Assembly: GCA_964389525.1 (NCBI GenBank)
Contig: CAYMEX010000005.1
Location: 12,044-76,043 of the forward strand
Direction: 5' to 3'
DNA length: 64,000 bases
DNA from: an uncultured Muribaculaceae bacterium
GTDB taxonomy: Bacteria; Bacteroidota; Bacteroidia; Bacteroidales; Muribaculaceae
The notes under the pieces are model-generated. The model was not told the DNA's origin. It made no database searches and saw only the letters and a list, made by a program, of their open reading frames with translations. The translations under genes were made by a program, and so were the position numbers. Position 1 is the first letter of the stretch. Every line of letters starts with the position of its first letter. Below are positions 1 through 64,000 of this stretch, piece after piece.

Positions 1-1463
1 TGTCCGCGCCAGCAGGCCACTACGCGTGGTATGCAGTCGTCGGTCAGGCCGCAGTCCATCACCGTTATCACGCTCCAGTCGGCTCCGTCGCTCACGCCGC
101 CTATGTCGACCCCGACGACATAACGCTGTCCGGCGCGTTGTCGCGGATTCTCCTCAGGCATTTCCCATACCCGCAGTCCGCCGCGGCTGTCGGGCAGAAA
201 CTTCACCCCTCGCAGTGCGGCGGCGCCTGTCAGAGCGCGTCCTGTGATCTCGCCGACGGCCAGAGGTTCCTCGCACCCCTCGCGCAGACGCTCCACGAGT
301 TCCTGCCCGAACACGCCCGATCCCGAGTGCACAAACGCCTCCATCGCCGTCGTGGGGTACTCGGCCTTCATCTGCGAGTGCGACGCATATTCGCGCCGTT
401 TGTGGTGATACCAGCCTATCTGGTCGAGCGAAAGACCCTGCTCCCACAGGCCGCGCTCATAGTCGTCGAGGCTGTCCCAGAGCCCGCGGCGGTCGGTGAC
501 CTTCACGCGGTATATCTCGATCTCGTGCCATGCCACAAACACCGCCTCTTTGTCGCTTTTGCCCGCCACGGCGCGTTGCCATTCGCGGTGAAAGAAACTG
601 CCTGTGCCGTTGGCCGTGCTCTCCATCACCAGCAGCGTGCCCGCGCCGTTATGTATGCCGCCGATAGCGCGGATGAAGTCGTCGGGGCTGCGGCGTGTCG
701 TGTCGCGCCAGAACGCCACTTCCGAGAGATGCGCCATGGCGTAGTCGCCGCCACGCACGGCCTCCTGGTTTTCGATTGAACCGATCGTCACGTGGCAGTT
801 GCGTCCTGCGATCTCGCGCACGTTCAGCGCCCCTTCCCACGACCGGAATCTCGGCGACGGCTTTTTCTTCTCTTTGCCCGTTTTCTTTGCGGGTTCACCG
901 TCGGCGTCAAGCTCCTCCCAGTATTCTTCGGGATAGCCTGCGAGCAGTTTGCTGTACATGCCCCTGATCGTCGCCGACGTGTCTTTCACCTGCGAGCATA
1001 TAAGCGAATGGCAGTTGGTGTAGAGCACCGTCTGCCACCACGCCATATAGATCTGCACAAGCGTCGACCCGCCCCACTGCCGCGCCTTGAGCAGTATCAC
1101 CCTCACCGGCTTCTCCTCCTGCCGCATCCGCTCCATCACGCCCAGCAGCTTGCGTTGCGGAGCGTTGAGCCTGAAAGGTATGTCGCGGCCGCTTATCTTG
1201 TCCTTGATGCGCGCGCAGGTCACGGCCCAGTACTCGAAATCGTGGCGGCAGCGGGCTTTCACGTAGGCCACGCGGCTGCGTGCCGCCTTGTAGGCCTTGT
1301 CTTCGACGAGCGACACAGGCAGCAGGCACACCCCGTCGCGCTTCTCGCCGGTGTCGACCTTCACCCGACGTCCCTGGCAGCCGATGCCCTTCACCGGGTC
1401 GTAGGCCACGTCAAGACGTTTGCGTCGGCGGTCGTCCTCGCGCGTTATCTTTCTGAAATCCAT
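1..1463 (-). CDS. phage terminase large subunit-like protein (N-terminal ~487 aa; ORF runs off the left edge, so it is missing from the supplied track)
   Basis: My own minus-strand translation from the ATG at 1463-1461 gives MDFRKITREDDRRRKRLDVAYDPVKG... The frame stays open to position 3. It contains LKARQWGGSTLVQ (Walker A-like), TLLVMEST (Walker B-like) and YVVGVDIGGVSDGADWSV (RNase H-like nuclease Asp block). Confidence 0.7.
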   Translation of the reverse strand, partial: MDFRKITREDDRRRKRLDVAYDPVKGIGCQGRRVKVDTGEKRDGVCLLPVSLVEDKAYKAARSRVAYVKARCRHDFEYWAVTCARIKDKISGRDIPFRLNAPQRKLLGVMERMRQEEKPVRVILLKARQWGGSTLVQIYMAWWQTVLYTNCHSLICSQVKDTSATIRGMYSKLLAGYPEEYWEELDADGEPAKKTGKEKKKPSPRFRSWEGALNVREIAGRNCHVTIGSIENQEAVRGGDYAMAHLSEVAFWRDTTRRSPDDFIRAIGGIHNGAGTLLVMESTANGTGSFFHREWQRAVAGKSDKEAVFVAWHEIEIYRVKVTDRRGLWDSLDDYERGLWEQGLSLDQIGWYHHKRREYASHSQMKAEYPTTAMEAFVHSGSGVFGQELVERLREGCEEPLAVGEITGRALTGAAALRGVKFLPDSRGGLRVWEMPEENPRQRAGQRYVVGVDIGGVSDGADWSVITVMDCGLTDDCIPRVVACWRG

Positions 1464-1482
1464 TCTGTTTTACATTTTAAAA

Positions 1483-1510
1483 GTAGGGACGCACGGTTCG
1501 TGCGTCCGCC
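1483..1510. repeat. REP-type hairpin with GTAG head (GTAG-GGACGCAC-GGTTC-GTGCGTCC-GCC)
   Basis: It has a perfect 8-bp stem. The same unit recurs at 5613-5640, with a partial copy at 5448-5462. It lies between the 861-aa gene and the terminase-like gene. Confidence 0.75.
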
Positions 1511-1528
1511 TGATCTCGTGTCTCCTGC

Positions 1529-4114
1529 TTATTTCATGTGCAGACTTATACCGCTCAGACGCATGTCGGGCGACACTGTGCCTTTCAGTCCGATCGTAAA
1601 CCAGTGCCGGCGTCCGGCGTTGACCGGCAGAAACAGCGACTCTTTCATCGTGCCGCTTATCATGGCCGACAGAAGCAGCCTCACCAGCGCTATCGAGGCG
1701 GCGCCCCCGTCGGTTGTGGCTGTCAGGCGCGCTTTCACGGCCGAGGCGACCATGGCCAGGCCGATAGAGGTGAGGCGCAGCACCGAGCCGAGCGTCCCGC
1801 GGGTGGGAGTGGCAACGTAGTCGGGCAGCTCCACACGGCAGCTCCACTCCACCTCTTTTTCGCTCTGCTCACGGTGGCGTGAGTCGCGCAGCTTCCCGTC
1901 GTTGTCGATTATGCGCAGACACCCGTCGCCGCTGCTCATTGCCGAGGCGGTCAGTGGCGTGTCGCGCAGATAGAAGTGGTCGGGGGCTTCCGAGGGGCGC
2001 ACCTGCGCCATGCCGCCGGCGAGCATTATCCACAGGTCGCCGCCGTCCCATCCTATGCCCTGTGTGTCGGTGGGAGTGATGCCCGGGAAGTCCGTCGCCT
2101 TGCTCCCTCTCACATTCACGGCGCATCCGCCAGCTATCACCGCTACGCCACGGTCGGCGGTGCCACGGGCTATGTCGCGCCGGCTTCTCACGGCGCGCCG
2201 GTCGATCAGTTGCAGTGCCACCGGCTCGTGACGAGCATTGGTGACGCACAGATTTATGCCGCTTTCGCCGAACACATAGAACCTGTCGCGGCTGAAATCC
2301 CATGCCGACGACAGCGCCGTGGCGGTCGTGATCCCCGCTATGCGGTGGCCGGGAGAACCCGTCATGCCCGAGGGCGCGAGGCTGTCCGATGCCGGTGCCG
2401 ACACGATGGCGCCGGTGTATGTCTTGCGTCCGACGGTCGACGCCTCGACTTTGAACGCTTCCTCCTCTGTGTACGAGAGCTGCAGAGGGCGCAGGGTGGG
2501 GGAGAGCCATGCCGACAGCCCGCTTCCTGCGATCGGCGTGAGTGTGACCGTCGCCGAGGCTGTTCCCTCGGCCGTCTTCACTCTCACGGTGAGTGTGCCT
2601 CCCTCTTCGCCGGGCCACACTATCAGCGGCGACAGCTGCGTCGGCGCGTCGCCATATCCGGCCGAATTGCAGGTGGCGCGTCCCTCCTTGCGTTCCACCG
2701 ACAGTGTGCCGGTCCACGATCGCTCCGTTGCCGTGGCTGTGGCGAAATGTGCGGCACCCCATCTCTCGAAGGGGAGAGCTGTGATGTTGCCCCATATTGT
2801 CGTGTCGCCGTTGGTCGCGGCAGTCCCGGCGGTGAATGCGGCTGTCCGCCATCCTCCGCCCGCGAGTATTGTCTCGTGGGGGAGTCTTGCCCGCGGTGCT
2901 TTGGCGAACGCTCTGGTGAGACGCCGGTGACACTCGGCCGCTGTCAGGCCGCCGCATGGCACACTCAGTACTATCTTCTTCCCGAGGTTTTCCGTCGCAA
3001 ACGGGTCGCTGACTGCAGCCACCTTCTCGCATATGCTGTCAAATCTTGCCAGTGCGCTGAGCACCGTGTCGCGCAGTTTGGCGGTGTCGCCCGTCATCGT
3101 CACGGCCATGCCGGGCATGTAGAACCGCAGCTTGTGTGCATCCATGTCGAGGCTGTCGGCGATGATGCCGCTCTGATCCACGGCGTGCAGCGGCCCTGCG
3201 GCTTCCACTTCAAGACGCTTCACGCGCCTTGCCGCGTCCTCTCCTGCGGCATCGGGCAGCAGTAGAGTCGGCACAAACGACTCGGCCGCGATGCTGAAAG
3301 CCGCCCGCTGTGTGTCTCCGTTCCCGCTTACCGTCACTGTCATCTCCTCTCCCGGCTGATACCCCTTGTCGGTGCCGGTCATCACCACCGGCGACAGAAA
3401 CAGAGTCCGCCCGTCGGCATCCGTCAGTCTGTAGCGCAGAAGCAGTGGGGCGATGCTGCGGCCCGCCGAGCGGGCCAGGCTCTCAAGCTCCTCCATTGCC
3501 GTTGTCACGTCGTCGGCCAGCGCGGCTCTGTCGCTTTTCTCGAGGCGGTGGCTTGTGGAACTGTATGTCCCTTTGAGCTTCATCTCGGCCACGTCGGCGG
3601 TGAGCGTCGAGTAGCTGTCGGCGATAAACGTTGCCGCCGCAAACTCAGGGTGTGCCTCCTCCACGCGCCACACGCCATCCGTCTCGTCGGCCGAGAGATA
3701 AAAGGCGCTTGTCTCGGTCATCACAGTCACGCGGCTCCCGTCCCCCTCAGTCACGGCGCAGAGCGGAGCCGATGCCAGCGGAGCCGTCGTGTGGCACGAC
3801 ACCGCGTCGGCCCCGTGGTCGCACCCGGTCACGATTGTCAGCATGTTGCCGTTTTTAAGCAGCAGACACTCTCCACGCCAGGGGTGCTGCCAGCACAGCA
3901 GGGGCACCGATCCTGCGCCCACCTCGGCAAGAGCTGCGAAATCGTCCACCGGCACGAGTCGCCCACGCTCGCTCCCCGGACGCAGATTTTTGCACGACAC
4001 CGTGCCCTGCCATCCGGCCGTTGCGCTGTTGTCGGCTATGCCGTGTGCGGTGTGCGGCAATGCGGCCGCCACATCCAGACGCCGCCCGTCGGTTTTTCCA
4101 AAAGTGTTTTTCAT
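1529..4114 (-). CDS. large hypothetical protein (~861 aa from the ATG at 4114; track ORF starts at a TTG at 4144)
   Basis: It is a long uninterrupted ORF co-oriented with the terminase-like gene and upstream of it. I saw no signal peptide and recognised no motif. Confidence 0.6.
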   Translation of the reverse strand: MKNTFGKTDGRRLDVAAALPHTAHGIADNSATAGWQGTVSCKNLRPGSERGRLVPVDDFAALAEVGAGSVPLLCWQHPWRGECLLLKNGNMLTIVTGCDHGADAVSCHTTAPLASAPLCAVTEGDGSRVTVMTETSAFYLSADETDGVWRVEEAHPEFAAATFIADSYSTLTADVAEMKLKGTYSSTSHRLEKSDRAALADDVTTAMEELESLARSAGRSIAPLLLRYRLTDADGRTLFLSPVVMTGTDKGYQPGEEMTVTVSGNGDTQRAAFSIAAESFVPTLLLPDAAGEDAARRVKRLEVEAAGPLHAVDQSGIIADSLDMDAHKLRFYMPGMAVTMTGDTAKLRDTVLSALARFDSICEKVAAVSDPFATENLGKKIVLSVPCGGLTAAECHRRLTRAFAKAPRARLPHETILAGGGWRTAAFTAGTAATNGDTTIWGNITALPFERWGAAHFATATATERSWTGTLSVERKEGRATCNSAGYGDAPTQLSPLIVWPGEEGGTLTVRVKTAEGTASATVTLTPIAGSGLSAWLSPTLRPLQLSYTEEEAFKVEASTVGRKTYTGAIVSAPASDSLAPSGMTGSPGHRIAGITTATALSSAWDFSRDRFYVFGESGINLCVTNARHEPVALQLIDRRAVRSRRDIARGTADRGVAVIAGGCAVNVRGSKATDFPGITPTDTQGIGWDGGDLWIMLAGGMAQVRPSEAPDHFYLRDTPLTASAMSSGDGCLRIIDNDGKLRDSRHREQSEKEVEWSCRVELPDYVATPTRGTLGSVLRLTSIGLAMVASAVKARLTATTDGGAASIALVRLLLSAMISGTMKESLFLPVNAGRRHWFTIGLKGTVSPDMRLSGISLHMK

Positions 4115-4278
4115 AGTATTGTTCTTGTGTGTTTCCTGTCGCAAAACTACTCCCGTCCTGAAGCCCCCGGTGTGTTAAATGGCCTCTGCGTTTTTTAACC
4201 CGTGTGTCATTCCCGCTACACTGTCACGCGCGCTGTGACAGCTAATTTGTCTACCTTTACCGTGAAAACTATTGAATT

Positions 4279-5409
4279 ATGAGAAATATCAGACAATCAG
4301 GCATTATTCTGTTCAGCCTCTTGGCTTTCATATTCCCGGCCACACTTTTCGGTCAGACATCCGTCTCCCGCAGCGTGTCGGTTGAGGAGACCGTGCAGTT
4401 CCGTCCCCATTTATTCCTGCAGCCACAGGCCGGAGTCGGTCTGACAATTGGCGAGCGGAAAATGGGCGACCTCATTTCGCCCGCTGCCGCTATAAATCTC
4501 GGCTATCGGTTCACGCCCGCGTTTGCATTGCGTGCCGGAGTGTCGGGCTGGCAGGCACGTGGAGCATGGGTGTCACCTGTCCGTCACTACAAGTTCGGTT
4601 ATCTTCAGGGCAGCGTCGATGCCATGCTCTCGTTCACAAACCTTGCTTGCGGACACAACCCTGACCGCACGCTCGACTTCTACGGATTTATCGGCGCGGG
4701 CGTCGCCGGCGGTTTCCACAACAAAGATGCGGAGCGCCTCAATGCCGAAGGACACCATTTCGACCGACTCTGGACGGGCAAGACATTCTTCCCTGCCGCG
4801 CGTGCCGGCCTCGGACTCGATGTCAACCTCAGCCGCAGTTTCGCGCTAAGCCTCGAGGTCAACGCCGACATGCTCCCCGACAAGTTCAACTCCAAGAAAG
4901 GCAGCTCGTTCGACTGGCAGTACAATGCACTCATAGGTGTGAAATACAGCTTTGGCGGACGCTCGCGCAAGATTGTAAGCCGCACCGAGGAGGTCGTCGA
5001 GGAAGTCGCCGAGCCTGCGCCACATGTTGTGTACGCCACCGAGCTCACGCCCCTTCCTGAGCCCGCCAAGGCCGAGCCCGTCAGCCCCGAACCTATGAAG
5101 CAGGATATTTTCTTCCGCATCAACTCATCCGTCATTTCTCAGGCCGAGCAGCCCAAAGTCGACGCGCTGATACTTTACCTCAAAGAGAACCCCGATGCCC
5201 GCATAGTCATAACCGGCTATGCCGACCGTGCCACAGGCTATCCCGCCTACAACCTCAAGCTCTCGGCCGCACGCGCCGACAGAGTTGCAGCCGCACTCAA
5301 GGACGCCGGCATCGATCAGGCGCGCATCACCGTTCAGGCCAAAGGCGACACCGTACAGCCCTTCGACGCCGTCCCGCGCAACCGCGTCGCCATCTGCCTC
5401 GCCCAATAA
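4279..5409 (+). CDS. OmpA family outer-membrane protein
   Basis: It has an N-terminal signal peptide, a beta-barrel-like N-terminal half and a Pro/Glu-rich linker. The C-terminal OmpA-like domain reads ITGYADRATGYPAYNLKLSAARADRVAAAL. Confidence 0.9.
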   Translation: MRNIRQSGIILFSLLAFIFPATLFGQTSVSRSVSVEETVQFRPHLFLQPQAGVGLTIGERKMGDLISPAAAINLGYRFTPAFALRAGVSGWQARGAWVSPVRHYKFGYLQGSVDAMLSFTNLACGHNPDRTLDFYGFIGAGVAGGFHNKDAERLNAEGHHFDRLWTGKTFFPAARAGLGLDVNLSRSFALSLEVNADMLPDKFNSKKGSSFDWQYNALIGVKYSFGGRSRKIVSRTEEVVEEVAEPAPHVVYATELTPLPEPAKAEPVSPEPMKQDIFFRINSSVISQAEQPKVDALILYLKENPDARIVITGYADRATGYPAYNLKLSAARADRVAAALKDAGIDQARITVQAKGDTVQPFDAVPRNRVAICLAQ

Positions 5410-5439
5410 CAGCTCTGTAACAGATCTGTAGTGGCGTGC

Positions 5440-6180
5440 TCGTGAAAGTAGGGACGCACGGTCGACTGCCGATGTATCGCGTCAGCGATATGATGTCAGT
5501 AGGCCCGTATATCGAAATCGCGTAGCGATGCAGATATGCGGGTATCGTGTACGTCATCAATTCTCGATGCCGTTAGGTATCGGATCGACTGCCAATAGTC
5601 TTCTCACAGAGAGTAGGGACGCACGGCTCGTGCGTCCGCCACACCACACCTCCGTCGAAGACGGAGAATAATATCAAGCCCCACATCGAGCGCGCAGCGC
5701 GATGGTGTGGGGCTTGATCGTTTCATAAACCGCGGCCTCGGAGAGGTCGTTTATCCGAGCCGTCACATGATTTGTAGGGGCGTGCGACAGTACGCCCACA
5801 TCAAAGCCCGTGAAACGGGCGTCCGAGGCATCGCAGATGCCGTAACCCGGCGTAGCCGGAGCCTAACCCCATCCTGTGAGCGCAGCGAACAGGGTGGGGT
5901 TATCATCATCCTTGCCAACCAGTCTCGCAGAGACTGAACCGACCCCTCATACTGGCGCGGTATGTGACATACCTTCATTCCAAACTCGCAACGCGGGCGC
6001 CTTCTGCAATTTGTAGGGGGCGTGCGATAGTACGCCCACATCAAAGCCCGTGAAACGGGTGTCCGAGGCATCGCAGATGCCACACCCCGGCGTTTAGCAT
6101 CATCCTCGCCAACCAGTCTCGCAGAGACTGAACCGACTACTCATATATCATGCCGGAGGCATGACATTTCGTTAGCTGGG
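5440..6180. repeat. mosaic cluster of REP-like hairpin units (BIME-like)
   Basis: Units present: GTAGGGACGCACGG..., TCCGTCGAAGACGGA, CCCCACA...TGTGGGG, TGTAGGGGCGTGCGACAGTACGCCC (5773-5797 and 6013-6037), GCCCGTGAAACGGGC, GGCATCGCAGATGCC and CAGTCTCGCAGAGACTG. There is also a roughly 66-bp direct repeat at 5770-5835 and 6009-6075. Confidence 0.85.
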
Positions 6181-6266
6181 TCACCGTCAGGTGTGCCCGG
6201 TAGATCACAATACCAAAACAGGCGCGGGGAACATCTCCTCGCGCCTGCCATTTTATAAAGTTTGGT

Positions 6267-7112
6267 TTATCCCTTGCGTAGGTGATAGTCGACCAGACCC
6301 TCCATCGGTGAGCGGCTGATAGCTCCGAGAGAGCAGTCCATAGCATCGGCGGCTTCATGCAGCACGTCCTTGAAGTACCAGCCGATAGAGCCGGTCACAT
6401 TGATGTGCATGTTCTTGTAGTTGGCGTAGCGGGTGATGTTGCGCGTGAAGAACGACTTGAACGAGTTGAGCACAAGGCGGTGGATTGCGGGCTCCTCGAT
6501 GTTTTCAAGCAGGAAAGGTGTCACCGAGGCAAGGAAACGGTTGGCGTTAGGCTCGCTGTAGACGCGATGCACCACCGTCACGGCATCCATGTTGTAGCGC
6601 TCCTGAAATTTCTCCATCAGGCTTGCGGGAAGCACACCTTTGAGCACGTCGGAGATGAGCATGCGGCCGAGCACCGCGCCGCTGCCTTCGTCGCCGAGGA
6701 TGTAGCCGAGCGACGGCACGTTGTCGACGATGTCGTTGCCGTCATAGAGACAGCTGTTTGAACCTGTGCCCATGATGCAGGCGATGCCGGGCTTGTCGCC
6801 GCAGAGCGAGCGGGCGGCGCCGAGCAGATCGCTTTCCACTGTCACAGTGGCAGTGGGAAACACCTCTGAAAGAGCCTCTTCGATTTTGCTCTTGACGCCT
6901 GAGTCAATACATCCGGCGCCATAGAAATAAATGCGGCTGATCGACATCCCGTCGGTCTTCTCGGCTACTTCCGACTGGAATATCGACAGGACTTCTTCTT
7001 TGGTAAGAATCAGGGCGTTGAGTCCCGATGTCGAAAAGCTGTTAACGGCTTCGAGGCCGTCGATGCAGCACCAGTCTGTCTTGGTGTTGCCGCTGTCAGC
7101 GATAAGTATCAT
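6267..7112 (-). CDS. BadF/BadG/BcrA/BcrD-type sugar kinase (GlcNAc/MurNAc kinase-like)
   Basis: MILIADSGNTKTDW at the N-terminus and the GTGSNS and DEGSG ATPase motifs. It is the last gene of the peptidoglycan-salvage operon. Confidence 0.8.
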   Translation of the reverse strand: MILIADSGNTKTDWCCIDGLEAVNSFSTSGLNALILTKEEVLSIFQSEVAEKTDGMSISRIYFYGAGCIDSGVKSKIEEALSEVFPTATVTVESDLLGAARSLCGDKPGIACIMGTGSNSCLYDGNDIVDNVPSLGYILGDEGSGAVLGRMLISDVLKGVLPASLMEKFQERYNMDAVTVVHRVYSEPNANRFLASVTPFLLENIEEPAIHRLVLNSFKSFFTRNITRYANYKNMHINVTGSIGWYFKDVLHEAADAMDCSLGAISRSPMEGLVDYHLRKG

Positions 7113-7133
7113 AGTTTTGGTTGGTTAGTTTCG

Positions 7134-8363
7134 TCAGTATAGTTTGTAGGGCGCGCTTTTGGCTTTGAATGCTTCGGTGCCACCCATCCACAGGTCTTTG
7201 ATGTCCTCAACCATGTGGCGTTTGCCGAAAAGAGTCCTGATCTTCTTGCTTCCGGTGACTTTGTCAAACATGTTGAGGCGTGCCGCCGCGCGTCCTGAGA
7301 GCATCTTGTGTGCCGGATACATTCTGGCCACCTCCTGTGCCACGTAAAACTGGATAAGAGTCAGCGTGGCTGCCTGGCGGTCGGTGATGTAGTATTCCAC
7401 ACCGGCCACCGGCTTCCCCTGACTCATCGAGTAGAACGGGGTATAGTGAATGGGGCGGAACTTCACGCCGGGGAGCGCGAGAGCGTTGAGGCGGTCCGAC
7501 AGTCCGGCGGCATCGTCGATCCAGGGAGCGGCGAATGTCTTGAACGGCAACGTATAGCCCACGCCTATCGACATATAGTCGAGTTCGCCGAGTATGCCGC
7601 TCGACGGATAGTAGAGCGAGGTCTCGGCCGTGGGGATATGCGGCGACGGAAGCACCCAGGGCAGTCCCGTTTCGGCGTATTCCATGTCGCGGTGCCATCC
7701 CTCCATCTTCACTACGTTGAGTTTCACCTTTTTGCCCGACTCAAGCAGCCCCTCGCCGTTGAGATACATGGCGAGCTCTCCCGGAGTCAGACCGTAAAGA
7801 TAGGGTATCGGAAATTGTGAAACAAATGATTTGCAATCATCTTCCGTGATAAGTCCCTCAACGTTTCCTCCTACGGGATTAGGGCGGTCGAGCACAACAA
7901 ACTCTTTCCCGGCCTTGGCGCAGGCATCCATGCAGAGCCCGAGGGTCGATATGAACGTGTACGATCGGCAGCCGTTGTCCTGTATGTCATAGACCATTAC
8001 GTCTATGTCGGCAAGCATGGCCGCCGAGGGGCGACGGCTGGCTCCGTAGAGCGAATACACCTTTACCCCGGTGGCGCTGTCCACGCTGTCGCTCACTTTC
8101 AGTCCGGCGTACTGGTCGCCTCTCACACCGTGCTCCGGCGCGAAAAGAGCCGTGAGCTTCACTCCGGGTGCTTCGTGCAGTATGTCGATGGTCGATTTCA
8201 GGTTGCGGTCGACGCCGGTGGGATTGGTGATAAGTCCCACGCGCTTCCCTTTGAGCACGTCAAAACCGTGGCGCACAAGCATCTCTACGCCTGGTGTCAC
8301 CTGGGCGACCGAGGCAGTCACTGCAAGCGTCATGGCCGCTAATATTGCAAATATCTTCTTCAT
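7134..8363 (-). CDS. namZ: DUF1343 family exo-beta-N-acetylmuramidase (NamZ-like)
   Basis: Signal peptide MKKIFAILAAMTLAVTASVAQ followed by LKGKRVGLITNPTGV...LFAPEHG, which is typical of DUF1343. I prefer the ATG at 8363 over the track start at 8384. Confidence 0.8.
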   Translation of the reverse strand: MKKIFAILAAMTLAVTASVAQVTPGVEMLVRHGFDVLKGKRVGLITNPTGVDRNLKSTIDILHEAPGVKLTALFAPEHGVRGDQYAGLKVSDSVDSATGVKVYSLYGASRRPSAAMLADIDVMVYDIQDNGCRSYTFISTLGLCMDACAKAGKEFVVLDRPNPVGGNVEGLITEDDCKSFVSQFPIPYLYGLTPGELAMYLNGEGLLESGKKVKLNVVKMEGWHRDMEYAETGLPWVLPSPHIPTAETSLYYPSSGILGELDYMSIGVGYTLPFKTFAAPWIDDAAGLSDRLNALALPGVKFRPIHYTPFYSMSQGKPVAGVEYYITDRQAATLTLIQFYVAQEVARMYPAHKMLSGRAAARLNMFDKVTGSKKIRTLFGKRHMVEDIKDLWMGGTEAFKAKSAPYKLY

Positions 8364-8365
8364 AT

Positions 8366-9718
8366 TCAACTCTCTTTTGAGCACTCTTTAAACGCGCTCT
8401 TGTTTATTTTCACCATCGCGCACACGGCATAGGTCGAGAGGCTGCAAAGCATTACGAGCCAGAAATAGTTGATGTAGCCCTGCGCCTGATCGCCGAAGAT
8501 GTGAAACCGGCTCACCTGCTCGTGAATCCATCCGGCGGCCATGCCCGGCAGCATCATGCCGAGTGCCATGAACGCCGTGCAGAAAGCATAGTGCGACGTC
8601 TTGTATTCGCCGTCGCAGAAATAGATCAGATACATCATGAAAGCCGTGAAGCCGAAACCGTAGCCGAGCTGCTCGAACCCGATACATGCGTTTATGATGA
8701 TCGGGTTCTGCGGTTGGGCCATGGCCATGTAGCAGTAGACTAATCCCGGCAGTGTGATCGCCATTGCCATGGGCCAGAGCCAGTATCTGAGGCCGCGCCG
8801 CGCTATGCAGATGCCGCCGAGTATGCCTCCGGCGAGCAATGCTATCACCCCGGTTGTCCCCGTAGCGATGCCAACGGCTTTGGTGCTGAGCCCGAGTCCG
8901 CCCTCGTCAGGTGGAGCGAGAAGAAACGGTCCCGACACTTTCAGCATCAGTGCTTCGGCCAGACGGTAGAGAAGCATGAACGCTAATGCCGCGGCGATAT
9001 GGCGCTTGCTGAAAAATGTGGCGAATGTATCGCCGAACTCACGCAGTATGCCTCTGACTCCGCCTGGACGTGTCGCGCGGTCGCTCTCCGGCCGTGGCAT
9101 CCACATTGTGTGGTAGATCGATATGGCAAGAAACACCACCGACAGCGTGCCGAACGTGACGGCCCAGGCATAGGGTATGTTCCCGCCGGTGCGCTCCTCC
9201 ATCTCGCCGGCGAGCCACACCATGCCTCCCTGTCCGATCAGCGACGCGATGCGGTAGAATGTGTTGCGCAGACCCACATAGGCGGCCTGCCCTTTTGGAG
9301 GCAGAGCAAGCATGTAGTAGCCGTCGGCGGCGATATCGTGCGTGGCTGAGAAAAAGGCCATAAGCCAGAAGGCGGCAAGAGTCGCTGCAAAGAAAAACGG
9401 CAGCGGTAGACACAGAGCCACAAGGGCCATGCTCACGCCGATACAGAACTGCATCGCTATCACCCAGCTGCGACGTGTGCCGAAAATGTCGACAAACGGG
9501 CTCCAGAACGGCTTGATCACCCAGGGCAGATAGAGCCACCCGGTGAAAAATGCCATTTCTGTCAGCCCTACGCCCATGCGGGTGTACATCACCACGGCCA
9601 GTGTGTTGACGGCAAAATAGGGCAGGCCCTCGGCGATGTAGAGGGTCGGAATCCACATCCACGGGCTGCGGCGGCCGGCATGATTTGTTCTATCGGTCAT
9701 GTCAGTAAAGCTTTTCAA
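8366..9718 (-). CDS. ampG: AmpG family muropeptide MFS transporter
   Basis: Polytopic membrane protein with an AmpG-like N-terminus: WMWIPTLYIAEGLPYFAVNTL...YLPWVIKPFWSPFVD. Confidence 0.85.
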   Translation of the reverse strand: MKSFTDMTDRTNHAGRRSPWMWIPTLYIAEGLPYFAVNTLAVVMYTRMGVGLTEMAFFTGWLYLPWVIKPFWSPFVDIFGTRRSWVIAMQFCIGVSMALVALCLPLPFFFAATLAAFWLMAFFSATHDIAADGYYMLALPPKGQAAYVGLRNTFYRIASLIGQGGMVWLAGEMEERTGGNIPYAWAVTFGTLSVVFLAISIYHTMWMPRPESDRATRPGGVRGILREFGDTFATFFSKRHIAAALAFMLLYRLAEALMLKVSGPFLLAPPDEGGLGLSTKAVGIATGTTGVIALLAGGILGGICIARRGLRYWLWPMAMAITLPGLVYCYMAMAQPQNPIIINACIGFEQLGYGFGFTAFMMYLIYFCDGEYKTSHYAFCTAFMALGMMLPGMAAGWIHEQVSRFHIFGDQAQGYINYFWLVMLCSLSTYAVCAMVKINKSAFKECSKES

Positions 9719-10826
9719 TTATTGCGCCGGGGTAGTAGTGCTGCAGTATAGCCCGGTAGCCGAATCCTTTGCTGGCCATCACGGCCGCGCCGATCTGGCA
9801 AAGCCCTGTGCCGTGTCCCCATCCTTTTCCCTCGAGGTGCCAGCCGCCGTCGGGCCGGCGTATGGCCTCAAATGCCGAGCTTTTAAGATGCGACGCGCTC
9901 AGCCAGCGTCTTATGGTAAGTTCTTTTCCGACAATATGGCTGCACCGTGTACCGATGATCTCGAGCAGACAGATGCGTCCCGACTTGCCGCGTTTCAGAG
10001 GTTTCAGTGCGGTCACTTCGCCGAAATCAATGCCTGAGCGCTGAAGCAGAAGTGCCTCCAGCTCACCCGGTGCGTAGTCTGCGCTCCAGCGGTAGGTCTG
10101 TGTGTCCTCGCGGTCATAGCCGTTGAGCGAGCGTTCGAGTATTTCAGGCGTTGCCTCGGCGCAATACGGGTCTTCGACGGCCATCAGATAGGGATGCTCG
10201 CGCGGCTCCCAGCATGTGGCGAAATCCTCGGTCATGCCGCCGCAGCATTTCGAGAACCGGGCGTCGCATATCTTCCCCTCAAAGGTCAGTACCTCGCCGC
10301 GTGTGGAGTCCACGGCTTCGTCGACACTCCGTTGCGGCTCTCTGTCGCCTGTGCCCTGATAGCGCTGGCAGTGGTCGTCGGCGCACACATCGAAATCCTT
10401 GTGGTCTTCACGATCCTGCCAGTCGATGGTCACACCTGCCGAGCGGGTGCGGTCGTCGGCCTGAACTGCCTCGGTGCCCTCATATCTCAGGTCGCGACGT
10501 ATCTGCGCCAGAAGCCAGCTGCGCGATATCACGGCATGTGCCTTGAGCAGTTCGGCCGGCGAGAGGCGGTTCATCTCCGACCCGATCACGCTTTTCAGGT
10601 ATTCTTCTGTGCCTATGCGATTTATTGCCGTAAGATTGCCGTCGTCATGCCGCATTATCTCCAGTTCTCCGCCGAAGCGCTGACACTGCTGACGCTCCCA
10701 GTGAAACGCCTTGCCGATCGTGACGCCCGACAGCTCGAACTGTGGCGGCGTCCCTCCGAGATACCTCACCTCGATTTCTGGAGCGGTCATTATGCCGACT
10801 CTCACTTCCGGTTCTTTGTTCAGCAT
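9702..10826 (-). CDS. SpoIID/LytB domain protein (amidase enhancer family)
   Basis: DVCADDHCQRYQG and GHGTGLCQIGA motifs. It overlaps ampG by 17 nt. Confidence 0.8.
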   Translation of the reverse strand: MLNKEPEVRVGIMTAPEIEVRYLGGTPPQFELSGVTIGKAFHWERQQCQRFGGELEIMRHDDGNLTAINRIGTEEYLKSVIGSEMNRLSPAELLKAHAVISRSWLLAQIRRDLRYEGTEAVQADDRTRSAGVTIDWQDREDHKDFDVCADDHCQRYQGTGDREPQRSVDEAVDSTRGEVLTFEGKICDARFSKCCGGMTEDFATCWEPREHPYLMAVEDPYCAEATPEILERSLNGYDREDTQTYRWSADYAPGELEALLLQRSGIDFGEVTALKPLKRGKSGRICLLEIIGTRCSHIVGKELTIRRWLSASHLKSSAFEAIRRPDGGWHLEGKGWGHGTGLCQIGAAVMASKGFGYRAILQHYYPGAIIEKLY

Positions 10827-11707
10827 GGCGTTTTGCAGGTCTCGTTATAGATTTCGCGGATTATATCTTCGTCAAGCCGCTCGAAGTCGATGCGGCGCGG
10901 TGTCACGATCACACCGGCAACATCCACCGATGCCGGACTGATCATCATGCCGTTGCTGTCCGACGGATCTCCCGTGTAGCTCGACGGTCTGTGTCGAGGG
11001 CGCGCTATCACCGCCATCCTCACCCCTCTGCCTGTAGCCGTGGCGAGCAGATTGAGCCGCGGCTCATCATCCCCGCTGTCGGCCGGCAGCGACGGGAAAA
11101 GACTCTTTATCAGCCGGTCGGCTTCCTCGGCCGTCGTGGTGTCAACCACTATGGCGTCGATTGGAAGCCCCGTTATCCTCACGGTTGTCGCATCCTCTCT
11201 CGCGGGTGGCAGTGCCTTCCAGAGAGGCAGCTCGGACGACCTTACGGCCTGAAAGTGCATGTGGTCGGGAGCCGATGCACCGCACCGTGGCCCGTTGTAG
11301 AATACCGTGTACCCCTCCAGCTCTTTGGCAAGACGCCACATATCTTTCACGCGGTCGCCGATTGCCTGAGCTACATGCGTCCGGCTCGCTATGACGAAGT
11401 GTCGGTCGAATATCGGGAACGGGTTTACGAGGACTTCGTATTTGCCGTCGAGGCATACGACAGCCTTCTGTCCGTCAAGCCGGTTGGCCGGACATAGGAA
11501 GCAGGAACGTGCCGCTATTGACGCCTTGTCGACTCTGGCGCCCGAGCTCACGGCACGCGCCGGATTGAACACGGCGCGCACTCTCATATCTCCGAGCCCG
11601 AACTCCCGCGACTCTACATCGTGCAGCGCGGCGTAGTTCCCGGCCATCAGAGTCACTGTGGCAGTCTGCTCCGTGTGCAGGGCTTCTATGTCGGTCAGCA
11701 GACTCAT
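10820..11707 (-). CDS. DUF4922-like protein of the HIT/GalT branch (predicted nucleotidyltransferase or phosphorylase)
   Basis: The HxHxQ motif (APDHMHFQAV) sits after a CFLCPAN Cys pair. It overlaps both neighbouring genes by 7 and 4 nt. Confidence 0.65.
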   Translation of the reverse strand: MSLLTDIEALHTEQTATVTLMAGNYAALHDVESREFGLGDMRVRAVFNPARAVSSGARVDKASIAARSCFLCPANRLDGQKAVVCLDGKYEVLVNPFPIFDRHFVIASRTHVAQAIGDRVKDMWRLAKELEGYTVFYNGPRCGASAPDHMHFQAVRSSELPLWKALPPAREDATTVRITGLPIDAIVVDTTTAEEADRLIKSLFPSLPADSGDDEPRLNLLATATGRGVRMAVIARPRHRPSSYTGDPSDSNGMMISPASVDVAGVIVTPRRIDFERLDEDIIREIYNETCKTPC

Positions 11708-13131
11708 TGTCCGTTGTTTTCAGCGTTTATGCGACGTCGTGCCTGTAGCTCCCATGTGCGCAGACGGTCTTTATACAGGTTGTTGGCATTCATTTTCTCG
11801 CGGCTCGGGGCGGCGTCGCTGTTTCCCTCCCAGCGGCGGCAGTTATACAGCACGTCATAGATGCGTCCGATCTGATATTCGCGTGATATGCGCAGTCCTG
11901 CGGCATAATCCTCCCCGTAGCTGGTGTTCGGGAGCCCGATCTCATGCAGCAGAGGCGTGTAGAAGCATCTTGGCGCACCCAGTCCGTTGATGCGCAGCGC
12001 ATTGTTACGTCCGTTGTCTGGGGTCCACTCTCTGTGGTCGATCACGCCGGGCGCGATCTCATTTCCCTCGAAATCTGTCAGCCGGTAGCTGCCTACGATC
12101 ATGGGCACCTGCTGGCGGCGGAACTCATCCACGATCTTTTGAAGCACGCCGTTGTCGCTGTAGACATCGTCGCTGTCGAGCTGACAGGCGAAACGCCCGC
12201 ATTTTTCGTGCCTTACGCCGGTGTTCCAGCAGCCGCCTATGCCGAGATCGTGGCGGTCGGGTATTATGTGTATCAGGTTGTCGTGGCTCTTTGCGATATT
12301 GTCGATGATCGCGGTGGTGCCGTCGGTGCTGTGGTTGTCTATGACGATCACGTTGTACGGGAAATCGGTTTTCTGCGACAGTGCGCTTTCAAGCGCGTCG
12401 GCGATTGTCCGGCACCTGTCTCTGACCGGGATTATTACTGAAGCCTCCGTGTCGAAATGTGTCGCATACAGGTCGATTTCCCTGAACACTGGTCTCAGCC
12501 ACGCTCCTGTGGCTTTGAGGTGGGCGGTGCACGCCTCCTCCATCTCGATCTGCGACGCGCGGTTGCGCGGATCAACATAGCCGAACTGCGCCTCGTGGTG
12601 CGACATCTCAGTGTCTGTTTCTTCGGTCGTGTAGAGTGTCTCGTTGATATGCACAACCGCTCCCTTGCGGCTCAGTCGCAGCCGCAGGTCGTAGAAGCCT
12701 GCCGCGCTGTAGTTGCGTGTCATCTTCGATGTGGCCTCGCGCAGCAGATCTGTCCTTACGGCCACAAGCGGGCCGAAATCGAAATCGTCGCGCAGTGCCC
12801 CTTCCTGCAGGTCGATGAGGCGGCACACCGTGGTCTCTCCCCCCTTGTTGCGGTGCAGGTAGTCCGAATAGATCATCGACGCGCCTGTGTCGTCGCCGAT
12901 CGCCGCCATGCGCCTGAAGCAGTCATGTCCCGGCACGAGAGTGTCGCCGTTCATCATCAGGAACGTGTATGTCCCGTGTCCGCTGTTTTCTGCAGCCGAC
13001 TTCATTGCTTCGGTCGATCGCAGCGGCATTTTCGGGTCGAAAAGCCTTACGCACAGTCCCGCTTCTTTCAGATGTCTGAGAGTGTCGGTGTCACCTGCGC
13101 CGTGGGTGTTTGGAATAAAGATCGTGTTCAT
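11704..13131 (-). CDS. glycosyltransferase family 2, two-domain
   Basis: The C-terminal GT-A domain has SVIIPVRDR...VIVIDNHSTDGT...QLDSDDV (DxD). The N-terminal half looks like a degenerate GT-A fold. Confidence 0.8.
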   Translation of the reverse strand: MNTIFIPNTHGAGDTDTLRHLKEAGLCVRLFDPKMPLRSTEAMKSAAENSGHGTYTFLMMNGDTLVPGHDCFRRMAAIGDDTGASMIYSDYLHRNKGGETTVCRLIDLQEGALRDDFDFGPLVAVRTDLLREATSKMTRNYSAAGFYDLRLRLSRKGAVVHINETLYTTEETDTEMSHHEAQFGYVDPRNRASQIEMEEACTAHLKATGAWLRPVFREIDLYATHFDTEASVIIPVRDRCRTIADALESALSQKTDFPYNVIVIDNHSTDGTTAIIDNIAKSHDNLIHIIPDRHDLGIGGCWNTGVRHEKCGRFACQLDSDDVYSDNGVLQKIVDEFRRQQVPMIVGSYRLTDFEGNEIAPGVIDHREWTPDNGRNNALRINGLGAPRCFYTPLLHEIGLPNTSYGEDYAAGLRISREYQIGRIYDVLYNCRRWEGNSDAAPSREKMNANNLYKDRLRTWELQARRRINAENNGQ

Positions 13132-16109
13132 CGGTCGAGAGACTTGAGTAGTAGATTCATCAGTTGCTGGCGTGTTTTGCTGTCCTGGATTGTCTCAAAT
13201 GGAAATCCCAGCGTCACTGCGCTGTAACCCTTTCTTTTGGTCAGGATACCTGCAGCATTGCCCGTCTCCGGATATGTCAGGAGAGTGGTGGATTTGGTCT
13301 GGTCTGACGGCAGAAGCGCCTCGACACTCTCGACTGCGTAGAAATCAGGGTTGATCTCCGTCGCAAACTTCATGTCGATGATCTCGCCCCCTTTCAGTAT
13401 GTTGTTTGGCAGACTCTTGGCGTTGCCTGTCATCACACGTCCTCCGCTGTATGTCACGCCGAGCACCTCATTGGCAAATTTCTTGCCCGTCTCGGCTGTC
13501 ACGGTTTCGGTCGAGGGGTTGTCCCAAAGATCGCTCAGCACATAGCTGCCGCTGACGATAACGTCGCCGCCGCTCTCGGTGTGGCGGCGCAGAGCCTCCT
13601 GAAGCAGTGGCGGCAGGGCGCCGTATTTCCTCAGTCCGGGCACAAGCTCGATCGTCTTCTGCTTGCCGAGCGCGATGTCGACGATGCCGCCGTTGCGGTG
13701 ATCGTGCAGCGGGCTTGTGAACGCCTCAAGGCTTTCCGACACAAACGGATATCCGGCGGCGAGTATCGCCGCGCCGTGCAGCGATACATAGTCCTGCGTG
13801 TTGCCCGCGATTATGGTTGTATCGTAGTTGTCGGTCGATGCGCCGAAGCCGCCGAGGTCGTCGTTGGCCCATTCAGAGAAGCGGTCGAAGTCATACTGGC
13901 TTCCGATGAAACTTATGTCATTCATGTAGGGGACGCCGTGGTCTTTCTCGTCGCTGAACCCGGCATGTTCGCCGTCGTCAAACCAGTCGGGACCGCTGAT
14001 GCGCGTAAATCCGTTGACCACCGTCACCTCAGGCCCTTTGGTCTGTTTGGGAGTGCCTACGGCAAGCACTTCCGACGGGAAGCTTTTGCCTCCTGAGTTC
14101 CCGGCCGTGATCCTGAACGAATAGACCGTCCCGGGTCGTGCGCCTCTGAAAAGATAGCGCGGCACGTCCACGCGGGCCACCTTCTTGAATGCGCCGACGC
14201 CTGTGCGCATTTCCACGTCATACCACTCGGGCTCGGCTGTCGGTTCGAGCGGATCTTCGGTCGGCTGCCATGTGAGCAGATAGGCTCCTTTGTTCGCTTT
14301 GTCGTGGCCTATCGCAAAATTGCCGACAGGCAGCGGCTGTATCATGTACATGCGGTTGTCGCGCTCGGCAAGATACCAGAGCATGCCCTTGTAGACAGCG
14401 CGGGCAACCGTAAACCTGAATGTCGGGTCAAGACCCATCCTCATGTCTGGAAAATTCTGGTGGCTCAGCAGCTCGAGCAGAAATGCCGGCACGCGGCTTG
14501 TGCGCGCCTCGGCGTAGTTTTTGTCGAACATCGAGCGGCGCGTCCACGTCGAGTCTACCGTGGCGCGTATGTCGTTGACGATCGTCGTCACCACATAGTC
14601 TGCCAGATCGCGTCCCGCCAGGCGCGACCGGCCGCCGCCTCCCGCTTTGCCGCCGTCGGTGCTGTAGATCGCCAGTGTGCCTACGGTCGAGTCATCGTAG
14701 GTCAGGCCGGCGTCGGTGTGCCATCCCATCGAGAAGTCTATGGGTATGCCCAGACCCTTCCAGCCCGGGTTCATCGACGACCCGCCGCTGAGATAGTTCA
14801 CCCACGGGCCGCGCCCCTTGTAGTCGTCGGCGTAGTCCGACACGTGGTTCGACACCGAGTAGACCGAGTCAGGGATGCCCGACCACTGCATGAAGTAACG
14901 CGCCCCCTCGCAGAAACGGGGATATCCGCTCGTTGTCGGCTCGTTGCTTCCGCGTTTTCCCGAGCTTCTCATTATGTTGCCCATGCCGCCGCCGATTTTC
15001 ACGGCATCGGCTGTGAGTGTGGCGTTGGCTCCGGGGCAGATATTGCTGAGAGTGACGATCTTGCGTATGCCTTTATCAAACTCGAAGTCGCCGAGATAGA
15101 TCCATGTGCCTGCTCCCATTGCCTGATTGACAGTGAAATGCTCGTCGCCGCCGAGGCCGTGCACAGTGTATGGTGCCGCATGAGCCGGACGCTCGCTCGC
15201 GCCGTAGCTCACATACACGGCATAACGCCCGCGCTCGGGTATCTCGGCCGAATACTCTACCGTCGACGACTCGGCTTTGCGGTCAACGGTCGTTACCGCG
15301 CGGTATTTGCCCGCCTTGAACGGATTTTCTCTGTCGGTGAGCGTAGCACGCGGCAGTCCGAACCCTGCCCCTGCGGCGTCATGCCACTGGTGCTTTCCGT
15401 CGGTCTCGCTGTAGCCTCCGCTCGAGGCGGCTCCGCCGTCGCGGTCGATTATGATTTCTACTGTCGACGTGTCACGTTCGCGCGGACAGAGCACATAGGC
15501 GCCCGCATTCTCGAGCATCGGTATCAGAAACGGATAGACATACCCGGTCGTGTATAGATCTTCGACGGTCTGCATTATCTTTCCGCGCTGCCACTGCCAC
15601 CGGTCGGTGCGTTTCTCGAAATATCGGCCGTGGCTCGGCCAGAGAGCGATGTTGGCGCCGGTCATACCCTTGTCGTAGTCCGTTTCGTCGAGACGACGCA
15701 CAAAAGGCCGCGTCTCGCTTGGACCGGGGTTCTTTTTCGGCGCACCGCGCAGGAGACGTTCGACAGGCGTTTTTCCCACAAGTAGTCTTATCGTGTAGTC
15801 TCGCTGGTTTTCAGGCAGAGCCTCGGCGAGTGCGCTGTATAGCGATTCAAGATCCTCCTCGGTGTAAGGCAGATAGCCCGCACGGTCGTTGCAGACCAGC
15901 GTCACGGTTTTGGCGGATGTGTTTACATTGGCCGATTTCACTGTTATGCCCGCGATGTTGGTGTAGGCGGGCAGCCAGTTTCGGAAAGCCTCGGTCAGGG
16001 CTGTTTCAAGCACACCGGCTCTGTGTGTTTTGCGGCGGGCGGCATCAGCGGGGAGCACCGTCATTGCCACGGCAAGAGCCAGTATTGTTCGGGTCAGAAA
16101 TGAGGACAT
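13128..16109 (-). CDS. large secreted protein with a probable N-acetylmuramoyl-L-alanine amidase (Amidase_3-like) domain
   Basis: Signal peptide, then GWHTDAG and PAFLLELLSHQNFPDM, which resemble the SIHADA and LvElgFisN blocks of Amidase_3. It is the first gene of the operon. Confidence 0.55.
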   Translation of the reverse strand: MSSFLTRTILALAVAMTVLPADAARRKTHRAGVLETALTEAFRNWLPAYTNIAGITVKSANVNTSAKTVTLVCNDRAGYLPYTEEDLESLYSALAEALPENQRDYTIRLLVGKTPVERLLRGAPKKNPGPSETRPFVRRLDETDYDKGMTGANIALWPSHGRYFEKRTDRWQWQRGKIMQTVEDLYTTGYVYPFLIPMLENAGAYVLCPRERDTSTVEIIIDRDGGAASSGGYSETDGKHQWHDAAGAGFGLPRATLTDRENPFKAGKYRAVTTVDRKAESSTVEYSAEIPERGRYAVYVSYGASERPAHAAPYTVHGLGGDEHFTVNQAMGAGTWIYLGDFEFDKGIRKIVTLSNICPGANATLTADAVKIGGGMGNIMRSSGKRGSNEPTTSGYPRFCEGARYFMQWSGIPDSVYSVSNHVSDYADDYKGRGPWVNYLSGGSSMNPGWKGLGIPIDFSMGWHTDAGLTYDDSTVGTLAIYSTDGGKAGGGGRSRLAGRDLADYVVTTIVNDIRATVDSTWTRRSMFDKNYAEARTSRVPAFLLELLSHQNFPDMRMGLDPTFRFTVARAVYKGMLWYLAERDNRMYMIQPLPVGNFAIGHDKANKGAYLLTWQPTEDPLEPTAEPEWYDVEMRTGVGAFKKVARVDVPRYLFRGARPGTVYSFRITAGNSGGKSFPSEVLAVGTPKQTKGPEVTVVNGFTRISGPDWFDDGEHAGFSDEKDHGVPYMNDISFIGSQYDFDRFSEWANDDLGGFGASTDNYDTTIIAGNTQDYVSLHGAAILAAGYPFVSESLEAFTSPLHDHRNGGIVDIALGKQKTIELVPGLRKYGALPPLLQEALRRHTESGGDVIVSGSYVLSDLWDNPSTETVTAETGKKFANEVLGVTYSGGRVMTGNAKSLPNNILKGGEIIDMKFATEINPDFYAVESVEALLPSDQTKSTTLLTYPETGNAAGILTKRKGYSAVTLGFPFETIQDSKTRQQLMNLLLKSLDR

Positions 16110-16354
16110 GTAGCGATATGTGGGGGAGAGACGGATTGGTCAGGTGAAAAGTGATTGGTTCTGTAAAGTTACTCAAAAAATCCCGATGAAGTGATAAACT
16201 TGACGCATTCGGTGTTAGATACCGCCGTATTTAACTTTTACGGCAAATTATATCAAATAAAAGTTATAATCTCGGTTATGTTTGATTATTTGTTTCGTTT
16301 TCTCAAGGCATAATGTTATTTTTGCAATATATAAAACCAACCATTCACAAAACA

Positions 16355-16573
16355 ATGATGAATTTAGACCTTTTTATAACTCTGTTCCTCCAGAATATCG
16401 GAGGGCCGCAGATGATAATTATTCTGGCTGTGATACTTCTTCTCTTTGGCGGCAAGAAGATACCCGAGCTTATGCACGGCATCGGCAAGGGAGTCCGTTC
16501 GTTCAAGAAAGGCCTCGCCGACATTGAGGAGGACGTGAAAGATATCGACAGACAGGAGTCAAAAGAGAAGTAA
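16355..16573 (+). CDS. tatA: twin-arginine translocase subunit TatA/E
   Basis: GGPQMIIILAVILLLFGGKKIPELMHGIGKGVRSFKKG. Confidence 0.9.
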   Translation: MMNLDLFITLFLQNIGGPQMIIILAVILLLFGGKKIPELMHGIGKGVRSFKKGLADIEEDVKDIDRQESKEK

Positions 16574-16702
16574 GGATAACAGCTTTTTAGGCTGAACAGG
16601 TACTACAATTGGATTAAGGCAATCGGCAGCTTCATTGCCACGGTTTTTCTGCATACCGGTGTGTGGCGGCAGAATGATCGTGCATCGGTAGTATGCCGAC
16701 AC

Positions 16703-17581
16703 ATGTCTTTTTTGGAAAATATGACGACAGGCAATAACGCGGAAATGGGGTTCTGGGATCACCTTGAGGCACTTCGCGGTGTCTTGTTCAAGATCGCCAT
16801 CGTGGTGTTTGTGGCTGCGGTCGTGCTTTTCATATCGATGCACCGCCTCATGGACAACGTGATTCTTGCTCCATGTCATCCCGACTTTCCGCTCTACAAA
16901 GCATTGTCGTTCATTAACGGAAGCGGTGATTCGTCATGGGTGCCCGCGTTGGGAGGCGATGATTTCCACGTCACGCTGGTAAGCATCGAGCTCACATCGC
17001 AGTTCTTCATTCACATGTCTCTCTCATGCTGGCTTGCGGTCATACTCACCTTCCCGATACTTATTTATCTGATCTGGACATTCGTCCGTCCGGGCCTGCT
17101 GCCGGGAGAGCGTCGGGGAGCCGTGAAGGCGTTTGCGTTCGGCAACATCATGTTCTATGCCGGAGTTGCGGTAGGATACTTCCTTGTGTTTCCTCTGACT
17201 CTGCGCTTCCTCGCCGGATATCAGCTCAGTGAGTCGATACCAAATACGCTGTCGATATCCTCATACATGGACAACTTTCTCACCATCATCCTGCTCATGG
17301 GGGTGGTGTTCGAGCTGCCGCTTCTTGCGTGGCTTCTTGGCCGTATGGGACTTCTCACGCGCGACTTCTTCAGCAAATACCGTCGCCACGCGGTTGTGGC
17401 GTTGCTGATCGCAGCGGCGATCATCACTCCCACAGGCGATCCGTTCACGCTGTTCATGGTGTTCATGCCCATCTACATACTTTGGGAAGGATCGGCGATG
17501 CTTGTTCCTGCAAAATCTCCCGATCCGCTCGACGATGAAGAGGAGAGCGACAGTTCGGCCATAGACTCGGCCGCATCCTGA
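16703..17581 (+). CDS. tatC: twin-arginine translocase subunit TatC
   Basis: FWDHLEALR N-terminus and a six-TM profile, directly downstream of tatA. Confidence 0.9.
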   Translation: MSFLENMTTGNNAEMGFWDHLEALRGVLFKIAIVVFVAAVVLFISMHRLMDNVILAPCHPDFPLYKALSFINGSGDSSWVPALGGDDFHVTLVSIELTSQFFIHMSLSCWLAVILTFPILIYLIWTFVRPGLLPGERRGAVKAFAFGNIMFYAGVAVGYFLVFPLTLRFLAGYQLSESIPNTLSISSYMDNFLTIILLMGVVFELPLLAWLLGRMGLLTRDFFSKYRRHAVVALLIAAAIITPTGDPFTLFMVFMPIYILWEGSAMLVPAKSPDPLDDEEESDSSAIDSAAS

Positions 17582-17612
17582 CGGTATTACTCTGTGAACC
17601 ATATACAATAAT

Positions 17613-17641
17613 GCCGGGGCGACCGCAATGGCCGCCCCGGC
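17613..17641. terminator. bidirectional stem-loop between convergent tatC and ompA-family genes
   Basis: GCCGGGGCG-N11-CGCCCCGGC forms a perfect 9-bp GC stem, followed by TTGTTTAT. Confidence 0.6.
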
Positions 17642-17665
17642 TTGTTTATATCTCGGCTGTAATGC

Positions 17666-18880
17666 TTATTCTACAGGTATGAAGATAACGATACGGTTCC
17701 AGTTGTTGGTGTCGTATAGCTGTGTGTCGCTTCCTGCCGCCTCAAGCACAAGACGGTCGGGGCTGATACCGTAGTTGTTGATCAGAAGGTCGGCTACTGC
17801 GGTTGCGCGCTTCTCCGACAGCTTCATGTTGTAGTTGCTTGTACCGGTGTCTTTGTCGGCATATCCGCGCACTACGATGGCAAGGTCGGGGTTCTGGATA
17901 AGATACTGGGCGACATTGTAGACATTGACCTGCTCCTCAGGAGTGATGACCGACGAGTTGAGGTTGAATCTGACGGTTGCGAGTATAGGAGCCGGCGCCG
18001 GGTCGGGGCACTCGACAACTGTGACTTCGGGGCAGGGGAGCTGCGACTCGGCGGCCGCAAGGGCTGCGCCGGTTGCGGCAAGATCGCTGCGCAGCGAGTT
18101 GATCTCGTTGTTGAGGCCTGCGATGTATGCAAGATCGTCACACGGGCTGTAGGTGCTGAATCTGCGCGGTCCCAGGTTGATCGAAACACCGGCAATAGCC
18201 GTAGCGTTGATATCGATGGGCTTTCCGCCGACAACATTGTTGAAATTGTCGCCGAAAAATCCGAGACGTCCCTCAAGGAAGAGATCGACATAGTCACATG
18301 TGCGGAAACGCACCTGCAGGCCGGCCGACACGGGCAGTGTCACCGAAGTCTTTTTGGGCTTGCCGTTGTTGTCGTAGACATTGATCGCGTCGCTCCTGAA
18401 GCCGCGTGCATAGCCTACGCCGATGCCGACAAACGGTATGACTGATACGGGGCGTTTCTCGTCAACACCGAGAACCGAGTTAAAGGCATCCCACATGATA
18501 TCAAAGTCACCTTCGGCCATCTTGGCTCTGGAGATGTTGCCGCCGTTCCACTTGAGCTGGCGGTAGCTGGCACTTGCGCGCCATGCGAAATAAGGCGAGA
18601 ACCAGCGGCCGAATCCTGCCTGGAAATTAGGCTGCATACGGCGTTTGGCGTCGCCTCTGTACAGCATGTTCTCTACATAGGGAATATCGATACCCGCGCC
18701 AAGCTGGATAAACCAGTTTTTGTCATTTGTCGCATTGTAGAACGTCTTGCACGGCTCGTCGGCCACGACGGCCGTCATGGTCTCCTCGACCACTGCGTCC
18801 TGTGCATGTGCGTTGAATGTTGAAGGGATAAAACTTCCGCCTGCGATGGCGGCAAGTGTCACCAGTACGTGCTTTTTCAT
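17666..18880 (-). CDS. OmpA family outer-membrane protein
   Basis: Signal peptide MKKHVLVTLAAIAGG from the ATG at 18880. The C-terminal OmpA-like domain reads VRGYADKDTGTSNYNMKLSEKRATAVADLL. Confidence 0.9.
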   Translation of the reverse strand: MKKHVLVTLAAIAGGSFIPSTFNAHAQDAVVEETMTAVVADEPCKTFYNATNDKNWFIQLGAGIDIPYVENMLYRGDAKRRMQPNFQAGFGRWFSPYFAWRASASYRQLKWNGGNISRAKMAEGDFDIMWDAFNSVLGVDEKRPVSVIPFVGIGVGYARGFRSDAINVYDNNGKPKKTSVTLPVSAGLQVRFRTCDYVDLFLEGRLGFFGDNFNNVVGGKPIDINATAIAGVSINLGPRRFSTYSPCDDLAYIAGLNNEINSLRSDLAATGAALAAAESQLPCPEVTVVECPDPAPAPILATVRFNLNSSVITPEEQVNVYNVAQYLIQNPDLAIVVRGYADKDTGTSNYNMKLSEKRATAVADLLINNYGISPDRLVLEAAGSDTQLYDTNNWNRIVIFIPVE

Positions 18881-19075
18881 CTGATGTAGTAAAAATAAGA
18901 ATGAGGTTGTCATGTGTCAGGATGCCTCCCGGGTGTCATATGTTGTGGTTGGGAGCTATGAGAGGCTCGCCTGCTATTGTATAACACATCCGTTTTTTCT
19001 TGGGTTCATTACCCTCGCTTTTTTCACATTGAAGCTCGAAATCTCCGGTCAGGTTGTTAAATCATTGCCATCGCT

Positions 19076-19107
19076 GCTTTTTATAATGCTAAAAAAGCGT
19101 ATCTTTG
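19076..19107 (+). promoter_or_regulatory. candidate Bacteroides-type promoter for tRNA-Leu
   Basis: The -7 box TATCTTTG lies at 19100-19107, with a T-rich -33-like element about 19 nt upstream. The tRNA starts 31 nt downstream. Confidence 0.4.
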
Positions 19108-19138
19108 CCGACGGAATGAATCTTTCGGGATTCCTTCT

Positions 19139-19225
19139 GCTCCGATGGTGGAATGGTAGACACGAGGGACTTAAAATCCCTTGACCATTGCGGTTGTGCG
19201 GGTTCGAGTCCCGCTCGGAGCACCA
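19139..19225 (+). tRNA. tRNA-Leu (anticodon TAA), class II with long variable arm, CCA encoded
   Basis: Folded by hand. Acceptor stem GCTCCGA/TCGGAGC. Anticodon stem AGGGA/TCCCT with loop CT-TAA-AA. T arm GCGGG-TTCGAGT-CCCGC. Discriminator A followed by CCA. Confidence 0.9.
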
Positions 19226-19235
19226 ATAAATAAAT

Positions 19236-19273
19236 CAACGCCCCCGACTCTGCCGACAGGCTCGGGGGCGTTG
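19236..19273. terminator. bidirectional stem-loop between tRNA-Leu and cdd
   Basis: CAACGCCCCCGA...TCGGGGGCGTTG forms a 12-bp stem, followed by AATTTTATT. Confidence 0.6.
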
Positions 19274-19291
19274 AATTTTATTGAATATTTT

Positions 19292-19768
19292 TTAGAAAGA
19301 GGTGAACGCAAGCGGCACAAGCGATGCCACCGATTCAGCCTCAAGCACACCGTCGCGCGAGGCCATGAGCACCCTCACGCCTTTTCCTGCGAGCTTCTCA
19401 TATTCGAGAAGCACCTGCCGGCAGGCGGCACACGGGCTGATAGGATAATCGGTCAGCGATGCCGACTCACCTTCGCGGGCGGCGATGGCGATTGCCGTGA
19501 ACTTACGGCCGCAGTATTTTGTACCGGCATAGAAAGCGGCCGTGCGCTCGGCGCACAATCCCGATGGGAACGCCGCGTTCTCCTGATTGGCTCCTGTCAC
19601 AATGCTTCCGTCGTTGAGTCTGATCGCCGCGCCCACATGAAAATTGCTGTAGGGTGCATATGAGCCGTCGGTTGCAGCCTGCGCCGCAGCTACAAGCTCT
19701 TTGTCGTCACGGTCGAGTTCGTCGTGGGTGCGTTCGGTAAGTCGCAATGTGATGAGCCTTTCTTTCAT
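19292..19768 (-). CDS. cdd: cytidine deaminase
   Basis: Zinc motifs CAER and PCAACRQ. Confidence 0.9.
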   Translation of the reverse strand: MKERLITLRLTERTHDELDRDDKELVAAAQAATDGSYAPYSNFHVGAAIRLNDGSIVTGANQENAAFPSGLCAERTAAFYAGTKYCGRKFTAIAIAAREGESASLTDYPISPCAACRQVLLEYEKLAGKGVRVLMASRDGVLEAESVASLVPLAFTSF

Positions 19769-19776
19769 TTTGTCTG

Positions 19777-20307
19777 TCAGAGATTGATGTGTACGCCGGC
19801 CTGTATGAGACCCTGTGCGCCATAGCCGAGTTCGCCGAAAACAGAGACGCTGCGGCTGACGCCATACTCGATGCCTACCGGCACAAGCTGAAACGCACAG
19901 TATGATTTGTTGTATGAGTCATCGCCTCTGGGCATCAGATGCGTTATCTCGGCACCGATACCTGCATGGGCGTAGATCTTGATCGCACTGCGATGCCAGT
20001 AGTCATAGCGTGCGTTGAGCATGATCGCGTGGTAGGCCAGTTTGCTTCCGGGGTTTCCCTTGGTCGATGTGCTGCTGAACGTGTAGCTCGGACCGACCCA
20101 GAGCTTGGGAGCGACGCGGAAGTTGACACCGGCGGTCAGCGCACCCCATGCGTTGTTCACTTTGTGCCATCCGTCGTGCATGTCCGAAGCATCCATCTGT
20201 GTGTAGCCGCCGTAGCTGAGGCTGAGCTGTGCAGGCACTTGTGCTGTTGTTTCTGCGGCTCCGAGACCGAGAGCGATCAGGGCAGCCATGAAGATTTTTT
20301 TGATCAT
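19777..20307 (-). CDS. small outer-membrane beta-barrel protein (OmpW/porin-like, uncharacterised)
   Basis: Signal peptide MIKKIFMAALIALGLGAAETTAQ, alternating beta-strand pattern and an aromatic-rich C-terminus. Confidence 0.65.
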   Translation of the reverse strand: MIKKIFMAALIALGLGAAETTAQVPAQLSLSYGGYTQMDASDMHDGWHKVNNAWGALTAGVNFRVAPKLWVGPSYTFSSTSTKGNPGSKLAYHAIMLNARYDYWHRSAIKIYAHAGIGAEITHLMPRGDDSYNKSYCAFQLVPVGIEYGVSRSVSVFGELGYGAQGLIQAGVHINL

Positions 20308-20393
20308 AGTGTGAAGAACATAGTTTTTAACGTTTGACGCATGATTATAACATCGTCGTGATGCCAATAGTTCAGCGTATACGTTCACACACT

Positions 20394-21734
20394 TTATGAT
20401 CGTCGGAGCGTCGTGCGCAGGAAGAAGTACAGAAACAGAGCCGCCGCTGTGAAAAGCGACACCGAGAAGCTCAGGATCAGTCCGTAAAGACCGAGTCCGG
20501 CGGTGAATCCGAGTAGATATGACGCCGGTATGCCGATAACAACGTAGCTCACGAACGCGATCCAGAGCATAGGCATCACATTGGATGTGCCGCGGAGCGC
20601 GTTGGCGAATGTGATCTGCGTCGCGTCGCCCACCTGATACAGCAGGAGAGGGAAGATCAGGGTGTATGTCAGGGCGATGACTGTCTGATCTTCGGTGAAT
20701 GCCGCGATAAACTGGCGGTTGAGGGCCACGATCATCAGCGAGGCGGCCACGACAAGGAGCAGCATGATGTGGTAGCCTGCGAAGGCCACGCGGCGTGTGC
20801 CCTGGCGGTTGCCGAGGCCGGTCTCGTTCGACACAAGTACGGCTATGGCCGACCCGATGCTGTAATAGATACAGAACCCGAGGGTGCTGATTATCACGAG
20901 TATCTGAAATGATGCAAGCTCAAGTGCCCCGAGCCATCCGGCCATGAGTGCGACTACGCTGAACGAGGCCGACTCCATGGTTGACTGAAGCGACACGGGC
21001 CATGAGGTGACGTTTATCTGTCGCACCATCGGCCACGACAGGCGCGTCGAGCGGAAGCCGTCGCGATATTCACGGTTGTGCCTTCTGGTGAGGAATATGC
21101 TGGTGATCACTATGGCGCAGAGCCATCGTGCTGCCAGAGTGCTTATGCCGGCACCCTGCAGTCCCAGCTCAGGCATACCGCAGTTCCCGTATATCAGCAG
21201 CCAGTTGCCGATGATATTCAGGATATTTGATCCGAGGATTATCCACATCGGCATCGATGTGTTTTTTATACCCCACGACCATTGGGCGAAAACCTGGAAG
21301 ATCGAGATAGGTATGATGCCGCCGAGATAAAGCAGGAAGTAGGGGCGTATGATCGGCAGAAGTTCCTCCGGCTGGTCAAGACGGTCGACGTTCATATACA
21401 GGATGCCCATAAGCAGCGACACCATGAGTGTGAACAGTATGTTGACCACAAGACCGTTTTTCACAAGACCTCCGATCTGGGTCTTGCGTCCCTGCGAGAA
21501 CAGTGCGCCCACAAGGGGTGTCAGGCCGTAGGAAAACCCAACGCACGCAAAGATCGCCGTGTTGAAGACGCCGTTGACAAACGAAGCCGAGGCGAGAGCC
21601 TGTGTCGAGTAGCGGCCGACCATGATGTTGTCGGCAAACCCCACGACAATCATGCCCACCTGTCCTACCAGTATCGGCAGACCCAGGCGGGCAATCTGTA
21701 TGTAATCGTTCTTGTACTTTTCCCGGAATCCCAT
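20394..21734 (-). CDS. MATE family efflux transporter
   Basis: 12-TM profile and a MATE-like N-terminus: ILVGQVGMIVVGFADNIMVGRYSTQALASASFVNG. Confidence 0.85.
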   Translation of the reverse strand: MGFREKYKNDYIQIARLGLPILVGQVGMIVVGFADNIMVGRYSTQALASASFVNGVFNTAIFACVGFSYGLTPLVGALFSQGRKTQIGGLVKNGLVVNILFTLMVSLLMGILYMNVDRLDQPEELLPIIRPYFLLYLGGIIPISIFQVFAQWSWGIKNTSMPMWIILGSNILNIIGNWLLIYGNCGMPELGLQGAGISTLAARWLCAIVITSIFLTRRHNREYRDGFRSTRLSWPMVRQINVTSWPVSLQSTMESASFSVVALMAGWLGALELASFQILVIISTLGFCIYYSIGSAIAVLVSNETGLGNRQGTRRVAFAGYHIMLLLVVAASLMIVALNRQFIAAFTEDQTVIALTYTLIFPLLLYQVGDATQITFANALRGTSNVMPMLWIAFVSYVVIGIPASYLLGFTAGLGLYGLILSFSVSLFTAAALFLYFFLRTTLRRS

Positions 21735-22450
21735 TAGTCGCGGCTCGATCCGAAGAAGCGCAACAGATACAGGAACAGGTTGATGAAGTCAAGATAAAGT
21801 GTCAGTGCGCCGATAGTGGCGAGAGCCGACGGGTTGAATCCTGCCGAATGTGCGGCAAGAGTCTTGATCTTCTGGGTGTCCCACGCTGTCAGGCCGATGA
21901 AGATAAGCACACCTGCGATCGAGATTATCCAGTCGAGCGTCGAGTTGGCCCAGAACAGGTTGACAACGATGCAGATGATCAGTCCCCACAATGCCATGTA
22001 GAGGAAGGAGCCGACCTTGGTAAGATCCTTCTCTGTGAAATATCCGTAGATGCTCATGGCACCGAATGTGCCGGCTGTGATCAGAAATGTCTTGAAGATC
22101 GAGGGAAGGCTGTAGGCCACGAATATGAGCGACAGCGAAAGACCGTTGACGATGGCGAACAGATAGAACAGCCCGGTGGCCATCGTGGGCTTCATGCGTG
22201 TGACGCCACCCGAGATGCCCAGCACAAGCAGTATCTCGACGATAAAGATGCCCCAGTAGATCCAGCGGTTCTGTATCAGAGTCATCTGAAACTCGGGAGC
22301 GATGGCGGCAACGCCCCATGCCACGGCGGCAGTGAGCAGCAGCCCGAGAAACATTTTTACATACACACGCTTCATTACCTGACTGACGCGCTGGTCGAGC
22401 GACTCAGCGTAGACGGGAGGTGTGGGAGGGAGATTGTAGTAGTTGTTCAT
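21734..22450 (-). CDS. Bax inhibitor-1/YccA family membrane protein
   Basis: About 7 TM segments with a family-typical N-terminal region and a basic C-terminal tail. Confidence 0.8.
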   Translation of the reverse strand: MNNYYNLPPTPPVYAESLDQRVSQVMKRVYVKMFLGLLLTAAVAWGVAAIAPEFQMTLIQNRWIYWGIFIVEILLVLGISGGVTRMKPTMATGLFYLFAIVNGLSLSLIFVAYSLPSIFKTFLITAGTFGAMSIYGYFTEKDLTKVGSFLYMALWGLIICIVVNLFWANSTLDWIISIAGVLIFIGLTAWDTQKIKTLAAHSAGFNPSALATIGALTLYLDFINLFLYLLRFFGSSRD

Positions 22451-22554
22451 TATAGAAAATTAAATTAGCTTTTTACGTTTAAGGCCTCCGGCGCGTGAAG
22501 ACAGCCGGCGACATGTCTCTGCACGACTATATAACAAAAACCGTGCCGACTTGA

Positions 22555-24342
22555 TCACATGCGTTCCGGCACTTTGATGCCGAGAAGCGACATGGCCTTC
22601 TTCACGGTGCGTGCGGTCACCGACGACAGCTCGAGGCGAAGCGACCTGACGGCGGCATTTTCCTCCTTCAGTATCGAGTGGTCGTGATAGAACTGGTTGT
22701 AGAGTTTCACCAGCTCGTATGCATAGTTGGCGATCAGAGCGGGAGAGAAGTTGCGTCCGGCCTCGGCCACTACACCGGCGAAGTCGTTGAGCCACTGTAT
22801 GAGGGCTATCTCCTTCTCGTCGGGGACGACAGTCGTGTAGTCCACGTTTTCGAGACCCGACTCGGCGGCCTTGCGGAGCACCGAGCGTATGCGGGCGTAG
22901 GTGTACTGTATGAACGGACCCGTGTTGCCGTTGAAATCGATCGTCTCTTTCGGATCAAAGGTGATGTTTTTGCGCGGATCGACCTTGAGCAGGAAATACT
23001 TGAGCGCTCCGAGTCCTACGGTCTCGGCGATATCCTCGATCTCGGCCTCGCTGAGTCCGTCGAGTTTGCCGAGCTGCTGCGATACCTCGCGTGCGGTCGA
23101 CACCATCTCCTCCATCAGGTCGTCGGCGTCGACAACCGTGCCCTCGCGGCTCTTCATCTTGCCTTCGGGCAGCTCGACCATGCCGTATGAGAAGTGCACC
23201 AGATCTTTGCCCCACTTGAATCCGAGCTTGTCGAGCAGCAGCGAGAGCACCTGGAAGTGATAGTTCTGCTCGTTACCGACGACATATATCATCTTGTCGA
23301 TGGGGTAGTCGCGGTAGCGCAGTTTGGCGGTGCCTATGTCCTGGGTCATGTAGACCGAAGTGCCGTCGCTGCGCAGAAGCAGCTTGTGGTCGAGGCCGTC
23401 GGCTGTCAGGTCGGCCCATACCGAGCCGTCCTCCTTGCGGTACATTATGCCCTTCTCAAGTCCCTCGAGCACTTTTTCCTTACCTTCGAGATATGTGTCG
23501 CTCTCATAGTAGATTTTGTCGAAGCCTACGCCCATGCGGCGGTAGGTTTCGTCAAATCCCGAGTAGACCCATTCGTTCATCATCTTCCAGCATCCGCGCA
23601 CTTCGGCGTCGCCGGCCTCCCATTTTCTGAGCATCTCGCGCGCTTCGGCCATCAGGGGCGATGCCTTTTCAGCCTCTTCCTTGCTCATGCCGCCGGCCAT
23701 GAGTTGCTCCAGCTCCTGCTTGTAGTGGCGGTCGAAAAGCACGTAGAAGTCTCCGATAAGATGGTCGCCCTTCTTTCCTGCCTTCTCGGGGGTGACACCG
23801 TCGCCCCACTTCTGCCATGCAAGCATCGACTTGCATATGTGTATGCCGCGGTCGTTCACGATGTTGGTCATCACTACGCGGTTGCCGCATGCCTTTAGTA
23901 TCTCCGACAGGCTGAAGCCAAGCAGGTTGTTGCGGACGTGACCTAAGTGCAGGGGCTTGTTGGTGTTGGGCGACGAGTATTCCACCATCACGAGCGGGCT
24001 GGAGCCGGTGGCTTTGGTTATGCCGAAATCTGCGTCCGAAGCGATGTGCTTCAGCACGCTGTTCCAGTAGGTAGGCTCTATCACGATATTGAGAAAGCCC
24101 TTGACCACGTTGTAGCGGTCGACGGCGGGCTCGTTGTCGACAAGCCAGTCTCCGATCTCCTTTCCCACGGCTTCCGGCGACTTGCGGGCCGCCTTTACCC
24201 AGGGGAAGACCACTACTGTGAGATTGCCCTCAAACTCCTTTCTTGTAGCCTGAGGAACAATGTCCGATGCCTCGGTGTTAATGCCATAAAGCTCGCTGAC
24301 TGCGCGCGCCACTCCCGACGATATGATGCTGTCTATCGACAT
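22555..24342 (-). CDS. argS: arginine--tRNA ligase
   Basis: Class I HIGH-type motif (SSPNTNKPLHLGHVRN). The length and C-terminal anticodon-binding region are typical of ArgRS. Confidence 0.95.
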   Translation of the reverse strand: MSIDSIISSGVARAVSELYGINTEASDIVPQATRKEFEGNLTVVVFPWVKAARKSPEAVGKEIGDWLVDNEPAVDRYNVVKGFLNIVIEPTYWNSVLKHIASDADFGITKATGSSPLVMVEYSSPNTNKPLHLGHVRNNLLGFSLSEILKACGNRVVMTNIVNDRGIHICKSMLAWQKWGDGVTPEKAGKKGDHLIGDFYVLFDRHYKQELEQLMAGGMSKEEAEKASPLMAEAREMLRKWEAGDAEVRGCWKMMNEWVYSGFDETYRRMGVGFDKIYYESDTYLEGKEKVLEGLEKGIMYRKEDGSVWADLTADGLDHKLLLRSDGTSVYMTQDIGTAKLRYRDYPIDKMIYVVGNEQNYHFQVLSLLLDKLGFKWGKDLVHFSYGMVELPEGKMKSREGTVVDADDLMEEMVSTAREVSQQLGKLDGLSEAEIEDIAETVGLGALKYFLLKVDPRKNITFDPKETIDFNGNTGPFIQYTYARIRSVLRKAAESGLENVDYTTVVPDEKEIALIQWLNDFAGVVAEAGRNFSPALIANYAYELVKLYNQFYHDHSILKEENAAVRSLRLELSSVTARTVKKAMSLLGIKVPERM

Positions 24343-24610
24343 TGTCTTGTTGCGTGTTGGTTCTTATTTCGTTATATCGGTTTTGCGAATAGTGCAAATT
24401 TAAACAAAAAAAATGAAATGTGAGGTCAATGGTCAGCCATATAAACAATACTCTGTGGAGTTTTTTGCCATATTGTTGGTGAAAAAGGACTATATATTGA
24501 AGTGCACGAATTATGATTGTTTGAGCATTTATGTCTAACTTTGCATGACGAAATGATAGGTACATATCACAAAATAACAACAGAAACGTTAGTAAATTAT
24601 ATTAATAATA

Positions 24611-25777
24611 ATGATGATTAAGCAGCTATTTATTGCAGGTGCATCAGCAGTCACTCTATCAGCACTGATTGCCTCATGCTCTTCCGGTGGACAGCAGGGA
24701 CTTGCCCAGGGACAGGCTCCTCAGATTGCCGTCCAGACTCTCTCGATTGGATCTTCTGCACTTGACCACGCTTACCCTGCCACTATAAAGGGTAAGACCG
24801 ATATCGAAATCCGGCCTCAGGTCAGCGGATTTATCACGAAAGTACATGTGGACGAGGGACAGCGTGTCAGCAAAGGACAGCCCTTGTTTACAATCGATCA
24901 GGTTCAGTTTCAGGCGGCCGTCGATCAGGCCGAGGCTTCGCTCGCTGCCGCGCAGACTGCCGTGCAGACTGCCACTCTGACCGCCGAAAACAAGCAGCGG
25001 CTTTTCGACAAGAACATCATAAGCGAGTATGAGAACCAGCTCGCAAAAAACAATCTTGCTACTGCAAAGGCTACTCTCGCTCAGGCTGAGGCTGCTCTGA
25101 CAAACGCACGGAAAAATCTCAGCTACACTGTAGTCACTGCTCCGAGCGACGGTGTTGTGGGCATGATACCCAATCGTGAGGGATCGCTTGCATCTCCGTC
25201 GATGGTTCAGGCACTTACCACCGTCAGCGACAACAGCGAAGTTTACGCATACTTCTCGCTCACCGAGCGCGATCTCCTCGACATGACCGACAACGGCAAC
25301 GCCACGCTGCAGGAGCGCATCGCTGCCATGCCCGAGGTGCAGCTCCGCTTGTCCGACGGCAGCATCTATCCGCTGTCTGGAAAAGTCGCCACCGTGTCGG
25401 GTGTGATCGATAACTCCACCGGTTCGGCTTCGGTGCGCGCGCTCTTCAAAAACAACAACGGCATGCTCCGCAGCGGATCGACTGGACAGATACTACTTCC
25501 TGTCACTCAGGACAGTGTCATCATTATCCCGCAGAAAGCCACATATGAGCTTCAGGATCGCCGATTTGTCTATGCTCTGACCGACAGCAACACGCTTGTC
25601 AGCCGGCCGATTCAGGTCGACGCTCTCAACGACGGAAAGACATTCGTCGTCAAGTCGGGTGTCAACCCCGGTGAGCGCATTGCAGTGGAAGGCGTCGGCG
25701 TCTCGTTGCGCGACGGCATGAAGATCACTCCGGTTGACGCTGCCGCCAAGGGTGCGCCTGCTGCAGCCGCTGAGTGA
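24611..25777 (+). CDS. RND efflux periplasmic adaptor (membrane fusion protein)
   Basis: Lipoprotein-like N-terminus (LIASCSS), coiled-coil hairpin and beta-barrel domains. It lies upstream of the RND pump. Confidence 0.9.
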   Translation: MMIKQLFIAGASAVTLSALIASCSSGGQQGLAQGQAPQIAVQTLSIGSSALDHAYPATIKGKTDIEIRPQVSGFITKVHVDEGQRVSKGQPLFTIDQVQFQAAVDQAEASLAAAQTAVQTATLTAENKQRLFDKNIISEYENQLAKNNLATAKATLAQAEAALTNARKNLSYTVVTAPSDGVVGMIPNREGSLASPSMVQALTTVSDNSEVYAYFSLTERDLLDMTDNGNATLQERIAAMPEVQLRLSDGSIYPLSGKVATVSGVIDNSTGSASVRALFKNNNGMLRSGSTGQILLPVTQDSVIIIPQKATYELQDRRFVYALTDSNTLVSRPIQVDALNDGKTFVVKSGVNPGERIAVEGVGVSLRDGMKITPVDAAAKGAPAAAAE

Positions 25778-25838
25778 TAATCGGTGTCTTCTATCTTTCC
25801 TCCACTTGTTTATTCCAGTCTTTATCAAAAAACGATAA

Positions 25839-28800
25839 ATGAAACTTGACAGATTTATAAATCGTCCGGTGTTGTCGACGGTGATATCGATATTCATCGT
25901 CCTTCTGGGTCTGATCGGACTGTTCTCACTTCCTATCACCCAGTTCCCGGATATCGCGCCGCCGACGATCTCGGTGAGCACGACATATACCGGTGCAAAC
26001 GCCCAGGCCGTGCTCAACTCGGTTATCGCCCCGCTCGAGGAGTCGATCAACGGAGCCGAGGGCATGACATACATGGAGTCGACTGCTACAAACACCGGTT
26101 CCGCAAATATCAGTGTGTACTTCGAGCAGGGATTTGATCCTAACATGGCTGCCGTCGACGTGCAGAACCGTGTGGCAAAAGCCCAGAGCCTTCTGCCTGC
26201 CGAGGTTACTCGTGTAGGTGTGCTCACGCAGAAACGTCAGACTTCGATGCTTCTCAACGTGGCGCTCTACGACAAGTCGGGCAAATACTCCGAGGAGTTC
26301 ATCGACAACTATGCTAAAATCAACGTTATCCCGCAGTTGCAGCGTGTCTCGGGTGTGGGCGATGTGATGAGCTTCGGTGCCGACTACTCCATGCGCATAT
26401 GGCTCAAACCCGATGTGATGGCGCAGTACAACCTCATGCCCGACGATATCACATATGCTCTTGCCGAGCAGAATATCGAGGCAGCTCCCGGCGCGTTCGG
26501 CGAGCAGGGCGACCAGAGCTTCCAGTACACGATGCGTTACAAAGGCCGTCTTACTACCCCCGACGAGTTTGAGAACATCGTGGTGGCAGCCAAGCCCACA
26601 GGCGAGGTGCTTCGTCTCGGCGATGTGGCAGAGGTAGAGCTCGGACGTGTCACATACGGATTCCATAACTCGCTCAACGGCTATCCTGCAACCAGTGCGA
26701 TCATTTTCCAGACAGCAGGATCAAACGCTACACAGATCATCGACGACTGTCTGAAAGTGGTTGACGACATGAAGGACGAGCTGCCCGACGGTCTTGAGTT
26801 CGCGATCCCGATGAACAACAACGACTTCCTTGACGCGTCGATCCATGAGGTTATCAAGACCCTCATCGAGGCGTTCATACTCGTGTTCTTCGTGGTTTAC
26901 GTGTTCCTGCAGGACGTCCGCTCGACGATCATTCCCTCCATCGCGATACCTGTGGCCCTTGTCGGCACATTCTTCTTCATGAACCTGATCGGATTCTCGA
27001 TCAACCTCATCACTCTCTCGGCTCTCGTGCTTGCGATCGCGATTGTGGTCGACGACGCCATTGTGGTGATCGAGGCGGTGCATGCAAAACTCGATGCCGG
27101 TTACAAGAGTGCCCGCAAGGCGTCGATCGATGCGATGTCTGAGATCTCCGGAGCGCTTATCTCGATTACCCTTGTGATGATGCTCGTGTTCATACCTGTG
27201 TCGTTCATCTCGGGTACGTCGGGTGTGTTCTACCGCCAGTTCGGTCTGACCATGGCCATAGCCATCGGTCTGTCGGCTCTCAACGCGCTCACCCTGTCGC
27301 CTGCACTGTGTGCTGTGTTCCTTAAGGCACACGACGAGAAGCCCCTCAAGGAGCGTCTTGGCGATGCCTACAGTGCTGCCGGCGAGGTTATGGCAAAGCG
27401 TGCGAAAAAAACATTCTCGCTCGATCTTCCGCCGCTTGTCACCGGTGTGGCTCTTGTCGCAACCATCCTTTTCATGGTGCTCGGCTGGTACAGCGAGCCC
27501 TCGCATATCCTTAAATTCGTTGTCGCTGTCGCTGTAGCCGTCATCACAGTTCTCGGCATCATCGGCAAGCGTTTCCACAAAGGATTTGAGATCGGTTTCG
27601 GCCGTGTGCTCAAGGTCTACAACCGTGCATCGTCCTGGTTTGTGGCTCACAAGATCACCTCTTTCGCCACCGTAGCTGCATCCATCGCCGTGCTTGTGTG
27701 GCTCATGGGACGCACGCCTACCACCCTTGTCCCCAATGAAGATACCGGCGTACTGTTCTGCATGGTCGACATGCCCCCGGGCACATCGCAGGAACGCACC
27801 ATGGAGGTGCTCGACAAGGTCGACCAGATCCTGGCCGGAATACCCGAGATCGAGTACCGAATGAAGATCGCCGGTTACAGCTTCATGGCAGGTCAGGGTG
27901 CCACCTACGGTACATTCATCGTCAAGCTGAAGAATTGGGAAGAGCGTAAACAGGCCGATCAGGTGTCGACTGCCATACTTGGAAAAATTTACGGTATGGC
28001 CGGAGCCATGATCAAGGACGGCCGTGTCGTTTGCTTCGCGCCTCCTATGATCACCGGTTACTCGCTCACCAACGGTTTCGAACTCAAGATGCAGGATAAG
28101 ACCGGCGGTGACGTCAACGAGTTCTTCGCGATCGTGCAGAATTTCCTCGGCAAACTCAACCAGCAACCTGAAGTTCAGGTGGCAATGACCACGTTCAACC
28201 CCACTTTCCCGCAGTATATGATCGATATAGACGCCGCCAAGGCAAAACAGGCCGGCATCTCTCCCTCGACCATTCTGTCGACACTTCAGGGCTACTACGG
28301 AGGTATGTACATCTCCAACTTCAACCGTTTCGGTAAGATCTACCGCGTGATGATGCAGGCTTCGCCCGAGGCGCGCGTCTCGCCCGAGACACTCTCGGCG
28401 ATCAAGATACGCAATGGCGGTGAGATGGCATCCCTCTCCAATTACGTCACCCTCACCAAGATCTATGGCCCCGACCTGCTCAACCGATTCAACATGTTCC
28501 AGTCGATATCGGTTACCGGTCAGCCCGCCGCAGGCTATTCTTCGGGTCAGGCACTTGCTGCCGTGCAGCGTGTGGCTGCCGAGACACTGCCCGCAGGTTT
28601 CACCTACGAGTATTCGGGCATGACACGTGAGGAGGCCAAGTCAGGCGGAAGCACCACTGCCATCATCTTCGCCCTCTGTCTCATCTTCGTCTACCTCCTG
28701 CTGTCGGCACAGTACGAGAGCTACATCCTTCCGCTTTCGGTTATCCTCTCGATACCGTTCGGCCTCATGGGTGCCTTCATCTTCGCCGATCTTTTCAGCA

Positions 28801-29213
28801 TCTCCAACAGTATCTATCTGCAGATCGCGCTGATCATGCTTATCGGTCTTCTCGCCAAGAACGCCATCCTCATTGTCGAGTTCGCGCTTGAGCGCCGCCG
28901 CACGGGCATGTCGATCGTCAATGCCGCGATCGCCGGAGCTACAGCGCGTCTGCGACCGATCCTCATGACATCGCTTGCGCTTATCATCGGTCTGTTGCCC
29001 ATGATGTTCGCCACCGGTGCGGGCGCCAACGGCAACCGTGCCCTCGGCACCGGATCTATCGGCGGTATGCTCATCGGCATGGTGCTCCAGGTGCTTGTCG
29101 TGCCGGCGTTGTTCGTCATCTTCGAGATTATACAGGAGAAGATCACCCCGCTCAAGTGGGAGGACACCAACAACGATGCCGTCGAGAGCGAGATCGTACA
29201 GTATTCAAAGTAA
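25839..29213 (+). CDS. RND (AcrB-like, HAE1) efflux permease, unusually long at 1124 aa
   Basis: [19 protein letters not shown]-terminus and AcrB-like organisation. There is an extra insert of about 75 aa after TM6 (see findings). Confidence 0.95.
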
Positions 29214-29234
29214 GTAACCGCATCATCCTGAAAA

Positions 29235-30647
29235 ATGACTGCAAAAATACATAAGACCCTTGTGGCCGGAGTGGTGGCGATTGCCATCATCCCGGCGCTC
29301 ACGGGCTGCCATATCTACAATAAATTCGATATGGCCAAGCAGACCGGCGACGATCCTCTGTTGCAGGAATACGTCAAGGCGGCCGACCAGACAGCAGCCG
29401 AGGGAGCCCTCGGCACACTCTCATGGCAGACGGTCTACACCGATCCTGTGCTTCAGGGCTACATACAGCGCGCACTCGACAACAATATCGACCTCGAGAA
29501 CGCGCGCCTCAACATCGACGTGGCCCACGCCAACATGCAGGGTGCACGCATGAGCTATCTCCCCTCGGTAGCAATAGCGCCCAATGCCGCTGCCGCTTCC
29601 TACGATCACGCTCCCTTCACCAAGACCTACACCATACCTCTGGTACTCAACTGGGAGTTTGACGCATTCGGCAAGATACTCAACTCAAAGCGCGGAGCCG
29701 AGGCCACATATGCGCAGTCCAAGGACTACGAGCAGGCCGTGCGCTCGCAGATCATCGCCGGTGTCGCCAACCTCTACTACGCCATCTCCTCGCTCAAGGC
29801 TCAGATCGAGCTGACACGCGAGACCTCTATGGTGTGGAAGAGCAATGTCGAGACGATGAAAGAGTACAAGGAGTCGGGACGCACCAACGAGGCCGGCGTT
29901 GCACAGAGTGAAGCCAACTACTACAACATCTGCGCGTCGCTCAACGACCTCGAAGTCTCGCTCAATGAGGCGATGAACTCATTTTCGCTCCTTCTCGGCG
30001 AGATGCCTCACGCATGGGATATCGAGCCGGGGCTTGCACTCGCCCTTCCGGCAGCCGTCAGCGACGGCGTGCCCATGGTGGAGCTTGCCAACCGCCCCGA
30101 CGTCCGCGCCGCAGAGCGCTCGCTCGCAGTGGCCTATTACGCCACAAACTCGGCACGTGCCGCATTCTATCCGTCGATCAGCCTGAGCGCCAACCTCGGC
30201 TTCACCAACTCGATGGGAGGCATGGTGCACAACCCCGCCGTGTGGTTCACACAGCTTGCCGCATCGCTCACTGCGCCGATATTCCAGCGCGGACAGAACA
30301 TCGCCCGCCTCAAGGCCACCAAGGCACAGCAGGAGCAGACACTCAACACATTCCGCTACACGCTTATGAGTGCTGCTGCCGACGTGCACAACGCCATCGA
30401 CTCCTACGACCGCAACACCGACAAGGCCGAGTGGCTCGGACGTCAGGTAAAGGCATGGCAGCGTTCGGTCGAGGCAACAACCGAGCTGTTCAAATACACC
30501 GACACGACCACCTATCTCGAGCTGCTCACCGCGCAGAGCGGACTGCTGTCGGCCCAGATGGGAGCCATCAGCTGCGACCTTGCGCGCACACAGGCTGTCA
30601 TCAGCCTCTATCAGTCGCTCGGCGGTGGTGGCATCGTCAATCAGTAA
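29235..30647 (+). CDS. TolC-family outer-membrane factor lipoprotein (NodT type)
   Basis: Lipobox LTGC, two repeat halves, and it is the third gene of the RND operon. Confidence 0.9.
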   Translation: MTAKIHKTLVAGVVAIAIIPALTGCHIYNKFDMAKQTGDDPLLQEYVKAADQTAAEGALGTLSWQTVYTDPVLQGYIQRALDNNIDLENARLNIDVAHANMQGARMSYLPSVAIAPNAAAASYDHAPFTKTYTIPLVLNWEFDAFGKILNSKRGAEATYAQSKDYEQAVRSQIIAGVANLYYAISSLKAQIELTRETSMVWKSNVETMKEYKESGRTNEAGVAQSEANYYNICASLNDLEVSLNEAMNSFSLLLGEMPHAWDIEPGLALALPAAVSDGVPMVELANRPDVRAAERSLAVAYYATNSARAAFYPSISLSANLGFTNSMGGMVHNPAVWFTQLAASLTAPIFQRGQNIARLKATKAQQEQTLNTFRYTLMSAAADVHNAIDSYDRNTDKAEWLGRQVKAWQRSVEATTELFKYTDTTTYLELLTAQSGLLSAQMGAISCDLARTQAVISLYQSLGGGGIVNQ

Positions 30648-30675
30648 GCATCTAATACCTTAATACATATCCGTC

Positions 30676-31461
30676 ATGATTTCACCACTCGCATACGTTG
30701 ACCCTGCCGCCAGAATAGGCGACAACGTCACTATCCATCCATTCGCCTACATCGAAGCCGACGTTGAGATTGGCGACGGATGTGAGATCAAGCCCTATGC
30801 AAGCATCCTCAACGGTGCACGTCTTGGGCGTGGAAACGTCGTATATCAGGGAGCCGTGATCGGCGCGACGCCACAGGATTTCCGCTGGAAAGGCGAGAAA
30901 ACCTACTGCTATATCGGCGACAACAACGTCATACGTGAGCATGTCATCATCAATCTTGGCATTAATCCGACAGGCGGCACACACATTGCCAGCGACAACT
31001 TCATCATGGCAAATGTGCATCTCGGTCACGACTGCACCATAGGCAACCACTGTGTGCTCGGCAACGGCGTGACATTCGGCGGAAGCGTCAAGGTCGGCGA
31101 CTATGTCATCCTCTCGAGCAACTCCATCCTTCACGAAGGATCGGAAGTAGGCGACTGGGTGCTTGTCAAGGGCGGATGCCGCATCTCGGGCAATGTGCCC
31201 CCCTACGTCATTGTGGCGCACAATCCCGTGAGCTATTTCGGAGTCAACGCCTACGTGATGCGCAAGGGCGGATTTGACCCCGACGTGATTGATGACGTTG
31301 CCAAGGCATACCGCCACGTCTACCAGAGCGGCACATCGGTGTTCAACGCACTCAACCGCATCGAGGACGACGTGAAAGAAAGCGAGTGTCGCGCAAAGAT
31401 TCTCGATTTCATACGTCGCAACAACCTCCAGATCGTGGCTGTGCCCGTCGATCTCGAGTAA
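30676..31461 (+). CDS. lpxA: acyl-ACP--UDP-N-acetylglucosamine O-acyltransferase
   Basis: Left-handed beta-helix hexapeptide repeats and the MISPLAYVDPAARIGDNVTIHPFAYI N-terminus. Confidence 0.9.
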   Translation: MISPLAYVDPAARIGDNVTIHPFAYIEADVEIGDGCEIKPYASILNGARLGRGNVVYQGAVIGATPQDFRWKGEKTYCYIGDNNVIREHVIINLGINPTGGTHIASDNFIMANVHLGHDCTIGNHCVLGNGVTFGGSVKVGDYVILSSNSILHEGSEVGDWVLVKGGCRISGNVPPYVIVAHNPVSYFGVNAYVMRKGGFDPDVIDDVAKAYRHVYQSGTSVFNALNRIEDDVKESECRAKILDFIRRNNLQIVAVPVDLE

Positions 31462-31492
31462 AAGACACAATAGCGAATCATCATATACAATC

Positions 31493-31545
31493 AGAAGCGG
31501 CAATCGGCATCTGGCCTGTTGCCGCTTCTTTTTTCTTTTTTTTTG
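31493..31545 (+). terminator. rho-independent terminator after lpxA
   Basis: AGAAGCGGCAA-N15-TTGCCGCTTCT forms an 11-bp stem, followed by a long T tract. Confidence 0.8.
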
Positions 31546-31680
31546 TCTTGCCGCAAAAAAACTCCAAAAAAGTGAGTATATTAAAAGCATAAATCCGTCT
31601 TAATATATCCTGTTTTGACTTCCTCCGTGATGTCACGTAAGACTGTCGCGAAAAAATGAGTCATATCATGTATCTGCCAT

Positions 31681-32283
31681 ATGAACGACATTGAATTGTG
31701 GAAACTGGTACTGAAGGGCGATTCTTCAGCACTTTCAATGCTGTATTGCAGATACTATGAGCTTATGCTTAATTACGGGCTGAGATATACGTCAGACGTG
31801 GATCTTGTGAAAGACTGCATACAGGACGTTTTTGTGAAGATATGCAGCAGCCGTCGCCTTTCCGATCTCACATATGTCAGATCCTATCTGTTGGCCTCGA
31901 TGCGCAACGTCCTGCTCGACCGGCTGTCGGCGCTCCACATAGAGGAGAATATCGATGATTATGCGTTTTGTCTTGACATTGACGATACCGCGCTTGAGCG
32001 GCTTTTCATGCACGACGACGAGAAGCTGCGTCTGAGCCGCCGTATACTTTCAGCCTACGGCATGTTGCCGAAAAAACAGCGCGAAGTTCTGTATCTGCGC
32101 TACGTCAAGGGACTTTCACACAAAGAAGTGGCGGCAGTGCTTGAGATCAACCCACAGTCGTCGATGAATCAGATACATCGCGCTCTTGAGCGGCTGCGTG
32201 CAGCCCTTGGTGCCGATTTCGACGAAAGCATGGCCTTGCTTTTATGGGCCGCAGGTTGCGGGACACTCACCTCCAGCCTCTGA
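31681..32283 (+). CDS. ECF (sigma-70 family) RNA polymerase sigma factor
   Basis: Region 2 (YYELMLNYGLRY...DCIQDVF) and region 4 (QREVLYLRYVKGLSHKEVAAVL). Confidence 0.9.
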   Translation: MNDIELWKLVLKGDSSALSMLYCRYYELMLNYGLRYTSDVDLVKDCIQDVFVKICSSRRLSDLTYVRSYLLASMRNVLLDRLSALHIEENIDDYAFCLDIDDTALERLFMHDDEKLRLSRRILSAYGMLPKKQREVLYLRYVKGLSHKEVAAVLEINPQSSMNQIHRALERLRAALGADFDESMALLLWAAGCGTLTSSL

Positions 32284-32299
32284 TCCCCGCAAGTCCCAC

Positions 32300-32830
32300 A
32301 TTCCCCCGCTTGTGTAGCATGTGTAACAAGGTGCCTTTCAGGCACGCTTTATCGGCGATTTTTTAGAAGGTGTGTCAAAATAGGCTTTGGGCGTACTGTC
32401 GCACGCCCCTACGACGTTTTAGATTGATTGTACGTATGACAGACTGTTGATTTGTAGGGGCGTGCGACAGTACGCCTACCCCTTCCGTCGAAGACGGATG
32501 ATAATGCAAAGCCCCACATCAAGCGCGACAAGCGCGATAGTGTGGGGTATGATCGTTTTTATAAAATGTGGCCTCGGAGAGGTCGTTTATCTGATATCTT
32601 CGACGCCAGACATCCAGGTCTGTCGATTTTTCCCCCACGCCTTCGGCATTTGCATACATGGTCTGATACCTGACGGCATTTTTAGTAAGCGGAATCGTAT
32701 GACTACGGAATTTAAAATGCCTGAAAGGCATTTGAGAATATTAGCCGGGGGCACCGACAGGTGCCTCCGGGATTTTTAACGATGCAGAAAAAGTGCCTGA
32801 CAAGGCACCTTGTTACACTGTCCGAGGGTG
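32300..32830. repeat. mosaic REP cluster separating the sigma and anti-sigma genes
   Basis: GTAACAAGGTGCCTTTCAGGCAC at 32322-32344. An inverted pair of GTAGGGGCGTGCGACAGTACGCC units at 32389-32412 (reverse complement) and 32453-32477. One copy of the roughly 165-bp composite element at 32481-32646. A roughly 100-bp composite at 32713-32815 that matches 40151-40258 in reverse complement. Confidence 0.85.
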
Positions 32831-32940
32831 GTACACCCCGGTCATCCAGCTATCGCTCCATTTTTTTTGAACAAATTTTTACTTAAAAAAGAGTAGATAT
32901 TTTTAAGAAACACGTCTTAATTGTTGTATATCGCAAAACA

Positions 32941-34032
32941 ATGGAAAAGCAGCAGAAAGATATAAACGATGTTGTGCGGCGTCTGGTCGATTACGTCAAC
33001 TCAAATGAGGTGCACGTAGACCCCGACGACGTCATGCGCTCGTGGTTCGGTGTCTCGCGTTCTATGCGGGCCTACCGTCGTCGCCGCGTCTATCGTCGTA
33101 TTACGCTGCTTCTAACGGCTTTGGCGGCCATGGTGGTTCTGTTTGTCGGCTTTAGATTTCTCAAGCCGTCGGCCACAGACTCTGCCGTGTCGATAAAAGA
33201 CTATGCGATGCAGACTTTGCCGTTGCATGAAAGCGACAACGACAATATCGTGCTTATGATCTCCGACGACGAGCGCATCGATGTCGAGAAAGAGGAGGCC
33301 GAGATCATCTATACTGAAAAAGGCGATCTTACGGTCAACTCCGACACCGTGGCGACAAAGACAAAAAGTGTCGGCGCGGACGCCGCCCCGGTCTACAGCC
33401 AGCTCATAGTGCCTAAAGGGCGTCGCTCGCAACTGTTGCTGTCCGACGGCACGCGCGTGTGGGTCAATTCTGGCACACGTGTGGTCTACCCGCAGGAGTT
33501 CGGCGTCAGCAGGCGCGAGGTCATAGTCGAGGGTGAGGCCTATCTCGAGGTAGCCCGCGACGCGGCGCGCCCGTTCACTGTCATTACGCGCGACTTCAAT
33601 GTCTGTGTCACCGGCACCGCGTTCAATGTCTCGGCTTATCCGACAGAGCCGCAGGCTTCTGTTGTACTTGTGGGTGGTCTGGTGAGTGTCGGAAACGGCA
33701 GGGGAGAGGATGTGGCGCTTGCTCCCGGCCAGTGCCTGGAAGTCGATAGTGCGGGGGTGTTTGGCACGCCGGTCGACGTGGATGTCGCGCCATACGTCAG
33801 CTGGATTCACAACATGTTCATATACAACAACGAGCCGCTCACCGAAGTCTTTAAGAAGCTGGAACTTTACTATGGTCGCACCATTGTTGTAGGCTCTGGT
33901 GTGGCTGAGATGAGGGTTTCCGGCAAACTTGACCTTAAAAAGAGTCTCGACGAAGTGATTTCCGTTATCGCCTACTCCGCACCGATTGTGTGTGAGGAGA
34001 AGGATAACTGCCTGTATATCGGTATCGAGTAA
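32941..34032 (+). CDS. FecR family anti-sigma factor
   Basis: Single TM (ITLLLTALAAMVVLFVGF) and a FecR-like periplasmic domain. It lies upstream of a SusC carrying an STN domain. Confidence 0.85.
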   Translation: MEKQQKDINDVVRRLVDYVNSNEVHVDPDDVMRSWFGVSRSMRAYRRRRVYRRITLLLTALAAMVVLFVGFRFLKPSATDSAVSIKDYAMQTLPLHESDNDNIVLMISDDERIDVEKEEAEIIYTEKGDLTVNSDTVATKTKSVGADAAPVYSQLIVPKGRRSQLLLSDGTRVWVNSGTRVVYPQEFGVSRREVIVEGEAYLEVARDAARPFTVITRDFNVCVTGTAFNVSAYPTEPQASVVLVGGLVSVGNGRGEDVALAPGQCLEVDSAGVFGTPVDVDVAPYVSWIHNMFIYNNEPLTEVFKKLELYYGRTIVVGSGVAEMRVSGKLDLKKSLDEVISVIAYSAPIVCEEKDNCLYIGIE

Positions 34033-34214
34033 TTCCAGTTTCGGGGAATTATCGGAGGCTGTGTAGAAATAAACCAACCACAATAAACCAACCATTAAAA
34101 TCAATTGCCAATGAAGTAGATAGCCATGAAAAAACAAACGACCGGACATATTGACGGTATATCCGGTCGTCGGGAGAGAGAGAAACCTTAAAATGTAAAG
34201 TTAATGCGAAAATA

Positions 34215-37200
34215 ATGACTAATAACAACACAAGCAATTCATGTCTGTGGAGTGCCATGCGTGCCATGCTGATTCTCTGCATCTGTCTTGTTTCTTTTGG
34301 CGCCGGTGCATCCGGCCCTGCCGATACCAGCGATAAACTTATCACAATTGAAGTCAAGGACAAGACTGTCAAAGATGTGCTTTCTAAAATCGAGAAGGAG
34401 AGCGGTTATATATTTTTCTACTACAACAACAAGGGCATCGACATGCGCCGCCGCGTGAGTCTCTCGGCAAAAAACAAGCCTGTGACCGCGATCCTCGATG
34501 AGATTTTCAAGAACACAGGAGTCACTTATGAGATCAAGGGGCGTCAGATCTCGCTTAAGAGCAATGCTCCCGTGCAGAACAAGGATACCAGGAGCACGCC
34601 AAAACGCAAAGTGACAGGCGTTGTGACCGACGCCGACAGCGGCGACCCGCTGATCGGAGTCACCGTTATGGCGGATAATGCATCTGGTGTCGGCACCTCG
34701 ACCAATATCGACGGTGAATTCTCGATTGAGATTCCCGAAAACGTGTCGCTCCGATTCTCAAGCATAGGATATCTGCCGCAGGTCGTGTCGGCGCAGGGCA
34801 AGGATGAGCTTGCCGTGAAACTCGCTCCCGACCAGAAGGTGCTCGACGACGTTGTGGTTGTCGGCTATGGCACGATGCAGAAGAAGCAGGTGACGTCGTC
34901 GATCACTTCGATCAAAGGCGACGATCTGTTTGTGGGTGTCGGCGGTTCTGACATCGGTACTGCGCTTCAGGGCAAGGTGTCGGGTCTGACAATTGACGGA
35001 GCCAACAGTTCGCCTAACGCCGCATCGACATATCAGTTGCGCGGCGCTGCTTCGATCAGTGCGGGCAAGTCGCCGCTTGTGGTTATCGACGGTATTCCGG
35101 GCGGCGATATCCGTGCCATCAATCAGGAAGATATAGAGAGTATCGACGTGCTCAAGGATGCTTCGGCTGGTGCTATCTACGGAACGAAAGCTGCTGCAGG
35201 TGTGATTCTGATCACAACGAAAAAGGCCAAGGAGGGCACGATGCGTCTGACATACACAGGTGAGTTCACGACCGAGTTTCTGCGTAAGAAACCCGAGCTG
35301 ATGAATGCCAAAGAGTATGTGGAAAACGGTGTAGGTTCGGATTTCGGCTATGAGACCGACTGGTATGACGCGGTAACGGTGGACCATCCTTTCTCGCAGA
35401 AGCATGCGGTGACGATGCAGGAGGCAAGCAAGACTCACGACATCTATGCCTCGCTGATCTACAGTAACGCCGAAGGAGCTGTAATCGGCGACAAGCGTCG
35501 TGACTTGTCGGGGCGCATGAATGCCAATTTCAAATTTTTTGACGGTATCCTCGAGGTGGGGATGCGTCTGCAGGCGCGTGAGGCCAAACGCGACACGCGC
35601 GGTACCGAGACTACTGTGAAATCAGCCATTGTACAGAATCCGACGGTGCCGCTGATGGATCCGGATGATCCGTCTAAGTATAATACCACCCTTGAGTTCA
35701 GCAAAAACAGCCGCAATCCGGTTTCTGACGTTAATGAGAGCATATCTGACATCAAAGACCAGTGGCTGCTCGGTACTGTGACTATGAAAATGAAAATATG
35801 GGACGGGCTGACGCTTCACGGATCGGCCAATGTGAACCGTTATCAGCAGAATTTCCAGCGCATGGAAACTCCCGATCACGGAGCCTCATACTGGAATAAG
35901 GTGCAGGGTTATGCAAAACATGAGTTTTCACTCTCCAACAAGACGTCGTATGACGCTTATTTCAACTATCTGAAGGAGTTTGGCGCCAATCGTGAGCACC
36001 GTGTCGACGCCACTCTCGGCTGGACATACTGGGAAGACGAGGGTAAAGAGACCTTCAATGCAGAGAATACAGATTTCGCGGCAATAGATGCTGTAGGAAT
36101 ATGGGATCTCGGCAGTGGCTCTTATCTGAAAAAAGGCAAGGCGAAGATGAAGTCAAGCAAGAGTGTGCGCGAGCGCTCGCTGTCGTTCTTCGGCCGTGCA
36201 AGCTACAGCTACAACGACACCTACATGGCAACGGCATCTGTACGCCGCGAGTCTTCGTCGAAATTCGGATCGTATAACGGATGGGGCACTTTCTGGTCGA
36301 CGAGTTTTGGCTGGCGCATCAGCAAGGAGGAGTTCATGGAGAGTACCCGTGACTGGCTGAACGACTTGAAAATACGTGTGGCTTACGGTGTGACAGGCAA
36401 CAATGGATTCTCGTCGGGCAACACGGTCACGCGACTGAAGCAGAAGGACTACTGGATCATGTATGACACGCAGACATGGATCAATGCCTATGGTCCAAAG
36501 AACAATGGCAATCCTAATCTGAAATGGGAGGAGAATCACGAGCTTAACTTAGGTCTCGACTACTCTCTGTTCAACAACCGCCTGTGGGGAAAATTCGATT
36601 ACTTCAGCCGCAACATCGAGGATATGATCTTCCTCGTGAAAGCTCCTCAGCCGCCTTATGTCGACGGCAATATCTATCGCAATATCGGCACGATGAGCAA
36701 CAAAGGCTGGGAACTTGAAATTGCAGGTACCCCCGTGCAGACCAGGGATTTCGAGTGGACGACCTCAATGAATCTCTCGCACAACAGCAGCAAAATCACC
36801 AAAATCAATGTCGAGAGTGCCCGCTGGGAGGCATATCAGTTCCCTGGTCCTGGCTCTCCCGGTATCGGCATCCAGTATGTCGAAGGCTCAAAGGTGGGAC
36901 AATGGTATGGTTACAAGGCTGTAGGTGTCGACGAGAACGGCCAGCTTCTGATTGACTGCGGCAAGGACGGCATCCTGCCTCAGACTCAGGTCACGGCAGA
37001 CCATAAGGTTTATTTTGGCGATGCCATGCCTAAGGTTGTCATCAGCTGGAACAACTCTCTGCGTTACCGTAACTTCGACTTTGCAATGCAGATGCGTTCA
37101 TGGATCGGCCACGACGTCTACAACCAGTTCAGCATGTATAACGGTATAATCAACAGCGGCAACCAGAATCTTATCAAGCCTCTCTATGAGATGCACAAGG

Positions 37201-37490
37201 ATTTCAAAGGTAACAAGCTGATTACCGACTACTTCATCGAGAACGGTACGTTTGTGAAAATCGACGCCATCACGCTGGGTTATACTCTCAACACAGGCCA
37301 ATGGAACAGGTTTTTGAGCAAGGCACGCATCTATCTGACGCTTCGCGATGTGGCAACGTTCACGGGCTACAAGGGCATGAATCCTGAGGTGCAGATCAAC
37401 GGCCTGACACCGGGCATGGACCTGCAGAGCGGAGCGAGCATGTACCCGCAGACGATACGCTGCACGGCCGGTGTGCAGCTGACATTCTAA
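34215..37490 (+). CDS. SusC/RagA family TonB-dependent transducer (STN + carboxypeptidase-regulatory-like + plug + barrel)
   Basis: STN signalling domain (ITIEVKDKTVKDVLSKIEKESGYIFFY), VTGVVTDADSGDPLIGVTV, the TonB box region VVVVGYGTMQKK and a C-terminal Phe. Confidence 0.95.
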   Translation: MTNNNTSNSCLWSAMRAMLILCICLVSFGAGASGPADTSDKLITIEVKDKTVKDVLSKIEKESGYIFFYYNNKGIDMRRRVSLSAKNKPVTAILDEIFKNTGVTYEIKGRQISLKSNAPVQNKDTRSTPKRKVTGVVTDADSGDPLIGVTVMADNASGVGTSTNIDGEFSIEIPENVSLRFSSIGYLPQVVSAQGKDELAVKLAPDQKVLDDVVVVGYGTMQKKQVTSSITSIKGDDLFVGVGGSDIGTALQGKVSGLTIDGANSSPNAASTYQLRGAASISAGKSPLVVIDGIPGGDIRAINQEDIESIDVLKDASAGAIYGTKAAAGVILITTKKAKEGTMRLTYTGEFTTEFLRKKPELMNAKEYVENGVGSDFGYETDWYDAVTVDHPFSQKHAVTMQEASKTHDIYASLIYSNAEGAVIGDKRRDLSGRMNANFKFFDGILEVGMRLQAREAKRDTRGTETTVKSAIVQNPTVPLMDPDDPSKYNTTLEFSKNSRNPVSDVNESISDIKDQWLLGTVTMKMKIWDGLTLHGSANVNRYQQNFQRMETPDHGASYWNKVQGYAKHEFSLSNKTSYDAYFNYLKEFGANREHRVDATLGWTYWEDEGKETFNAENTDFAAIDAVGIWDLGSGSYLKKGKAKMKSSKSVRERSLSFFGRASYSYNDTYMATASVRRESSSKFGSYNGWGTFWSTSFGWRISKEEFMESTRDWLNDLKIRVAYGVTGNNGFSSGNTVTRLKQKDYWIMYDTQTWINAYGPKNNGNPNLKWEENHELNLGLDYSLFNNRLWGKFDYFSRNIEDMIFLVKAPQPPYVDGNIYRNIGTMSNKGWELEIAGTPVQTRDFEWTTSMNLSHNSSKITKINVESARWEAYQFPGPGSPGIGIQYVEGSKVGQWYGYKAVGVDENGQLLIDCGKDGILPQTQVTADHKVYFGDAMPKVVISWNNSLRYRNFDFAMQMRSWIGHDVYNQFSMYNGIINSGNQNLIKPLYEMHKDFKGNKLITDYFIENGTFVKIDAITLGYTLNTGQWNRFLSKARIYLTLRDVATFTGYKGMNPEVQINGLTPGMDLQSGASMYPQTIRCTAGVQLTF

Positions 37491-37523
37491 ACAGAGACCG
37501 AAATCCCTAAAACAACGAAAGAT

Positions 37524-39275
37524 ATGAAAATCAAAAATATAATCATGTCGGCGGCGCTGCTCGGGCTTGGCTCACTCACATCGTGCGACATGAACGAGGT
37601 TTATTACTCGGATGTTCTTCCCGACAATCTGGTGCATAACGAGGAGGGTGTTTTCATGCTGCTCGGACGAGCCTTCAACTATATGGAGCCTCTCCGCGCC
37701 GGCTATATCTATGAGGTGAACGAGCAGATGGCAGATGTGTTTATCTGTCCGACGCGTGTGACCGGTGCGTGGTTTGAGGGCGGCATACACTATAACGCCC
37801 ATTACCACACGGTTACGCCCGATCATCAGTACTCTCAGACCTGGTGGGACAATGTGACGACAGGCATTGCCAACTGTGTCGACTGCATCGACAAGATCAA
37901 GGCTCTCGATTACAAGAGTCTGGGTATTCCGGAAGAGCGTAGGGCTCTGCACATCGCGCAGGCCGAGGCGCTGATGGCCTACTTCTATCTCAGAGGCATG
38001 GATTGGTTTGGCGGCCTTCCCATCTATGAGTCGCAGAATGATCCGTTGCAGCCTCGCGCTACCATGAAGGCGACGTTTGAGAAGACAGAGTCGCTGATTA
38101 AGAGCGCGATCGCCAATCTCGAGACCCGCAAGTCGGTTGATCAGTTTATGGACGGATACTTCCGCAAGGGAGCTGCCGCCATGCTTCTGGCTGAGCTTTA
38201 CTTAAACGCCGAGGCCTATATCGGTGTGCCGATGTACAGCGAGGCGGCCAAAGTGTGTGAGGATGTGATCAATGGTGTGTACGGCCCTTATGAGCTTGAC
38301 GAGGAGTGGCAGACCCCCTTCGGATTTGACAACCATTTATCCAAGGAGAATATGTGGTCGGTTGTGCTTGACGGCATCCATCTTCTCAACAACCGCTACA
38401 CCAACTTCTTCCCGAGCAAGATCGGCGATTATTTCGGTATCAAGACCGGCTACGGAGGCGGCGCAAACCAGTGGTGTCTGGCACCGTCGCGCAACCCCGA
38501 GGGCAAACTCTACAAAGAGGTGAATCCGGAAATCAGACTCGGCTCACCCTATGAGAAATTTGACGACGGCGACCTGCGCAAACAGCTGTATCACTACAAT
38601 GGCAATAAACAGTATGAGGGCATGTTTCTTGTGGGCGAGCTGAGGGATGAGCGCTATCCCGACCGTGTGTGCTTAGGGCGATTCCCTTTGACAAAGGATA
38701 AGGTTCTCGTGATCAACGACTGGATTGCTCCTTTCTCCAAGCTGGTGGAGAATGGCGGCACGATCGCCACTAAGGCAGAGCTTCCGTCGACGATGGATAA
38801 CTGTGCGGAAGAAGGTGACGGTGTGCGCATAATCAAATATGCCGTACCCGATGAGGCCGACAATGCTCTTTATATGACTCAGGATCACCCTGTGATTCGT
38901 CTTGCGGAGGCTTACTACACCCTTGCCGAGTGCAAGATGCGCCTCGGTGACAAGAAAGGGGCAGCCGAGCTGATAAACACGGTGAGAAAGCGTAATTTTG
39001 AGAATGGCAATGATCCGAATCCTGTGACAGAGGCCAATCTTGACAAATGGCGTATGCTTGACGAGTGGCTTATCGAGTTTCTCGGCGAGGGACGCCGCCG
39101 CATCGATCTGGTGCGCTGGGGTGTCTATCACACCGAGAAGTGGTGGGATCATGAGCCGACCAATGATGCAAACACCATACGTTTGCCAATACCGACATCG
39201 GCTTTTGGTGCAAACTCGCTCTTGAAGCAGAATCCCGGTTATGGTGGTAACGAACTCACACCGGAGGAAATGTAA
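37524..39275 (+). CDS. SusD/RagB family nutrient-binding lipoprotein
   Basis: Lipoprotein signal (LGSLTSC), TPR-like helical body and the RRRIDLVRWG C-terminal motif. It lies immediately after SusC. Confidence 0.9.
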   Translation: MKIKNIIMSAALLGLGSLTSCDMNEVYYSDVLPDNLVHNEEGVFMLLGRAFNYMEPLRAGYIYEVNEQMADVFICPTRVTGAWFEGGIHYNAHYHTVTPDHQYSQTWWDNVTTGIANCVDCIDKIKALDYKSLGIPEERRALHIAQAEALMAYFYLRGMDWFGGLPIYESQNDPLQPRATMKATFEKTESLIKSAIANLETRKSVDQFMDGYFRKGAAAMLLAELYLNAEAYIGVPMYSEAAKVCEDVINGVYGPYELDEEWQTPFGFDNHLSKENMWSVVLDGIHLLNNRYTNFFPSKIGDYFGIKTGYGGGANQWCLAPSRNPEGKLYKEVNPEIRLGSPYEKFDDGDLRKQLYHYNGNKQYEGMFLVGELRDERYPDRVCLGRFPLTKDKVLVINDWIAPFSKLVENGGTIATKAELPSTMDNCAEEGDGVRIIKYAVPDEADNALYMTQDHPVIRLAEAYYTLAECKMRLGDKKGAAELINTVRKRNFENGNDPNPVTEANLDKWRMLDEWLIEFLGEGRRRIDLVRWGVYHTEKWWDHEPTNDANTIRLPIPTSAFGANSLLKQNPGYGGNELTPEEM

Positions 39276-39307
39276 TTGATTGGTATATAAATATGTGTTA
39301 GATTTTG

Positions 39308-39338
39308 AAAGCGCGGCCTTCGTGGTCGCGCTTTTGTT
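39308..39338 (+). terminator. stem-loop terminator after susD-like gene
   Basis: AAAGCGCGGCC-TTCGT-GGTCGCGCTTT followed by TGTTGT. Confidence 0.55.
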
Positions 39339-39349
39339 GTCGTACCCAT

Positions 39350-39584
39350 GTGTTTAACGGAAGATCGAAACAACAGAGGGAATTTAATGGTGTTGCAGAA
39401 CTACCGTTACTAACGCTTTGTGAAATTCAATATTTCAATGCCTGAAAGGCATTTGAGGGACAAGCATAAGCGCAAGGTGTTTAACGGAGGATCGGAGCAA
39501 CTGAGGGAATTTAAGAGGGTGTTGCAGAAAACTACCGTTACTAACGCTTTGTGGAATTAAATATTTTAATGCCTGAAAGGCATT
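39350..39584. repeat. tandem repeat, about 127-bp period, 2 copies (39350-39453 and 39477-39584)
   Basis: The unit is GTGTTTAACGGARGATCGRARCAAC.GAGGGAATTTAA...ACTACCGTTACTAACGCTTTGTGRAATT.AATATTT.AATGCCTGAAAGGCATT. The copy-to-copy junction sequence recurs at 40236-40300, on the far side of the transposase gene. Confidence 0.85.
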
Positions 39585-39644
39585 AAAAGTTAGTAGCTGG
39601 GTGCACTGCAAGTGCGCCCGGACAATATGCGCCTCCTCCCAATA

Positions 39645-39667
39645 GTGCCTGAAAGGCACCTCGTTAC
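39645..39667 (-). repeat. REP hairpin flanking the transposase (reverse orientation; overlaps its stop codon)
   Basis: The reverse complement reads GTAACGAGGTGCCTTTCAGGCAC. This is the same family as 40151-40174 and 32322-32344. Confidence 0.8.
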
Positions 39668-40113
39668 ACCTTTGGGAAATACGGGTCATCGGGAGATATC
39701 CCGTTTTCTACAAGCCATGCTCTGTATTCATCAATAAAAGACCTATGGCGGTGGTGTTCTTTCTGACTTTCAATATATTTCCTCACAGAGTTCAGCTCTC
39801 TGAATCCACATGTAAAACTCGCATATCCTTCCTGCCAGCCTTCCCAAAAAGGAATGATGCGCCTGTCTCTGATATATTTTGATGATTCCTGTTTGACAAC
39901 CCTTATAATCTCAGAATGCGCCACAGTAGTTGGTAGGCTAACCAGCAGATGGATATGATCAGCCATACCGTTTATAGCGTAGACATATCCCTTGTATTTC
40001 ATTATAAGAGAAGTGATCATGCTATAAATTTCAGCTTCGGCATTTAGCTGAATTACAGATTTTCTCCCTTTTGGAGAGAAAACGATATGGAAATAATGAC
40101 GGATGTAGCTCAT
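39664..40113 (-). mobile_element. IS200/IS605-type Y1 (HUH) transposase, REP-associated tyrosine transposase (RAYT)-like, 149 aa
   Basis: HUH motif (ADHIHLLV) and a catalytic Tyr context (SVRKYIESQ). It is a single gene with no tnpB and is flanked by inverted REP hairpins. Confidence 0.85.
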
Positions 40114-40150
40114 GGTATCTTTTTTTGTTTCGCAAAGATAAGAAAAGCAT

Positions 40151-40174
40151 GTAACAAGGTGCCTTTACAGGCAC
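40151..40174 (+). repeat. REP hairpin flanking the transposase (forward orientation)
   Basis: GTAACAAGGTGCCTTTACAGGCAC, inverted relative to the copy at 39645-39667. Confidence 0.8.
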
Positions 40175-40440
40175 TTTTCAGGCAACATCAAAAATCCCGG
40201 AGGCACCTGTCGGTGCCCCCGGCTAATATCCCAAAATGCCTTTCAGGCATTTGAGGGACAAGCAGAAGCGCAAGGTGTTTAAAGGAGGATCGGAAATGCA
40301 CTGCGGGATGTCGGCGGATGGGCGGTCGGTTATCGCGATTTCGATATACGGGCCTACTGACATCACATCGCTATCGCGATAACTTGCCGATGGCATAGCG
40401 GTTACGTGGACAGTACGCCCACAAATCGGAAATAGTATTC
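40175..40440. repeat. REP mosaic downstream of the transposase start
   Basis: CCCGGAGGCACCTGTCGGTGCCCCCGG, AATGCCTTTCAGGCATT, CGCGATTTCGATATACGGGCCTACTGA (reverse complement of the unit in 5.5 kb cluster) and GACAGTACGCCCACA. Confidence 0.75.
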
Positions 40441-40569
40441 CACTTGTCAGAAACCATTTTGACACGCCCCTTTGTTTTGTGGTGCTCTCGCGTTAGCAGA
40501 CAATAACACTGCCGTGCACTGAAGTGTCGGCGGTTTTTAGTATGTTTGCAATAAGAAGTGAATAAAGTT

Positions 40570-41979
40570 ATGAAATTTCAGCTGAACAGATATCTTGCAG
40601 GAGCCGTTGCGGCTTTCTGCATTTCGCTTTGCGGATGTGGCGGCAGCGATGTGGCTGTCGATCCGCTGTCATCGGTCCCGGCCGACGCCGTGGCTGTCGC
40701 CAGAGCCGATTTCCGTACTCTTGCAAACGAGGCGGGATGTCCGGCCGAGGGCGGACGCTACACCCTCACTCCCGCGCTTGAGTCGGTGCTCGGCGCGTCC
40801 GACACCTCGACGCAGACGCTCGTGACGCTGCTGGCCGATCTCGCTCCCGAGACCGATCTGTCGTCGGTCTACTGGTATGTCCCGGCTACCGGATCGCAGC
40901 CGGTGGTAACGCTCATGGCCACCGACGGCGACGCGCTGCTGGCGCGTCTGGCCGACACGGCGGTAGCCTCGGTGAAGATCGCCGACTACAACGTCTACAC
41001 ATTTCCCGGAGCAAGCGCCGTGGTGCGCGACAGTCAGTTGTGGATCGCGCGTTCGGCCGATCTTGTCATCGACACCAACGACGCCGCTGCCGTCCGACCT
41101 TTCTCGGCCGACAAGGCCAAGACCGACGCGCTGAGTGCCGAGGCCGACATCGTGGCTGTGATCTCGGGCGTGCAGACCTCGATACCGGGGCTTGAGATAC
41201 CGGCCGACGCATTTGCTACGGCGAAACTGCGCTGTCTGCGCAGCGGCTTCAACCTGCAGCTGTCGCTGGCGGGCGCCGACGGAGCTCCGATATATGTCGG
41301 TTCCGACATGTCGGCTGTCGACCCCTCGTTTGCGTCGCTTATGCCGAAACAGACGGTCGCCTGTCTTGCTCTGGGCGCACTTGACTGGCATGAGGTATAT
41401 CCCTCGATAGTGGCCGGGCTTGGGCCGAATATGGGCGACACGGGCCGTATGGTCCTTTCGATGCTTCGTCCTTATATTGAGTCGATCGACGGCACGGTGG
41501 CTGTGGCGGTTGCTCCGGCTGCCGGCCTGCAGTCGCTCGGCAGTTTCGACCTCTCGTCGTGGGAGGTGTTTCTGTCGGCCGCGATGCCTCAGGACAAGCT
41601 CGACCAGTTCACGACACTCATATCGGCAATGGCTTCGATGAGCGACTTCCCCTGCAAGGACAATGGCGACGGCACGTACACGCTGTCGCTTCCCGGAGGG
41701 GTCAGCCTGACGGCCGGAAGCATCGACGGCAAGTTTGTTATCGCCAACTACGACCTCGCCGTATCGGGCGCGCAGTCGCTTGTGCCGCATCTCGACAGCC
41801 GCGTGCTGGCTCTTGATCTCGACATACCGTATGGCGGCGACCTCTCGCGCTCGCTCGGTCTGCCGTGGGGGCTTTCGGTCGATGCCGGAGTCGGTTCGGG
41901 TGTGTTCGACGCCACGGTCAGGCTCAACGGCATAAATACAACGCCGCTCAAGGCTTTCATCGAAGGTCTGGCAAAATGA
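40570..41979 (+). CDS. lipoprotein of unknown function (~469 aa)
   Basis: Signal peptide with lipobox (AAFCISLCGCGG) and an Ala/Ser/Asp-rich body. The ATG at 40570 is preferred over the GTG at 40558. Its stop overlaps the next start (ATGA). Confidence 0.7.
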   Translation: MKFQLNRYLAGAVAAFCISLCGCGGSDVAVDPLSSVPADAVAVARADFRTLANEAGCPAEGGRYTLTPALESVLGASDTSTQTLVTLLADLAPETDLSSVYWYVPATGSQPVVTLMATDGDALLARLADTAVASVKIADYNVYTFPGASAVVRDSQLWIARSADLVIDTNDAAAVRPFSADKAKTDALSAEADIVAVISGVQTSIPGLEIPADAFATAKLRCLRSGFNLQLSLAGADGAPIYVGSDMSAVDPSFASLMPKQTVACLALGALDWHEVYPSIVAGLGPNMGDTGRMVLSMLRPYIESIDGTVAVAVAPAAGLQSLGSFDLSSWEVFLSAAMPQDKLDQFTTLISAMASMSDFPCKDNGDGTYTLSLPGGVSLTAGSIDGKFVIANYDLAVSGAQSLVPHLDSRVLALDLDIPYGGDLSRSLGLPWGLSVDAGVGSGVFDATVRLNGINTTPLKAFIEGLAK

Positions 41980-42620
41980 ACAGCATAACCCTCGACAACA
42001 TTCTGCCGCTTGCGTTTGCGGTCGACACGTCTTCGCCGGGCGACATCTGGGGGCGGCGTGTCGTGCTTGCGCGTGGCTCCAGGGTGAGGGTCGAGGCGTC
42101 ATCGGGGTCGGGCAAGACCACGCTGTGTGCGTTTCTCACCGGCATGCGCTCCGATTTCTCGGGGCAGCTGCTTTTCGACGGTGTCTCATCGGCGTCGTTC
42201 TCATCGCGTCGGTGGAGCGATCTGCGCCGCGACACCATCGCGTGGCTCCCGCAGGAGATGGGGCTTTTCCCGCAGCTGACACTGAGGGAAAACATACTCC
42301 TCAAAAACTCACTGACGCGCCACCGCTCCGGCTCGTGGATCGCCGGGGCATGCGACCGGCTCGGCATAGGGGAGTGCCTCGACCGCCGCGTCACGCTCAT
42401 GTCGCTCGGACAGCAGCAGCGCGGAGCACTCGTCAGGGCTCTCTGTCAGCCGTTCGATCTCCTGCTACTCGACGAGCCGGTCAGTCACCTCGACGCCGCC
42501 TGCAACAGCGCCATGGTCGGTCTGGTCGATGAGGAGCTTTCGGCTTCGGGTGCCGGACTGATACTCACTTCTGTGGGTCAGCATCTCGACATTAATGTAG
42601 ATAAACAGCTCAGACTATGA
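41976..42620 (+). CDS. ABC transporter ATP-binding protein (214 aa)
   Basis: Walker A (SSGSGKTT), signature (LSLGQQQR) and Walker B (LLLLDEP). It has ATGA overlaps on both sides. Confidence 0.9.
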   Translation: MNSITLDNILPLAFAVDTSSPGDIWGRRVVLARGSRVRVEASSGSGKTTLCAFLTGMRSDFSGQLLFDGVSSASFSSRRWSDLRRDTIAWLPQEMGLFPQLTLRENILLKNSLTRHRSGSWIAGACDRLGIGECLDRRVTLMSLGQQQRGALVRALCQPFDLLLLDEPVSHLDAACNSAMVGLVDEELSASGAGLILTSVGQHLDINVDKQLRL

Positions 42621-43816
42621 CACACGCCGACGGTAAGAAAATACTGCGCCGACTGCTGCTGCGCGACGTGAGCGCTCCGCAGCTCGCGGTCTATGCCATC
42701 GGTGTCTATCTCGGTCTGCTCATACTCGCCGGAGCCATGCAGCTCTGGCGCGACTTCTCGACTCCCGTGCCGGGTGCCGACGGCGATCCGCTCGCTTCGG
42801 GCGGCTACGTGATCTTCTCGCCTCATGTCGAGGGGCTTGGCTTCGGCGCTCCTGCGGCAGTGGCCGACACGGTGCTCGACGCTCTGCGCCGGCAGCCCTG
42901 GGCCGTCATGGCCGACCGTTTCACTGCCTCCGACTTTTCGGTGGCCGCCTCGGTCGACATGGGCGGAGGCGACGTGCTCGCTACGGCATTGTTCTTCGAG
43001 TCGGTGCCCGATGACTATCTGCATCCGTTGCCCGCGGGGTGGACGTTTGATCCGGCCGACCCGTCGGCGGTGATACCCGTCATCGTTCCCCGCGACTACC
43101 TCGCGCTTTACAACTTCGGCTTCGCGCCCTCGCGCGGTCTGCCGTCGCTCGGCGAGGAGGTGATCATGCAGATACCGCTCTCGGTGTCGGTGGCCGGGCG
43201 CGGCCGCCGCTGCGATTTCCCGGCCCGCATAGCCGGATTCTCCACACGCGTCAACACCATTGTGGTGCCTGAGTCGTTTCTCTCCTGGGCCAACGACACA
43301 TATGGCGGCGGTGAGGCAAAGGGGGCGTCGCGCCTCATAGCGCGCGTCACGACCGATGCCTCCGATCCTGCGGTCAGGGCTTTTGCTGCCTCGCACTCTC
43401 TCGACATATCGGGCGACGACGGCGATGTGTCGCCCTCGCGCATACTTGCCGTGATCCTCTCTGTCGTCATGGGCGTCGGCGTGCTGCTGTGCGTCCTCTC
43501 GGTGGTCGTGCTCACGGTGAGCCTCTTTCTGCTGCTCTACAAGAGCCGCGAGGTCATTGTGCGGCTCATCGCGTTAGGGTTCAGGCAGCGCACGGTCGTG
43601 GCGACATACTCGCTGCTGTTTGCCGCGGTCAACTCGGTGGTGTTCGTCGCGTGTGCGGCCACGCTTGCAGCCGGTCACCGCGTCATCTCGCCCCTCCTTG
43701 CGGGGGCTGCCGTGGGTGAGGCCCCGCTTCTCCCCACCGTCGCCGCCTCACTGCTTCTGATGATTCTTATCCAGTCACTGGGTATGGCTATAATAAACAT
43801 GAAAACAAGAATTTGA
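42617..43816 (+). CDS. FtsX/MacB-type (type VII) ABC permease
   Basis: Topology is TM1, an extracytoplasmic domain of about 230 aa, then three C-terminal TMs, which is the FtsX-family architecture. Confidence 0.75.
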   Translation: MTHADGKKILRRLLLRDVSAPQLAVYAIGVYLGLLILAGAMQLWRDFSTPVPGADGDPLASGGYVIFSPHVEGLGFGAPAAVADTVLDALRRQPWAVMADRFTASDFSVAASVDMGGGDVLATALFFESVPDDYLHPLPAGWTFDPADPSAVIPVIVPRDYLALYNFGFAPSRGLPSLGEEVIMQIPLSVSVAGRGRRCDFPARIAGFSTRVNTIVVPESFLSWANDTYGGGEAKGASRLIARVTTDASDPAVRAFAASHSLDISGDDGDVSPSRILAVILSVVMGVGVLLCVLSVVVLTVSLFLLLYKSREVIVRLIALGFRQRTVVATYSLLFAAVNSVVFVACAATLAAGHRVISPLLAGAAVGEAPLLPTVAASLLLMILIQSLGMAIINMKTRI

Positions 43817-43818
43817 AA

Positions 43819-44550
43819 ATGCGCAAGATCTTACTGGCATCGATAGCCCTTTTCACAGCACTCTCTCTCTCGGCGCTGAAGCCCGACAGTGACAACAAGA
43901 AGACTTCACCCGAGGCTCCCGACCTCGAGAAGATCAGAGCGGATGTAAACAATCCTGATTCGCGTTATTATTACCCGGAGCTGATGAAACGCTACGAGGT
44001 GTACGACACCACGCGGCTTACTCTCGACGACTACCGTCACCTCTATCTCGGCGCGATGTATCAGGAGGACTACAACCCCTACCGCAAGTCGGAATACCGC
44101 GACCGCATACAGGAGCTGTATTACCGTCCCGGCCACTCGCGCACCGAGCTTGACTCCATCATCGCCTACGCCGAGCTGTCGCTGGCCGACGATCCGTTTG
44201 ACCTTGAGCAGATAAACTATCTGATCTACGCGCTAAAGGGGCGCGGCAAGCTCAACAAGGCCGCTATATGGCAGTATCGACTCAATCATCTCCTGCAGGC
44301 AATCGTGTCGACCGGAACCGGCCTCGACGAGGAGAATGCGTGGTATGTCATAAATCCCCGTCACGAGTACAATATCGTCAACTTCCAGAACCGTGTCGTC
44401 GAGGCGCAGGAGTTCAAGGAGCCATATTACGAGTACATAAAACTGGTGCCGCTCGCCGATCAGTCGGCAAAGACCGGTGCCGAGGGCTACTATTTCAACA
44501 TACGCCCGTTGCTTGAGGAGTATTACCGGAAGTACCCCGAGCAATTATAG
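43819..44550 (+). CDS. secreted/lipoprotein-like helical protein (DUF4919-like from memory; uncertain)
   Basis: Signal peptide MRKILLASIALFTALSLSA and a Tyr-rich helical body. It starts 2 nt after the permease stop. Confidence 0.6.
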   Translation: MRKILLASIALFTALSLSALKPDSDNKKTSPEAPDLEKIRADVNNPDSRYYYPELMKRYEVYDTTRLTLDDYRHLYLGAMYQEDYNPYRKSEYRDRIQELYYRPGHSRTELDSIIAYAELSLADDPFDLEQINYLIYALKGRGKLNKAAIWQYRLNHLLQAIVSTGTGLDEENAWYVINPRHEYNIVNFQNRVVEAQEFKEPYYEYIKLVPLADQSAKTGAEGYYFNIRPLLEEYYRKYPEQL

Positions 44551-44576
44551 CGATCGGATGTCTCGCTTTTCTTTCC

Positions 44577-44694
44577 ATCGCTCTTCTTTTCATCGAATAT
44601 TTGTATATTTGATTCAAAGAAGTGGCTGACGCCAACGCGACCCGGGCAAATGCCCGACAATCGCTCTTCTTTTCATCGAATATTTGTATATTTG
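44577..44694 (+). promoter_or_regulatory. duplicated promoter-like module: perfect 35-bp direct repeat (44577-44611 and 44660-44694) upstream of serC
   Basis: ATCGCTCTTCTTTTCATCGAATATTTGTATATTTG occurs twice with an 83-bp period. Each copy ends in the -7 box TATATTTG. Confidence 0.55.
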
Positions 44695-44768
44695 TGATGG
44701 CCTCACACTACCGCAGAGGCGGAAAACGGGTCGGAAAAACAGGATAACTCATCAATCTTCTTTATGAT

Positions 44769-45839
44769 ATGAAAAAACATAATTTCTACGCAGGTCCGTC
44801 GATCCTCAGCCAGTACACCATCGAGAACACTGCTGAGGCGATCCGTAACTTCGCCGGTACAGGGCTTTCGATCCTCGAGGTGTCGCACCGCAGCAAGGAG
44901 TTTCAGGCCGTCATAGACGAGGCTGACGCTCTGGTCAAGGAGCTTCTTGAGATCCCCGAGGGATATCACGTGCTCTTCCTCGGAGGTGGCGCGAGCCTTG
45001 AGTTCGCCATGGTGCCCATGAACCTTCTCGCTAAGAAGGCCGCATACATCGACACCGGTGTGTGGGCTCACAAGGCTATCAAAGAGGCAAAACTCTTCGG
45101 CGAGGTAGAGGTTGTGGCTTCGTCAAAAGACGACAACTACACCTACATCCCCAAGAACTACACCATACCGGCCGACGCCGACTATTTCCACTATACATCC
45201 AACAACACCATCTACGGCACCGAGACGCGCTTCGATCCCGTTAGCCCCGTGCCTCTGGTGTGCGACATGTCGAGCGACATCTTCTCGCGTCCGTTCGACG
45301 TCAGCAAGTACGACCTAATCTATGCCGGAGCGCAGAAAAACCTCGCTCCCGCAGGCGTGACCATCGTCATCGTCAAGGAGAGCGCCCTCGGCAAGGTTGC
45401 CCGCGCCATACCCACCATGCTCGACTACCGCACGCACATCGCCAAGGGCTCGATGTTCAACACGCCTCCCGTGCTCCCCATCTTCTCGGCGCTGCAGACC
45501 CTGCGCTACTACAAGCAGCTCGGCGGAGTCGCCGCAATCGAGAAAGTCGATCTGGCAAAGGCCGAGAAGCTCTACAACGCCATCGACGACAGCAAGATGT
45601 TTGTCGGCACCGTCAAGGCTCACGAAGACCGTTCGATCATGAACGTATGCTTTGTCATGAAGCCCGAATACAAGGATCTTGAGAAAGACTTTATCGCATT
45701 CGCCACTGAGCGCGGCATGGTCGGCATCAAGGGACACCGCGACGTGGGCGGATTCCGTGCGTCGCTCTACAACGCGCTCCCCATGGAGAGCGTCGACGCC
45801 CTCGTGGCTTGCATGAAGGAGTTTGAAAACAAACACTGA
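44769..45839 (+). CDS. serC: 3-phosphoserine/phosphohydroxythreonine aminotransferase
   Basis: [16 protein letters not shown]-terminus, the PLP-Lys region ([12 protein letters not shown]) and a length typical of SerC. Confidence 0.95.
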
Positions 45840-45849
45840 TCTGCGCGCC

Positions 45850-46770
45850 ATGGAGATACTCGTTGCTACAGAGAAACCCTTTGCAGCGGTAGCTGTCGAG
45901 GGGATAAAGAAAGTGGCTCAGGAAGCCGGTCACACCGTGAAGCTTCTTGAGAAATACGCTTCAAAAGAAGATCTGCTGAAGGCGGTGGCTACGGCCGACG
46001 CGCTCATCGTGCGCAGCGACAAGGTCGATGCCGAGGTGCTCGCAGCCGCTCCCGCCCTGAAGATCGTGGTGCGTGCTGGTGCAGGCTACGACAATGTTGA
46101 CCTCGCTGCAGCCAAGGAGCGCGGCGTGGTGGTTGAGAACACTCCCGGCCAGAACTCCAACGCCGTGGCCGAGCTCGTTTTCGGCATGACGGTCATGGCC
46201 GCACGCAACATGTATGACGGCACATCGGGGTCCGAGCTTAAAGACAAGACGCTCGGCATTCACGCCTTCGGTCAGGTAGGCCGCAATGTCGCCCGCATAG
46301 CCAAGGGCTTCGGCATGGAGGTGAGCGCCCTCGATCCCTATTGCCCCGCAGAGGTCATCGAGGCCGCCGGAGTGAAGCCTGTCACCGATATACGTGAGCT
46401 CTACAGCGGCAATAAAGTTGTTTCGCTCCACATCCCCGCCACGGCCGAGACACGCGGTTCGGTTGGCTACGACCTTGTCACCCTCATGCCCAAGGGAGGC
46501 ATCCTTGTCAACACCGCCCGCAAGGAGGTGATCGACGAGGAGGGACTTGCCAGGGCACTGCGCGAGCGCACCGACCTGAAGTATGTGGCCGATGTGCGTC
46601 CCGACACCGCCGCCGCCATGGAGGAGGAGTTCAAGGGTCGCGTCTTCTTCACTCCCAAGAAGATGGGCGCACAGACCTCTGAGGCCAACATCAACGCCGG
46701 CATAGCGGCCGCCCGCCAGATAGTGAGCTACTTCGCCGACGGCGACACCCGCTTCCAGGTGAACAGATAA
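45850..46770 (+). CDS. serA: D-3-phosphoglycerate dehydrogenase (2-hydroxyacid dehydrogenase family)
   Basis: NAD-binding motif GIHAFGQVGRNVA, and it is adjacent to serC. The ATG at 45850 is preferred over the TTG at 45823. Confidence 0.8.
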   Translation: MEILVATEKPFAAVAVEGIKKVAQEAGHTVKLLEKYASKEDLLKAVATADALIVRSDKVDAEVLAAAPALKIVVRAGAGYDNVDLAAAKERGVVVENTPGQNSNAVAELVFGMTVMAARNMYDGTSGSELKDKTLGIHAFGQVGRNVARIAKGFGMEVSALDPYCPAEVIEAAGVKPVTDIRELYSGNKVVSLHIPATAETRGSVGYDLVTLMPKGGILVNTARKEVIDEEGLARALRERTDLKYVADVRPDTAAAMEEEFKGRVFFTPKKMGAQTSEANINAGIAAARQIVSYFADGDTRFQVNR

Positions 46771-46842
46771 GAAAATTTCCGAGGCATGGGCGGCTTGGTT
46801 GTCGCCCATGTCGCTAATCATAAATCACGACAGTTATCACAT

Positions 46843-47535
46843 ATGCGCATAGACTTCCTGACAGTTTTACCTGAAATGTTTGAATCACCGCTTGCGTGCT
46901 CTATCATGAAGCGTGCCGAGCAGAAGGGACTGGTTGAGTATCATGTGCATAATCTCAGAGACTATACGACCGACAAGCACCGCAAGGTCGACGACTATCC
47001 CTTTGGCGGAGAGGCCGGCATGGTGATGAAGGTCGAGCCGGTAGACCGCTGTATCACGGCTCTCAAGGCCGAGCGCGACTACGATGAGATCATCTACACT
47101 TCGCCCGACGGCGAGCTCTTGTCGCAGCATATGGCAAACTCCATGTCGATGCTCGGCAACATCATCATACTCTGCGGACACTACAAGGGCATCGATCACC
47201 GCATACGCGAGCATCTTGTCACGCGCGAGATCTCGATAGGCGATTATGTGCTCACCGGGGGCGAGCTTCCGTCGCTGGTGATAGCCGACGCCATCGTGCG
47301 CCTTATTCCCGGAGCGATAGGCGATGAGCAGAGCGCTCTTTCCGACTCGTTTCAGGACGACATACTGTCGGCGCCCGTCTACTCGCGTCCGGCCGTCTAC
47401 AACGGATGGGAAGTCCCGCCGATACTCCTATCGGGGCATGAGGCGAAAATAGCCGAGTGGCGTCACGAACAGTCGCTTGAGCGCACGCGTCTGTTGCGTC
47501 CGCATCTGCTCGATAAACTCAACGCCGATGATTGA
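46843..47535 (+). CDS. trmD: tRNA (guanine37-N1)-methyltransferase
   Basis: [16 protein letters not shown]-terminus and the DDYPFGGGAGMVMK-like motif ([14 protein letters not shown]). Confidence 0.95.
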
Positions 47536-48235
47536 TCCTGTTCTATATCTCATACCTGTGCCGCTATCTGACGCGACACGTCCCGCCGAGGTTCTGCCCC
47601 GGCAGGTGCTCGACGTGGTCGGGCAACTGCGCTGGTTTGCGGTCGAGAACGTGCGCAGCGCGCGCCGTTTCATAAAGAGTGTCGACCATGGCGCCGACAT
47701 ATCGGCCATGCACTTCGACGTGCTCGACGAGCACACAGCGCCAGCCGACGTCCCGGCGATGCTCGAGCCGTTGCGGCAGGGCAATCCCATGGGTGTGATC
47801 TCCGAGGCCGGATGCCCTGGTGTCGCCGATCCCGGCGCGCTTCTTGTCGAAGCCGCCCGACGTGAGAATCTCGATGTGCGCCCGCTTGTGGGACCCTCGA
47901 GCATACTGCTCGGCCTCATGGCCTCGGGCTTCAACGGACAGAATTTCGCTTTCTCGGGCTATCTGCCCATCGAGCCGGCGGCGCGCAAACGCCGTTTCCG
48001 GCAGATCATCGAGCGCATACGCAACGAGCGTCAGACCCAGATATTCATAGAGACCCCCTACCGCAACAACCGTCTCATCGCCGAGCTGGCAGCCACGCTT
48101 CCCGGCGAGTTGCGCCTCTGTGTGGCGTGCGACCTCACGGCTCCCACGCAGGATGTCAGGCTGATGACTCTCGCCGCATGGCGCAACGCGAAATACGATT
48201 TTTCAAAACGACCCGCTATATTCCTGCTGAGCTGA
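47528..48235 (+). CDS. SAM-dependent methyltransferase, tetrapyrrole-methylase fold (RsmI/YraL-like)
   Basis: LYLIPVPL N-terminus and [12 protein letters not shown] motif. It overlaps the trmD stop by 8 nt. Confidence 0.75.
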
Positions 48236-48240
48236 CGACT

Positions 48241-49278
48241 ATGGCACGCAACAGACGCCGATTTGATACATACCGCCAGCCGGGACTTTTTGATAAGGTT
48301 CCGGCCGAACCGGCTGTTGTGAGCGATGAGCCTCAGCCGGTGGTGACAGGCGGAGTGATGCCCTCAATGGTGCCTCCTCCGCCTTTGTCTGAGTCGCCTC
48401 TCGGCGAGCTTGCACGTCCCAACAGTGTGAGCCGTCTGAAATTCATCTCATTCGGGAGCGGAAGCAGCGGCAACTGTGCCTATATCGGCGATGACCGCTC
48501 GGGCATTCTCATAGACGCCGGAGTCGATACGGCCCACGTCGCGGGCGAGCTGCGCCGCCAGGGCATCTCGATGGATAAGGTGAGAGGCATAATACTCACC
48601 CACGACCACGGCGACCACACGCGCTTTGCCTATAATATCCTGCGCAACAACCGTCATATGGCTCTGTATGCCACGCCGCGTGCATTCAACGGCATGCTGC
48701 GCCGCCACAGCGTGTCGCGCCGCATCAAGGACTTCCATCAGCCGGTCTACAAGGAGATCGCCTTTCACATCGACAACTTCTCGATAATACCTTTCGAGGT
48801 CATGCACGACGGCACCGACAATGTCGGCTTTTTCATCTCAGCCGCCGGCGGCACCTTCAGGTTTGTGATAGCCACCGATCTCGGCATGATCTCTGAGCGC
48901 GCGCATTTCTATATGTCGCAGGCTACCGCGCTGATGCTCGAGAGCAACTACGATGCGGTGATGCTGCGCGACGGACATTATCCGGAATATCTAAAGGCAC
49001 GCATCATGGCCGACAACGGCCATCTCGACAATGCGGCAGCCGCCGCGTGGCTGCGTGAGAACTACACGCCGCAGCTGCGCCACATTTTCCTCTGTCACCT
49101 CTCACACGACAACAATACGCCCGAGATCGCGCTCTCGTCGGCGCGTCAGGCGCTGCTCGACGCGGGAGCCGCATCGGTCGGCGACGGGACTATGTCGCTT
49201 GAGTCGCGTCAGGCGCCGGTGCAGCTCGTGGCATTGCCGCGCTTCGATCCGTCGCCCATGTATGTCATCAGATACTGA
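48241..49278 (+). CDS. MBL-fold metallo-hydrolase
   Basis: GSGSSGNCAYI and ILTHDHGDHT (HxHxDH). Confidence 0.85.
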   Translation: MARNRRRFDTYRQPGLFDKVPAEPAVVSDEPQPVVTGGVMPSMVPPPPLSESPLGELARPNSVSRLKFISFGSGSSGNCAYIGDDRSGILIDAGVDTAHVAGELRRQGISMDKVRGIILTHDHGDHTRFAYNILRNNRHMALYATPRAFNGMLRRHSVSRRIKDFHQPVYKEIAFHIDNFSIIPFEVMHDGTDNVGFFISAAGGTFRFVIATDLGMISERAHFYMSQATALMLESNYDAVMLRDGHYPEYLKARIMADNGHLDNAAAAAWLRENYTPQLRHIFLCHLSHDNNTPEIALSSARQALLDAGAASVGDGTMSLESRQAPVQLVALPRFDPSPMYVIRY

Positions 49279-49301
49279 TAAACTCAAAATAGCTCGACAC
49301 G

Positions 49302-49727
49302 ATGAAAATACTTATTATCAACGGTCCCAACCTCAATCTTCTGGGTGTGCGTGAGCCTGGCGTCTACGGCAATATCTCGATGGATGACTATCTCGAGGCC
49401 TTGTGTGCCGATTATCACGATATTGAGATAGAGTATTTTCAGAGCAACCATGAGGGAGAGATCATCGACCGGTTGCACGAGGTAGGTTTCGACATGGAGT
49501 ATAAAGGGGTGGCGCTTAATGCTGGAGCCTACACCCACACTTCGCTTGCGATTGCCGATGCGATCCGTGCCATTGAGCTTCCTGTCGTCGAGGTGCACAT
49601 CTCCAACGTGCATTCGCGTGAGGAGATACGCCACCGTTCACTCATCGCTCCGGCCTGCAAGGGGGTGATTGCCGGTTTCGGCCTCGATTCATATCGCCTT
49701 GCCGTCGAGGCTCTCAAGGAGCTGTAA
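49302..49727 (+). CDS. aroQ: type II 3-dehydroquinate dehydratase
   Basis: MKILIINGPNLNLLGVREPGVYG and INAGAYTHTS motifs. Confidence 0.95.
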   Translation: MKILIINGPNLNLLGVREPGVYGNISMDDYLEALCADYHDIEIEYFQSNHEGEIIDRLHEVGFDMEYKGVALNAGAYTHTSLAIADAIRAIELPVVEVHISNVHSREEIRHRSLIAPACKGVIAGFGLDSYRLAVEALKEL

Positions 49728-50930
49728 GTAGCATCGGCCGATAGCTTTTGCGTCAAATTTTTCGACTGAGAGTCTGAGGCTTTGAGCCTTGGGCGCTGAG
49801 TCGCTGAGCGCCCATGCGAGAGCTTCGGCTATCGCGTGGCTGTCGCCCGGTGCTACGAGGCGTCCGTTCACGCCGTCGTCGATTATGTCGCGCTGTCCGC
49901 CGCTGTCGGTGGCCACGGCCACGCAGCCGCTGGCAAGTCCCTCGACGATCGTTGTGGGCAGCATCTCGAAGCGCGATGTCGACAATATCACTTTCGCCTG
50001 ACCCATCAATGCCCTGACTTCTGTCTCATTCAGCGGGCCGAGCCATCGGTGTGGCATTCTGAGCCGGTCAAGCGCGCGGCTGTCGCGCAGACCGCCGAAA
50101 AAGACCGCTTCTGCGTCGCGTGCCTGTCCGCTGTCGTGAAGCAGGTTGAGTGCCTCGACGGCAAGAGGCAGGTTTTTCACGTCGTCGTCGAGCCGCGCCG
50201 CTCCCATCGCTATCATGGGTTTTCGGTCGGCGTCGTTAATGCTGTCGGGTGCCGGCAGTGCTATCGGGTTGGGTATTACGTCTATTTCTCTGCCTTCGAG
50301 CAGTGCGCTCTCTTTGGCGCGGTTGGCAAGCCACGAGCTCACGGCCACAAATCTAAGATGAGGAAACCGGCTGTATAGTGCCGATTTACGGTTCCATACA
50401 CGGCGCGACAAGTCGTGGCTCCATGCCATGCCGTGAAGCATCGGGCAGTTACCGCAGTGCGTGTCTCCGCTCCATCGGCGGCAGTCGCCCGGCAGATGGC
50501 ATATCCCGGTCATGGCCCACTGGTCGTGCATGACCATCAGTGTCGGCTTGCCAAGCGTGCATATTTGCCCGATTTCGGCAAGAGAGAGAAATCCCTGACA
50601 AGTCCACCCTATGATGATTGCGTCGGCTTCAGCGACGAAAGGATGCGATTTTACGGCCACTCCTGTCGATGCCGTCGACACCTTCCAGAGGTCGCGGCGG
50701 TTTAATGAGTTTTGCAGGAATATTTCGCCTCGCTCGGCTATAAAAGGCAGGAGACGGCTCCGGCTGTCGCCGGAAACCGTCTCTACAAAATCATTATTGG
50801 CATTGATGTCTTTGCGCAGCACTATCATGCGTGCGTCGTGGCCGAGGTCGCGCAGGGCCTCGGTGATGCGCCGGGTCACTATGGCGGCGCCTCCGGCCGA
50901 CTCAGAGGTCGACAGCAGTGCTATGCGCAT
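49689..50930 (-). CDS. glycosyltransferase family 4
   Basis: MRIALLSTSESAGGAAIV N-terminus and a GT-B C-terminal E-x7-E-like region (FEMLPTTIVEGLASG). Confidence 0.8.
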   Translation of the reverse strand: MRIALLSTSESAGGAAIVTRRITEALRDLGHDARMIVLRKDINANNDFVETVSGDSRSRLLPFIAERGEIFLQNSLNRRDLWKVSTASTGVAVKSHPFVAEADAIIIGWTCQGFLSLAEIGQICTLGKPTLMVMHDQWAMTGICHLPGDCRRWSGDTHCGNCPMLHGMAWSHDLSRRVWNRKSALYSRFPHLRFVAVSSWLANRAKESALLEGREIDVIPNPIALPAPDSINDADRKPMIAMGAARLDDDVKNLPLAVEALNLLHDSGQARDAEAVFFGGLRDSRALDRLRMPHRWLGPLNETEVRALMGQAKVILSTSRFEMLPTTIVEGLASGCVAVATDSGGQRDIIDDGVNGRLVAPGDSHAIAEALAWALSDSAPKAQSLRLSVEKFDAKAIGRCYLQLLESLDGKAI

Positions 50931-50963
50931 CGGTCGGTGCGTGTGTGTGGGGGTGAAGGGTGC

Positions 50964-52043
50964 TTAAAGCAGCTTCTTCACGTTCGACTCAAGCTGCGTC
51001 AGGTCGTCGATGCGGGCCACAAGGTCGCCGTTGCGGTCGATGAGGAATGTGGCGGGGATATTGCCGACATTGTACAGCAGCAGGTATGTGGCACCGGTCT
51101 TGGGCGAGTTGTAGACTGTGGTCCAGGGGAGATTGGTGGCCGACTTGCGCCAGCTGAACTCATCGGAGTCGAGGCCGACCTGATAGATGTTGACACCGCC
51201 GTTGGAGTCATCGGCGATCTTGTTGAGCAGCACGTTGAGTGCCGGAGCGAATTCTGCCGAGTAAGTGGTGAAGCTGAGGATTGTCGGTTTGCCGTTGGCT
51301 GCGACCTCCGAGAGTTTCACCTCTTTGCCGTTCTCATCCATCAGTGCGATGTCGGGGAACTGCACTTCCGTCGCAGGTATGTCGGTGCCGACCTCGCGCG
51401 GCGGACGTGTGGCGCGCTGGGCTGCGATATAGAGCTGTGTCAGATACTTGGTGCGCGGGTCGTCGGGACGCTCGCGTGTGTATGCGTTGGCTACGGCGCC
51501 GATTATGCGCAAGTCGCTGCGGTCCGACGGGTTGAAGAGCGGAGCACCGCCGGGGAGCTGCTTGTTGATGATGTAGTAGGCGGCGATGCCGGCCGGATCA
51601 GTGAGAAGCAGCTGGCTTACCTGACGCTTGAGCGAGTCGGCGTCGGTGCCCGGTGTGGCGAGCAGAGTGTTGACGTTCTGCATCATGTCGGCCTGCAGCG
51701 TGCCCTTCATCTCGTAGTTGCGGTCGATGGCAGGGGCGGTGGCGTTGACGGTCACGGTCTCGATCGAGTCAACGGGGAAGTAGGCCGAGGAGTTGCCGAT
51801 CGTCAGACGATAGATCTCGGGACGCGCCGGAGCCTCCTGTGCGAACGAGTAATTGCCGTCGGCACCGAGACGCACGGTGTCCATCGTGTACCAGTTGCCG
51901 TTCGGAGCCATTCCCTCAAGGGTAAGAAGCTCGTTGTCGGCGCCGGTGATCACACCGTTCACCTCCCATTGGTTCTTGCTGCCGCATGCACACAGGGCCA
52001 GCATTGCAGCGCCTGTCGCGATTGATGTGAGTGAGAGTTTCAT
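50964..52043 (-). CDS. TlpA-like thioredoxin-fold lipoprotein lacking the CxxC motif
   Basis: Lipobox (LALCACGS), a DUF4369-like N-terminal domain and a thioredoxin-fold C-terminal domain. The usual WCGPC position reads TTYSAEFAP. Confidence 0.65.
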   Translation of the reverse strand: MKLSLTSIATGAAMLALCACGSKNQWEVNGVITGADNELLTLEGMAPNGNWYTMDTVRLGADGNYSFAQEAPARPEIYRLTIGNSSAYFPVDSIETVTVNATAPAIDRNYEMKGTLQADMMQNVNTLLATPGTDADSLKRQVSQLLLTDPAGIAAYYIINKQLPGGAPLFNPSDRSDLRIIGAVANAYTRERPDDPRTKYLTQLYIAAQRATRPPREVGTDIPATEVQFPDIALMDENGKEVKLSEVAANGKPTILSFTTYSAEFAPALNVLLNKIADDSNGGVNIYQVGLDSDEFSWRKSATNLPWTTVYNSPKTGATYLLLYNVGNIPATFLIDRNGDLVARIDDLTQLESNVKKLL

Positions 52044-52435
52044 GCTATGTGCTCGCTGATGGCAGCCGCTATGTGTATCATCTCGGCTTCCGGGAGTTGG
52101 AGTTTTGCTTTCTTGAAATCGAGATCGCCCTCGCTGTTGAGGGGGATGAGGTGGATGTGGGCGTGCGGAACGTCCATGCCGATCACGGCCATGCCCACGC
52201 GGGCGCAGCCTGTAGCGGCCTTGACTCCTTTGGCTACTTTCTGGGCGAACTTCATAAGGTCGCCAAGTTCCTCCGGATCGAGATCAAACAGGTAGTCGAC
52301 CTCGCGGCGCGGTATGACCAGCGTGTGGCCCTCGGCCACGGGGTTGATGTCGAGAAATGCGTAGTGGCGGTCGTCCTCGGCTACTTTGTAGGAGGGGATC
52401 TCGCCTGCTGCTATGCGTGAGAAGATTGTTGCCAT
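52040..52435 (-). CDS. HIT family protein (histidine triad nucleotide-binding)
   Basis: HAHIHLIP histidine triad. Confidence 0.9.
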   Translation of the reverse strand: MATIFSRIAAGEIPSYKVAEDDRHYAFLDINPVAEGHTLVIPRREVDYLFDLDPEELGDLMKFAQKVAKGVKAATGCARVGMAVIGMDVPHAHIHLIPLNSEGDLDFKKAKLQLPEAEMIHIAAAISEHIA

Positions 52436-52905
52436 CAGAAGCCGATTTCCATGATTTCAAACTTCATCAGTCCCGACGGAACGCGTATTTCAACGGTCTC
52501 GCCGACTTTGTGTCCCAGAAGGCCCTGGGCGATAGGTGTCGACGATGCGATCTTCTTCTCGCGGAGGTTGGCCTCGGAGTCAGCCACGATCGTGTACTCA
52601 ACCACGCTGCCGTTGGTCAGGTTTTTGATCTTTACGCGGTTGAGGATCTGCACCTCGTCGGTCGTGAGTTTCGATTCGTCTATGATGCGTGCGTTAGCCA
52701 CGAGATCCTTCAGCTGCGATATTTTCATCTCAAGCATTCCCTGAGCTTCCTTGGCTGCGTCGTATTCTGCGTTTTCCGATAGATCGCCCTTGTCGCGGGC
52801 CTCGGCGATAGCGCGTGATATCTCGGGGCGCTTCACCGATTCCAGATAGGCGATTTCCTCCATTTTCTTCTTATAACCTTCCTTGGTCATGAAAGTTATA
52901 GCCAT
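52435..52905 (-). CDS. greA: transcription elongation factor GreA
   Basis: GDLSENAEYDAAKE motif and 156-aa length. Confidence 0.95.
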   Translation of the reverse strand: MAITFMTKEGYKKKMEEIAYLESVKRPEISRAIAEARDKGDLSENAEYDAAKEAQGMLEMKISQLKDLVANARIIDESKLTTDEVQILNRVKIKNLTNGSVVEYTIVADSEANLREKKIASSTPIAQGLLGHKVGETVEIRVPSGLMKFEIMEIGF

Positions 52906-53090
52906 GTGTCTTTGTGTTTTAGGGTTTGTTAAAGAGGGAGAGCGCCAGACAGTACACAGTAAAAAAATTAAGAATCCCGGTCACTTTCTTGCCGGAACCC
53001 TTTTATCGCCCTGCGGGCATTGTATCCTGTCTGACGCATCCGCGCGGCCTCATGCCTCTTCAGGCATTCGCTTGCCTTACGGTTGCGATG

Positions 53091-53121
53091 CAAAGTTAAT
53101 ACTTTTATCTTCCAAAACAAA
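53091..53121 (-). promoter_or_regulatory. candidate Bacteroides-type promoter for greA operon
   Basis: On the minus strand, TTTG (53118-53121) is followed after 19 nt by TAACTTTG (53091-53098). This matches the TTTG-N19-21-TAnnTTTG consensus. Confidence 0.5.
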
Positions 53122-53183
53122 AATATCGCCGTTAAGTTTGCCCGACCCTTGCCCCGACCCTCGCCATGGCATTGGAGGCTTGT

Positions 53184-53220
53184 GTCAGTAAAGCACTCGC
53201 AACGCGGGCGCTTTACTGAC
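53184..53220 (-). terminator. stem-loop downstream of the metallophosphoesterase gene (REP-like loop sequence)
   Basis: GTCAGTAAAGC...GCTTTACTGAC forms an 11-bp stem. The loop contains CTCGCAACGCGGGCGC, which is also seen near 5985. Confidence 0.35.
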
Positions 53221-53240
53221 TGTGCGGGGTGCTTTTATTA

Positions 53241-54233
53241 TCAGATGGGGGCTTTGCGGTCTTTCCAGTCGTCGTTGATGTAGGAGGCGGGGTAGACGGT
53301 CTTGTCGATGACGCTGCCGTCGCGCAGACGCAGCCATGTGTCGAACGTGCGTTCACCTTTGTGCATGACGATGACGCGGGCTCCGGCACGGAGGTTGTTA
53401 TATACGGTGTTTCCGCCCGAATAGCGGCCGTAGCAGAGAAGTATGCCCTGCCAGTAGACCGAATAGTCGTTGTTGTGGTCATGTCCGACAAACACGCCCA
53501 TCACGTCGCCGGCCGTGCGCATGGCGGTGAAGAGTCCGCTGTTGAGAACAGGCGAGCACACTTTCTCGCGGCGGGTGCCGATGAGATGCGCTCCGTCGGT
53601 CATTGAGGCCTCCTTGTATTCAGGCAGGGGTATGTGGAAGAAGGCGAGAGCGGGAAGCGGCGTGCCGCCGTTGGCCTCGGTGAGACGCTTGCTCTCGGCC
53701 GCATAGGCGTTTATCTGGTCGAGTGTTATCCAGCCATAGGTGCCTATGCCCTTTATCTGCGCGTAGGCGTTGGAGTCGAATATATACAGGGCGGCGGCTG
53801 TCTTCGTGCCGTCGCTGATTTCGATTGTCGCGTCGCCCGACGATGTGGGTATGTTGTTTTTGAACTTCTTTATGTAGGTGTATATCTCCTCGTGCGACAT
53901 GTCCTGCTCGTCGTCATGGTTGCCCTGTGTCATCACAAAGGGGATGCCGAAGCGTTCGACAACCGAGAGCGCCTCGTCGAGACCTCCGCGGGCGGGCTTG
54001 TCGCATATGACATCGCCTGTAAACACCACGAGGTCGGGCTTCTCGGTTTCGAGCACAGTGGCCATGTTCTCGAGGGCGGTCTTCGATGCCTCCCAGCCGT
54101 AGCGGTAGTGTACGTCGGTAAACTGCACGATCTTGAAATCGCCGTCGGCGTTAAACTTCAGGCCGCCCGGCGTTTTTGCGGGTGCTGCGGCCGCTCCGGC
54201 AAGCATGATCAATCCGATTGCTGTCTTTTTCAT
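53241..54233 (-). CDS. secreted calcineurin-like metallophosphoesterase
   Basis: Signal peptide plus the DVH, GDV, GNHD and GHDH motif series. Confidence 0.85.
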   Translation of the reverse strand: MKKTAIGLIMLAGAAAAPAKTPGGLKFNADGDFKIVQFTDVHYRYGWEASKTALENMATVLETEKPDLVVFTGDVICDKPARGGLDEALSVVERFGIPFVMTQGNHDDEQDMSHEEIYTYIKKFKNNIPTSSGDATIEISDGTKTAAALYIFDSNAYAQIKGIGTYGWITLDQINAYAAESKRLTEANGGTPLPALAFFHIPLPEYKEASMTDGAHLIGTRREKVCSPVLNSGLFTAMRTAGDVMGVFVGHDHNNDYSVYWQGILLCYGRYSGGNTVYNNLRAGARVIVMHKGERTFDTWLRLRDGSVIDKTVYPASYINDDWKDRKAPI

Positions 54234-54252
54234 CTTTGTGATATTATTCGGT

Positions 54253-55875
54253 TTATTTCTTGATTTCCGGTAGATCCGCGACGATCTCGGCCGAGTCGGC
54301 CGGCGTTGGGTCGGGCTGCTCTATCGCCGGCTGCACGCTGTCGGTGGCCGACGGAGCCGCGGTCACGGCGGTGTCGGGCTTTGCTGCAGCGGGAGCAGGA
54401 GCAGGAGCGGTGGCCGGGGTCGGCTGCGCCGGGGGGGCGGCGGCAGCAGCCGGCTTCTGGCGCAGGAAACGGCGGTAGGCCGATGACGCCGCCGACCCGC
54501 ACACGTTGAATATGTTATGCACAAAAAGCATGTCGGTGATGCCGTTCTGGCGGACGTAGTCGACAATGTTGCGGGTGAAGTAGCGGAAGTCGATGATGTG
54601 CACCTGCTCGAACGAGCCGAACAGGAACGACGGGACGGCATTGCCGTAGCTGTCTTTGAGTATGACGAGGCGACGGCCGTTGCCGGTCGATGTGTCGACG
54701 CGCACAAGGCACTGGTCGCCACCCATGAAGGTGCAGTAGGCGCCCGATGCTCCGTCGTTGAATTTCTTGAAGTATGTGCTCTTGAACGGTTTTGTCTCCG
54801 ACACGATGTGAAACTCCTCGTCGAGGTTGTACACGACATAGGTCGTCTGATAATCAATACCCTGCGGACGGTAGTATATGAAATCCTCGGGAGCTTTCTT
54901 CACCGATATGTCTTTGGAGTAGCCGTACATCGTGCCGACAAACCGGTGCACGGTGTCGGCCTTGTATGACTCGATGGGGAGGAAAGGCACACCGGCCTTT
55001 GTTGCGAAATCCTTTGCTGCGTAATAGGCTCCGAGAGGCGCCCAGTGGTGGTCGGTGCGCAGATAGATCGGCTCGTCGGTGTGTGCGGCCAGCGCGCCGT
55101 AGGCGTCGACAGCGACTACACCGCGGAGCGAGTCGTTGATCGCCTTGATCACCGGGAAGTTGGGACGCGTGGTCTTGCGTGCTTTCTCAGGGCAGTAAAA
55201 CTCCGTAGCCAGTGGCACGACCATGCTGTAGATGTTGACCGACGGGCCGAATGTCTCTTTGTAGAGATTGAGCGCCGCCGCAAATTTCAGCGCGCTCTTG
55301 GGCGATCCGCCGAAAGCCATGAGGGCGCGGACGTTGTCGCCTGTGCCGACGATGATTGTACCCGAGTTGCCGAGCTTGGCGTTCTCCTCGACAGTCGCGG
55401 GCGCATATTGCTGTGTGGCGTCGGTGTTTGCGGCCGGCAGTTCGGCCTGTGTCGCCGGGCGGTCGTCGCCGGCGGGTGTGGCGGCGTCGGTGGGTTCGGT
55501 CGCAGTGGATGCTATAGCGTCGGTTGCGGCGATATCGGCATCTGCGTCGTCGGTGTACTCATCCTCGTCATCGAGTGCCACATTGCCGTGAAAGGTCACG
55601 GCTTCTTCGTCGTCGCCGGGGTGATATGACTGCAGGTGCTTGACCTGCATGCTGGCAGTCATAAGCTCGTCGCGAAACGGCTCGCTGTCGCTGAACCATG
55701 CCGAGACATCCTCCATGAACGCGCCCGACATCAGCGATTTCATCGAGAATTCTGGAAACTTGCGCAGGTCGCGTCGCTCGAGCTCCGAGATTTCGGGGCG
55801 CGGGAAAAAGGAAAACACTATCGCGAATGCGGCGAAGACGAGTCCGATTATGAATATGAAAATTCTGTGATGCAA
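54253..55875 (-). CDS. DHHW family protein (AlgJ/AlgX/PatB-like SGNH O-acyltransferase), membrane-anchored, with acidic and Pro/Ala-rich low-complexity regions
   Basis: N-terminal TM, YLRTDHHWAPLGAYYAA motif and a C-terminal tail reading AAAPPAQPTPATAPAPAPAAAKP. Confidence 0.8.
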   Translation of the reverse strand: MHHRIFIFIIGLVFAAFAIVFSFFPRPEISELERRDLRKFPEFSMKSLMSGAFMEDVSAWFSDSEPFRDELMTASMQVKHLQSYHPGDDEEAVTFHGNVALDDEDEYTDDADADIAATDAIASTATEPTDAATPAGDDRPATQAELPAANTDATQQYAPATVEENAKLGNSGTIIVGTGDNVRALMAFGGSPKSALKFAAALNLYKETFGPSVNIYSMVVPLATEFYCPEKARKTTRPNFPVIKAINDSLRGVVAVDAYGALAAHTDEPIYLRTDHHWAPLGAYYAAKDFATKAGVPFLPIESYKADTVHRFVGTMYGYSKDISVKKAPEDFIYYRPQGIDYQTTYVVYNLDEEFHIVSETKPFKSTYFKKFNDGASGAYCTFMGGDQCLVRVDTSTGNGRRLVILKDSYGNAVPSFLFGSFEQVHIIDFRYFTRNIVDYVRQNGITDMLFVHNIFNVCGSAASSAYRRFLRQKPAAAAAPPAQPTPATAPAPAPAAAKPDTAVTAAPSATDSVQPAIEQPDPTPADSAEIVADLPEIKK

Positions 55876-55889
55876 GGCGGCGGGTTGTT

Positions 55890-57011
55890 TTACTGGGTGA
55901 GATATGAGTCGTAGGTGTCGCAGGTGTGGAGCATTGTGGCGTGGGTCATGTTGTTGGCAAACAGCACGTCGGTGATGCCGTGCGACTTCAGGTATGCGAC
56001 AATGTTGAGCGGGAAATAGCGGCAGTCGATGACGTGTATCTCCTCAAACGCATTGAACAGAAACGGCGGCAGGGCGTTGCCGTAGCTGTCTTTGAGTATG
56101 GCGAGACGACGGCCGTTGGCAGCCCCCGTCTCGACGCGTGTGAGCTTGTTGTCGCCTCCCATGAATGTGCAGTAGGTGGCGACGCCCTTGGCCGGGATGA
56201 AGAAGTCGCCGGTGATTTCCTCGCCCGTCGATATTATCCTCTTGCGCGACCTGTTGAGGCGGTAGTTGACGTAGAAGGTGCTCACGTGAGTGTCGCGGGG
56301 AGTGTAGTAGACAAATGTCTCAGGGGCTTTGCGTATGCGTGCGTCGCGCGAGAAGCCGTACATCGTGCCGACAAAGCCCGGTATCTTGTGCACGTCGAAG
56401 CTGTCGAGCGACTTGAACGGCACCATCGCGGCCATGGCGAACTCCTGCGCGGCGTAGTAGGCTCCGAGAGGCGCCCAGTGGTGGTCGGTGCGCAGATATA
56501 TCGGCTCTGCGGCGTGCTCGCCGAGCACCGGAAAAATGTCGACCGCCACGACCTGCGGGTCAAGCTCGCTGAATATGTCGAGTATGGCGGTGTACTGGTC
56601 CTGGGTGTGCTCTTCGGCGTCTTCGGGGCAGTAGAATGCCGCCTGTGTCGGTATGGGCATGCAGTAGACCGTCACGCTGTCGCCGAGCGCGCGCCGGTAG
56701 GCGTTGACAGTCGACGCATAGCGCGACAGATTGGCCGCAGGGCCCGAAAACGGCTCCATGGCGCGGATCGTGTCGCCGCCGCCGACCACAAGTATGCCGC
56801 GGCGTGCGCGGCGGAACGGCGCGTCGGCGGTCTGGCGGTTGACATAGACATAACCGTCGTCTGCATCGACCTGTTCGCCCGAGATTTCTTCAAAAAGACG
56901 GTCGAATGTCAGTGAGCCGTCGGTGTTGTCGTCTTGAGCCGAGACACCGGCGCCTACGCTCGCCGAGAGGAGTAAGAGAAGTATCTTAAAAACGTGTATA
57001 TAGGAACGCAT
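55890..57011 (-). CDS. DHHW family protein, secreted paralogue
   Basis: Signal peptide MRSYIHVFKILLLLLSASVGAGVSAQ (ATG at 57011) and the identical YLRTDHHWAPLGAYYAA block. It overlaps the MBOAT 3' end by 26 nt. Confidence 0.8.
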   Translation of the reverse strand: MRSYIHVFKILLLLLSASVGAGVSAQDDNTDGSLTFDRLFEEISGEQVDADDGYVYVNRQTADAPFRRARRGILVVGGGDTIRAMEPFSGPAANLSRYASTVNAYRRALGDSVTVYCMPIPTQAAFYCPEDAEEHTQDQYTAILDIFSELDPQVVAVDIFPVLGEHAAEPIYLRTDHHWAPLGAYYAAQEFAMAAMVPFKSLDSFDVHKIPGFVGTMYGFSRDARIRKAPETFVYYTPRDTHVSTFYVNYRLNRSRKRIISTGEEITGDFFIPAKGVATYCTFMGGDNKLTRVETGAANGRRLAILKDSYGNALPPFLFNAFEEIHVIDCRYFPLNIVAYLKSHGITDVLFANNMTHATMLHTCDTYDSYLTQ

Positions 57012-58437
57012 TGTTTGTGGCACCGACAAGAAGACAGACACTTGTGACAAGAATGACGATGGCGAGAAGCAGACGGCACGATGTCTCCACAACCGCCACT
57101 CCGGTGTGGTCGGGGTTGCCGCCCCACAGCCTGATGTGGGCCTCGGAGATCCAACGCCTCACGGGCAGGCAGAGCACGATGGCAAGGATCCAGAGCCAGA
57201 ATTTATCGAACAGGGCGCTCTCGGCCGCGAAGTCGTAGAGGCGCGTGTGATAGCCGAAGAAAGCGCGGAAAAACTGTCCCATATTGTCGAGATCGTCGTA
57301 GTAGAATATGCCCCAGCCCGCTATCACGAGAAGCATGGCTATGATGTGGCCCGGCTGATGGCCGGTATAGCGCATTATGGCTTTCTCGACGATGAGTATG
57401 ACGCCGAAATACATGCCCCACATCACGAAATTCCAGCTCGCACCGTGCCAGAAACCTGTCAGAGCCCACACGACGATGATGTTAAGCACCTGATGCGAGC
57501 GGTTGCCGCCAAGGGGTATGTAGACATAGTCGCGGAAAAACGAGCCGAGCGACATGTGCCAGCGGCGCCAGAAGTCGGTGATCGAGCGGCAGGTATATGG
57601 GTGGTCGAAGTTTTCGGGGAAGTGGAATCCCATGCAGCGACCCATGCCGATGGCCATGTCGGAGTAGCCTGAGAAATCGAAATAGATCTGCAGCGTGAAG
57701 GCGAGCAGCCCGACCCATGCCCCGAGAGTCGACAGCGACGCGAGGTTGTCGGTGAGGAAGTTGTCGGCGATCTCCGACATCTGGTTGGCGATTATAACCT
57801 TCTTGCCGAGTCCGATGAGAAAGCGGAATATGCCGTCGGCGACATCGCGCGGCGTCACCGTGCGGTCATAGATCTCGCGCGCCACCGTCGAGTAGCGCAC
57901 GATCGGCCCGGCCACAAGCTGCGGAAACATTGATATGTAGAGCAGCAGCCCGCTGAAACGGCGCTGTGCTGCGGCGTGCGACCGATACACGTCGGTGAGG
58001 TAGCTGATCGACTGGAATATGTAGAAGCTGATGCCGATCGGCAGAGAGATCGCCGGCACGGGCAGGTCGATGCCGAAACGCGAGAGCTCGGCGCACACAA
58101 ATCCGGCATACTTGAATACACCGAGTGTCGACACGTTGAAGAGGATGCCGACAGTGAGCGCCAGCCTGCGGAAAAAACGTCGCCGGCATGCGTCGACCCA
58201 AAGCCCGAAAAGATAGTTCATTATGACGCAGCCGATCATCAGGAAGACATAGACCGGCTCTCCCCACGCATAGAATATGAGTGAGAATACTATAAGGACA
58301 GAGTTGCGCCAGACGAGTTTAGGGCTCCTGTCGTCATCGTCGGCCGACGCGTTGCGGTCAAATATCGCCGCGATGCGATAGCAGATTATGAGCGCCGGGA
58401 GAAAGACGAATAGAAAGAACAGGTCTGAGAATACCAT
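56986..58437 (-). CDS. MBOAT family O-acyltransferase (AlgI/DltB/PatA-like)
   Basis: Polytopic membrane protein with the FWRRWHMSLGSFFRDYVYIPLGGNR block containing the conserved MBOAT His. Confidence 0.9.
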   Translation of the reverse strand: MVFSDLFFLFVFLPALIICYRIAAIFDRNASADDDDRSPKLVWRNSVLIVFSLIFYAWGEPVYVFLMIGCVIMNYLFGLWVDACRRRFFRRLALTVGILFNVSTLGVFKYAGFVCAELSRFGIDLPVPAISLPIGISFYIFQSISYLTDVYRSHAAAQRRFSGLLLYISMFPQLVAGPIVRYSTVAREIYDRTVTPRDVADGIFRFLIGLGKKVIIANQMSEIADNFLTDNLASLSTLGAWVGLLAFTLQIYFDFSGYSDMAIGMGRCMGFHFPENFDHPYTCRSITDFWRRWHMSLGSFFRDYVYIPLGGNRSHQVLNIIVVWALTGFWHGASWNFVMWGMYFGVILIVEKAIMRYTGHQPGHIIAMLLVIAGWGIFYYDDLDNMGQFFRAFFGYHTRLYDFAAESALFDKFWLWILAIVLCLPVRRWISEAHIRLWGGNPDHTGVAVVETSCRLLLAIVILVTSVCLLVGATNNAFLYTRF

Positions 58438-58651
58438 TGCTGATTGTAGGGATAATCCGTGATGATCATGCCGCCGGAGTGTTTTCCGGCTTTAATCTAC
58501 AATGTAAAATTACGCAGGGACGGTGTTATCTCCAACAAAAAGATCGAAATATGTATAAAATGACCTGCCTGGTGTATGAGTCGTACATCAGGCAGGGTCA
58601 ATATCGGCATTGGGCGTGCGGAAGCCGGCGGCACATCGCGGCCGCCGCGCG

Positions 58652-58801
58652 TCACAGAGTCACAGGGGCGATCATGGCGGCCACGTCGGTGTCGCCCCAT
58701 AGATCGGCCATTGTGAGCCAGACAAGGAGTAGCGCTATGAGTATGCACGCGCCGATCACCAGCCATGTCTGTGTCTTGTTGTTTTTACGTTTGCTTGACA
58801 T
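58652..58801 (-). CDS. small predicted membrane protein, 49 aa (below the ORF-track cutoff)
   Basis: My own translation: MSSKRKNNKTQTWLVIGACILIALLLVWLTMADLWGDTDVAAMIAPVTL. It has a basic N-terminus and one TM segment. Its start codon lies inside the left inverted repeat. Confidence 0.4.
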   Translation of the reverse strand: MSSKRKNNKTQTWLVIGACILIALLLVWLTMADLWGDTDVAAMIAPVTL

Positions 58802-58850
58802 GTGTTTCTATGTTTTAGAGCTTGTTTAATAATAAATGTTACTGACAGGG
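58799..58850. repeat. left arm of long inverted repeat
   Basis: CATGTGTTTCTATGTTTTAGAGCTTGTTTAATAATAAATGTTACTGACAGGG. Its reverse complement aligns to 59131-59192. Confidence 0.9.
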
Positions 58851-59130
58851 CGGCCAGTCGTCGAGCAGATTTTTGCTTGTGATGAGGGAGTTATGGGGCT
58901 CCATAACGACTGAAGAACAAACGGAAATATGCCGGCGAATGACCGATCTGAAACTTTTTGTTGCATGTTGTTTACATATCCAGAGATTATTTCAATAGTT
59001 GACAAAAGCCTGTAAGATTACAAAGTTACTTCTGTTTCGCATAGCCTGATCGCCTTTCGACATGTTTCTCTGTCGTGTACCTCAAGTACACTTCTTCGGC
59101 ACATGTCGAAATTCATATCAGACTATACGA

Positions 59131-59192
59131 CCCTGTCGGCAACATTTATTATTAAACAAGCTCTTAAAATCCCTTTGTGATAGAAACACATG
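59131..59192. repeat. right arm of long inverted repeat
   Basis: CCCTGTCGGCAACATTTATTATTAAACAAGCTCTTAAAATCCCTTTGTGATAGAAACACATG. Confidence 0.9.
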
Positions 59193-59213
59193 CGGGTGGG
59201 CGATGGTTCAAGC

Positions 59214-59669
59214 TCAGCGGCGGAATGCACGCGCTATGTCGCGGCGGTCGTCGCGCTCCTTTATCGTCTGGCGTTTGTCATACTCCTTCTTGCCGCGGCC
59301 GACGCCGATGACGAGCTTGGCGTAGCCTTTCTGCGAGATGAAGAGGCGGAGCGGCACGATAGTGTAGCCCGGCGAGGAGGCGAGCTTGGCTATGTCGCGT
59401 ATCTCCTTGCGCGAAAGCAGCAGTTTGCGCTCGCGGCGGTCGGCGTGGTTGTTGTAGGTGCCGTAGAAATATGGGGCGATATACATGTTCTTCACCCACA
59501 CCTCGTGGTTGTAGACGTAGCAGAACGTGTCGGCAAGCGACGCTTTGCCAAGGCGTATCGACTTTATCTCGGTGCCGGTGAGCACGATGCCGGCCGTGTA
59601 GGTGTCGGTGATGGCGTAGTCAAATGTGGCACGCCGGTTTTTGATATTTATGTCTTTGGCGAGTTTCAT
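59214..59669 (-). CDS. smpB: SsrA-binding protein
   Basis: [14 protein letters not shown] and a basic C-terminal tail. Confidence 0.95.
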
Positions 59670-60268
59670 TGATTAAGCAAGGCGAAAAAGAGGTGGACGA
59701 GAAAGAGCGGCGTCACGCATGAGATGACTGTGGCTCCGAGAAACGGCAGACGCTTGTCGGCAGGAACGAGCATGTGCCACGACGCCTCCCAGACGACATA
59801 TACCACGTAGAGCGGGAGCATCTGCAGCAGAGCCAGCTCGACCGGGCAGATGTTGCTCACGAACGACAGCAGCGCGAGGGTGGCGAGGGTGTAGAGCACC
59901 ATGCGGTCGTTTTTCTCGGCCGACGGAGCCTCGTCGGCGCCCATGATGCGCCTCAGGGCGAAGCCGAGAATATATGTCGCGGCAAAATAGCCGATGAAAT
60001 ATCTGATGAAGATGCTTATGGCCTCGAGCAGACAGCCCGTCGCAGTCGAGGAGGAGCGGTAGATTAGCGGCATAAACGCCGACAGGGCCGCGATGGCGAT
60101 GAACGGTATGTAGCCTTGGGTGAGCAATGTGCGCACCGGCAGACCTGCCTTCTCGGTGTCATGCCATCCCTGACGGGGGGCTATGACAACCTGAAGCAGC
60201 TCTTTGACGAAAGCGGGGAAGAGCGCAAACGACGCCTTTACGATATGTGCTATCCTAAACGATTTCAT
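59666..60268 (-). CDS. Yip1-like/DUF1282-like integral membrane protein
   Basis: Five hydrophobic segments. It overlaps the smpB start by 4 nt. Confidence 0.6.
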
Positions 60269-60353
60269 TGGTGCAAAGATATGAAAGTTGGCTTAATTAT
60301 GGAAATTGGTTACTTTTGCGGAAAAGAAGATTTCCCATCAGTTTTTCAGTACA

Positions 60354-61898
60354 ATGGAAAGGAAAGTAAGAGTAAGATTTGCGCCGTCGCCAACCGGCCC
60401 CCTGCACATAGGCGGAGCCCGCACGGCTCTCTATAACTACCTCTTTGCGCGTCAGCACGGAGGCGACATGATCCTCCGCATCGAGGACACCGACTCGCAG
60501 CGTTTTGTGCCAGGAGCCGAGGAGTATATCAACGAGTCGCTGAAGTGGCTCGGCATAGGCATCGACGAGGGCGTGAAAGAGGGAGGCAACTACGGCCCAT
60601 ACCGCCAGAGCGAGCGCCGCGACATCTATCGCGAGCATGTGAAGATGTTGCTCGACAGCGGCAAGGCATATATAGCCTTCGACACCCCAGAGGAGCTCGA
60701 CGCCGCGCGTCAGGCAACGCCCAACTTCCAGTATGACGCCTCGACCCGCATGTCGATGCGCAACTCGCTGTCGATGCCACGCGAGGAGGTCGACAGGCTC
60801 ATCGCCGAGGGCACCAAGTATGTCGTGCGCTTCAAGATCGAGCCGGGACGCGCCGTGAAGGTCGACGACCTGCTTCGCGGCGAGGTGACGATCAAGAGCG
60901 ACATTCTCGACGACAAGGTCCTCTACAAGAGTGCCGACGATCTTCCCACCTATCATCTTGCCAACATCGTCGACGACCACCTCATGGAGGTGAGCCATGT
61001 CATACGCGGCGAGGAGTGGCTGCCGTCGGCTCCGCTCCACGTGCTTCTCTATGAGGCGTTCGGCTGGACCGACACGATGCCGCGGTTTGTGCATCTGCCC
61101 CTGCTGCTTAAACCTGACGGCAAAGGCAAGCTGTCGAAGCGCGACGGCGACCGTCTCGGCTTCCCCGTCTTCCCGCTCGAGTGGCATGACCCCAAGAGCG
61201 GAGAGATCTCGAGCGGCTACCGCGAGAAAGGCTATCTGCCCGAAGCCGTTGTCAACTTCCTTGCGCTGCTCGGATGGAATCCCGGCGACGACACCGAGAT
61301 CATGTCGATGCAGGAGCTTATAGAGAAATTCTCGTTCGACCACTGCTCGCGCGCCGGAGCCCGGTTTGCGTTTGAGAAAGGCAAGTGGTTCAACCACATG
61401 TATATTCAGGAGAAGACCGACGACGAGCTGGCCGGGCTGTTCATCCCCGTGCTTGAGCGCGAGGGCGTCGACACCGCTGCTTTCGGCCGCGATTATATCG
61501 CCAAGGCTGTGGGCATGGTGAAAGGCCGCGTGAACTTTGTCGGCGAGCTCTGGGACAACGCACGCTTCTTCTTCCGCGCCCCCGACAGCTACGAGGCTAA
61601 GTCGGTAAAGAAACGCTGGACCGAGGGCATGGGCGGCATCATGGCCGAGCTGATCGGCGTGCTCGAGCGGTTTGACGACTTCACGTCGCCCGAGATCGAG
61701 CCTTCCGTGCTCGGCTGGATCGAGGAGAAAGGCTATCACCTCGGCAACGTGATGAATGCCTTTAGACTCGCTGTAGTGGGCGAATGCAAAGGCCCCCACA
61801 TGTTTGACATCACGGCTCTCATCGGCAAGGACGAGACCCTGGCCCGTCTGCGCACGGCAATCGACCGCCTCGGCTACGGCCCGGCCGCTGTAGAATGA
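60354..61898 (+). CDS. gltX: glutamate--tRNA ligase
   Basis: [19 protein letters not shown] (HIGH) and KLSKRDG (KMSKS). The ATG at 60354 is preferred over the TTG at 60306. Confidence 0.95.
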
Positions 61899-62926
61899 GA
61901 CGCCGCATATTCATAACGGTATTTTGGGCCATGGCTGCGTTTGCGGTCATGGCTCAAAAGCCTCAGGTCGAGTGGAGCGTCGACTTCCGCACGATCTTCG
62001 ATAACCGCGAGGGCGACGAGACCTACACCCGGGCCGAGACATTCTTCATGACTCAGCTCGCGCCGGAGATAGGGCTGAGCATCGACGACGGACGCCACGC
62101 GGTGATGGGCGGTGTGGTGTGGACGCAGCCCATCGGATGCGAGTGGGACGGACACAAACTGTCGCCTACACTCTATTACCGCTATCGACGCGAGGGAGTC
62201 GAGGGATGGTTCGGCATGTTCGGCCGCCAGCAGCTTGCGCGCCGGTTGCCCGACTACATCTGGAACGATTCGACCTATTACGTGCAGCGCAACATACGCG
62301 GCGCGGGCATCGTGCTTCGCGGCGCCCACGGCTTTGTGCAGGGAGTGCTCGACTGGCGCGGCATGCAGACCGAGAAACAGCGTGAATCGTTCAACATCAT
62401 CGTCGACGGCGAGTGGCGCCGCGGCGGCGGCAGTGTGCTTGTCGCAGGAGGCACAGCCATGATGAACCACCTTGCCCGACGCAAAAACGCCCCCGAGAGC
62501 GAGAGCGTTGTCGACAACTTCATCGCCAATCCATATATCGGCGCCGATCTGACTCCCGTCGTGGTGTGGGCCGATACGCTCACCCTTAAAGCCGGAGTGC
62601 TTGCCTCCATGACACGCGACCGCGCTTTCGATCGCAAGTGGGTGAGCCGCGCAGGCGCATGGGTCGAGGGATGCCTCGCATGGCGCCGCTTCAGCGTGCG
62701 CGAGGAGCTTTATGCCGGCGGACGCCTCTTCCCTTACTACGGCCATTACGGCCCGACACTCGATCAGGGCGAGTCCTACTATGCCTCGCCGTGGTATAGC
62801 CGCACCGACGTCGGCTATGCGCTTATATGCGGCAGTCACGTGCGCCTTGAGGCGTCGCTCGATTTCCATGCCGCCAAAGACAACTTCAACTTCTATCAGC
62901 GTCTGATTCTCCAGGTCTGCTTTTAG
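61895..62926 (+). CDS. hypothetical outer-membrane beta-barrel-like protein
   Basis: Signal peptide ([12 protein letters not shown]), alternating aromatic pattern and a C-terminal Phe. It has an ATGA overlap with the gltX stop. Confidence 0.6.
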
Positions 62927-63075
62927 AGAAATTGCGCTCCGCCACATAGCAGATAATCCGGCTGAAACAGATGCGCACACTCCGGCTGTCGTAGACGGTC
63001 ACATTTGATTGCCCCATGTTGCAGTCGCCTGACTGTTACATTAGGTGATCACGCGGCAACACTCCATTCACAACC

Positions 63076-63360
63076 CTTCTCCGTCGAAGACGGAAAATAA
63101 CATCAAACCCCACATTGAGCGTGACAAGCGCGACGGTGTGGGGTAATGACGTTTTGCTAAAACGTGGCTTCGGAGAGGTTTTCTATCCGACGTCTTCGAC
63201 GCTTGAGCATCCTGCTCCATTTATTTCCCCACGCCTTCGCTTTGCTCGATGTGGGCTTGACATTATCATCCGTCTCCGACGGACGCGCCCTGCAAAGTCA
63301 TGTCAATATGAAAGATCTGTTTAAACCGGGGTAGGGGCGTGCGACAGTACGCCCAAAGCC
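63076..63360. repeat. REP mosaic including the third copy of the ~165-bp composite element (63076-63240) and a GTAG-head unit (63331-63354)
   Basis: TCCGTCGAAGACGGA, then CCCCACA..TGTGGGG, then GGCTTCGGAGAGGT, then TCTTCGACGC, then CCCCACGCCTTCG. The order and orientation match the copy at 32481-32646. Confidence 0.85.
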
Positions 63361-63379
63361 AATTTTGACACACCTCCCT

Positions 63380-63565
63380 CGTTAGCTGGTTCGCTTGCGC
63401 GATCCGCGCGGGTTGCATCTGCCATGCAGGATATCCCATACCGGAGGTATGACATTTCGTTAGCTGGGTTCGCTTGTGTGATCCGCGCGGGTTGCATCTG
63501 CCACGCAGGATATCCCATACCGGAGGTATGGCATTTCGTTAACCGGGTTCGCTTGCGAGCCCGGG
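63380..63565. repeat. tandem repeat, 78-79-bp unit, about 2.4 copies
   Basis: CGTTAGCTGG(G)TTCGCTTG.G.GATCCGCGCGGGTTGCATCTGCCA.GCAGGATATCCCATACCGGAGGTATG.CATTT at 63380-63457 and 63458-63536, plus a partial third copy. A related fragment lies at 6145-6180. Confidence 0.85.
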
Positions 63566-63694
63566 ATAGGTCGACATTACCGCACCGGCCCCGGCGGGGC
63601 CGCACCTCGCGCAACCTATCGCTCTCCTGCGCATACGGCGCGGGCCGCGCCACACGATTGCGGTACGGCCCGGCGTATTACTCAAACGATGGTC

Positions 63695-63937
63695 TCAGAC
63701 ACCGAAACGCCCCTTGTGCACATTGCCGTCGACATCAGTTATCTCGATCTGATACTGCCCCTTTGCCATTCCGGCAGTCGACAGCGACATCGCGCGCTGC
63801 GGTGTGTCGAGCGTGCGCCCCGAAAGCACGCGGCCTTCGGGCGTAGTGATCTTTATGCTCCTGATCGTGAGATTGCGCTTAGCCGAATCCTTTTCAGCTA
63901 TGGCACTTTTGTAGATCTTGCCTCTGCAAGTAAAATT
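63695..63937 (-). pseudogene. orphan T9SS C-terminal sorting domain (CTD) fragment
   Basis: My own translation: ...NLTIRSIKITTPEGRVLSGRTLDTPQRAMSLSTAGMAKGQYQIEITDVDGNVHKGRFGV followed by a stop. The frame is closed by a TGA at 63938-63940 and has no plausible start or N-terminal cargo domain. Confidence 0.5.
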
Positions 63938-64000
63938 TCACTTTCTAATGTCAACATGCCGTTGCCTAATAGACGTCCAACATCATCTATTCCAATTCTG
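63898..64000 (-). CDS. 3' end of an unidentified gene in low-GC DNA (partial; continues beyond the right edge)
   Basis: Open frame ...RIGIDDVGRLLGNGMLTLESEILLAEARSTKVP followed by a stop. The last 100 nt are 39% G+C by direct count, much lower than the rest of the window. Confidence 0.35.
   Translation of the reverse strand, partial: RIGIDDVGRLLGNGMLTLESEILLAEARSTKVP

Follow-up and report, generated by a model that had tools for sequence, protein, structure and literature searches.

Why are a cytoplasmic glycosyltransferase and a nucleotidyl-transfer enzyme locked into one operon with genes for muropeptide import and cleavage? The question is raised by a seven-ORF tandem (G1 to G7, all on the minus strand, 6267-16109) in a 64,000-nt stretch of an uncultured Muribaculaceae genome, referred to here as the window. 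The original prediction described these ORFs as an operon, and every ORF and every junction spacing in it was reproduced when the coordinates were checked: G1/G2 and G2/G3 each overlap by 4 nt (ATGA), G3/G4 by 7 nt, and G4/G5 by 17 nt with the TTG start of G5 (a 1-nt gap with ATG 9700), followed by gaps of 2 nt between G5 and G6 (with the G6 ATG at 8363) and 21 nt between G6 and G7. The proposed likeness to the MurNAc-scavenging cluster of Tannerella forsythia proved right and understated. G1-G6 follow the gene order of Tanf_08345 ("xanthan lyase"), 08350 (gtf), 08355 (gtf), 08360 (lytB), 08365 (ampG) and 08370 (ybbC/namZ1), after which T. forsythia carries murT-murK-murQ (PMC5388701; PMC7670621; 10.1101/2021.12.02.470905). 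The T. forsythia operon is a single transcript by RT-PCR, with a start site mapped 17 bp 5' of the first gene and control by GppX (PMC5388701). The tight spacing, the conserved order and this published counterpart bear out the operon reading. We concluded that the locus is very likely a compact Bacteroidales peptidoglycan-fragment salvage operon, the counterpart of Tanf_08345-08370 plus murK.

The boundaries of the unit can be seen on both sides. An AT-richer divergent promoter region of about 240 bp (16110..16349, minus strand) lies 5' of G1 and is common to the plus-strand neighbours, which Pfam identifies as TatA and TatC; the GC content is 0.465 in 16001-17000 versus 0.56-0.61 across the operon. 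At the other end, a terminator-like palindromic hairpin (6219..6247; 12-bp stem, 9 GC pairs, T-runs on both strands) starts 20 nt past the G7 stop. The "REP mosaic" noted after the kinase is indeed an array of dispersed intergenic repeats (5400..6200), whose direct repeat families D1-D3 have 59, 32 and 18 matches in the 2.6-Mb assembly; it occupies the spot where other genomes carry additional cluster genes. Of the 63 Bacteroidales loci with flanks long enough to judge, 57 keep G1-G6 colinear, and the linkage of the three genes called uncharacterised to ampG-namZ is thus kept. G2-G5 are colinear in 66 of 70 loci from Muribaculaceae, Bacteroides, Prevotellaceae, Dysgonomonas and Tannerellaceae. 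It could be argued that the seven genes are chance neighbours and not one functional unit in the window organism, given that the kinase directly follows namZ in just 3 of 65 loci. This explanation has to face the spacing from overlaps to 21 nt, the order kept in 57/63 loci, the co-transcription shown in T. forsythia (PMC5388701) and a strong hairpin that is present once, only after the last gene; it is close to refuted, and we consider it extremely improbable.

The steps outside the cell were deduced from the families of the proteins and from what has been published on homologues. G1 (13128..16109, minus strand, 993 aa) is a secreted multidomain protein whose N-terminus MSSFLTRTILALAVAMTVLPADA is a signal peptide (signal peptides were called by eye and with a hydrophobicity window). 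Its Amidase_3-like catalytic domain (residues ~140-214 and 440-590) is interrupted by a Golvesin_C-type sugar-binding beta-sandwich (~215-391; Golvesin_C E 1.4e-23), and the C-terminal half contains an fn3 domain (~590-690), also matched by profile, and then an alpha/beta domain without assigned fold class. The Golvesin_C segment resembles the module at the C-terminus (residues 945-1036) of the Paenibacillus xanthan lyase 6F2P, and such a sugar-binding insert accounts for the "xanthan lyase" label of G1-type proteins. The earlier description of G1 as amidase-like holds weakly: weak Amidase_3 matches occur in 19/23 orthologues and, once the insert is removed, in 12/12 (best E 6.5e-6, window copy 0.026). 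The match lies under the Pfam threshold, which counts against the amidase reading, and profile searches of G1 against solved structures found no amidase. H160, E183, H464 and E546 are invariant among the orthologues, the putative zinc ligands being assigned by the Amidase_3 family consensus, and the AF2 model has a pLDDT of 81. Taken together, these data weakly suggest that G1 is an Amidase_3-like enzyme with a sugar-binding module inserted into its catalytic domain. G6 (7134..8384, or from ATG 8363, minus strand; 416 or 409 aa) is a secreted NamZ (GH171) exo-beta-N-acetylmuramidase (NamZ_N E 6.6e-83, NamZ_C E 5.3e-36) with the signal peptide MKKIFAILAAMTLAVTASVAQ, of which MKKIFAILAAM begins at ATG 8363. 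It is of the ampG-adjacent, NamZ1-position type, and among solved structures it is nearest to B. fragilis 4K05 (476 bits, versus 175 bits for 4JJA). G5 (8366..9718, minus strand, 450 aa, start TTG 9718 or ATG 9700) is an AmpG-family MFS permease matched by MFS_1 and TIGR00901 (E 1.1e-54; 185.7 bits, under the curated 350). TfNamZ1 requires glycans free of peptide, from which it releases GlcNAc-MurNAc; TfAmpG imports both GlcNAc-MurNAc and GlcNAc-anhMurNAc. Secreted G1 would strip stem peptides off peptidoglycan, aided by its glycan-binding insert, G6 would then cut GlcNAc-MurNAc units from the peptide-free strands, and G5 would bring in GlcNAc-MurNAc and GlcNAc-1,6-anhydroMurNAc.

What happens to the imported sugars is less obvious from the known enzymes of the genome. 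G7 (6267..7112, minus strand, 281 aa) is a MurK-type (BadF/ASKHA) sugar kinase that scores 263 bits against T. forsythia MurK (8OQW) and 221 against the MurK paralogue K1058 (8OQK); its lactyl-pocket residues read NVPS-LG versus NVSP-LG in 60 of 68 orthologues. As had been noted, neither murT nor murQ follows the kinase; the entire assembly lacks both, as well as a D-lactate-dehydrogenase-like gene. Since murA is present and murQ absent, the species is not a MurNAc auxotroph, and it is probably not a MurNAc catabolist. An AmgK/MurU-like pair is encoded elsewhere in the genome. All three GH3 and all four GH20 enzymes have signal peptides, and the genome therefore has no known cytoplasmic NagZ; AnmK was found neither in this genome nor in its family. 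The missing cytoplasmic NagZ and AnmK leave a gap that G2, G3 and G4 could fill.

G4 (9702..10826, minus strand, 374 aa) is a SpoIID/LytB-type lytic-transglycosylase-like protein (TIGR02669 E 1.3e-51). It aligns with the SpoIID structures 4RWR and 5I1T, with EEYLKSVIGSEMN opposite EEYVTGVVASEMN, and S83-E84-M85 and VCADDHCQRYQG are invariant among orthologues. No export signal was found in any G4 orthologue examined; all begin with M..EP.V.VGI and have no hydrophobic stretch, and the sampled orthologues of G2 and G3 likewise have no signal peptide, G2 having no hydrophobic N-terminus. For this reason G4 is grouped with the cytoplasmic members G2 and G3 and not with extracellular cleavage, which corrects the original prediction. 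The count of three uncharacterised members (G1-G3) stands insofar as the authors of the T. forsythia operon also give the functions of its first three genes as unknown, but it becomes four with G4; nor are the three genes new, since they are already in the published Tanf_08345-08370 unit.

G2 (11704..13131, minus strand, 475 aa) is a cytoplasmic tandem GT-A glycosyltransferase with a GT2 Pfam match at residues 231-364. The AF2 model (pLDDT 88, pTM 0.86) and Foldseek support the predicted two-domain build: the best matches extend over the two-domain polymerase K4CP in both of its domains (E 1e-19), PmHS2 and LH3 are also retrieved, and the two domains of G2 align with each other over their second halves. 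Of the two domains, the C-terminal one is a canonical GT2; QLDSDD (317-322) and GED (406-408) are unchanged in all 26 orthologues compared. A DxD is not conserved in the N-terminal GT-A-like domain, where the consensus at the usual place of that motif is LLYTKYN and the conserved acidic residues are D90, D116 and D148. G3 (10820..11707, minus strand, 295 aa) is a DUF4922 enzyme (E 2.6e-54; Ap4A_phos_N E 1.1e-6) in which HMHFQ (149-153) and CFLC (69-72) are invariant among 22 sequences, and HMHFQ aligns with HKHLQ of yeast Apa2 (4I5T). Catalytic motifs are kept in all three proteins (HxHxQ and CxxC in G3, DSDD and GED in G2, the SEM glutamate in G4). The label "HIT/GalT-like" for G3 was apt, as these motifs and the Apa2 alignment place it in the GalT/GDP-hexose phosphorylase/Ap4A phosphorylase branch of the HIT superfamily. 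The DUF4922 domain is named in papers on plant GGP/VTC2 and animal GDPGP1.

The position of G3 within this branch bears on a Leloir-type exchange, in which G3 would be a GalT-like uridylyltransferase swapping UMP in either direction between UDP-GlcNAc and MurNAc-1-phosphate to feed cell-wall synthesis, and G2 would have a separate, unrelated acceptor. E. coli GalT has the same CFLC...HxHxQ pattern as G3, and recycling of a nucleotide-activated amino sugar had already been suggested in the original prediction. However, Pfam assigns G3 to DUF4922, the domain of the phosphorylases GGP/VTC2 and GDPGP1, near Ap4A phosphorylase and not in the GalT families, a MurU-like gene is already present in the genome, and neither the G2-G3 adjacency nor the fusion of G3 to G4 is explained. 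We regard this exchange as unlikely.

The linkage of G2, G3 and G4 (the trio) extends beyond the operon. One locus (L052) encodes a seamless DUF4922-SpoIID (G3-G4 type) fusion. Across 401 genomes sampled from the phylum, G3 occurs together with G4 in 67 of the ~70 bearing either, with 2 and 3 singletons, and this co-occurrence persists where the genes are more than 80 kb apart. G2 and G3 are adjacent in 10 of 12 further loci from other families and classes. In other classes AmpG is present in 39/40 trio-bearing versus 7/40 trio-free genomes (Fisher p 3e-14), and none of the 63 trio-bearing genomes there has a MurK-type kinase, so the kinase is not a fixed partner of the trio. DUF4922 and AnmK were found together in 0 of 130 sampled Bacteroidia genomes. 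AnmK is present in 30 of 63 trio bearers among Ignavibacteria-type genomes, near the background rate; the exclusion is thus limited to Bacteroidia and could be a single lineage event. From the missing signal peptides, the fusion, the G3-G4 co-occurrence and the G2-G3 adjacency we infer that G2, G3 and G4 are cytoplasmic and work as one unit. Could G2 and G3 instead make or edit a glycoconjugate, such as a surface or S-layer glycan, and be merely co-regulated with wall-fragment uptake? GT2 enzymes are usually biosynthetic, and Niwa et al. (2011), as cited in PMC5388701, link the operon to glycosylation, with a gppX mutant that affects S-layer glycoproteins. But the G2-G3 pair is kept beside AmpG and a peptidoglycan-specific SpoIID-like enzyme in Muribaculaceae, Bacteroides, Prevotellaceae and Ignavibacteria-type genomes, the trio tracks AmpG, G2 lacks a membrane segment and the operon encodes no lipid-carrier partner for it, which makes a biosynthetic role very unlikely.

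It is plausible that a nucleotide-activated amino sugar passes through the cytoplasmic enzymes. Our tentative proposal, a possibility rather than an expectation, is that the trio splits imported GlcNAc-(anh)MurNAc by way of a nucleoside diphosphate. An inverting GT-A enzyme joins an NDP-alpha-sugar to a beta-glycoside, and the GlcNAc-MurNAc bond is beta. Inside the cell, G2, G3 and G4 would process the AmpG cargo as follows: G4 would open the 1,6-anhydro ring at the anhydro-MurNAc end by a lytic-transglycosylase reaction in reverse, with water or a sugar as the acceptor; the inverting GT2 domain of G2 would transfer the beta-linked GlcNAc to a nucleoside diphosphate; and G3 would phosphorolyse NDP-GlcNAc to GlcNAc-1-phosphate and regenerate the NDP. 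In net terms phosphate would split the disaccharide with no ATP spent. MurNAc set free in this way would be passed to the AmgK/MurU-like pair, and the kinase G7 may act on GlcNAc or MurNAc. Some observations sit poorly with this scheme: G2-G3-AmpG occurs without a nearby G4 in some lineages (L073 and L090), and the retention of the kinase without MurQ is not accounted for. To our knowledge no precedent has been described for a glycosyltransferase that works in reverse in tandem with an NDP-sugar phosphorylase, and our literature search found no biochemical result for G2, G3 or G4 in any organism. A fuller precursor recovery can also be envisaged, in which both GT-A domains of G2 would run in reverse on the two peptidoglycan linkages to yield UDP-GlcNAc and UDP-MurNAc directly, once G4 has joined the anhydro-MurNAc end back onto a GlcNAc acceptor, and G3 would balance the UDP-sugar and sugar-1-phosphate pools. 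The tandem build shared with the alternating-copolymer synthases K4CP and PmHS2, the nearly perfect G3-G4 co-occurrence, and trios in other classes without the kinase and often without AnmK, as fits already activated products, speak for it. Yet the N-terminal domain without a conserved DxD may be a non-catalytic accessory, as in LH3, and the AmgK/MurU-like pair and murA already supply routes to UDP-MurNAc; we think this version quite unlikely.

Compared with known systems, the closest is T. forsythia Tanf_08345-08385, which has the same gene order and annotation as G1-G6 plus a MurK-type kinase (sequences were compared for the kinase only). It differs in having murT and murQ, whereas the kinase of the window directly follows namZ, and T. 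forsythia is a MurNAc auxotroph, in contrast to the murA-bearing window species. T. forsythia, without an AnmK orthologue, grows on GlcNAc-anhMurNAc via AmpG. The extended cluster of Bacteroides and Muribaculaceae (for example L069, Bacteroides hominis) has the same G1-G6 order, strand and ampG-adjacent NamZ type. It adds a second NamZ, an SSF-family transporter, a metallophosphoesterase/beta-propeller protein, an FAD/Fe-S/CCG oxidase (D-lactate-dehydrogenase-like), an HGSNAT-like membrane protein and MurQ, none of which is at the window locus; searches of the assembly gave no match for the second NamZ, the SSF transporter, the oxidase or MurQ, and HGSNAT-like genes were found elsewhere in the genome. 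G2 has the two-GT-A-domain build of the chondroitin polymerase K4CP and the heparosan synthase PmHS2, but the sequence identity is only 16%, the N-terminal domain of G2 has no conserved DxD, and nothing points to a polymerising activity. G3 shares DUF4922, the HxHxQ nucleotidyl-histidine motif and the CxxC pair with the VTC2/GGP, GDPGP1, GalT and Ap4A phosphorylase group, and differs in being bacterial, ~300 aa long, always encoded next to a GT2 and, in some cases, fused to a SpoIID-like domain. G4 shares the domain, catalytic-glutamate motif and Cys/His cluster of SpoIID from Bacillus and Clostridioides, a lytic transglycosylase on amidase-denuded glycan strands that works outside the membrane, whereas G4 and all sampled orthologues have no export signal. 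Recycling in E. coli (AmpG, NagZ, AnmK, MurQ) relies on the same AmpG-family import of GlcNAc-(anh)MurNAc for cytoplasmic processing; E. coli has NagZ, AnmK and MurQ, while the window genome has no cytoplasmic NagZ-type enzyme, AnmK or MurQ, and the trio sits where those steps would be needed.

The question at stake is how AmpG-imported disaccharides are split and reused in bacteria without cytoplasmic NagZ and AnmK. In the window, a head-to-tail series of seven open reading frames occupies 6267-16109 of the minus strand. Pfam and NCBIfam assign them, in order, to Golvesin_C plus fn3 (G1), GT2 (G2), DUF4922/Ap4A_phos_N (G3), SpoIID/LytB (G4), the AmpG family (G5), NamZ_N plus NamZ_C (G6), and a BadF-type kinase (G7). 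The original prediction had described a seven-gene peptidoglycan/MurNAc-salvage operon at this site, and all its junctions were found again: two 4-nt ATGA overlaps, overlaps of 7 and 17 nt, a gap of 2 nt preceding the NamZ ATG at 8363, and a gap of 21 nt preceding the kinase. The 17-nt overlap before AmpG becomes a 1-nt gap with the AmpG start at ATG 9700. On the 5' side the genes are flanked by ~240 bp of AT-richer sequence, while a hairpin with a 12-bp stem is located 20 nt 3' of the last stop codon, and past it lies an array of repeat modules (5400-6200) occurring 59, 32, and 18 times in the assembly. The operon unit is well bounded. The spacing of no more than 21 nt and the one terminal hairpin support the prediction that G1-G7 form a single transcript in the window species.

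The 5' flank is common to the tatA and tatC genes (16350-17581, plus strand), which diverge from G1. The three repeats at 5400-6200 are D1 (77 nt), D2 (52 nt), and D3 (a unit flanked by 18-nt repeats); they look like a REP/MITE-like family, and their matches in the 2.6-Mb assembly are often clustered, for example on contig C3 at ~106-111 kb. Further along, at 1529-4144 on the minus strand, there is an ORF of 871 aa that starts with TTG, has no Pfam family, and is not of low complexity. The GC content around it is 63-65%, compared to 56-60% in the operon.

The large secreted protein G1 owes its "xanthan lyase" label to a single Golvesin_C-type module. This beta-sandwich matches positions 945-1036 of the Paenibacillus xanthan lyase and nothing else of that enzyme; xanthan lyase was rejected as the function of G1 since the sugar-binding module alone is common to both proteins. 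The module is an insert surrounded by an alpha/beta domain. Weak Amidase_3 matches, all below the Pfam threshold, were detected in 19 of 23 G1 orthologues (best E 3.5e-4), and when the insert was excised, 12 out of 12 constructs matched Amidase_3 and no other family (best E 6.5e-6; window copy E 0.026). Residues H160, E183, H464, and E546 are invariant in the 23 orthologues and fit what we take to be the His-Glu-His zinc ligands and catalytic Glu of the Amidase_3 consensus. Neither phmmer nor two profile searches matched G1 to a solved amidase structure; they returned only fn3 and the xanthan-lyase module, and the output of a Foldseek search with the whole protein was swamped by fn3 and CBM matches. 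We therefore describe G1 as amidase-like, not as a proven Amidase_3 member. An amidase role would suit the pathway, given that peptide-free strands are required by NamZ1 as well as by SpoIID-type enzymes.

G6 carries both NamZ (GH171) domains and a secretion signal; its T. forsythia counterpart TfNamZ1 frees GlcNAc-MurNAc from peptide-free glycans. G5 scores 185.7 bits against TIGR00901 versus the curated cut-off of 350, a cut-off that was reached in none of the 80 genomes searched from other classes of the phylum. AmpG transport has been demonstrated for the T. forsythia homologue only; TfAmpG imports GlcNAc-MurNAc and GlcNAc-anhMurNAc.

Between the secreted protein and the transporter lies a trio of genes for predicted cytoplasmic enzymes, G2, G3, and G4. 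The GT2 Pfam match of G2 (E 1.7e-21) is accompanied by a DSDD motif (319-322) and a GED motif (E407-D408), both invariant and both in the C-terminal domain; the N-terminal domain has no conserved DxD. The G2 model (pLDDT 88) matches GT-A structures; its alignment with the two-domain polymerase K4CP covers both domains, and PmHS2 and LH3 are matched as well. G2 has the GT-A fold, the DxD, and the catalytic acid of an inverting GT-A enzyme of family GT2. An internal duplication was rejected: hhalign gave it a probability of 2%, with a convincing alignment for the second halves of the domains only. In G3 the HMHFQ (H149-M-H151-F-Q153) and CFLC motifs are invariant, and the former aligns with HKHLQ of Apa2. 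Judged from its sequence, G3 is a predicted member of the GalT branch of HIT, together with the GDP-hexose phosphorylases and Ap4A phosphorylase. G4 keeps the catalytic motif of the SpoIID/LytB lytic transglycosylases: its catalytic Glu in EEY..GV..SEM aligns with 4RWR and 5I1T, and E84 is invariant. SpoIID is extracytoplasmic, whereas G4 has neither signal peptide nor membrane anchor. No hydrophobic N-terminus was seen in G4 or in 19 orthologues sampled from 80 loci, and the G4 open frames of other classes have few residues before profile position 2. Locus L052 (6763-8910), which belongs to a MAG annotated as uncultured Bacteroides sp., contains a seamless fusion: a single 715-aa ORF, with no stop and no N, comprises an entire DUF4922 domain and an entire SpoIID-like domain.

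Relatives were collected by a DUF4922-anchored search of species-representative genomes, from which the best 80 loci were taken; they span Muribaculaceae, Bacteroides, Prevotellaceae, Dysgonomonas, and Tannerellaceae, T. forsythia itself not being among them. Among these best 80, G1-G6 are colinear in 57 of the 63 loci with enough flank and G2-G5 in 66 of 70. The original prediction had left room for a fortuitous linkage of three uncharacterised genes, but these genes stay in the conserved ampG-namZ clusters.

The linkage extends across the phylum. In a sample of 401 genomes, DUF4922 was found in 69, the G4-type protein in 70, and both in 67 (Fisher p 6e-70), and AmpG-family genes were present in 39 out of 40 trio-bearing versus 7 out of 40 trio-free genomes of other classes (p 3e-14); these Fisher p-values ignore shared ancestry and overstate independence, although the direction is still clear. 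The co-occurrence of DUF4922 and G4 persists at distances of more than 80 kb between the two genes. Genomes carrying the label "same phylum" are of the Ignavibacteria/Melioribacteraceae type. G2 and G3 are adjacent in 10 of 12 additional loci, with G2 identity of 48-57%, and some lineages keep G2-G3-AmpG with no G4 nearby. The neighbours of G2-G3 in Ignavibacteria-type loci (two-component and sigma-54 regulators, a SpoIIE-type phosphatase, enolase) were uninformative. Two genomes of the same order and of family f15, G105 and G149, have a G4-like gene and no DUF4922; the G4-profile match is in two pieces, with a TAA stop inside the first piece in G149, and the gene may be a decaying remnant. 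Nearly all sampled Bacteroidia have the MurK-type kinase, but it is lacking from all 63 genomes of other classes that carry the trio. It was thus rejected as an obligatory downstream partner, and on the same count the kinase lies outside the fixed chemistry of the trio.

Could the trio simply stand in for AnmK? Among the 130 genomes sampled from class Bacteroidia, DUF4922 occurs alone in 24 and AnmK alone in 100, 6 lack both, and the two never occur together. In other classes AnmK accompanies 30 of 63 trios, which is near its background rate; a general replacement of AnmK was rejected on this ground, and the exclusion is at best lineage-specific. In the window genome AnmK is absent, and inspection by eye showed a signal or lipoprotein peptide at the start of each of its three GH3 and four GH20 enzymes. 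For T. forsythia, which has no predicted AnmK orthologue, AmpG-mediated growth on GlcNAc-anhMurNAc is described, by a route that according to the authors "remains to be explored". Taking these observations together, a cytoplasmic disaccharide-processing activity is still needed in the window species. The trio enzymes are good candidates for splitting the disaccharide because few other genes of the cluster are as well conserved, because they co-occur almost without exception across classes, and because they track AmpG.

One scheme can be proposed for how they might do so. G4 would act on the anhydro end by the lytic-transglycosylase reaction in reverse, the GT2 domain of G2 would move beta-linked GlcNAc onto an NDP, and G3 would phosphorolyse the NDP-sugar, the net outcome being a phosphorolytic split of the disaccharide. 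We infer this G4-G2-G3 sequence tentatively and regard it as rather doubtful. A broader reading takes the trio as an undescribed, ATP-free dismantling of imported peptidoglycan disaccharides, in which G4 would open the 1,6-anhydro ring, G2 would run in reverse onto a nucleoside diphosphate, and G3 would yield sugar-1-phosphate and recycle the nucleotide; it would replace NagZ and AnmK in Bacteroidales and work beside AnmK in Ignavibacteria-type bacteria. This broader reading seems to us unlikely. If solved, the trio chemistry would close a gap in the cell-wall recycling maps of a major gut bacterial group, and it might show a new way to conserve glycosidic bond energy.

The 3' part of the cluster is more variable. 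In most loci namZ and the kinase are ~5 kb apart; Bacteroides hominis and one Muribaculaceae genome have two genes in this space, and MurQ follows the kinase there. In loci L069 (14943-18986) and L002 (14753-18702), from Bacteroides and Muribaculaceae, these genes between namZ and murK encode a ~950-aa FAD-oxidase/4Fe-4S/CCG protein and an HGSNAT-like membrane protein. An oxidase of this D-lactate-dehydrogenase type fits the oxidation of D-lactate released by MurQ. The kinase directly follows namZ in the window and in only two other loci. MurQ, an SSF-type MurT, and the D-lactate-dehydrogenase-like oxidase were not found in the window's 94.6%-complete assembly. MurQ is also missing from five of six same-genus genomes, and in the sixth it lies ~9.5 kb downstream of the DUF4922 gene. 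The window's assembly has murA as well as adjoining AmgK-like and MurU-like genes, which are best matches yet below curated cut-offs. This pair lies outside the window on contig C23 (26837-29058), where the AmgK-like kinase, next to the MurU-like nucleotidyltransferase, has a C-terminal RapZ-like domain (NF003828, E 1.7e-29, residues 345-481). Given the missing MurQ, MurT, and oxidase and the presence of murA and the AmgK/MurU-like pair, the window species has probably shed the catabolic tail while retaining the genes for harvesting and import and the cytoplasmic core. This compact variant suggests a core able to function in reuse instead of catabolism.

In direct comparison, the bit score of the kinase G7 is 263 with TfMurK and 221 with K1058. 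The small lactyl-pocket residues of MurK are S133-P134-L135 (PMC10465942); the corresponding positions of G7 read P-S-L (NVPS-LG), and the S-P-L of TfMurK is found in 60 of 68 orthologues. The proposed scheme does not explain the role of G7 without MurQ. A second BadF-type kinase paralogue, with 43% identity to G7, is encoded outside the window on contig C20 (36897-37736), with a 409-aa ORF behind it on the same strand; this paralogue may be the counterpart of T. forsythia K1058.

The closest known system is the T. forsythia operon Tanf_08345-08385, with the order "xanthan lyase", gtf, gtf, lytB, ampG, ybbC/namZ1, murT, murK, murQ (Ruscitto 2017, PMC5388701; Mayer 2020, PMC7670621; NamZ preprint, 10.1101/2021.12.02.470905). 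It is one transcript by RT-PCR, with its start site 17 bp upstream of the first gene and a promoter activated by GppX. The function of its first three genes was stated to be unknown by their authors, and our literature search found no paper characterising bacterial DUF4922 or Tanf_08345-08355. The operon is already published and widespread in gut and oral Bacteroidales, so that the window copy alone adds little; the locus is of interest solely for the unsolved trio chemistry. Like T. forsythia, the window has a large secreted protein, gtf, gtf, lytB, ampG, and namZ on one strand, but the murT-murK-murQ tail is reduced to the kinase alone. Judged from gene order, annotation, and the Bacteroidales series, G1-G6 are the probable equivalents of the Tanf genes, the kinase being the one member compared by sequence. 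We concluded that, in our view, the window locus is a member of the T. forsythia-type salvage operons and works like them, minus the murT/murQ tail.

Follow-up and report, generated by a model that had tools for sequence, protein, structure and literature searches.

The window analyzed here, a stretch of 64,000 nucleotides (C5:12044-76043), comes from a genome of 2.6 Mb in 38 contigs with 53% G+C, coded G000 in the comparisons. On its minus strand, at 39664-40113, we found an intact open reading frame for a Y1/HUH enzyme of 149 aa, which matches the Pfam domain Y1_Tnp with an E-value of 5e-25 and is present in one copy in the genome. The HUH motif of the protein is DHIHLL (DHIH at residues 52-55, including H53 and H55), followed by WQ at 93-94 and by the tyrosine motif RKYIESQ (Y113 and Q117), which extends to RKYIESQKEHH (YIESQKEHH at 113-121). 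The 149-aa reading frame, the HIHLL core and the catalytic tyrosine context had all been recognized in a first-pass annotation of the same DNA, as had the lack of tnpB, and all are confirmed: no tnpB is located beside the gene, and no match to OrfB_IS605 (PF01385) was obtained anywhere in the genome. When 20 homologues with identities down to 32% were aligned, 12 columns were invariant, among them those of H53, H55, Y113 and Q117, and in the C-terminal tail F126 and E129 were invariant and L134 at least 90% conserved. No database record matched the window protein exactly; a closely related protein, 95% identical, is found in a Muribaculaceae MAG, and G003 is the only other genome with a 95% orthologue among the 31 Bacteroidales genomes. 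Judging from the comparison of the two coding sequences, the gene is under purifying selection (dN/dS 0.10 against the G003 orthologue).

Hairpins and modules around the gene

The gene is bracketed by two tagged hairpins in inverted orientation, GTAACGAGGTGCCTTTCAGGCAC at 39645-39667 on the reverse strand, which overlaps the stop codon, and GTAACAAGGTGCCTTTACAGGCAC at 40151-40174, and both lie where the first-pass annotation had placed them. Each is the gene-proximal end of a module of about 100 nt with three hairpins. The two modules are inverted with their tagged ends facing the gene, and together they delimit a REPtron-like unit of 684 bp (39568-40251). The repeated unit is this 100-nt three-hairpin module and not the single REP of the earlier description.

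Read in minus-strand order, the gene-downstream module (39568-39667, minus strand) has the tag TGTAAC at 39663-39668, inside which the TAA stop codon of the gene (39664-39666) is located, followed by hp1 (GTGCC-TTTCA-GGCAC, 39645-39659), hp2 (approximately 39597-39621) and hp3 (AATGCC-TTTCA-GGCATT, 39568-39584). The gene-upstream module (40151-40251, plus strand) is composed of a GTAAC tag (40151-40155), hp1 (40159-40174), hp2 (CCGGAGGCACC-TGTC-GGTGCCCCCGG, 40197-40222) and hp3 (40235-40251). Folding as single-stranded DNA gave z = -3.2 for the downstream module and three hairpins with z = -4.8 for the upstream one. The two modules are 71% identical to each other. The downstream module is 85% identical to its G003 counterpart, and the corresponding figure is 91% for the non-coding stretch 40114-40251, i.e. 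the upstream module together with a 37-nt spacer.

The spacer itself (40114-40150, minus strand) separates the upstream module from the ATG and carries, at 40133-40140 on the minus strand, the sequence TATCTTTG, which recurs in the G003 orthologue and ahead of two paralogues, Y_C5b and Y_C37. The -7 consensus of Bacteroides promoters is TAnnTTTG, and by analogy TATCTTTG is a putative -7 box of the Bacteroidetes type and the spacer a predicted promoter.

Additional hairpins of the same kind occur elsewhere in the window. A third full module of the GTGCC subtype, with no gene attached, is located at 32716-32816 on the minus strand (tagged hairpin at 32793-32816, minus strand); it is 89% identical to the gene-upstream module and has a fold z-score of -5.3. 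A solo GTAAC tag with hp1 of the GTGCC type is found at 32323-32345 on the plus strand, where a truncated module is followed by a different repeat family. The pattern GTAACRAGGTGCC-N5-6-GGCAC is found four times in the window, where the expectation derived from 100 shuffles is 0.00, and these same four sites are all the matches in the 2.6-Mb genome. Two of the further copies listed in the first-pass annotation, near 32322 and 32790, were thereby recovered, but those listed at 39436-39590 proved to be a related, untagged palindrome, AATGCCTGAAAGGCATT. This hp3-type palindrome (39437-39453, no strand assigned) is part of a tandem array with a period of 127-131 nt that adjoins the unit. The hp3 palindrome is common to the modules and to the 127-nt array. 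By blastx, no significant match to a decayed Y1 gene was found in the 32323/32816 pair or in a gene-less pair of inward-facing modules on contig C9, and a search of Rfam gave no match to the modules of this Y1 gene or of the other paralogues (E <= 0.1-1).

Family placement of the protein

The protein scored 74.3 bits against the NCBIfam IS200/IS605 model (cut-off 55) and 24.4 bits against the REP_Tyr_transpos model NF047646 (cut-off 80). The tyrosine motif of class-2 Y1 proteins (RAYT) is Y---NP (PMC6006769), whereas the present protein reads YIESQKEHH (Y---Q--HH). The RAYT-like arrangement of gene and hairpins proposed in the first-pass annotation is real, but membership of the RAYT family fails on score and motif, and the protein is not a classical RAYT. 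A PDB sequence search matched it to the TnpA proteins of Sulfolobus, IS608 and ISDra2 and gave no match to E. coli TnpA-REP. An AlphaFold2 model (pLDDT 90) gave a similar picture in a fold search, with IS608, ISDra2 and Sulfolobus TnpA at ranks 1-29 and the E. coli enzyme 4ER8 at rank 30.

A tree of 61 sequences was built, including nine canonical IS200/IS605 TnpA proteins, several of them adjoining tnpB. These nine formed a clade with 100/100 support and a branch length of 1.96 that contained no Bacteroidales protein, while E. coli RayT was placed on a very long branch. The protein from the window clustered with the G003 orthologue and a homologue from G011. The phylogeny suggested in the first-pass annotation thus sets the protein outside the canonical IS200 clade.

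A published description fits the protein in every protein-level feature, namely that of TnpA_Y1 subclass 1.2 (Quentin et al. 2018, BMC Genomics 19:475, PMC6006769); the match is one of sequence features. Proteins of this subclass have the motifs DH[IV]H, WQ and Y---Q--HH, a length of about 148 aa and a conserved C-terminal tail, and they are found in Cyanobacteria and Bacteroidetes at low copy number and with low intragenomic identity. The low copy number and low identity are seen here too, with eight genes in the genome and the other seven 33-38% identical to the query. The subclass is described as IS200-related but as one that "does not share IS properties", and REP are listed as "no" (PMC6006769). 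On this last point the present genome differs, since the gene lies between inverted TGTAAC-tagged modules with stems of 5-7 bp, of which tens of dispersed copies exist; the automatic REP search in that study considered only hairpins with GT[AG]G at the foot and stems no shorter than 7 nt (PMC6006769). The annotation "IS200/IS605 family transposase" for such genes is misleading.

Dispersed modules, paralogues and locus history

In a 16-mer census of the genome, several hairpin families with copy numbers of 35-66 stood out, among them TGTAACAAGGTGTCTTTCAGACACC. This is the hairpin quoted in the first-pass annotation, except that a C-G pair of the stem has become T-A by a compensatory exchange, so that GTGTC...GACAC replaces GTGCC...GGCAC. 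The idea of an abundant repeat family consequently holds for this sister variant, with 48 full copies, but not for the quoted GTGCC hairpin, with only four. Alignment of all copies gave 51 full modules, sharply bounded and 97-103 nt long, of which 48 are dispersed. Their order is T-GTAAC, AAG, hp1 (GTGTC TTTCA GACAC), a variable spacer, a T run, hp2 (CCGGGCACACC TGAC GGTGTACCCGG), CTAC, a second T run and hp3 (AATGCC TTTCA GGCATT), with the T at position -1 found in 49 of the 51. The consensus folds as single-stranded DNA into exactly three hairpins (z = -5.4). Median pairwise identity among the dispersed copies is 88%, with tag and hairpins near invariant and a spacer that varies. Compared with these copies, the gene-flanking modules show 67-70% identity overall and differ in the stems of hp1 and hp2.

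The family is confined to the genomes that hold the orthologue, as the pattern GTAACRAGGTGYC-N5-GRCAC has 46 matches here, two in G003 and none in the 29 other Bacteroidales genomes. The reversed pattern gave 0 matches. A chance origin of the hairpin pattern was ruled out by this control together with the shuffles (0 expected).

A genome-wide count with a test for intergenic enrichment, the check put forward in the first-pass annotation, gave a clear result: 35 of the 48 dispersed copies are located in the 11% of the genome that is non-coding (p = 1e-23), according to a crude, ORF-based gene map with 89% coding sequence. The other 13 lie inside open reading frames of 104-182 aa that span repeat arrays and were judged spurious. 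Convergent genes surround 26 out of 44 copies (15% expected), and a single copy is situated between divergent genes. Many of the modules form same-orientation arrays. Each dispersed module is surrounded by other repeat families, which left no clean insertion site or target to be defined, and the same-genus genomes lack the module family altogether, so that they offer no empty sites from which to derive cleavage points. Segmental duplication of repeat mosaics could be behind part of the copy number. Likewise, the GTGTC variant could belong to another enzyme that is missing from the 94.6%-complete assembly.

The eight Y1 genes of the genome, seven of them distinct, include only one identical pair, which is in tandem. 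A multicopy IS, which the first-pass annotation had named as contrary to its reading, is thus not what the gene in the window represents. The motif Y---Q--HH is found in all eight paralogues and in 44 out of 44 Bacteroidales homologues. Each of the eight genes has its own inverted hairpins against start and stop, and at least Y_C38 and Y_C5b are flanked by three-hairpin modules of about 100 nt in a unit of about 685 bp. Dispersed sites number about 50-64 for the module family of Y_C37, 31-45 for that of Y_C38 and 14-16 for that of Y_C5b. A different gene on contig C7 encodes a class-2-like RAYT with GTAG hairpins, which scored 56 bits against NF047646 (cut-off 80).

Among the 44 homologues, from 30 related genomes, 33 (75%) had a flank inverted repeat scoring above the 95th percentile of mismatched controls, with a median score of 15 against 7 in the controls. 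The same was true for 58% of 69 wider homologues, mostly from Bacteroidota but also from Acidobacteriota, Planctomycetota and others; the wider homologue search turned up at least 585 loci. The arrangement is consequently common but not universal, as 25-42% of the homologues have no detectable flank inverted repeat. The closest non-orthologous homologue, in G011 (46% identical), is flanked by a different hairpin, GCGTC...GACGC, of which no dispersed copies were found, only the two flanking ones; flanking hairpins alone therefore do not imply dispersal, and amplification is lineage-specific. G001 is a congener without a Y1 gene, and 400 kb of its sequence yielded no 14-mer that occurs at least four times; an equal length of the present genome yielded 496. 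The orthologue is found in two of the seven genomes of the genus, and across 31 genomes the duplicates of family members are in tandem, with no second copy observed at a dispersed site.

Certain features of the locus are conserved between species. Three assemblies of the G003-type species, reached through the 95% relative, have the order SusC-SusD-Y1-lipoprotein-ABC-permease, which is that of the window, with the Y1 unit in the opposite orientation relative to G000 at this same locus. For the Y_C38 unit the orientation in G004 is likewise opposite to that in G000 and G002, and other paralogues are syntenic with their orthologues. Between G000 and G003 the unit is 92% identical and the gene 94% identical at the nucleotide level (dS 0.23), compared with 85% for housekeeping DNA and 72-73% for the flanking genes. 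With this excess similarity, exchange or movement of the unit as a whole is conceivable.

Interpretation and relation to known systems

We consider it probable that the locus represents a REPtron-like system on subclass 1.2, in which a selected single-copy gene for a Y1/HUH endonuclease-ligase is accompanied by a dispersed population of cognate tagged modules. If it works as IS608 TnpA and E. coli TnpA-REP do, the enzyme would bind one or more folded hairpins on single-stranded DNA, e.g. at replication forks, with the tag beside the hairpin foot positioning the cut. Cleavage would proceed via Tyr113 with a metal held by His53, His55 and Gln117, and rejoining of the ends would lead to modules being excised, copied or reinserted, while the gene itself would stay single-copy and chromosomally fixed with its own promoter. 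Presumably it is the enzyme encoded at 39664-40113, and not another, that moves the abundant GTGTC variant.

Three other explanations were weighed against this one. That the 684-bp unit is a low-copy autonomous IS, i.e. a relative of IS200 that is unusual in its inverted hairpin ends and has a selfish rather than domesticated gene, the dispersed modules being its MITEs, seems unlikely. It would agree with the placement of the protein in IS200/IS605 by NCBIfam, with the patchy occurrence in the genus, with a similarity between the G000 and G003 units that exceeds that of housekeeping DNA or flanking genes, and with the inverted position of the unit at one locus in two species. This locus, between SusC-SusD and lipoprotein-ABC genes, is nevertheless the same in both species, and other paralogues keep their synteny. 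The gene is single-copy, with no dispersed second family copy in the 31 genomes, one module in inverted orientation forms both ends, where IS200/IS605 elements have distinct LE and RE hairpins in direct orientation, and the protein falls outside the fully supported IS200 clade. We regard it as quite improbable that the modules belong to the host, for example as terminators, mRNA stabilizers or protein-binding sites, and spread by duplication and recombination independently of Y1, and that the gene only tends to land or persist in hairpin-rich intergenic islands. Such a role would suit modules located at the 3' ends of genes, whose hp2 has a GC-rich stem with a T run behind it, which all lie in mosaics with other repeat families and which share the hp3 palindrome with the 127-nt array. 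It does not account for inverted modules placed exactly against the gene's start and stop, with an overlap of tag and stop codon that is kept in G003, nor for a module type of its own for each paralogue and a hairpin that changes with the protein. A flank inverted repeat in 75% of the homologues, against 5% of mismatched controls, a module family seen only in genomes with the orthologue, and a Y1-free congener without such repeats also speak against it.

Least credible to us, to the point of being very nearly dismissed, is the suggestion that the inverted modules serve mainly to flip the unit as a switch, through the Y1 protein or host recombination, with dispersal as a by-product. The opposite orientations in G000 and the three G003-type assemblies, and those of the Y_C38 unit in G004 versus G000 and G002, are in its favor, as is the 71% identity of the flanking modules, which makes them a poor substrate for homologous recombination. 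Two inversions over a species-level divergence nonetheless fit rare recombination at 17-nt identical palindromes, and to our knowledge HUH/Y1 enzymes do not catalyze inversion. Moreover, as the predicted promoter lies inside the unit, inversion would not turn the gene on or off.

The REPtron-like system that we favor can be compared with several described systems. With REPtrons (E. coli RayT 4ER8 and the Pseudomonas REPIN-RAYT, with REP, BIME or REPIN repeats) it has in common a single-copy Y1 gene with inverted tagged hairpins, a cognate repeat that is intergenic, clustered and biased toward 3' ends, several pairs per genome, and a repeat that co-varies with the protein. It differs from them in protein lineage, as indicated by the low NF047646 score, the Y---Q--HH motif and the fold rank of 4ER8. 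It also differs in the foot, GT[AG]G (GTAG) in REPtrons and TGTAAC here, 3 nt from the hairpin foot, and in the repeat, a 20-40-nt palindrome or a two-REP REPIN in REPtrons and a three-hairpin module of about 100 nt here. The contrast is direct because the same genome also has the class-2-like RAYT with GTAG hairpins on contig C7.

The TnpA proteins of IS200/IS605 (IS200, IS608, ISDra2; subclass 1.1) share the fold, HUH and Tyr motifs and a Gln four residues after the Tyr, provide the best PDB sequence and structure matches, and belong to the NCBIfam model whose cut-off is passed. Their elements differ in having several near-identical copies per genome, an optional tnpB, and a left hairpin distinct from the right one, both on one strand, as opposed to a single copy, no tnpB and one module in inverted orientation. 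An ordinary IS200 element was ruled out by copy number, end structure and tree. The class 3 TnpA_Y1 proteins of Solibacter usitatus and relatives (Quentin et al. 2018, PMC6006769) resemble the present one in an IS200-like Tyr motif with Q and in atypical flanking hairpins, with a non-GTAG foot, at high copy number, but differ in having Y----Q, about 178 aa, a CnGA foot and an occurrence in other phyla.

A wider proposal is that subclass 1.2 constitutes a second lineage of Y1 enzymes that form repeats, domesticated separately from the classical RAYTs and acting on a tripartite module of about 100 nt, with tagged proximal, long central and distal hairpins. At least four enzyme-module pairs together with one classical GTAG-REP/RAYT pair would have built the intergenic repeat islands of this genome, and the flips of units between species are a hint of enzyme-mediated excision and reinsertion. 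For this proposal our judgement is evenly divided.

REP/RAYT systems are the textbook example of transposase domestication, with the enzyme sustaining a population of short repeats in the genomes of bacteria, and they have been studied almost wholly in Proteobacteria, with class-2 enzymes. In the literature we found no report linking subclass 1.2, or Y1 genes of Muribaculaceae or Bacteroidales, to REP-like repeats. Here a REPtron design is found around a different Y1 lineage, one that has been classified as repeat-free, in Bacteroidales, a dominant order of the gut, whose intergenic repeats have barely been described. If the link between enzyme and module is true, it would mean an independent, or a much older common, origin of repeat-forming Y1 enzymes. 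It would also provide several orthogonal enzyme-hairpin pairs per cell for studying the recognition of single-stranded DNA by HUH enzymes, and would account for much of the non-coding repeat content, and for assembly breaks, in Muribaculaceae genomes.

Orientation and similarity of the unit between species

Relative to the G003-type contigs L096-L098 (G003 being the Bacteroidales genome with the orthologue of the window gene), the whole gene-plus-module unit at window 39568-40251 was found to be inverted, with the locus unchanged. The unit of the Y_C38 lineage, a Y1 paralogue in the same genome (G000), is likewise inverted at the matching locus between L027 of another compared genome, G004, and C38 of G000. 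Inversion between species was seen in these two separate paralogue lineages, and the modules flanking inverted units share a mutual identity of just about 71%.

The unit at 39568-40251 is 92% identical to its counterpart at G003:C281:464-1147, with a dS of 0.23 for the gene. Both baselines for these two genomes are lower, i.e. 85% for housekeeping DNA and 72-73% for the adjacent genes. This high similarity may stem from selection acting on the hairpins as DNA, from a recent exchange or from movement of the unit.

Tandem array and mosaic intergenic islands

A tandem repeat of 127-131 nt, composed of the distal palindrome hp3 and TGAGGGACAAGCA..AAGCGCAAGGTGTTTAA.., occupies window 39350-39600 and 40235-40312 and runs on at either side of the 684-bp unit; the latter looks as though it had replaced a single spacer of the array, with an hp3 palindrome at each end. 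The repeat is also present in G003, to the right of its own unit.

At window ~32483-32584 we found a match to the module of about 100 nt that flanks Y_C38 (TCCGTCGAAGACGGA ... CCCCACATC..GATGTGGGG ...); modules of at least two Y1-associated families thus make up a mosaic in the 657-nt sigma/anti-sigma intergenic region. The same module type also flanks the Y_C38 orthologues in G002 and G004. Elsewhere in G000, a single intergenic island (C1:107045-107536) holds adjacent modules of three such families, namely the Y_C38, Y_C5b and Y_C5a types, and the contig ends C38/C9 and C17 are located inside mixed-module islands.

Local duplicates and a Y1-free congener

The identical paralogues Y_C1a and Y_C1b form a tandem pair, 894 bp apart, together with their modules (C1:188329-189657). 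Tandem or close-by Y1 duplicates also occur in G029 and G014; among the 31 genomes compared, all duplicates were local and no dispersed ones were seen. At its 3' end, the paralogue Y_C37 (C37:2595-3080) extends into one of the 40 copies of the hairpin TCAGTCTCTGCGAGACTGA, and the repeat thereby provides the codons for the C-terminal residues as well as the stop codon.

In 400 kb sampled from contigs C1 and C2 of G001, a genome of the same genus with no Y1 gene, no 14-mer occurred in at least four copies, and short interspersed repeats were virtually absent. Its G+C content is 48%, below the 53% of G000.

A class-2-like RAYT gene outside the window

Contig C7 of G000 carries, at 24326-24859, a RAYT gene that resembles class 2 and has the motifs NHIH, WQ and YITNN. 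It scored 56 bits against the RAYT model NF047646, under the cut-off of 80, and has inverted GTAG-tagged hairpins on both sides, the downstream one being GTAGGGACGCACGGCTCGTGCGTCC, from a family of about 40 copies. Given the gene and these inverted hairpins, G000 therefore has a classical REPtron as well, the probable explanation for the GTAG hairpin families of this genome.
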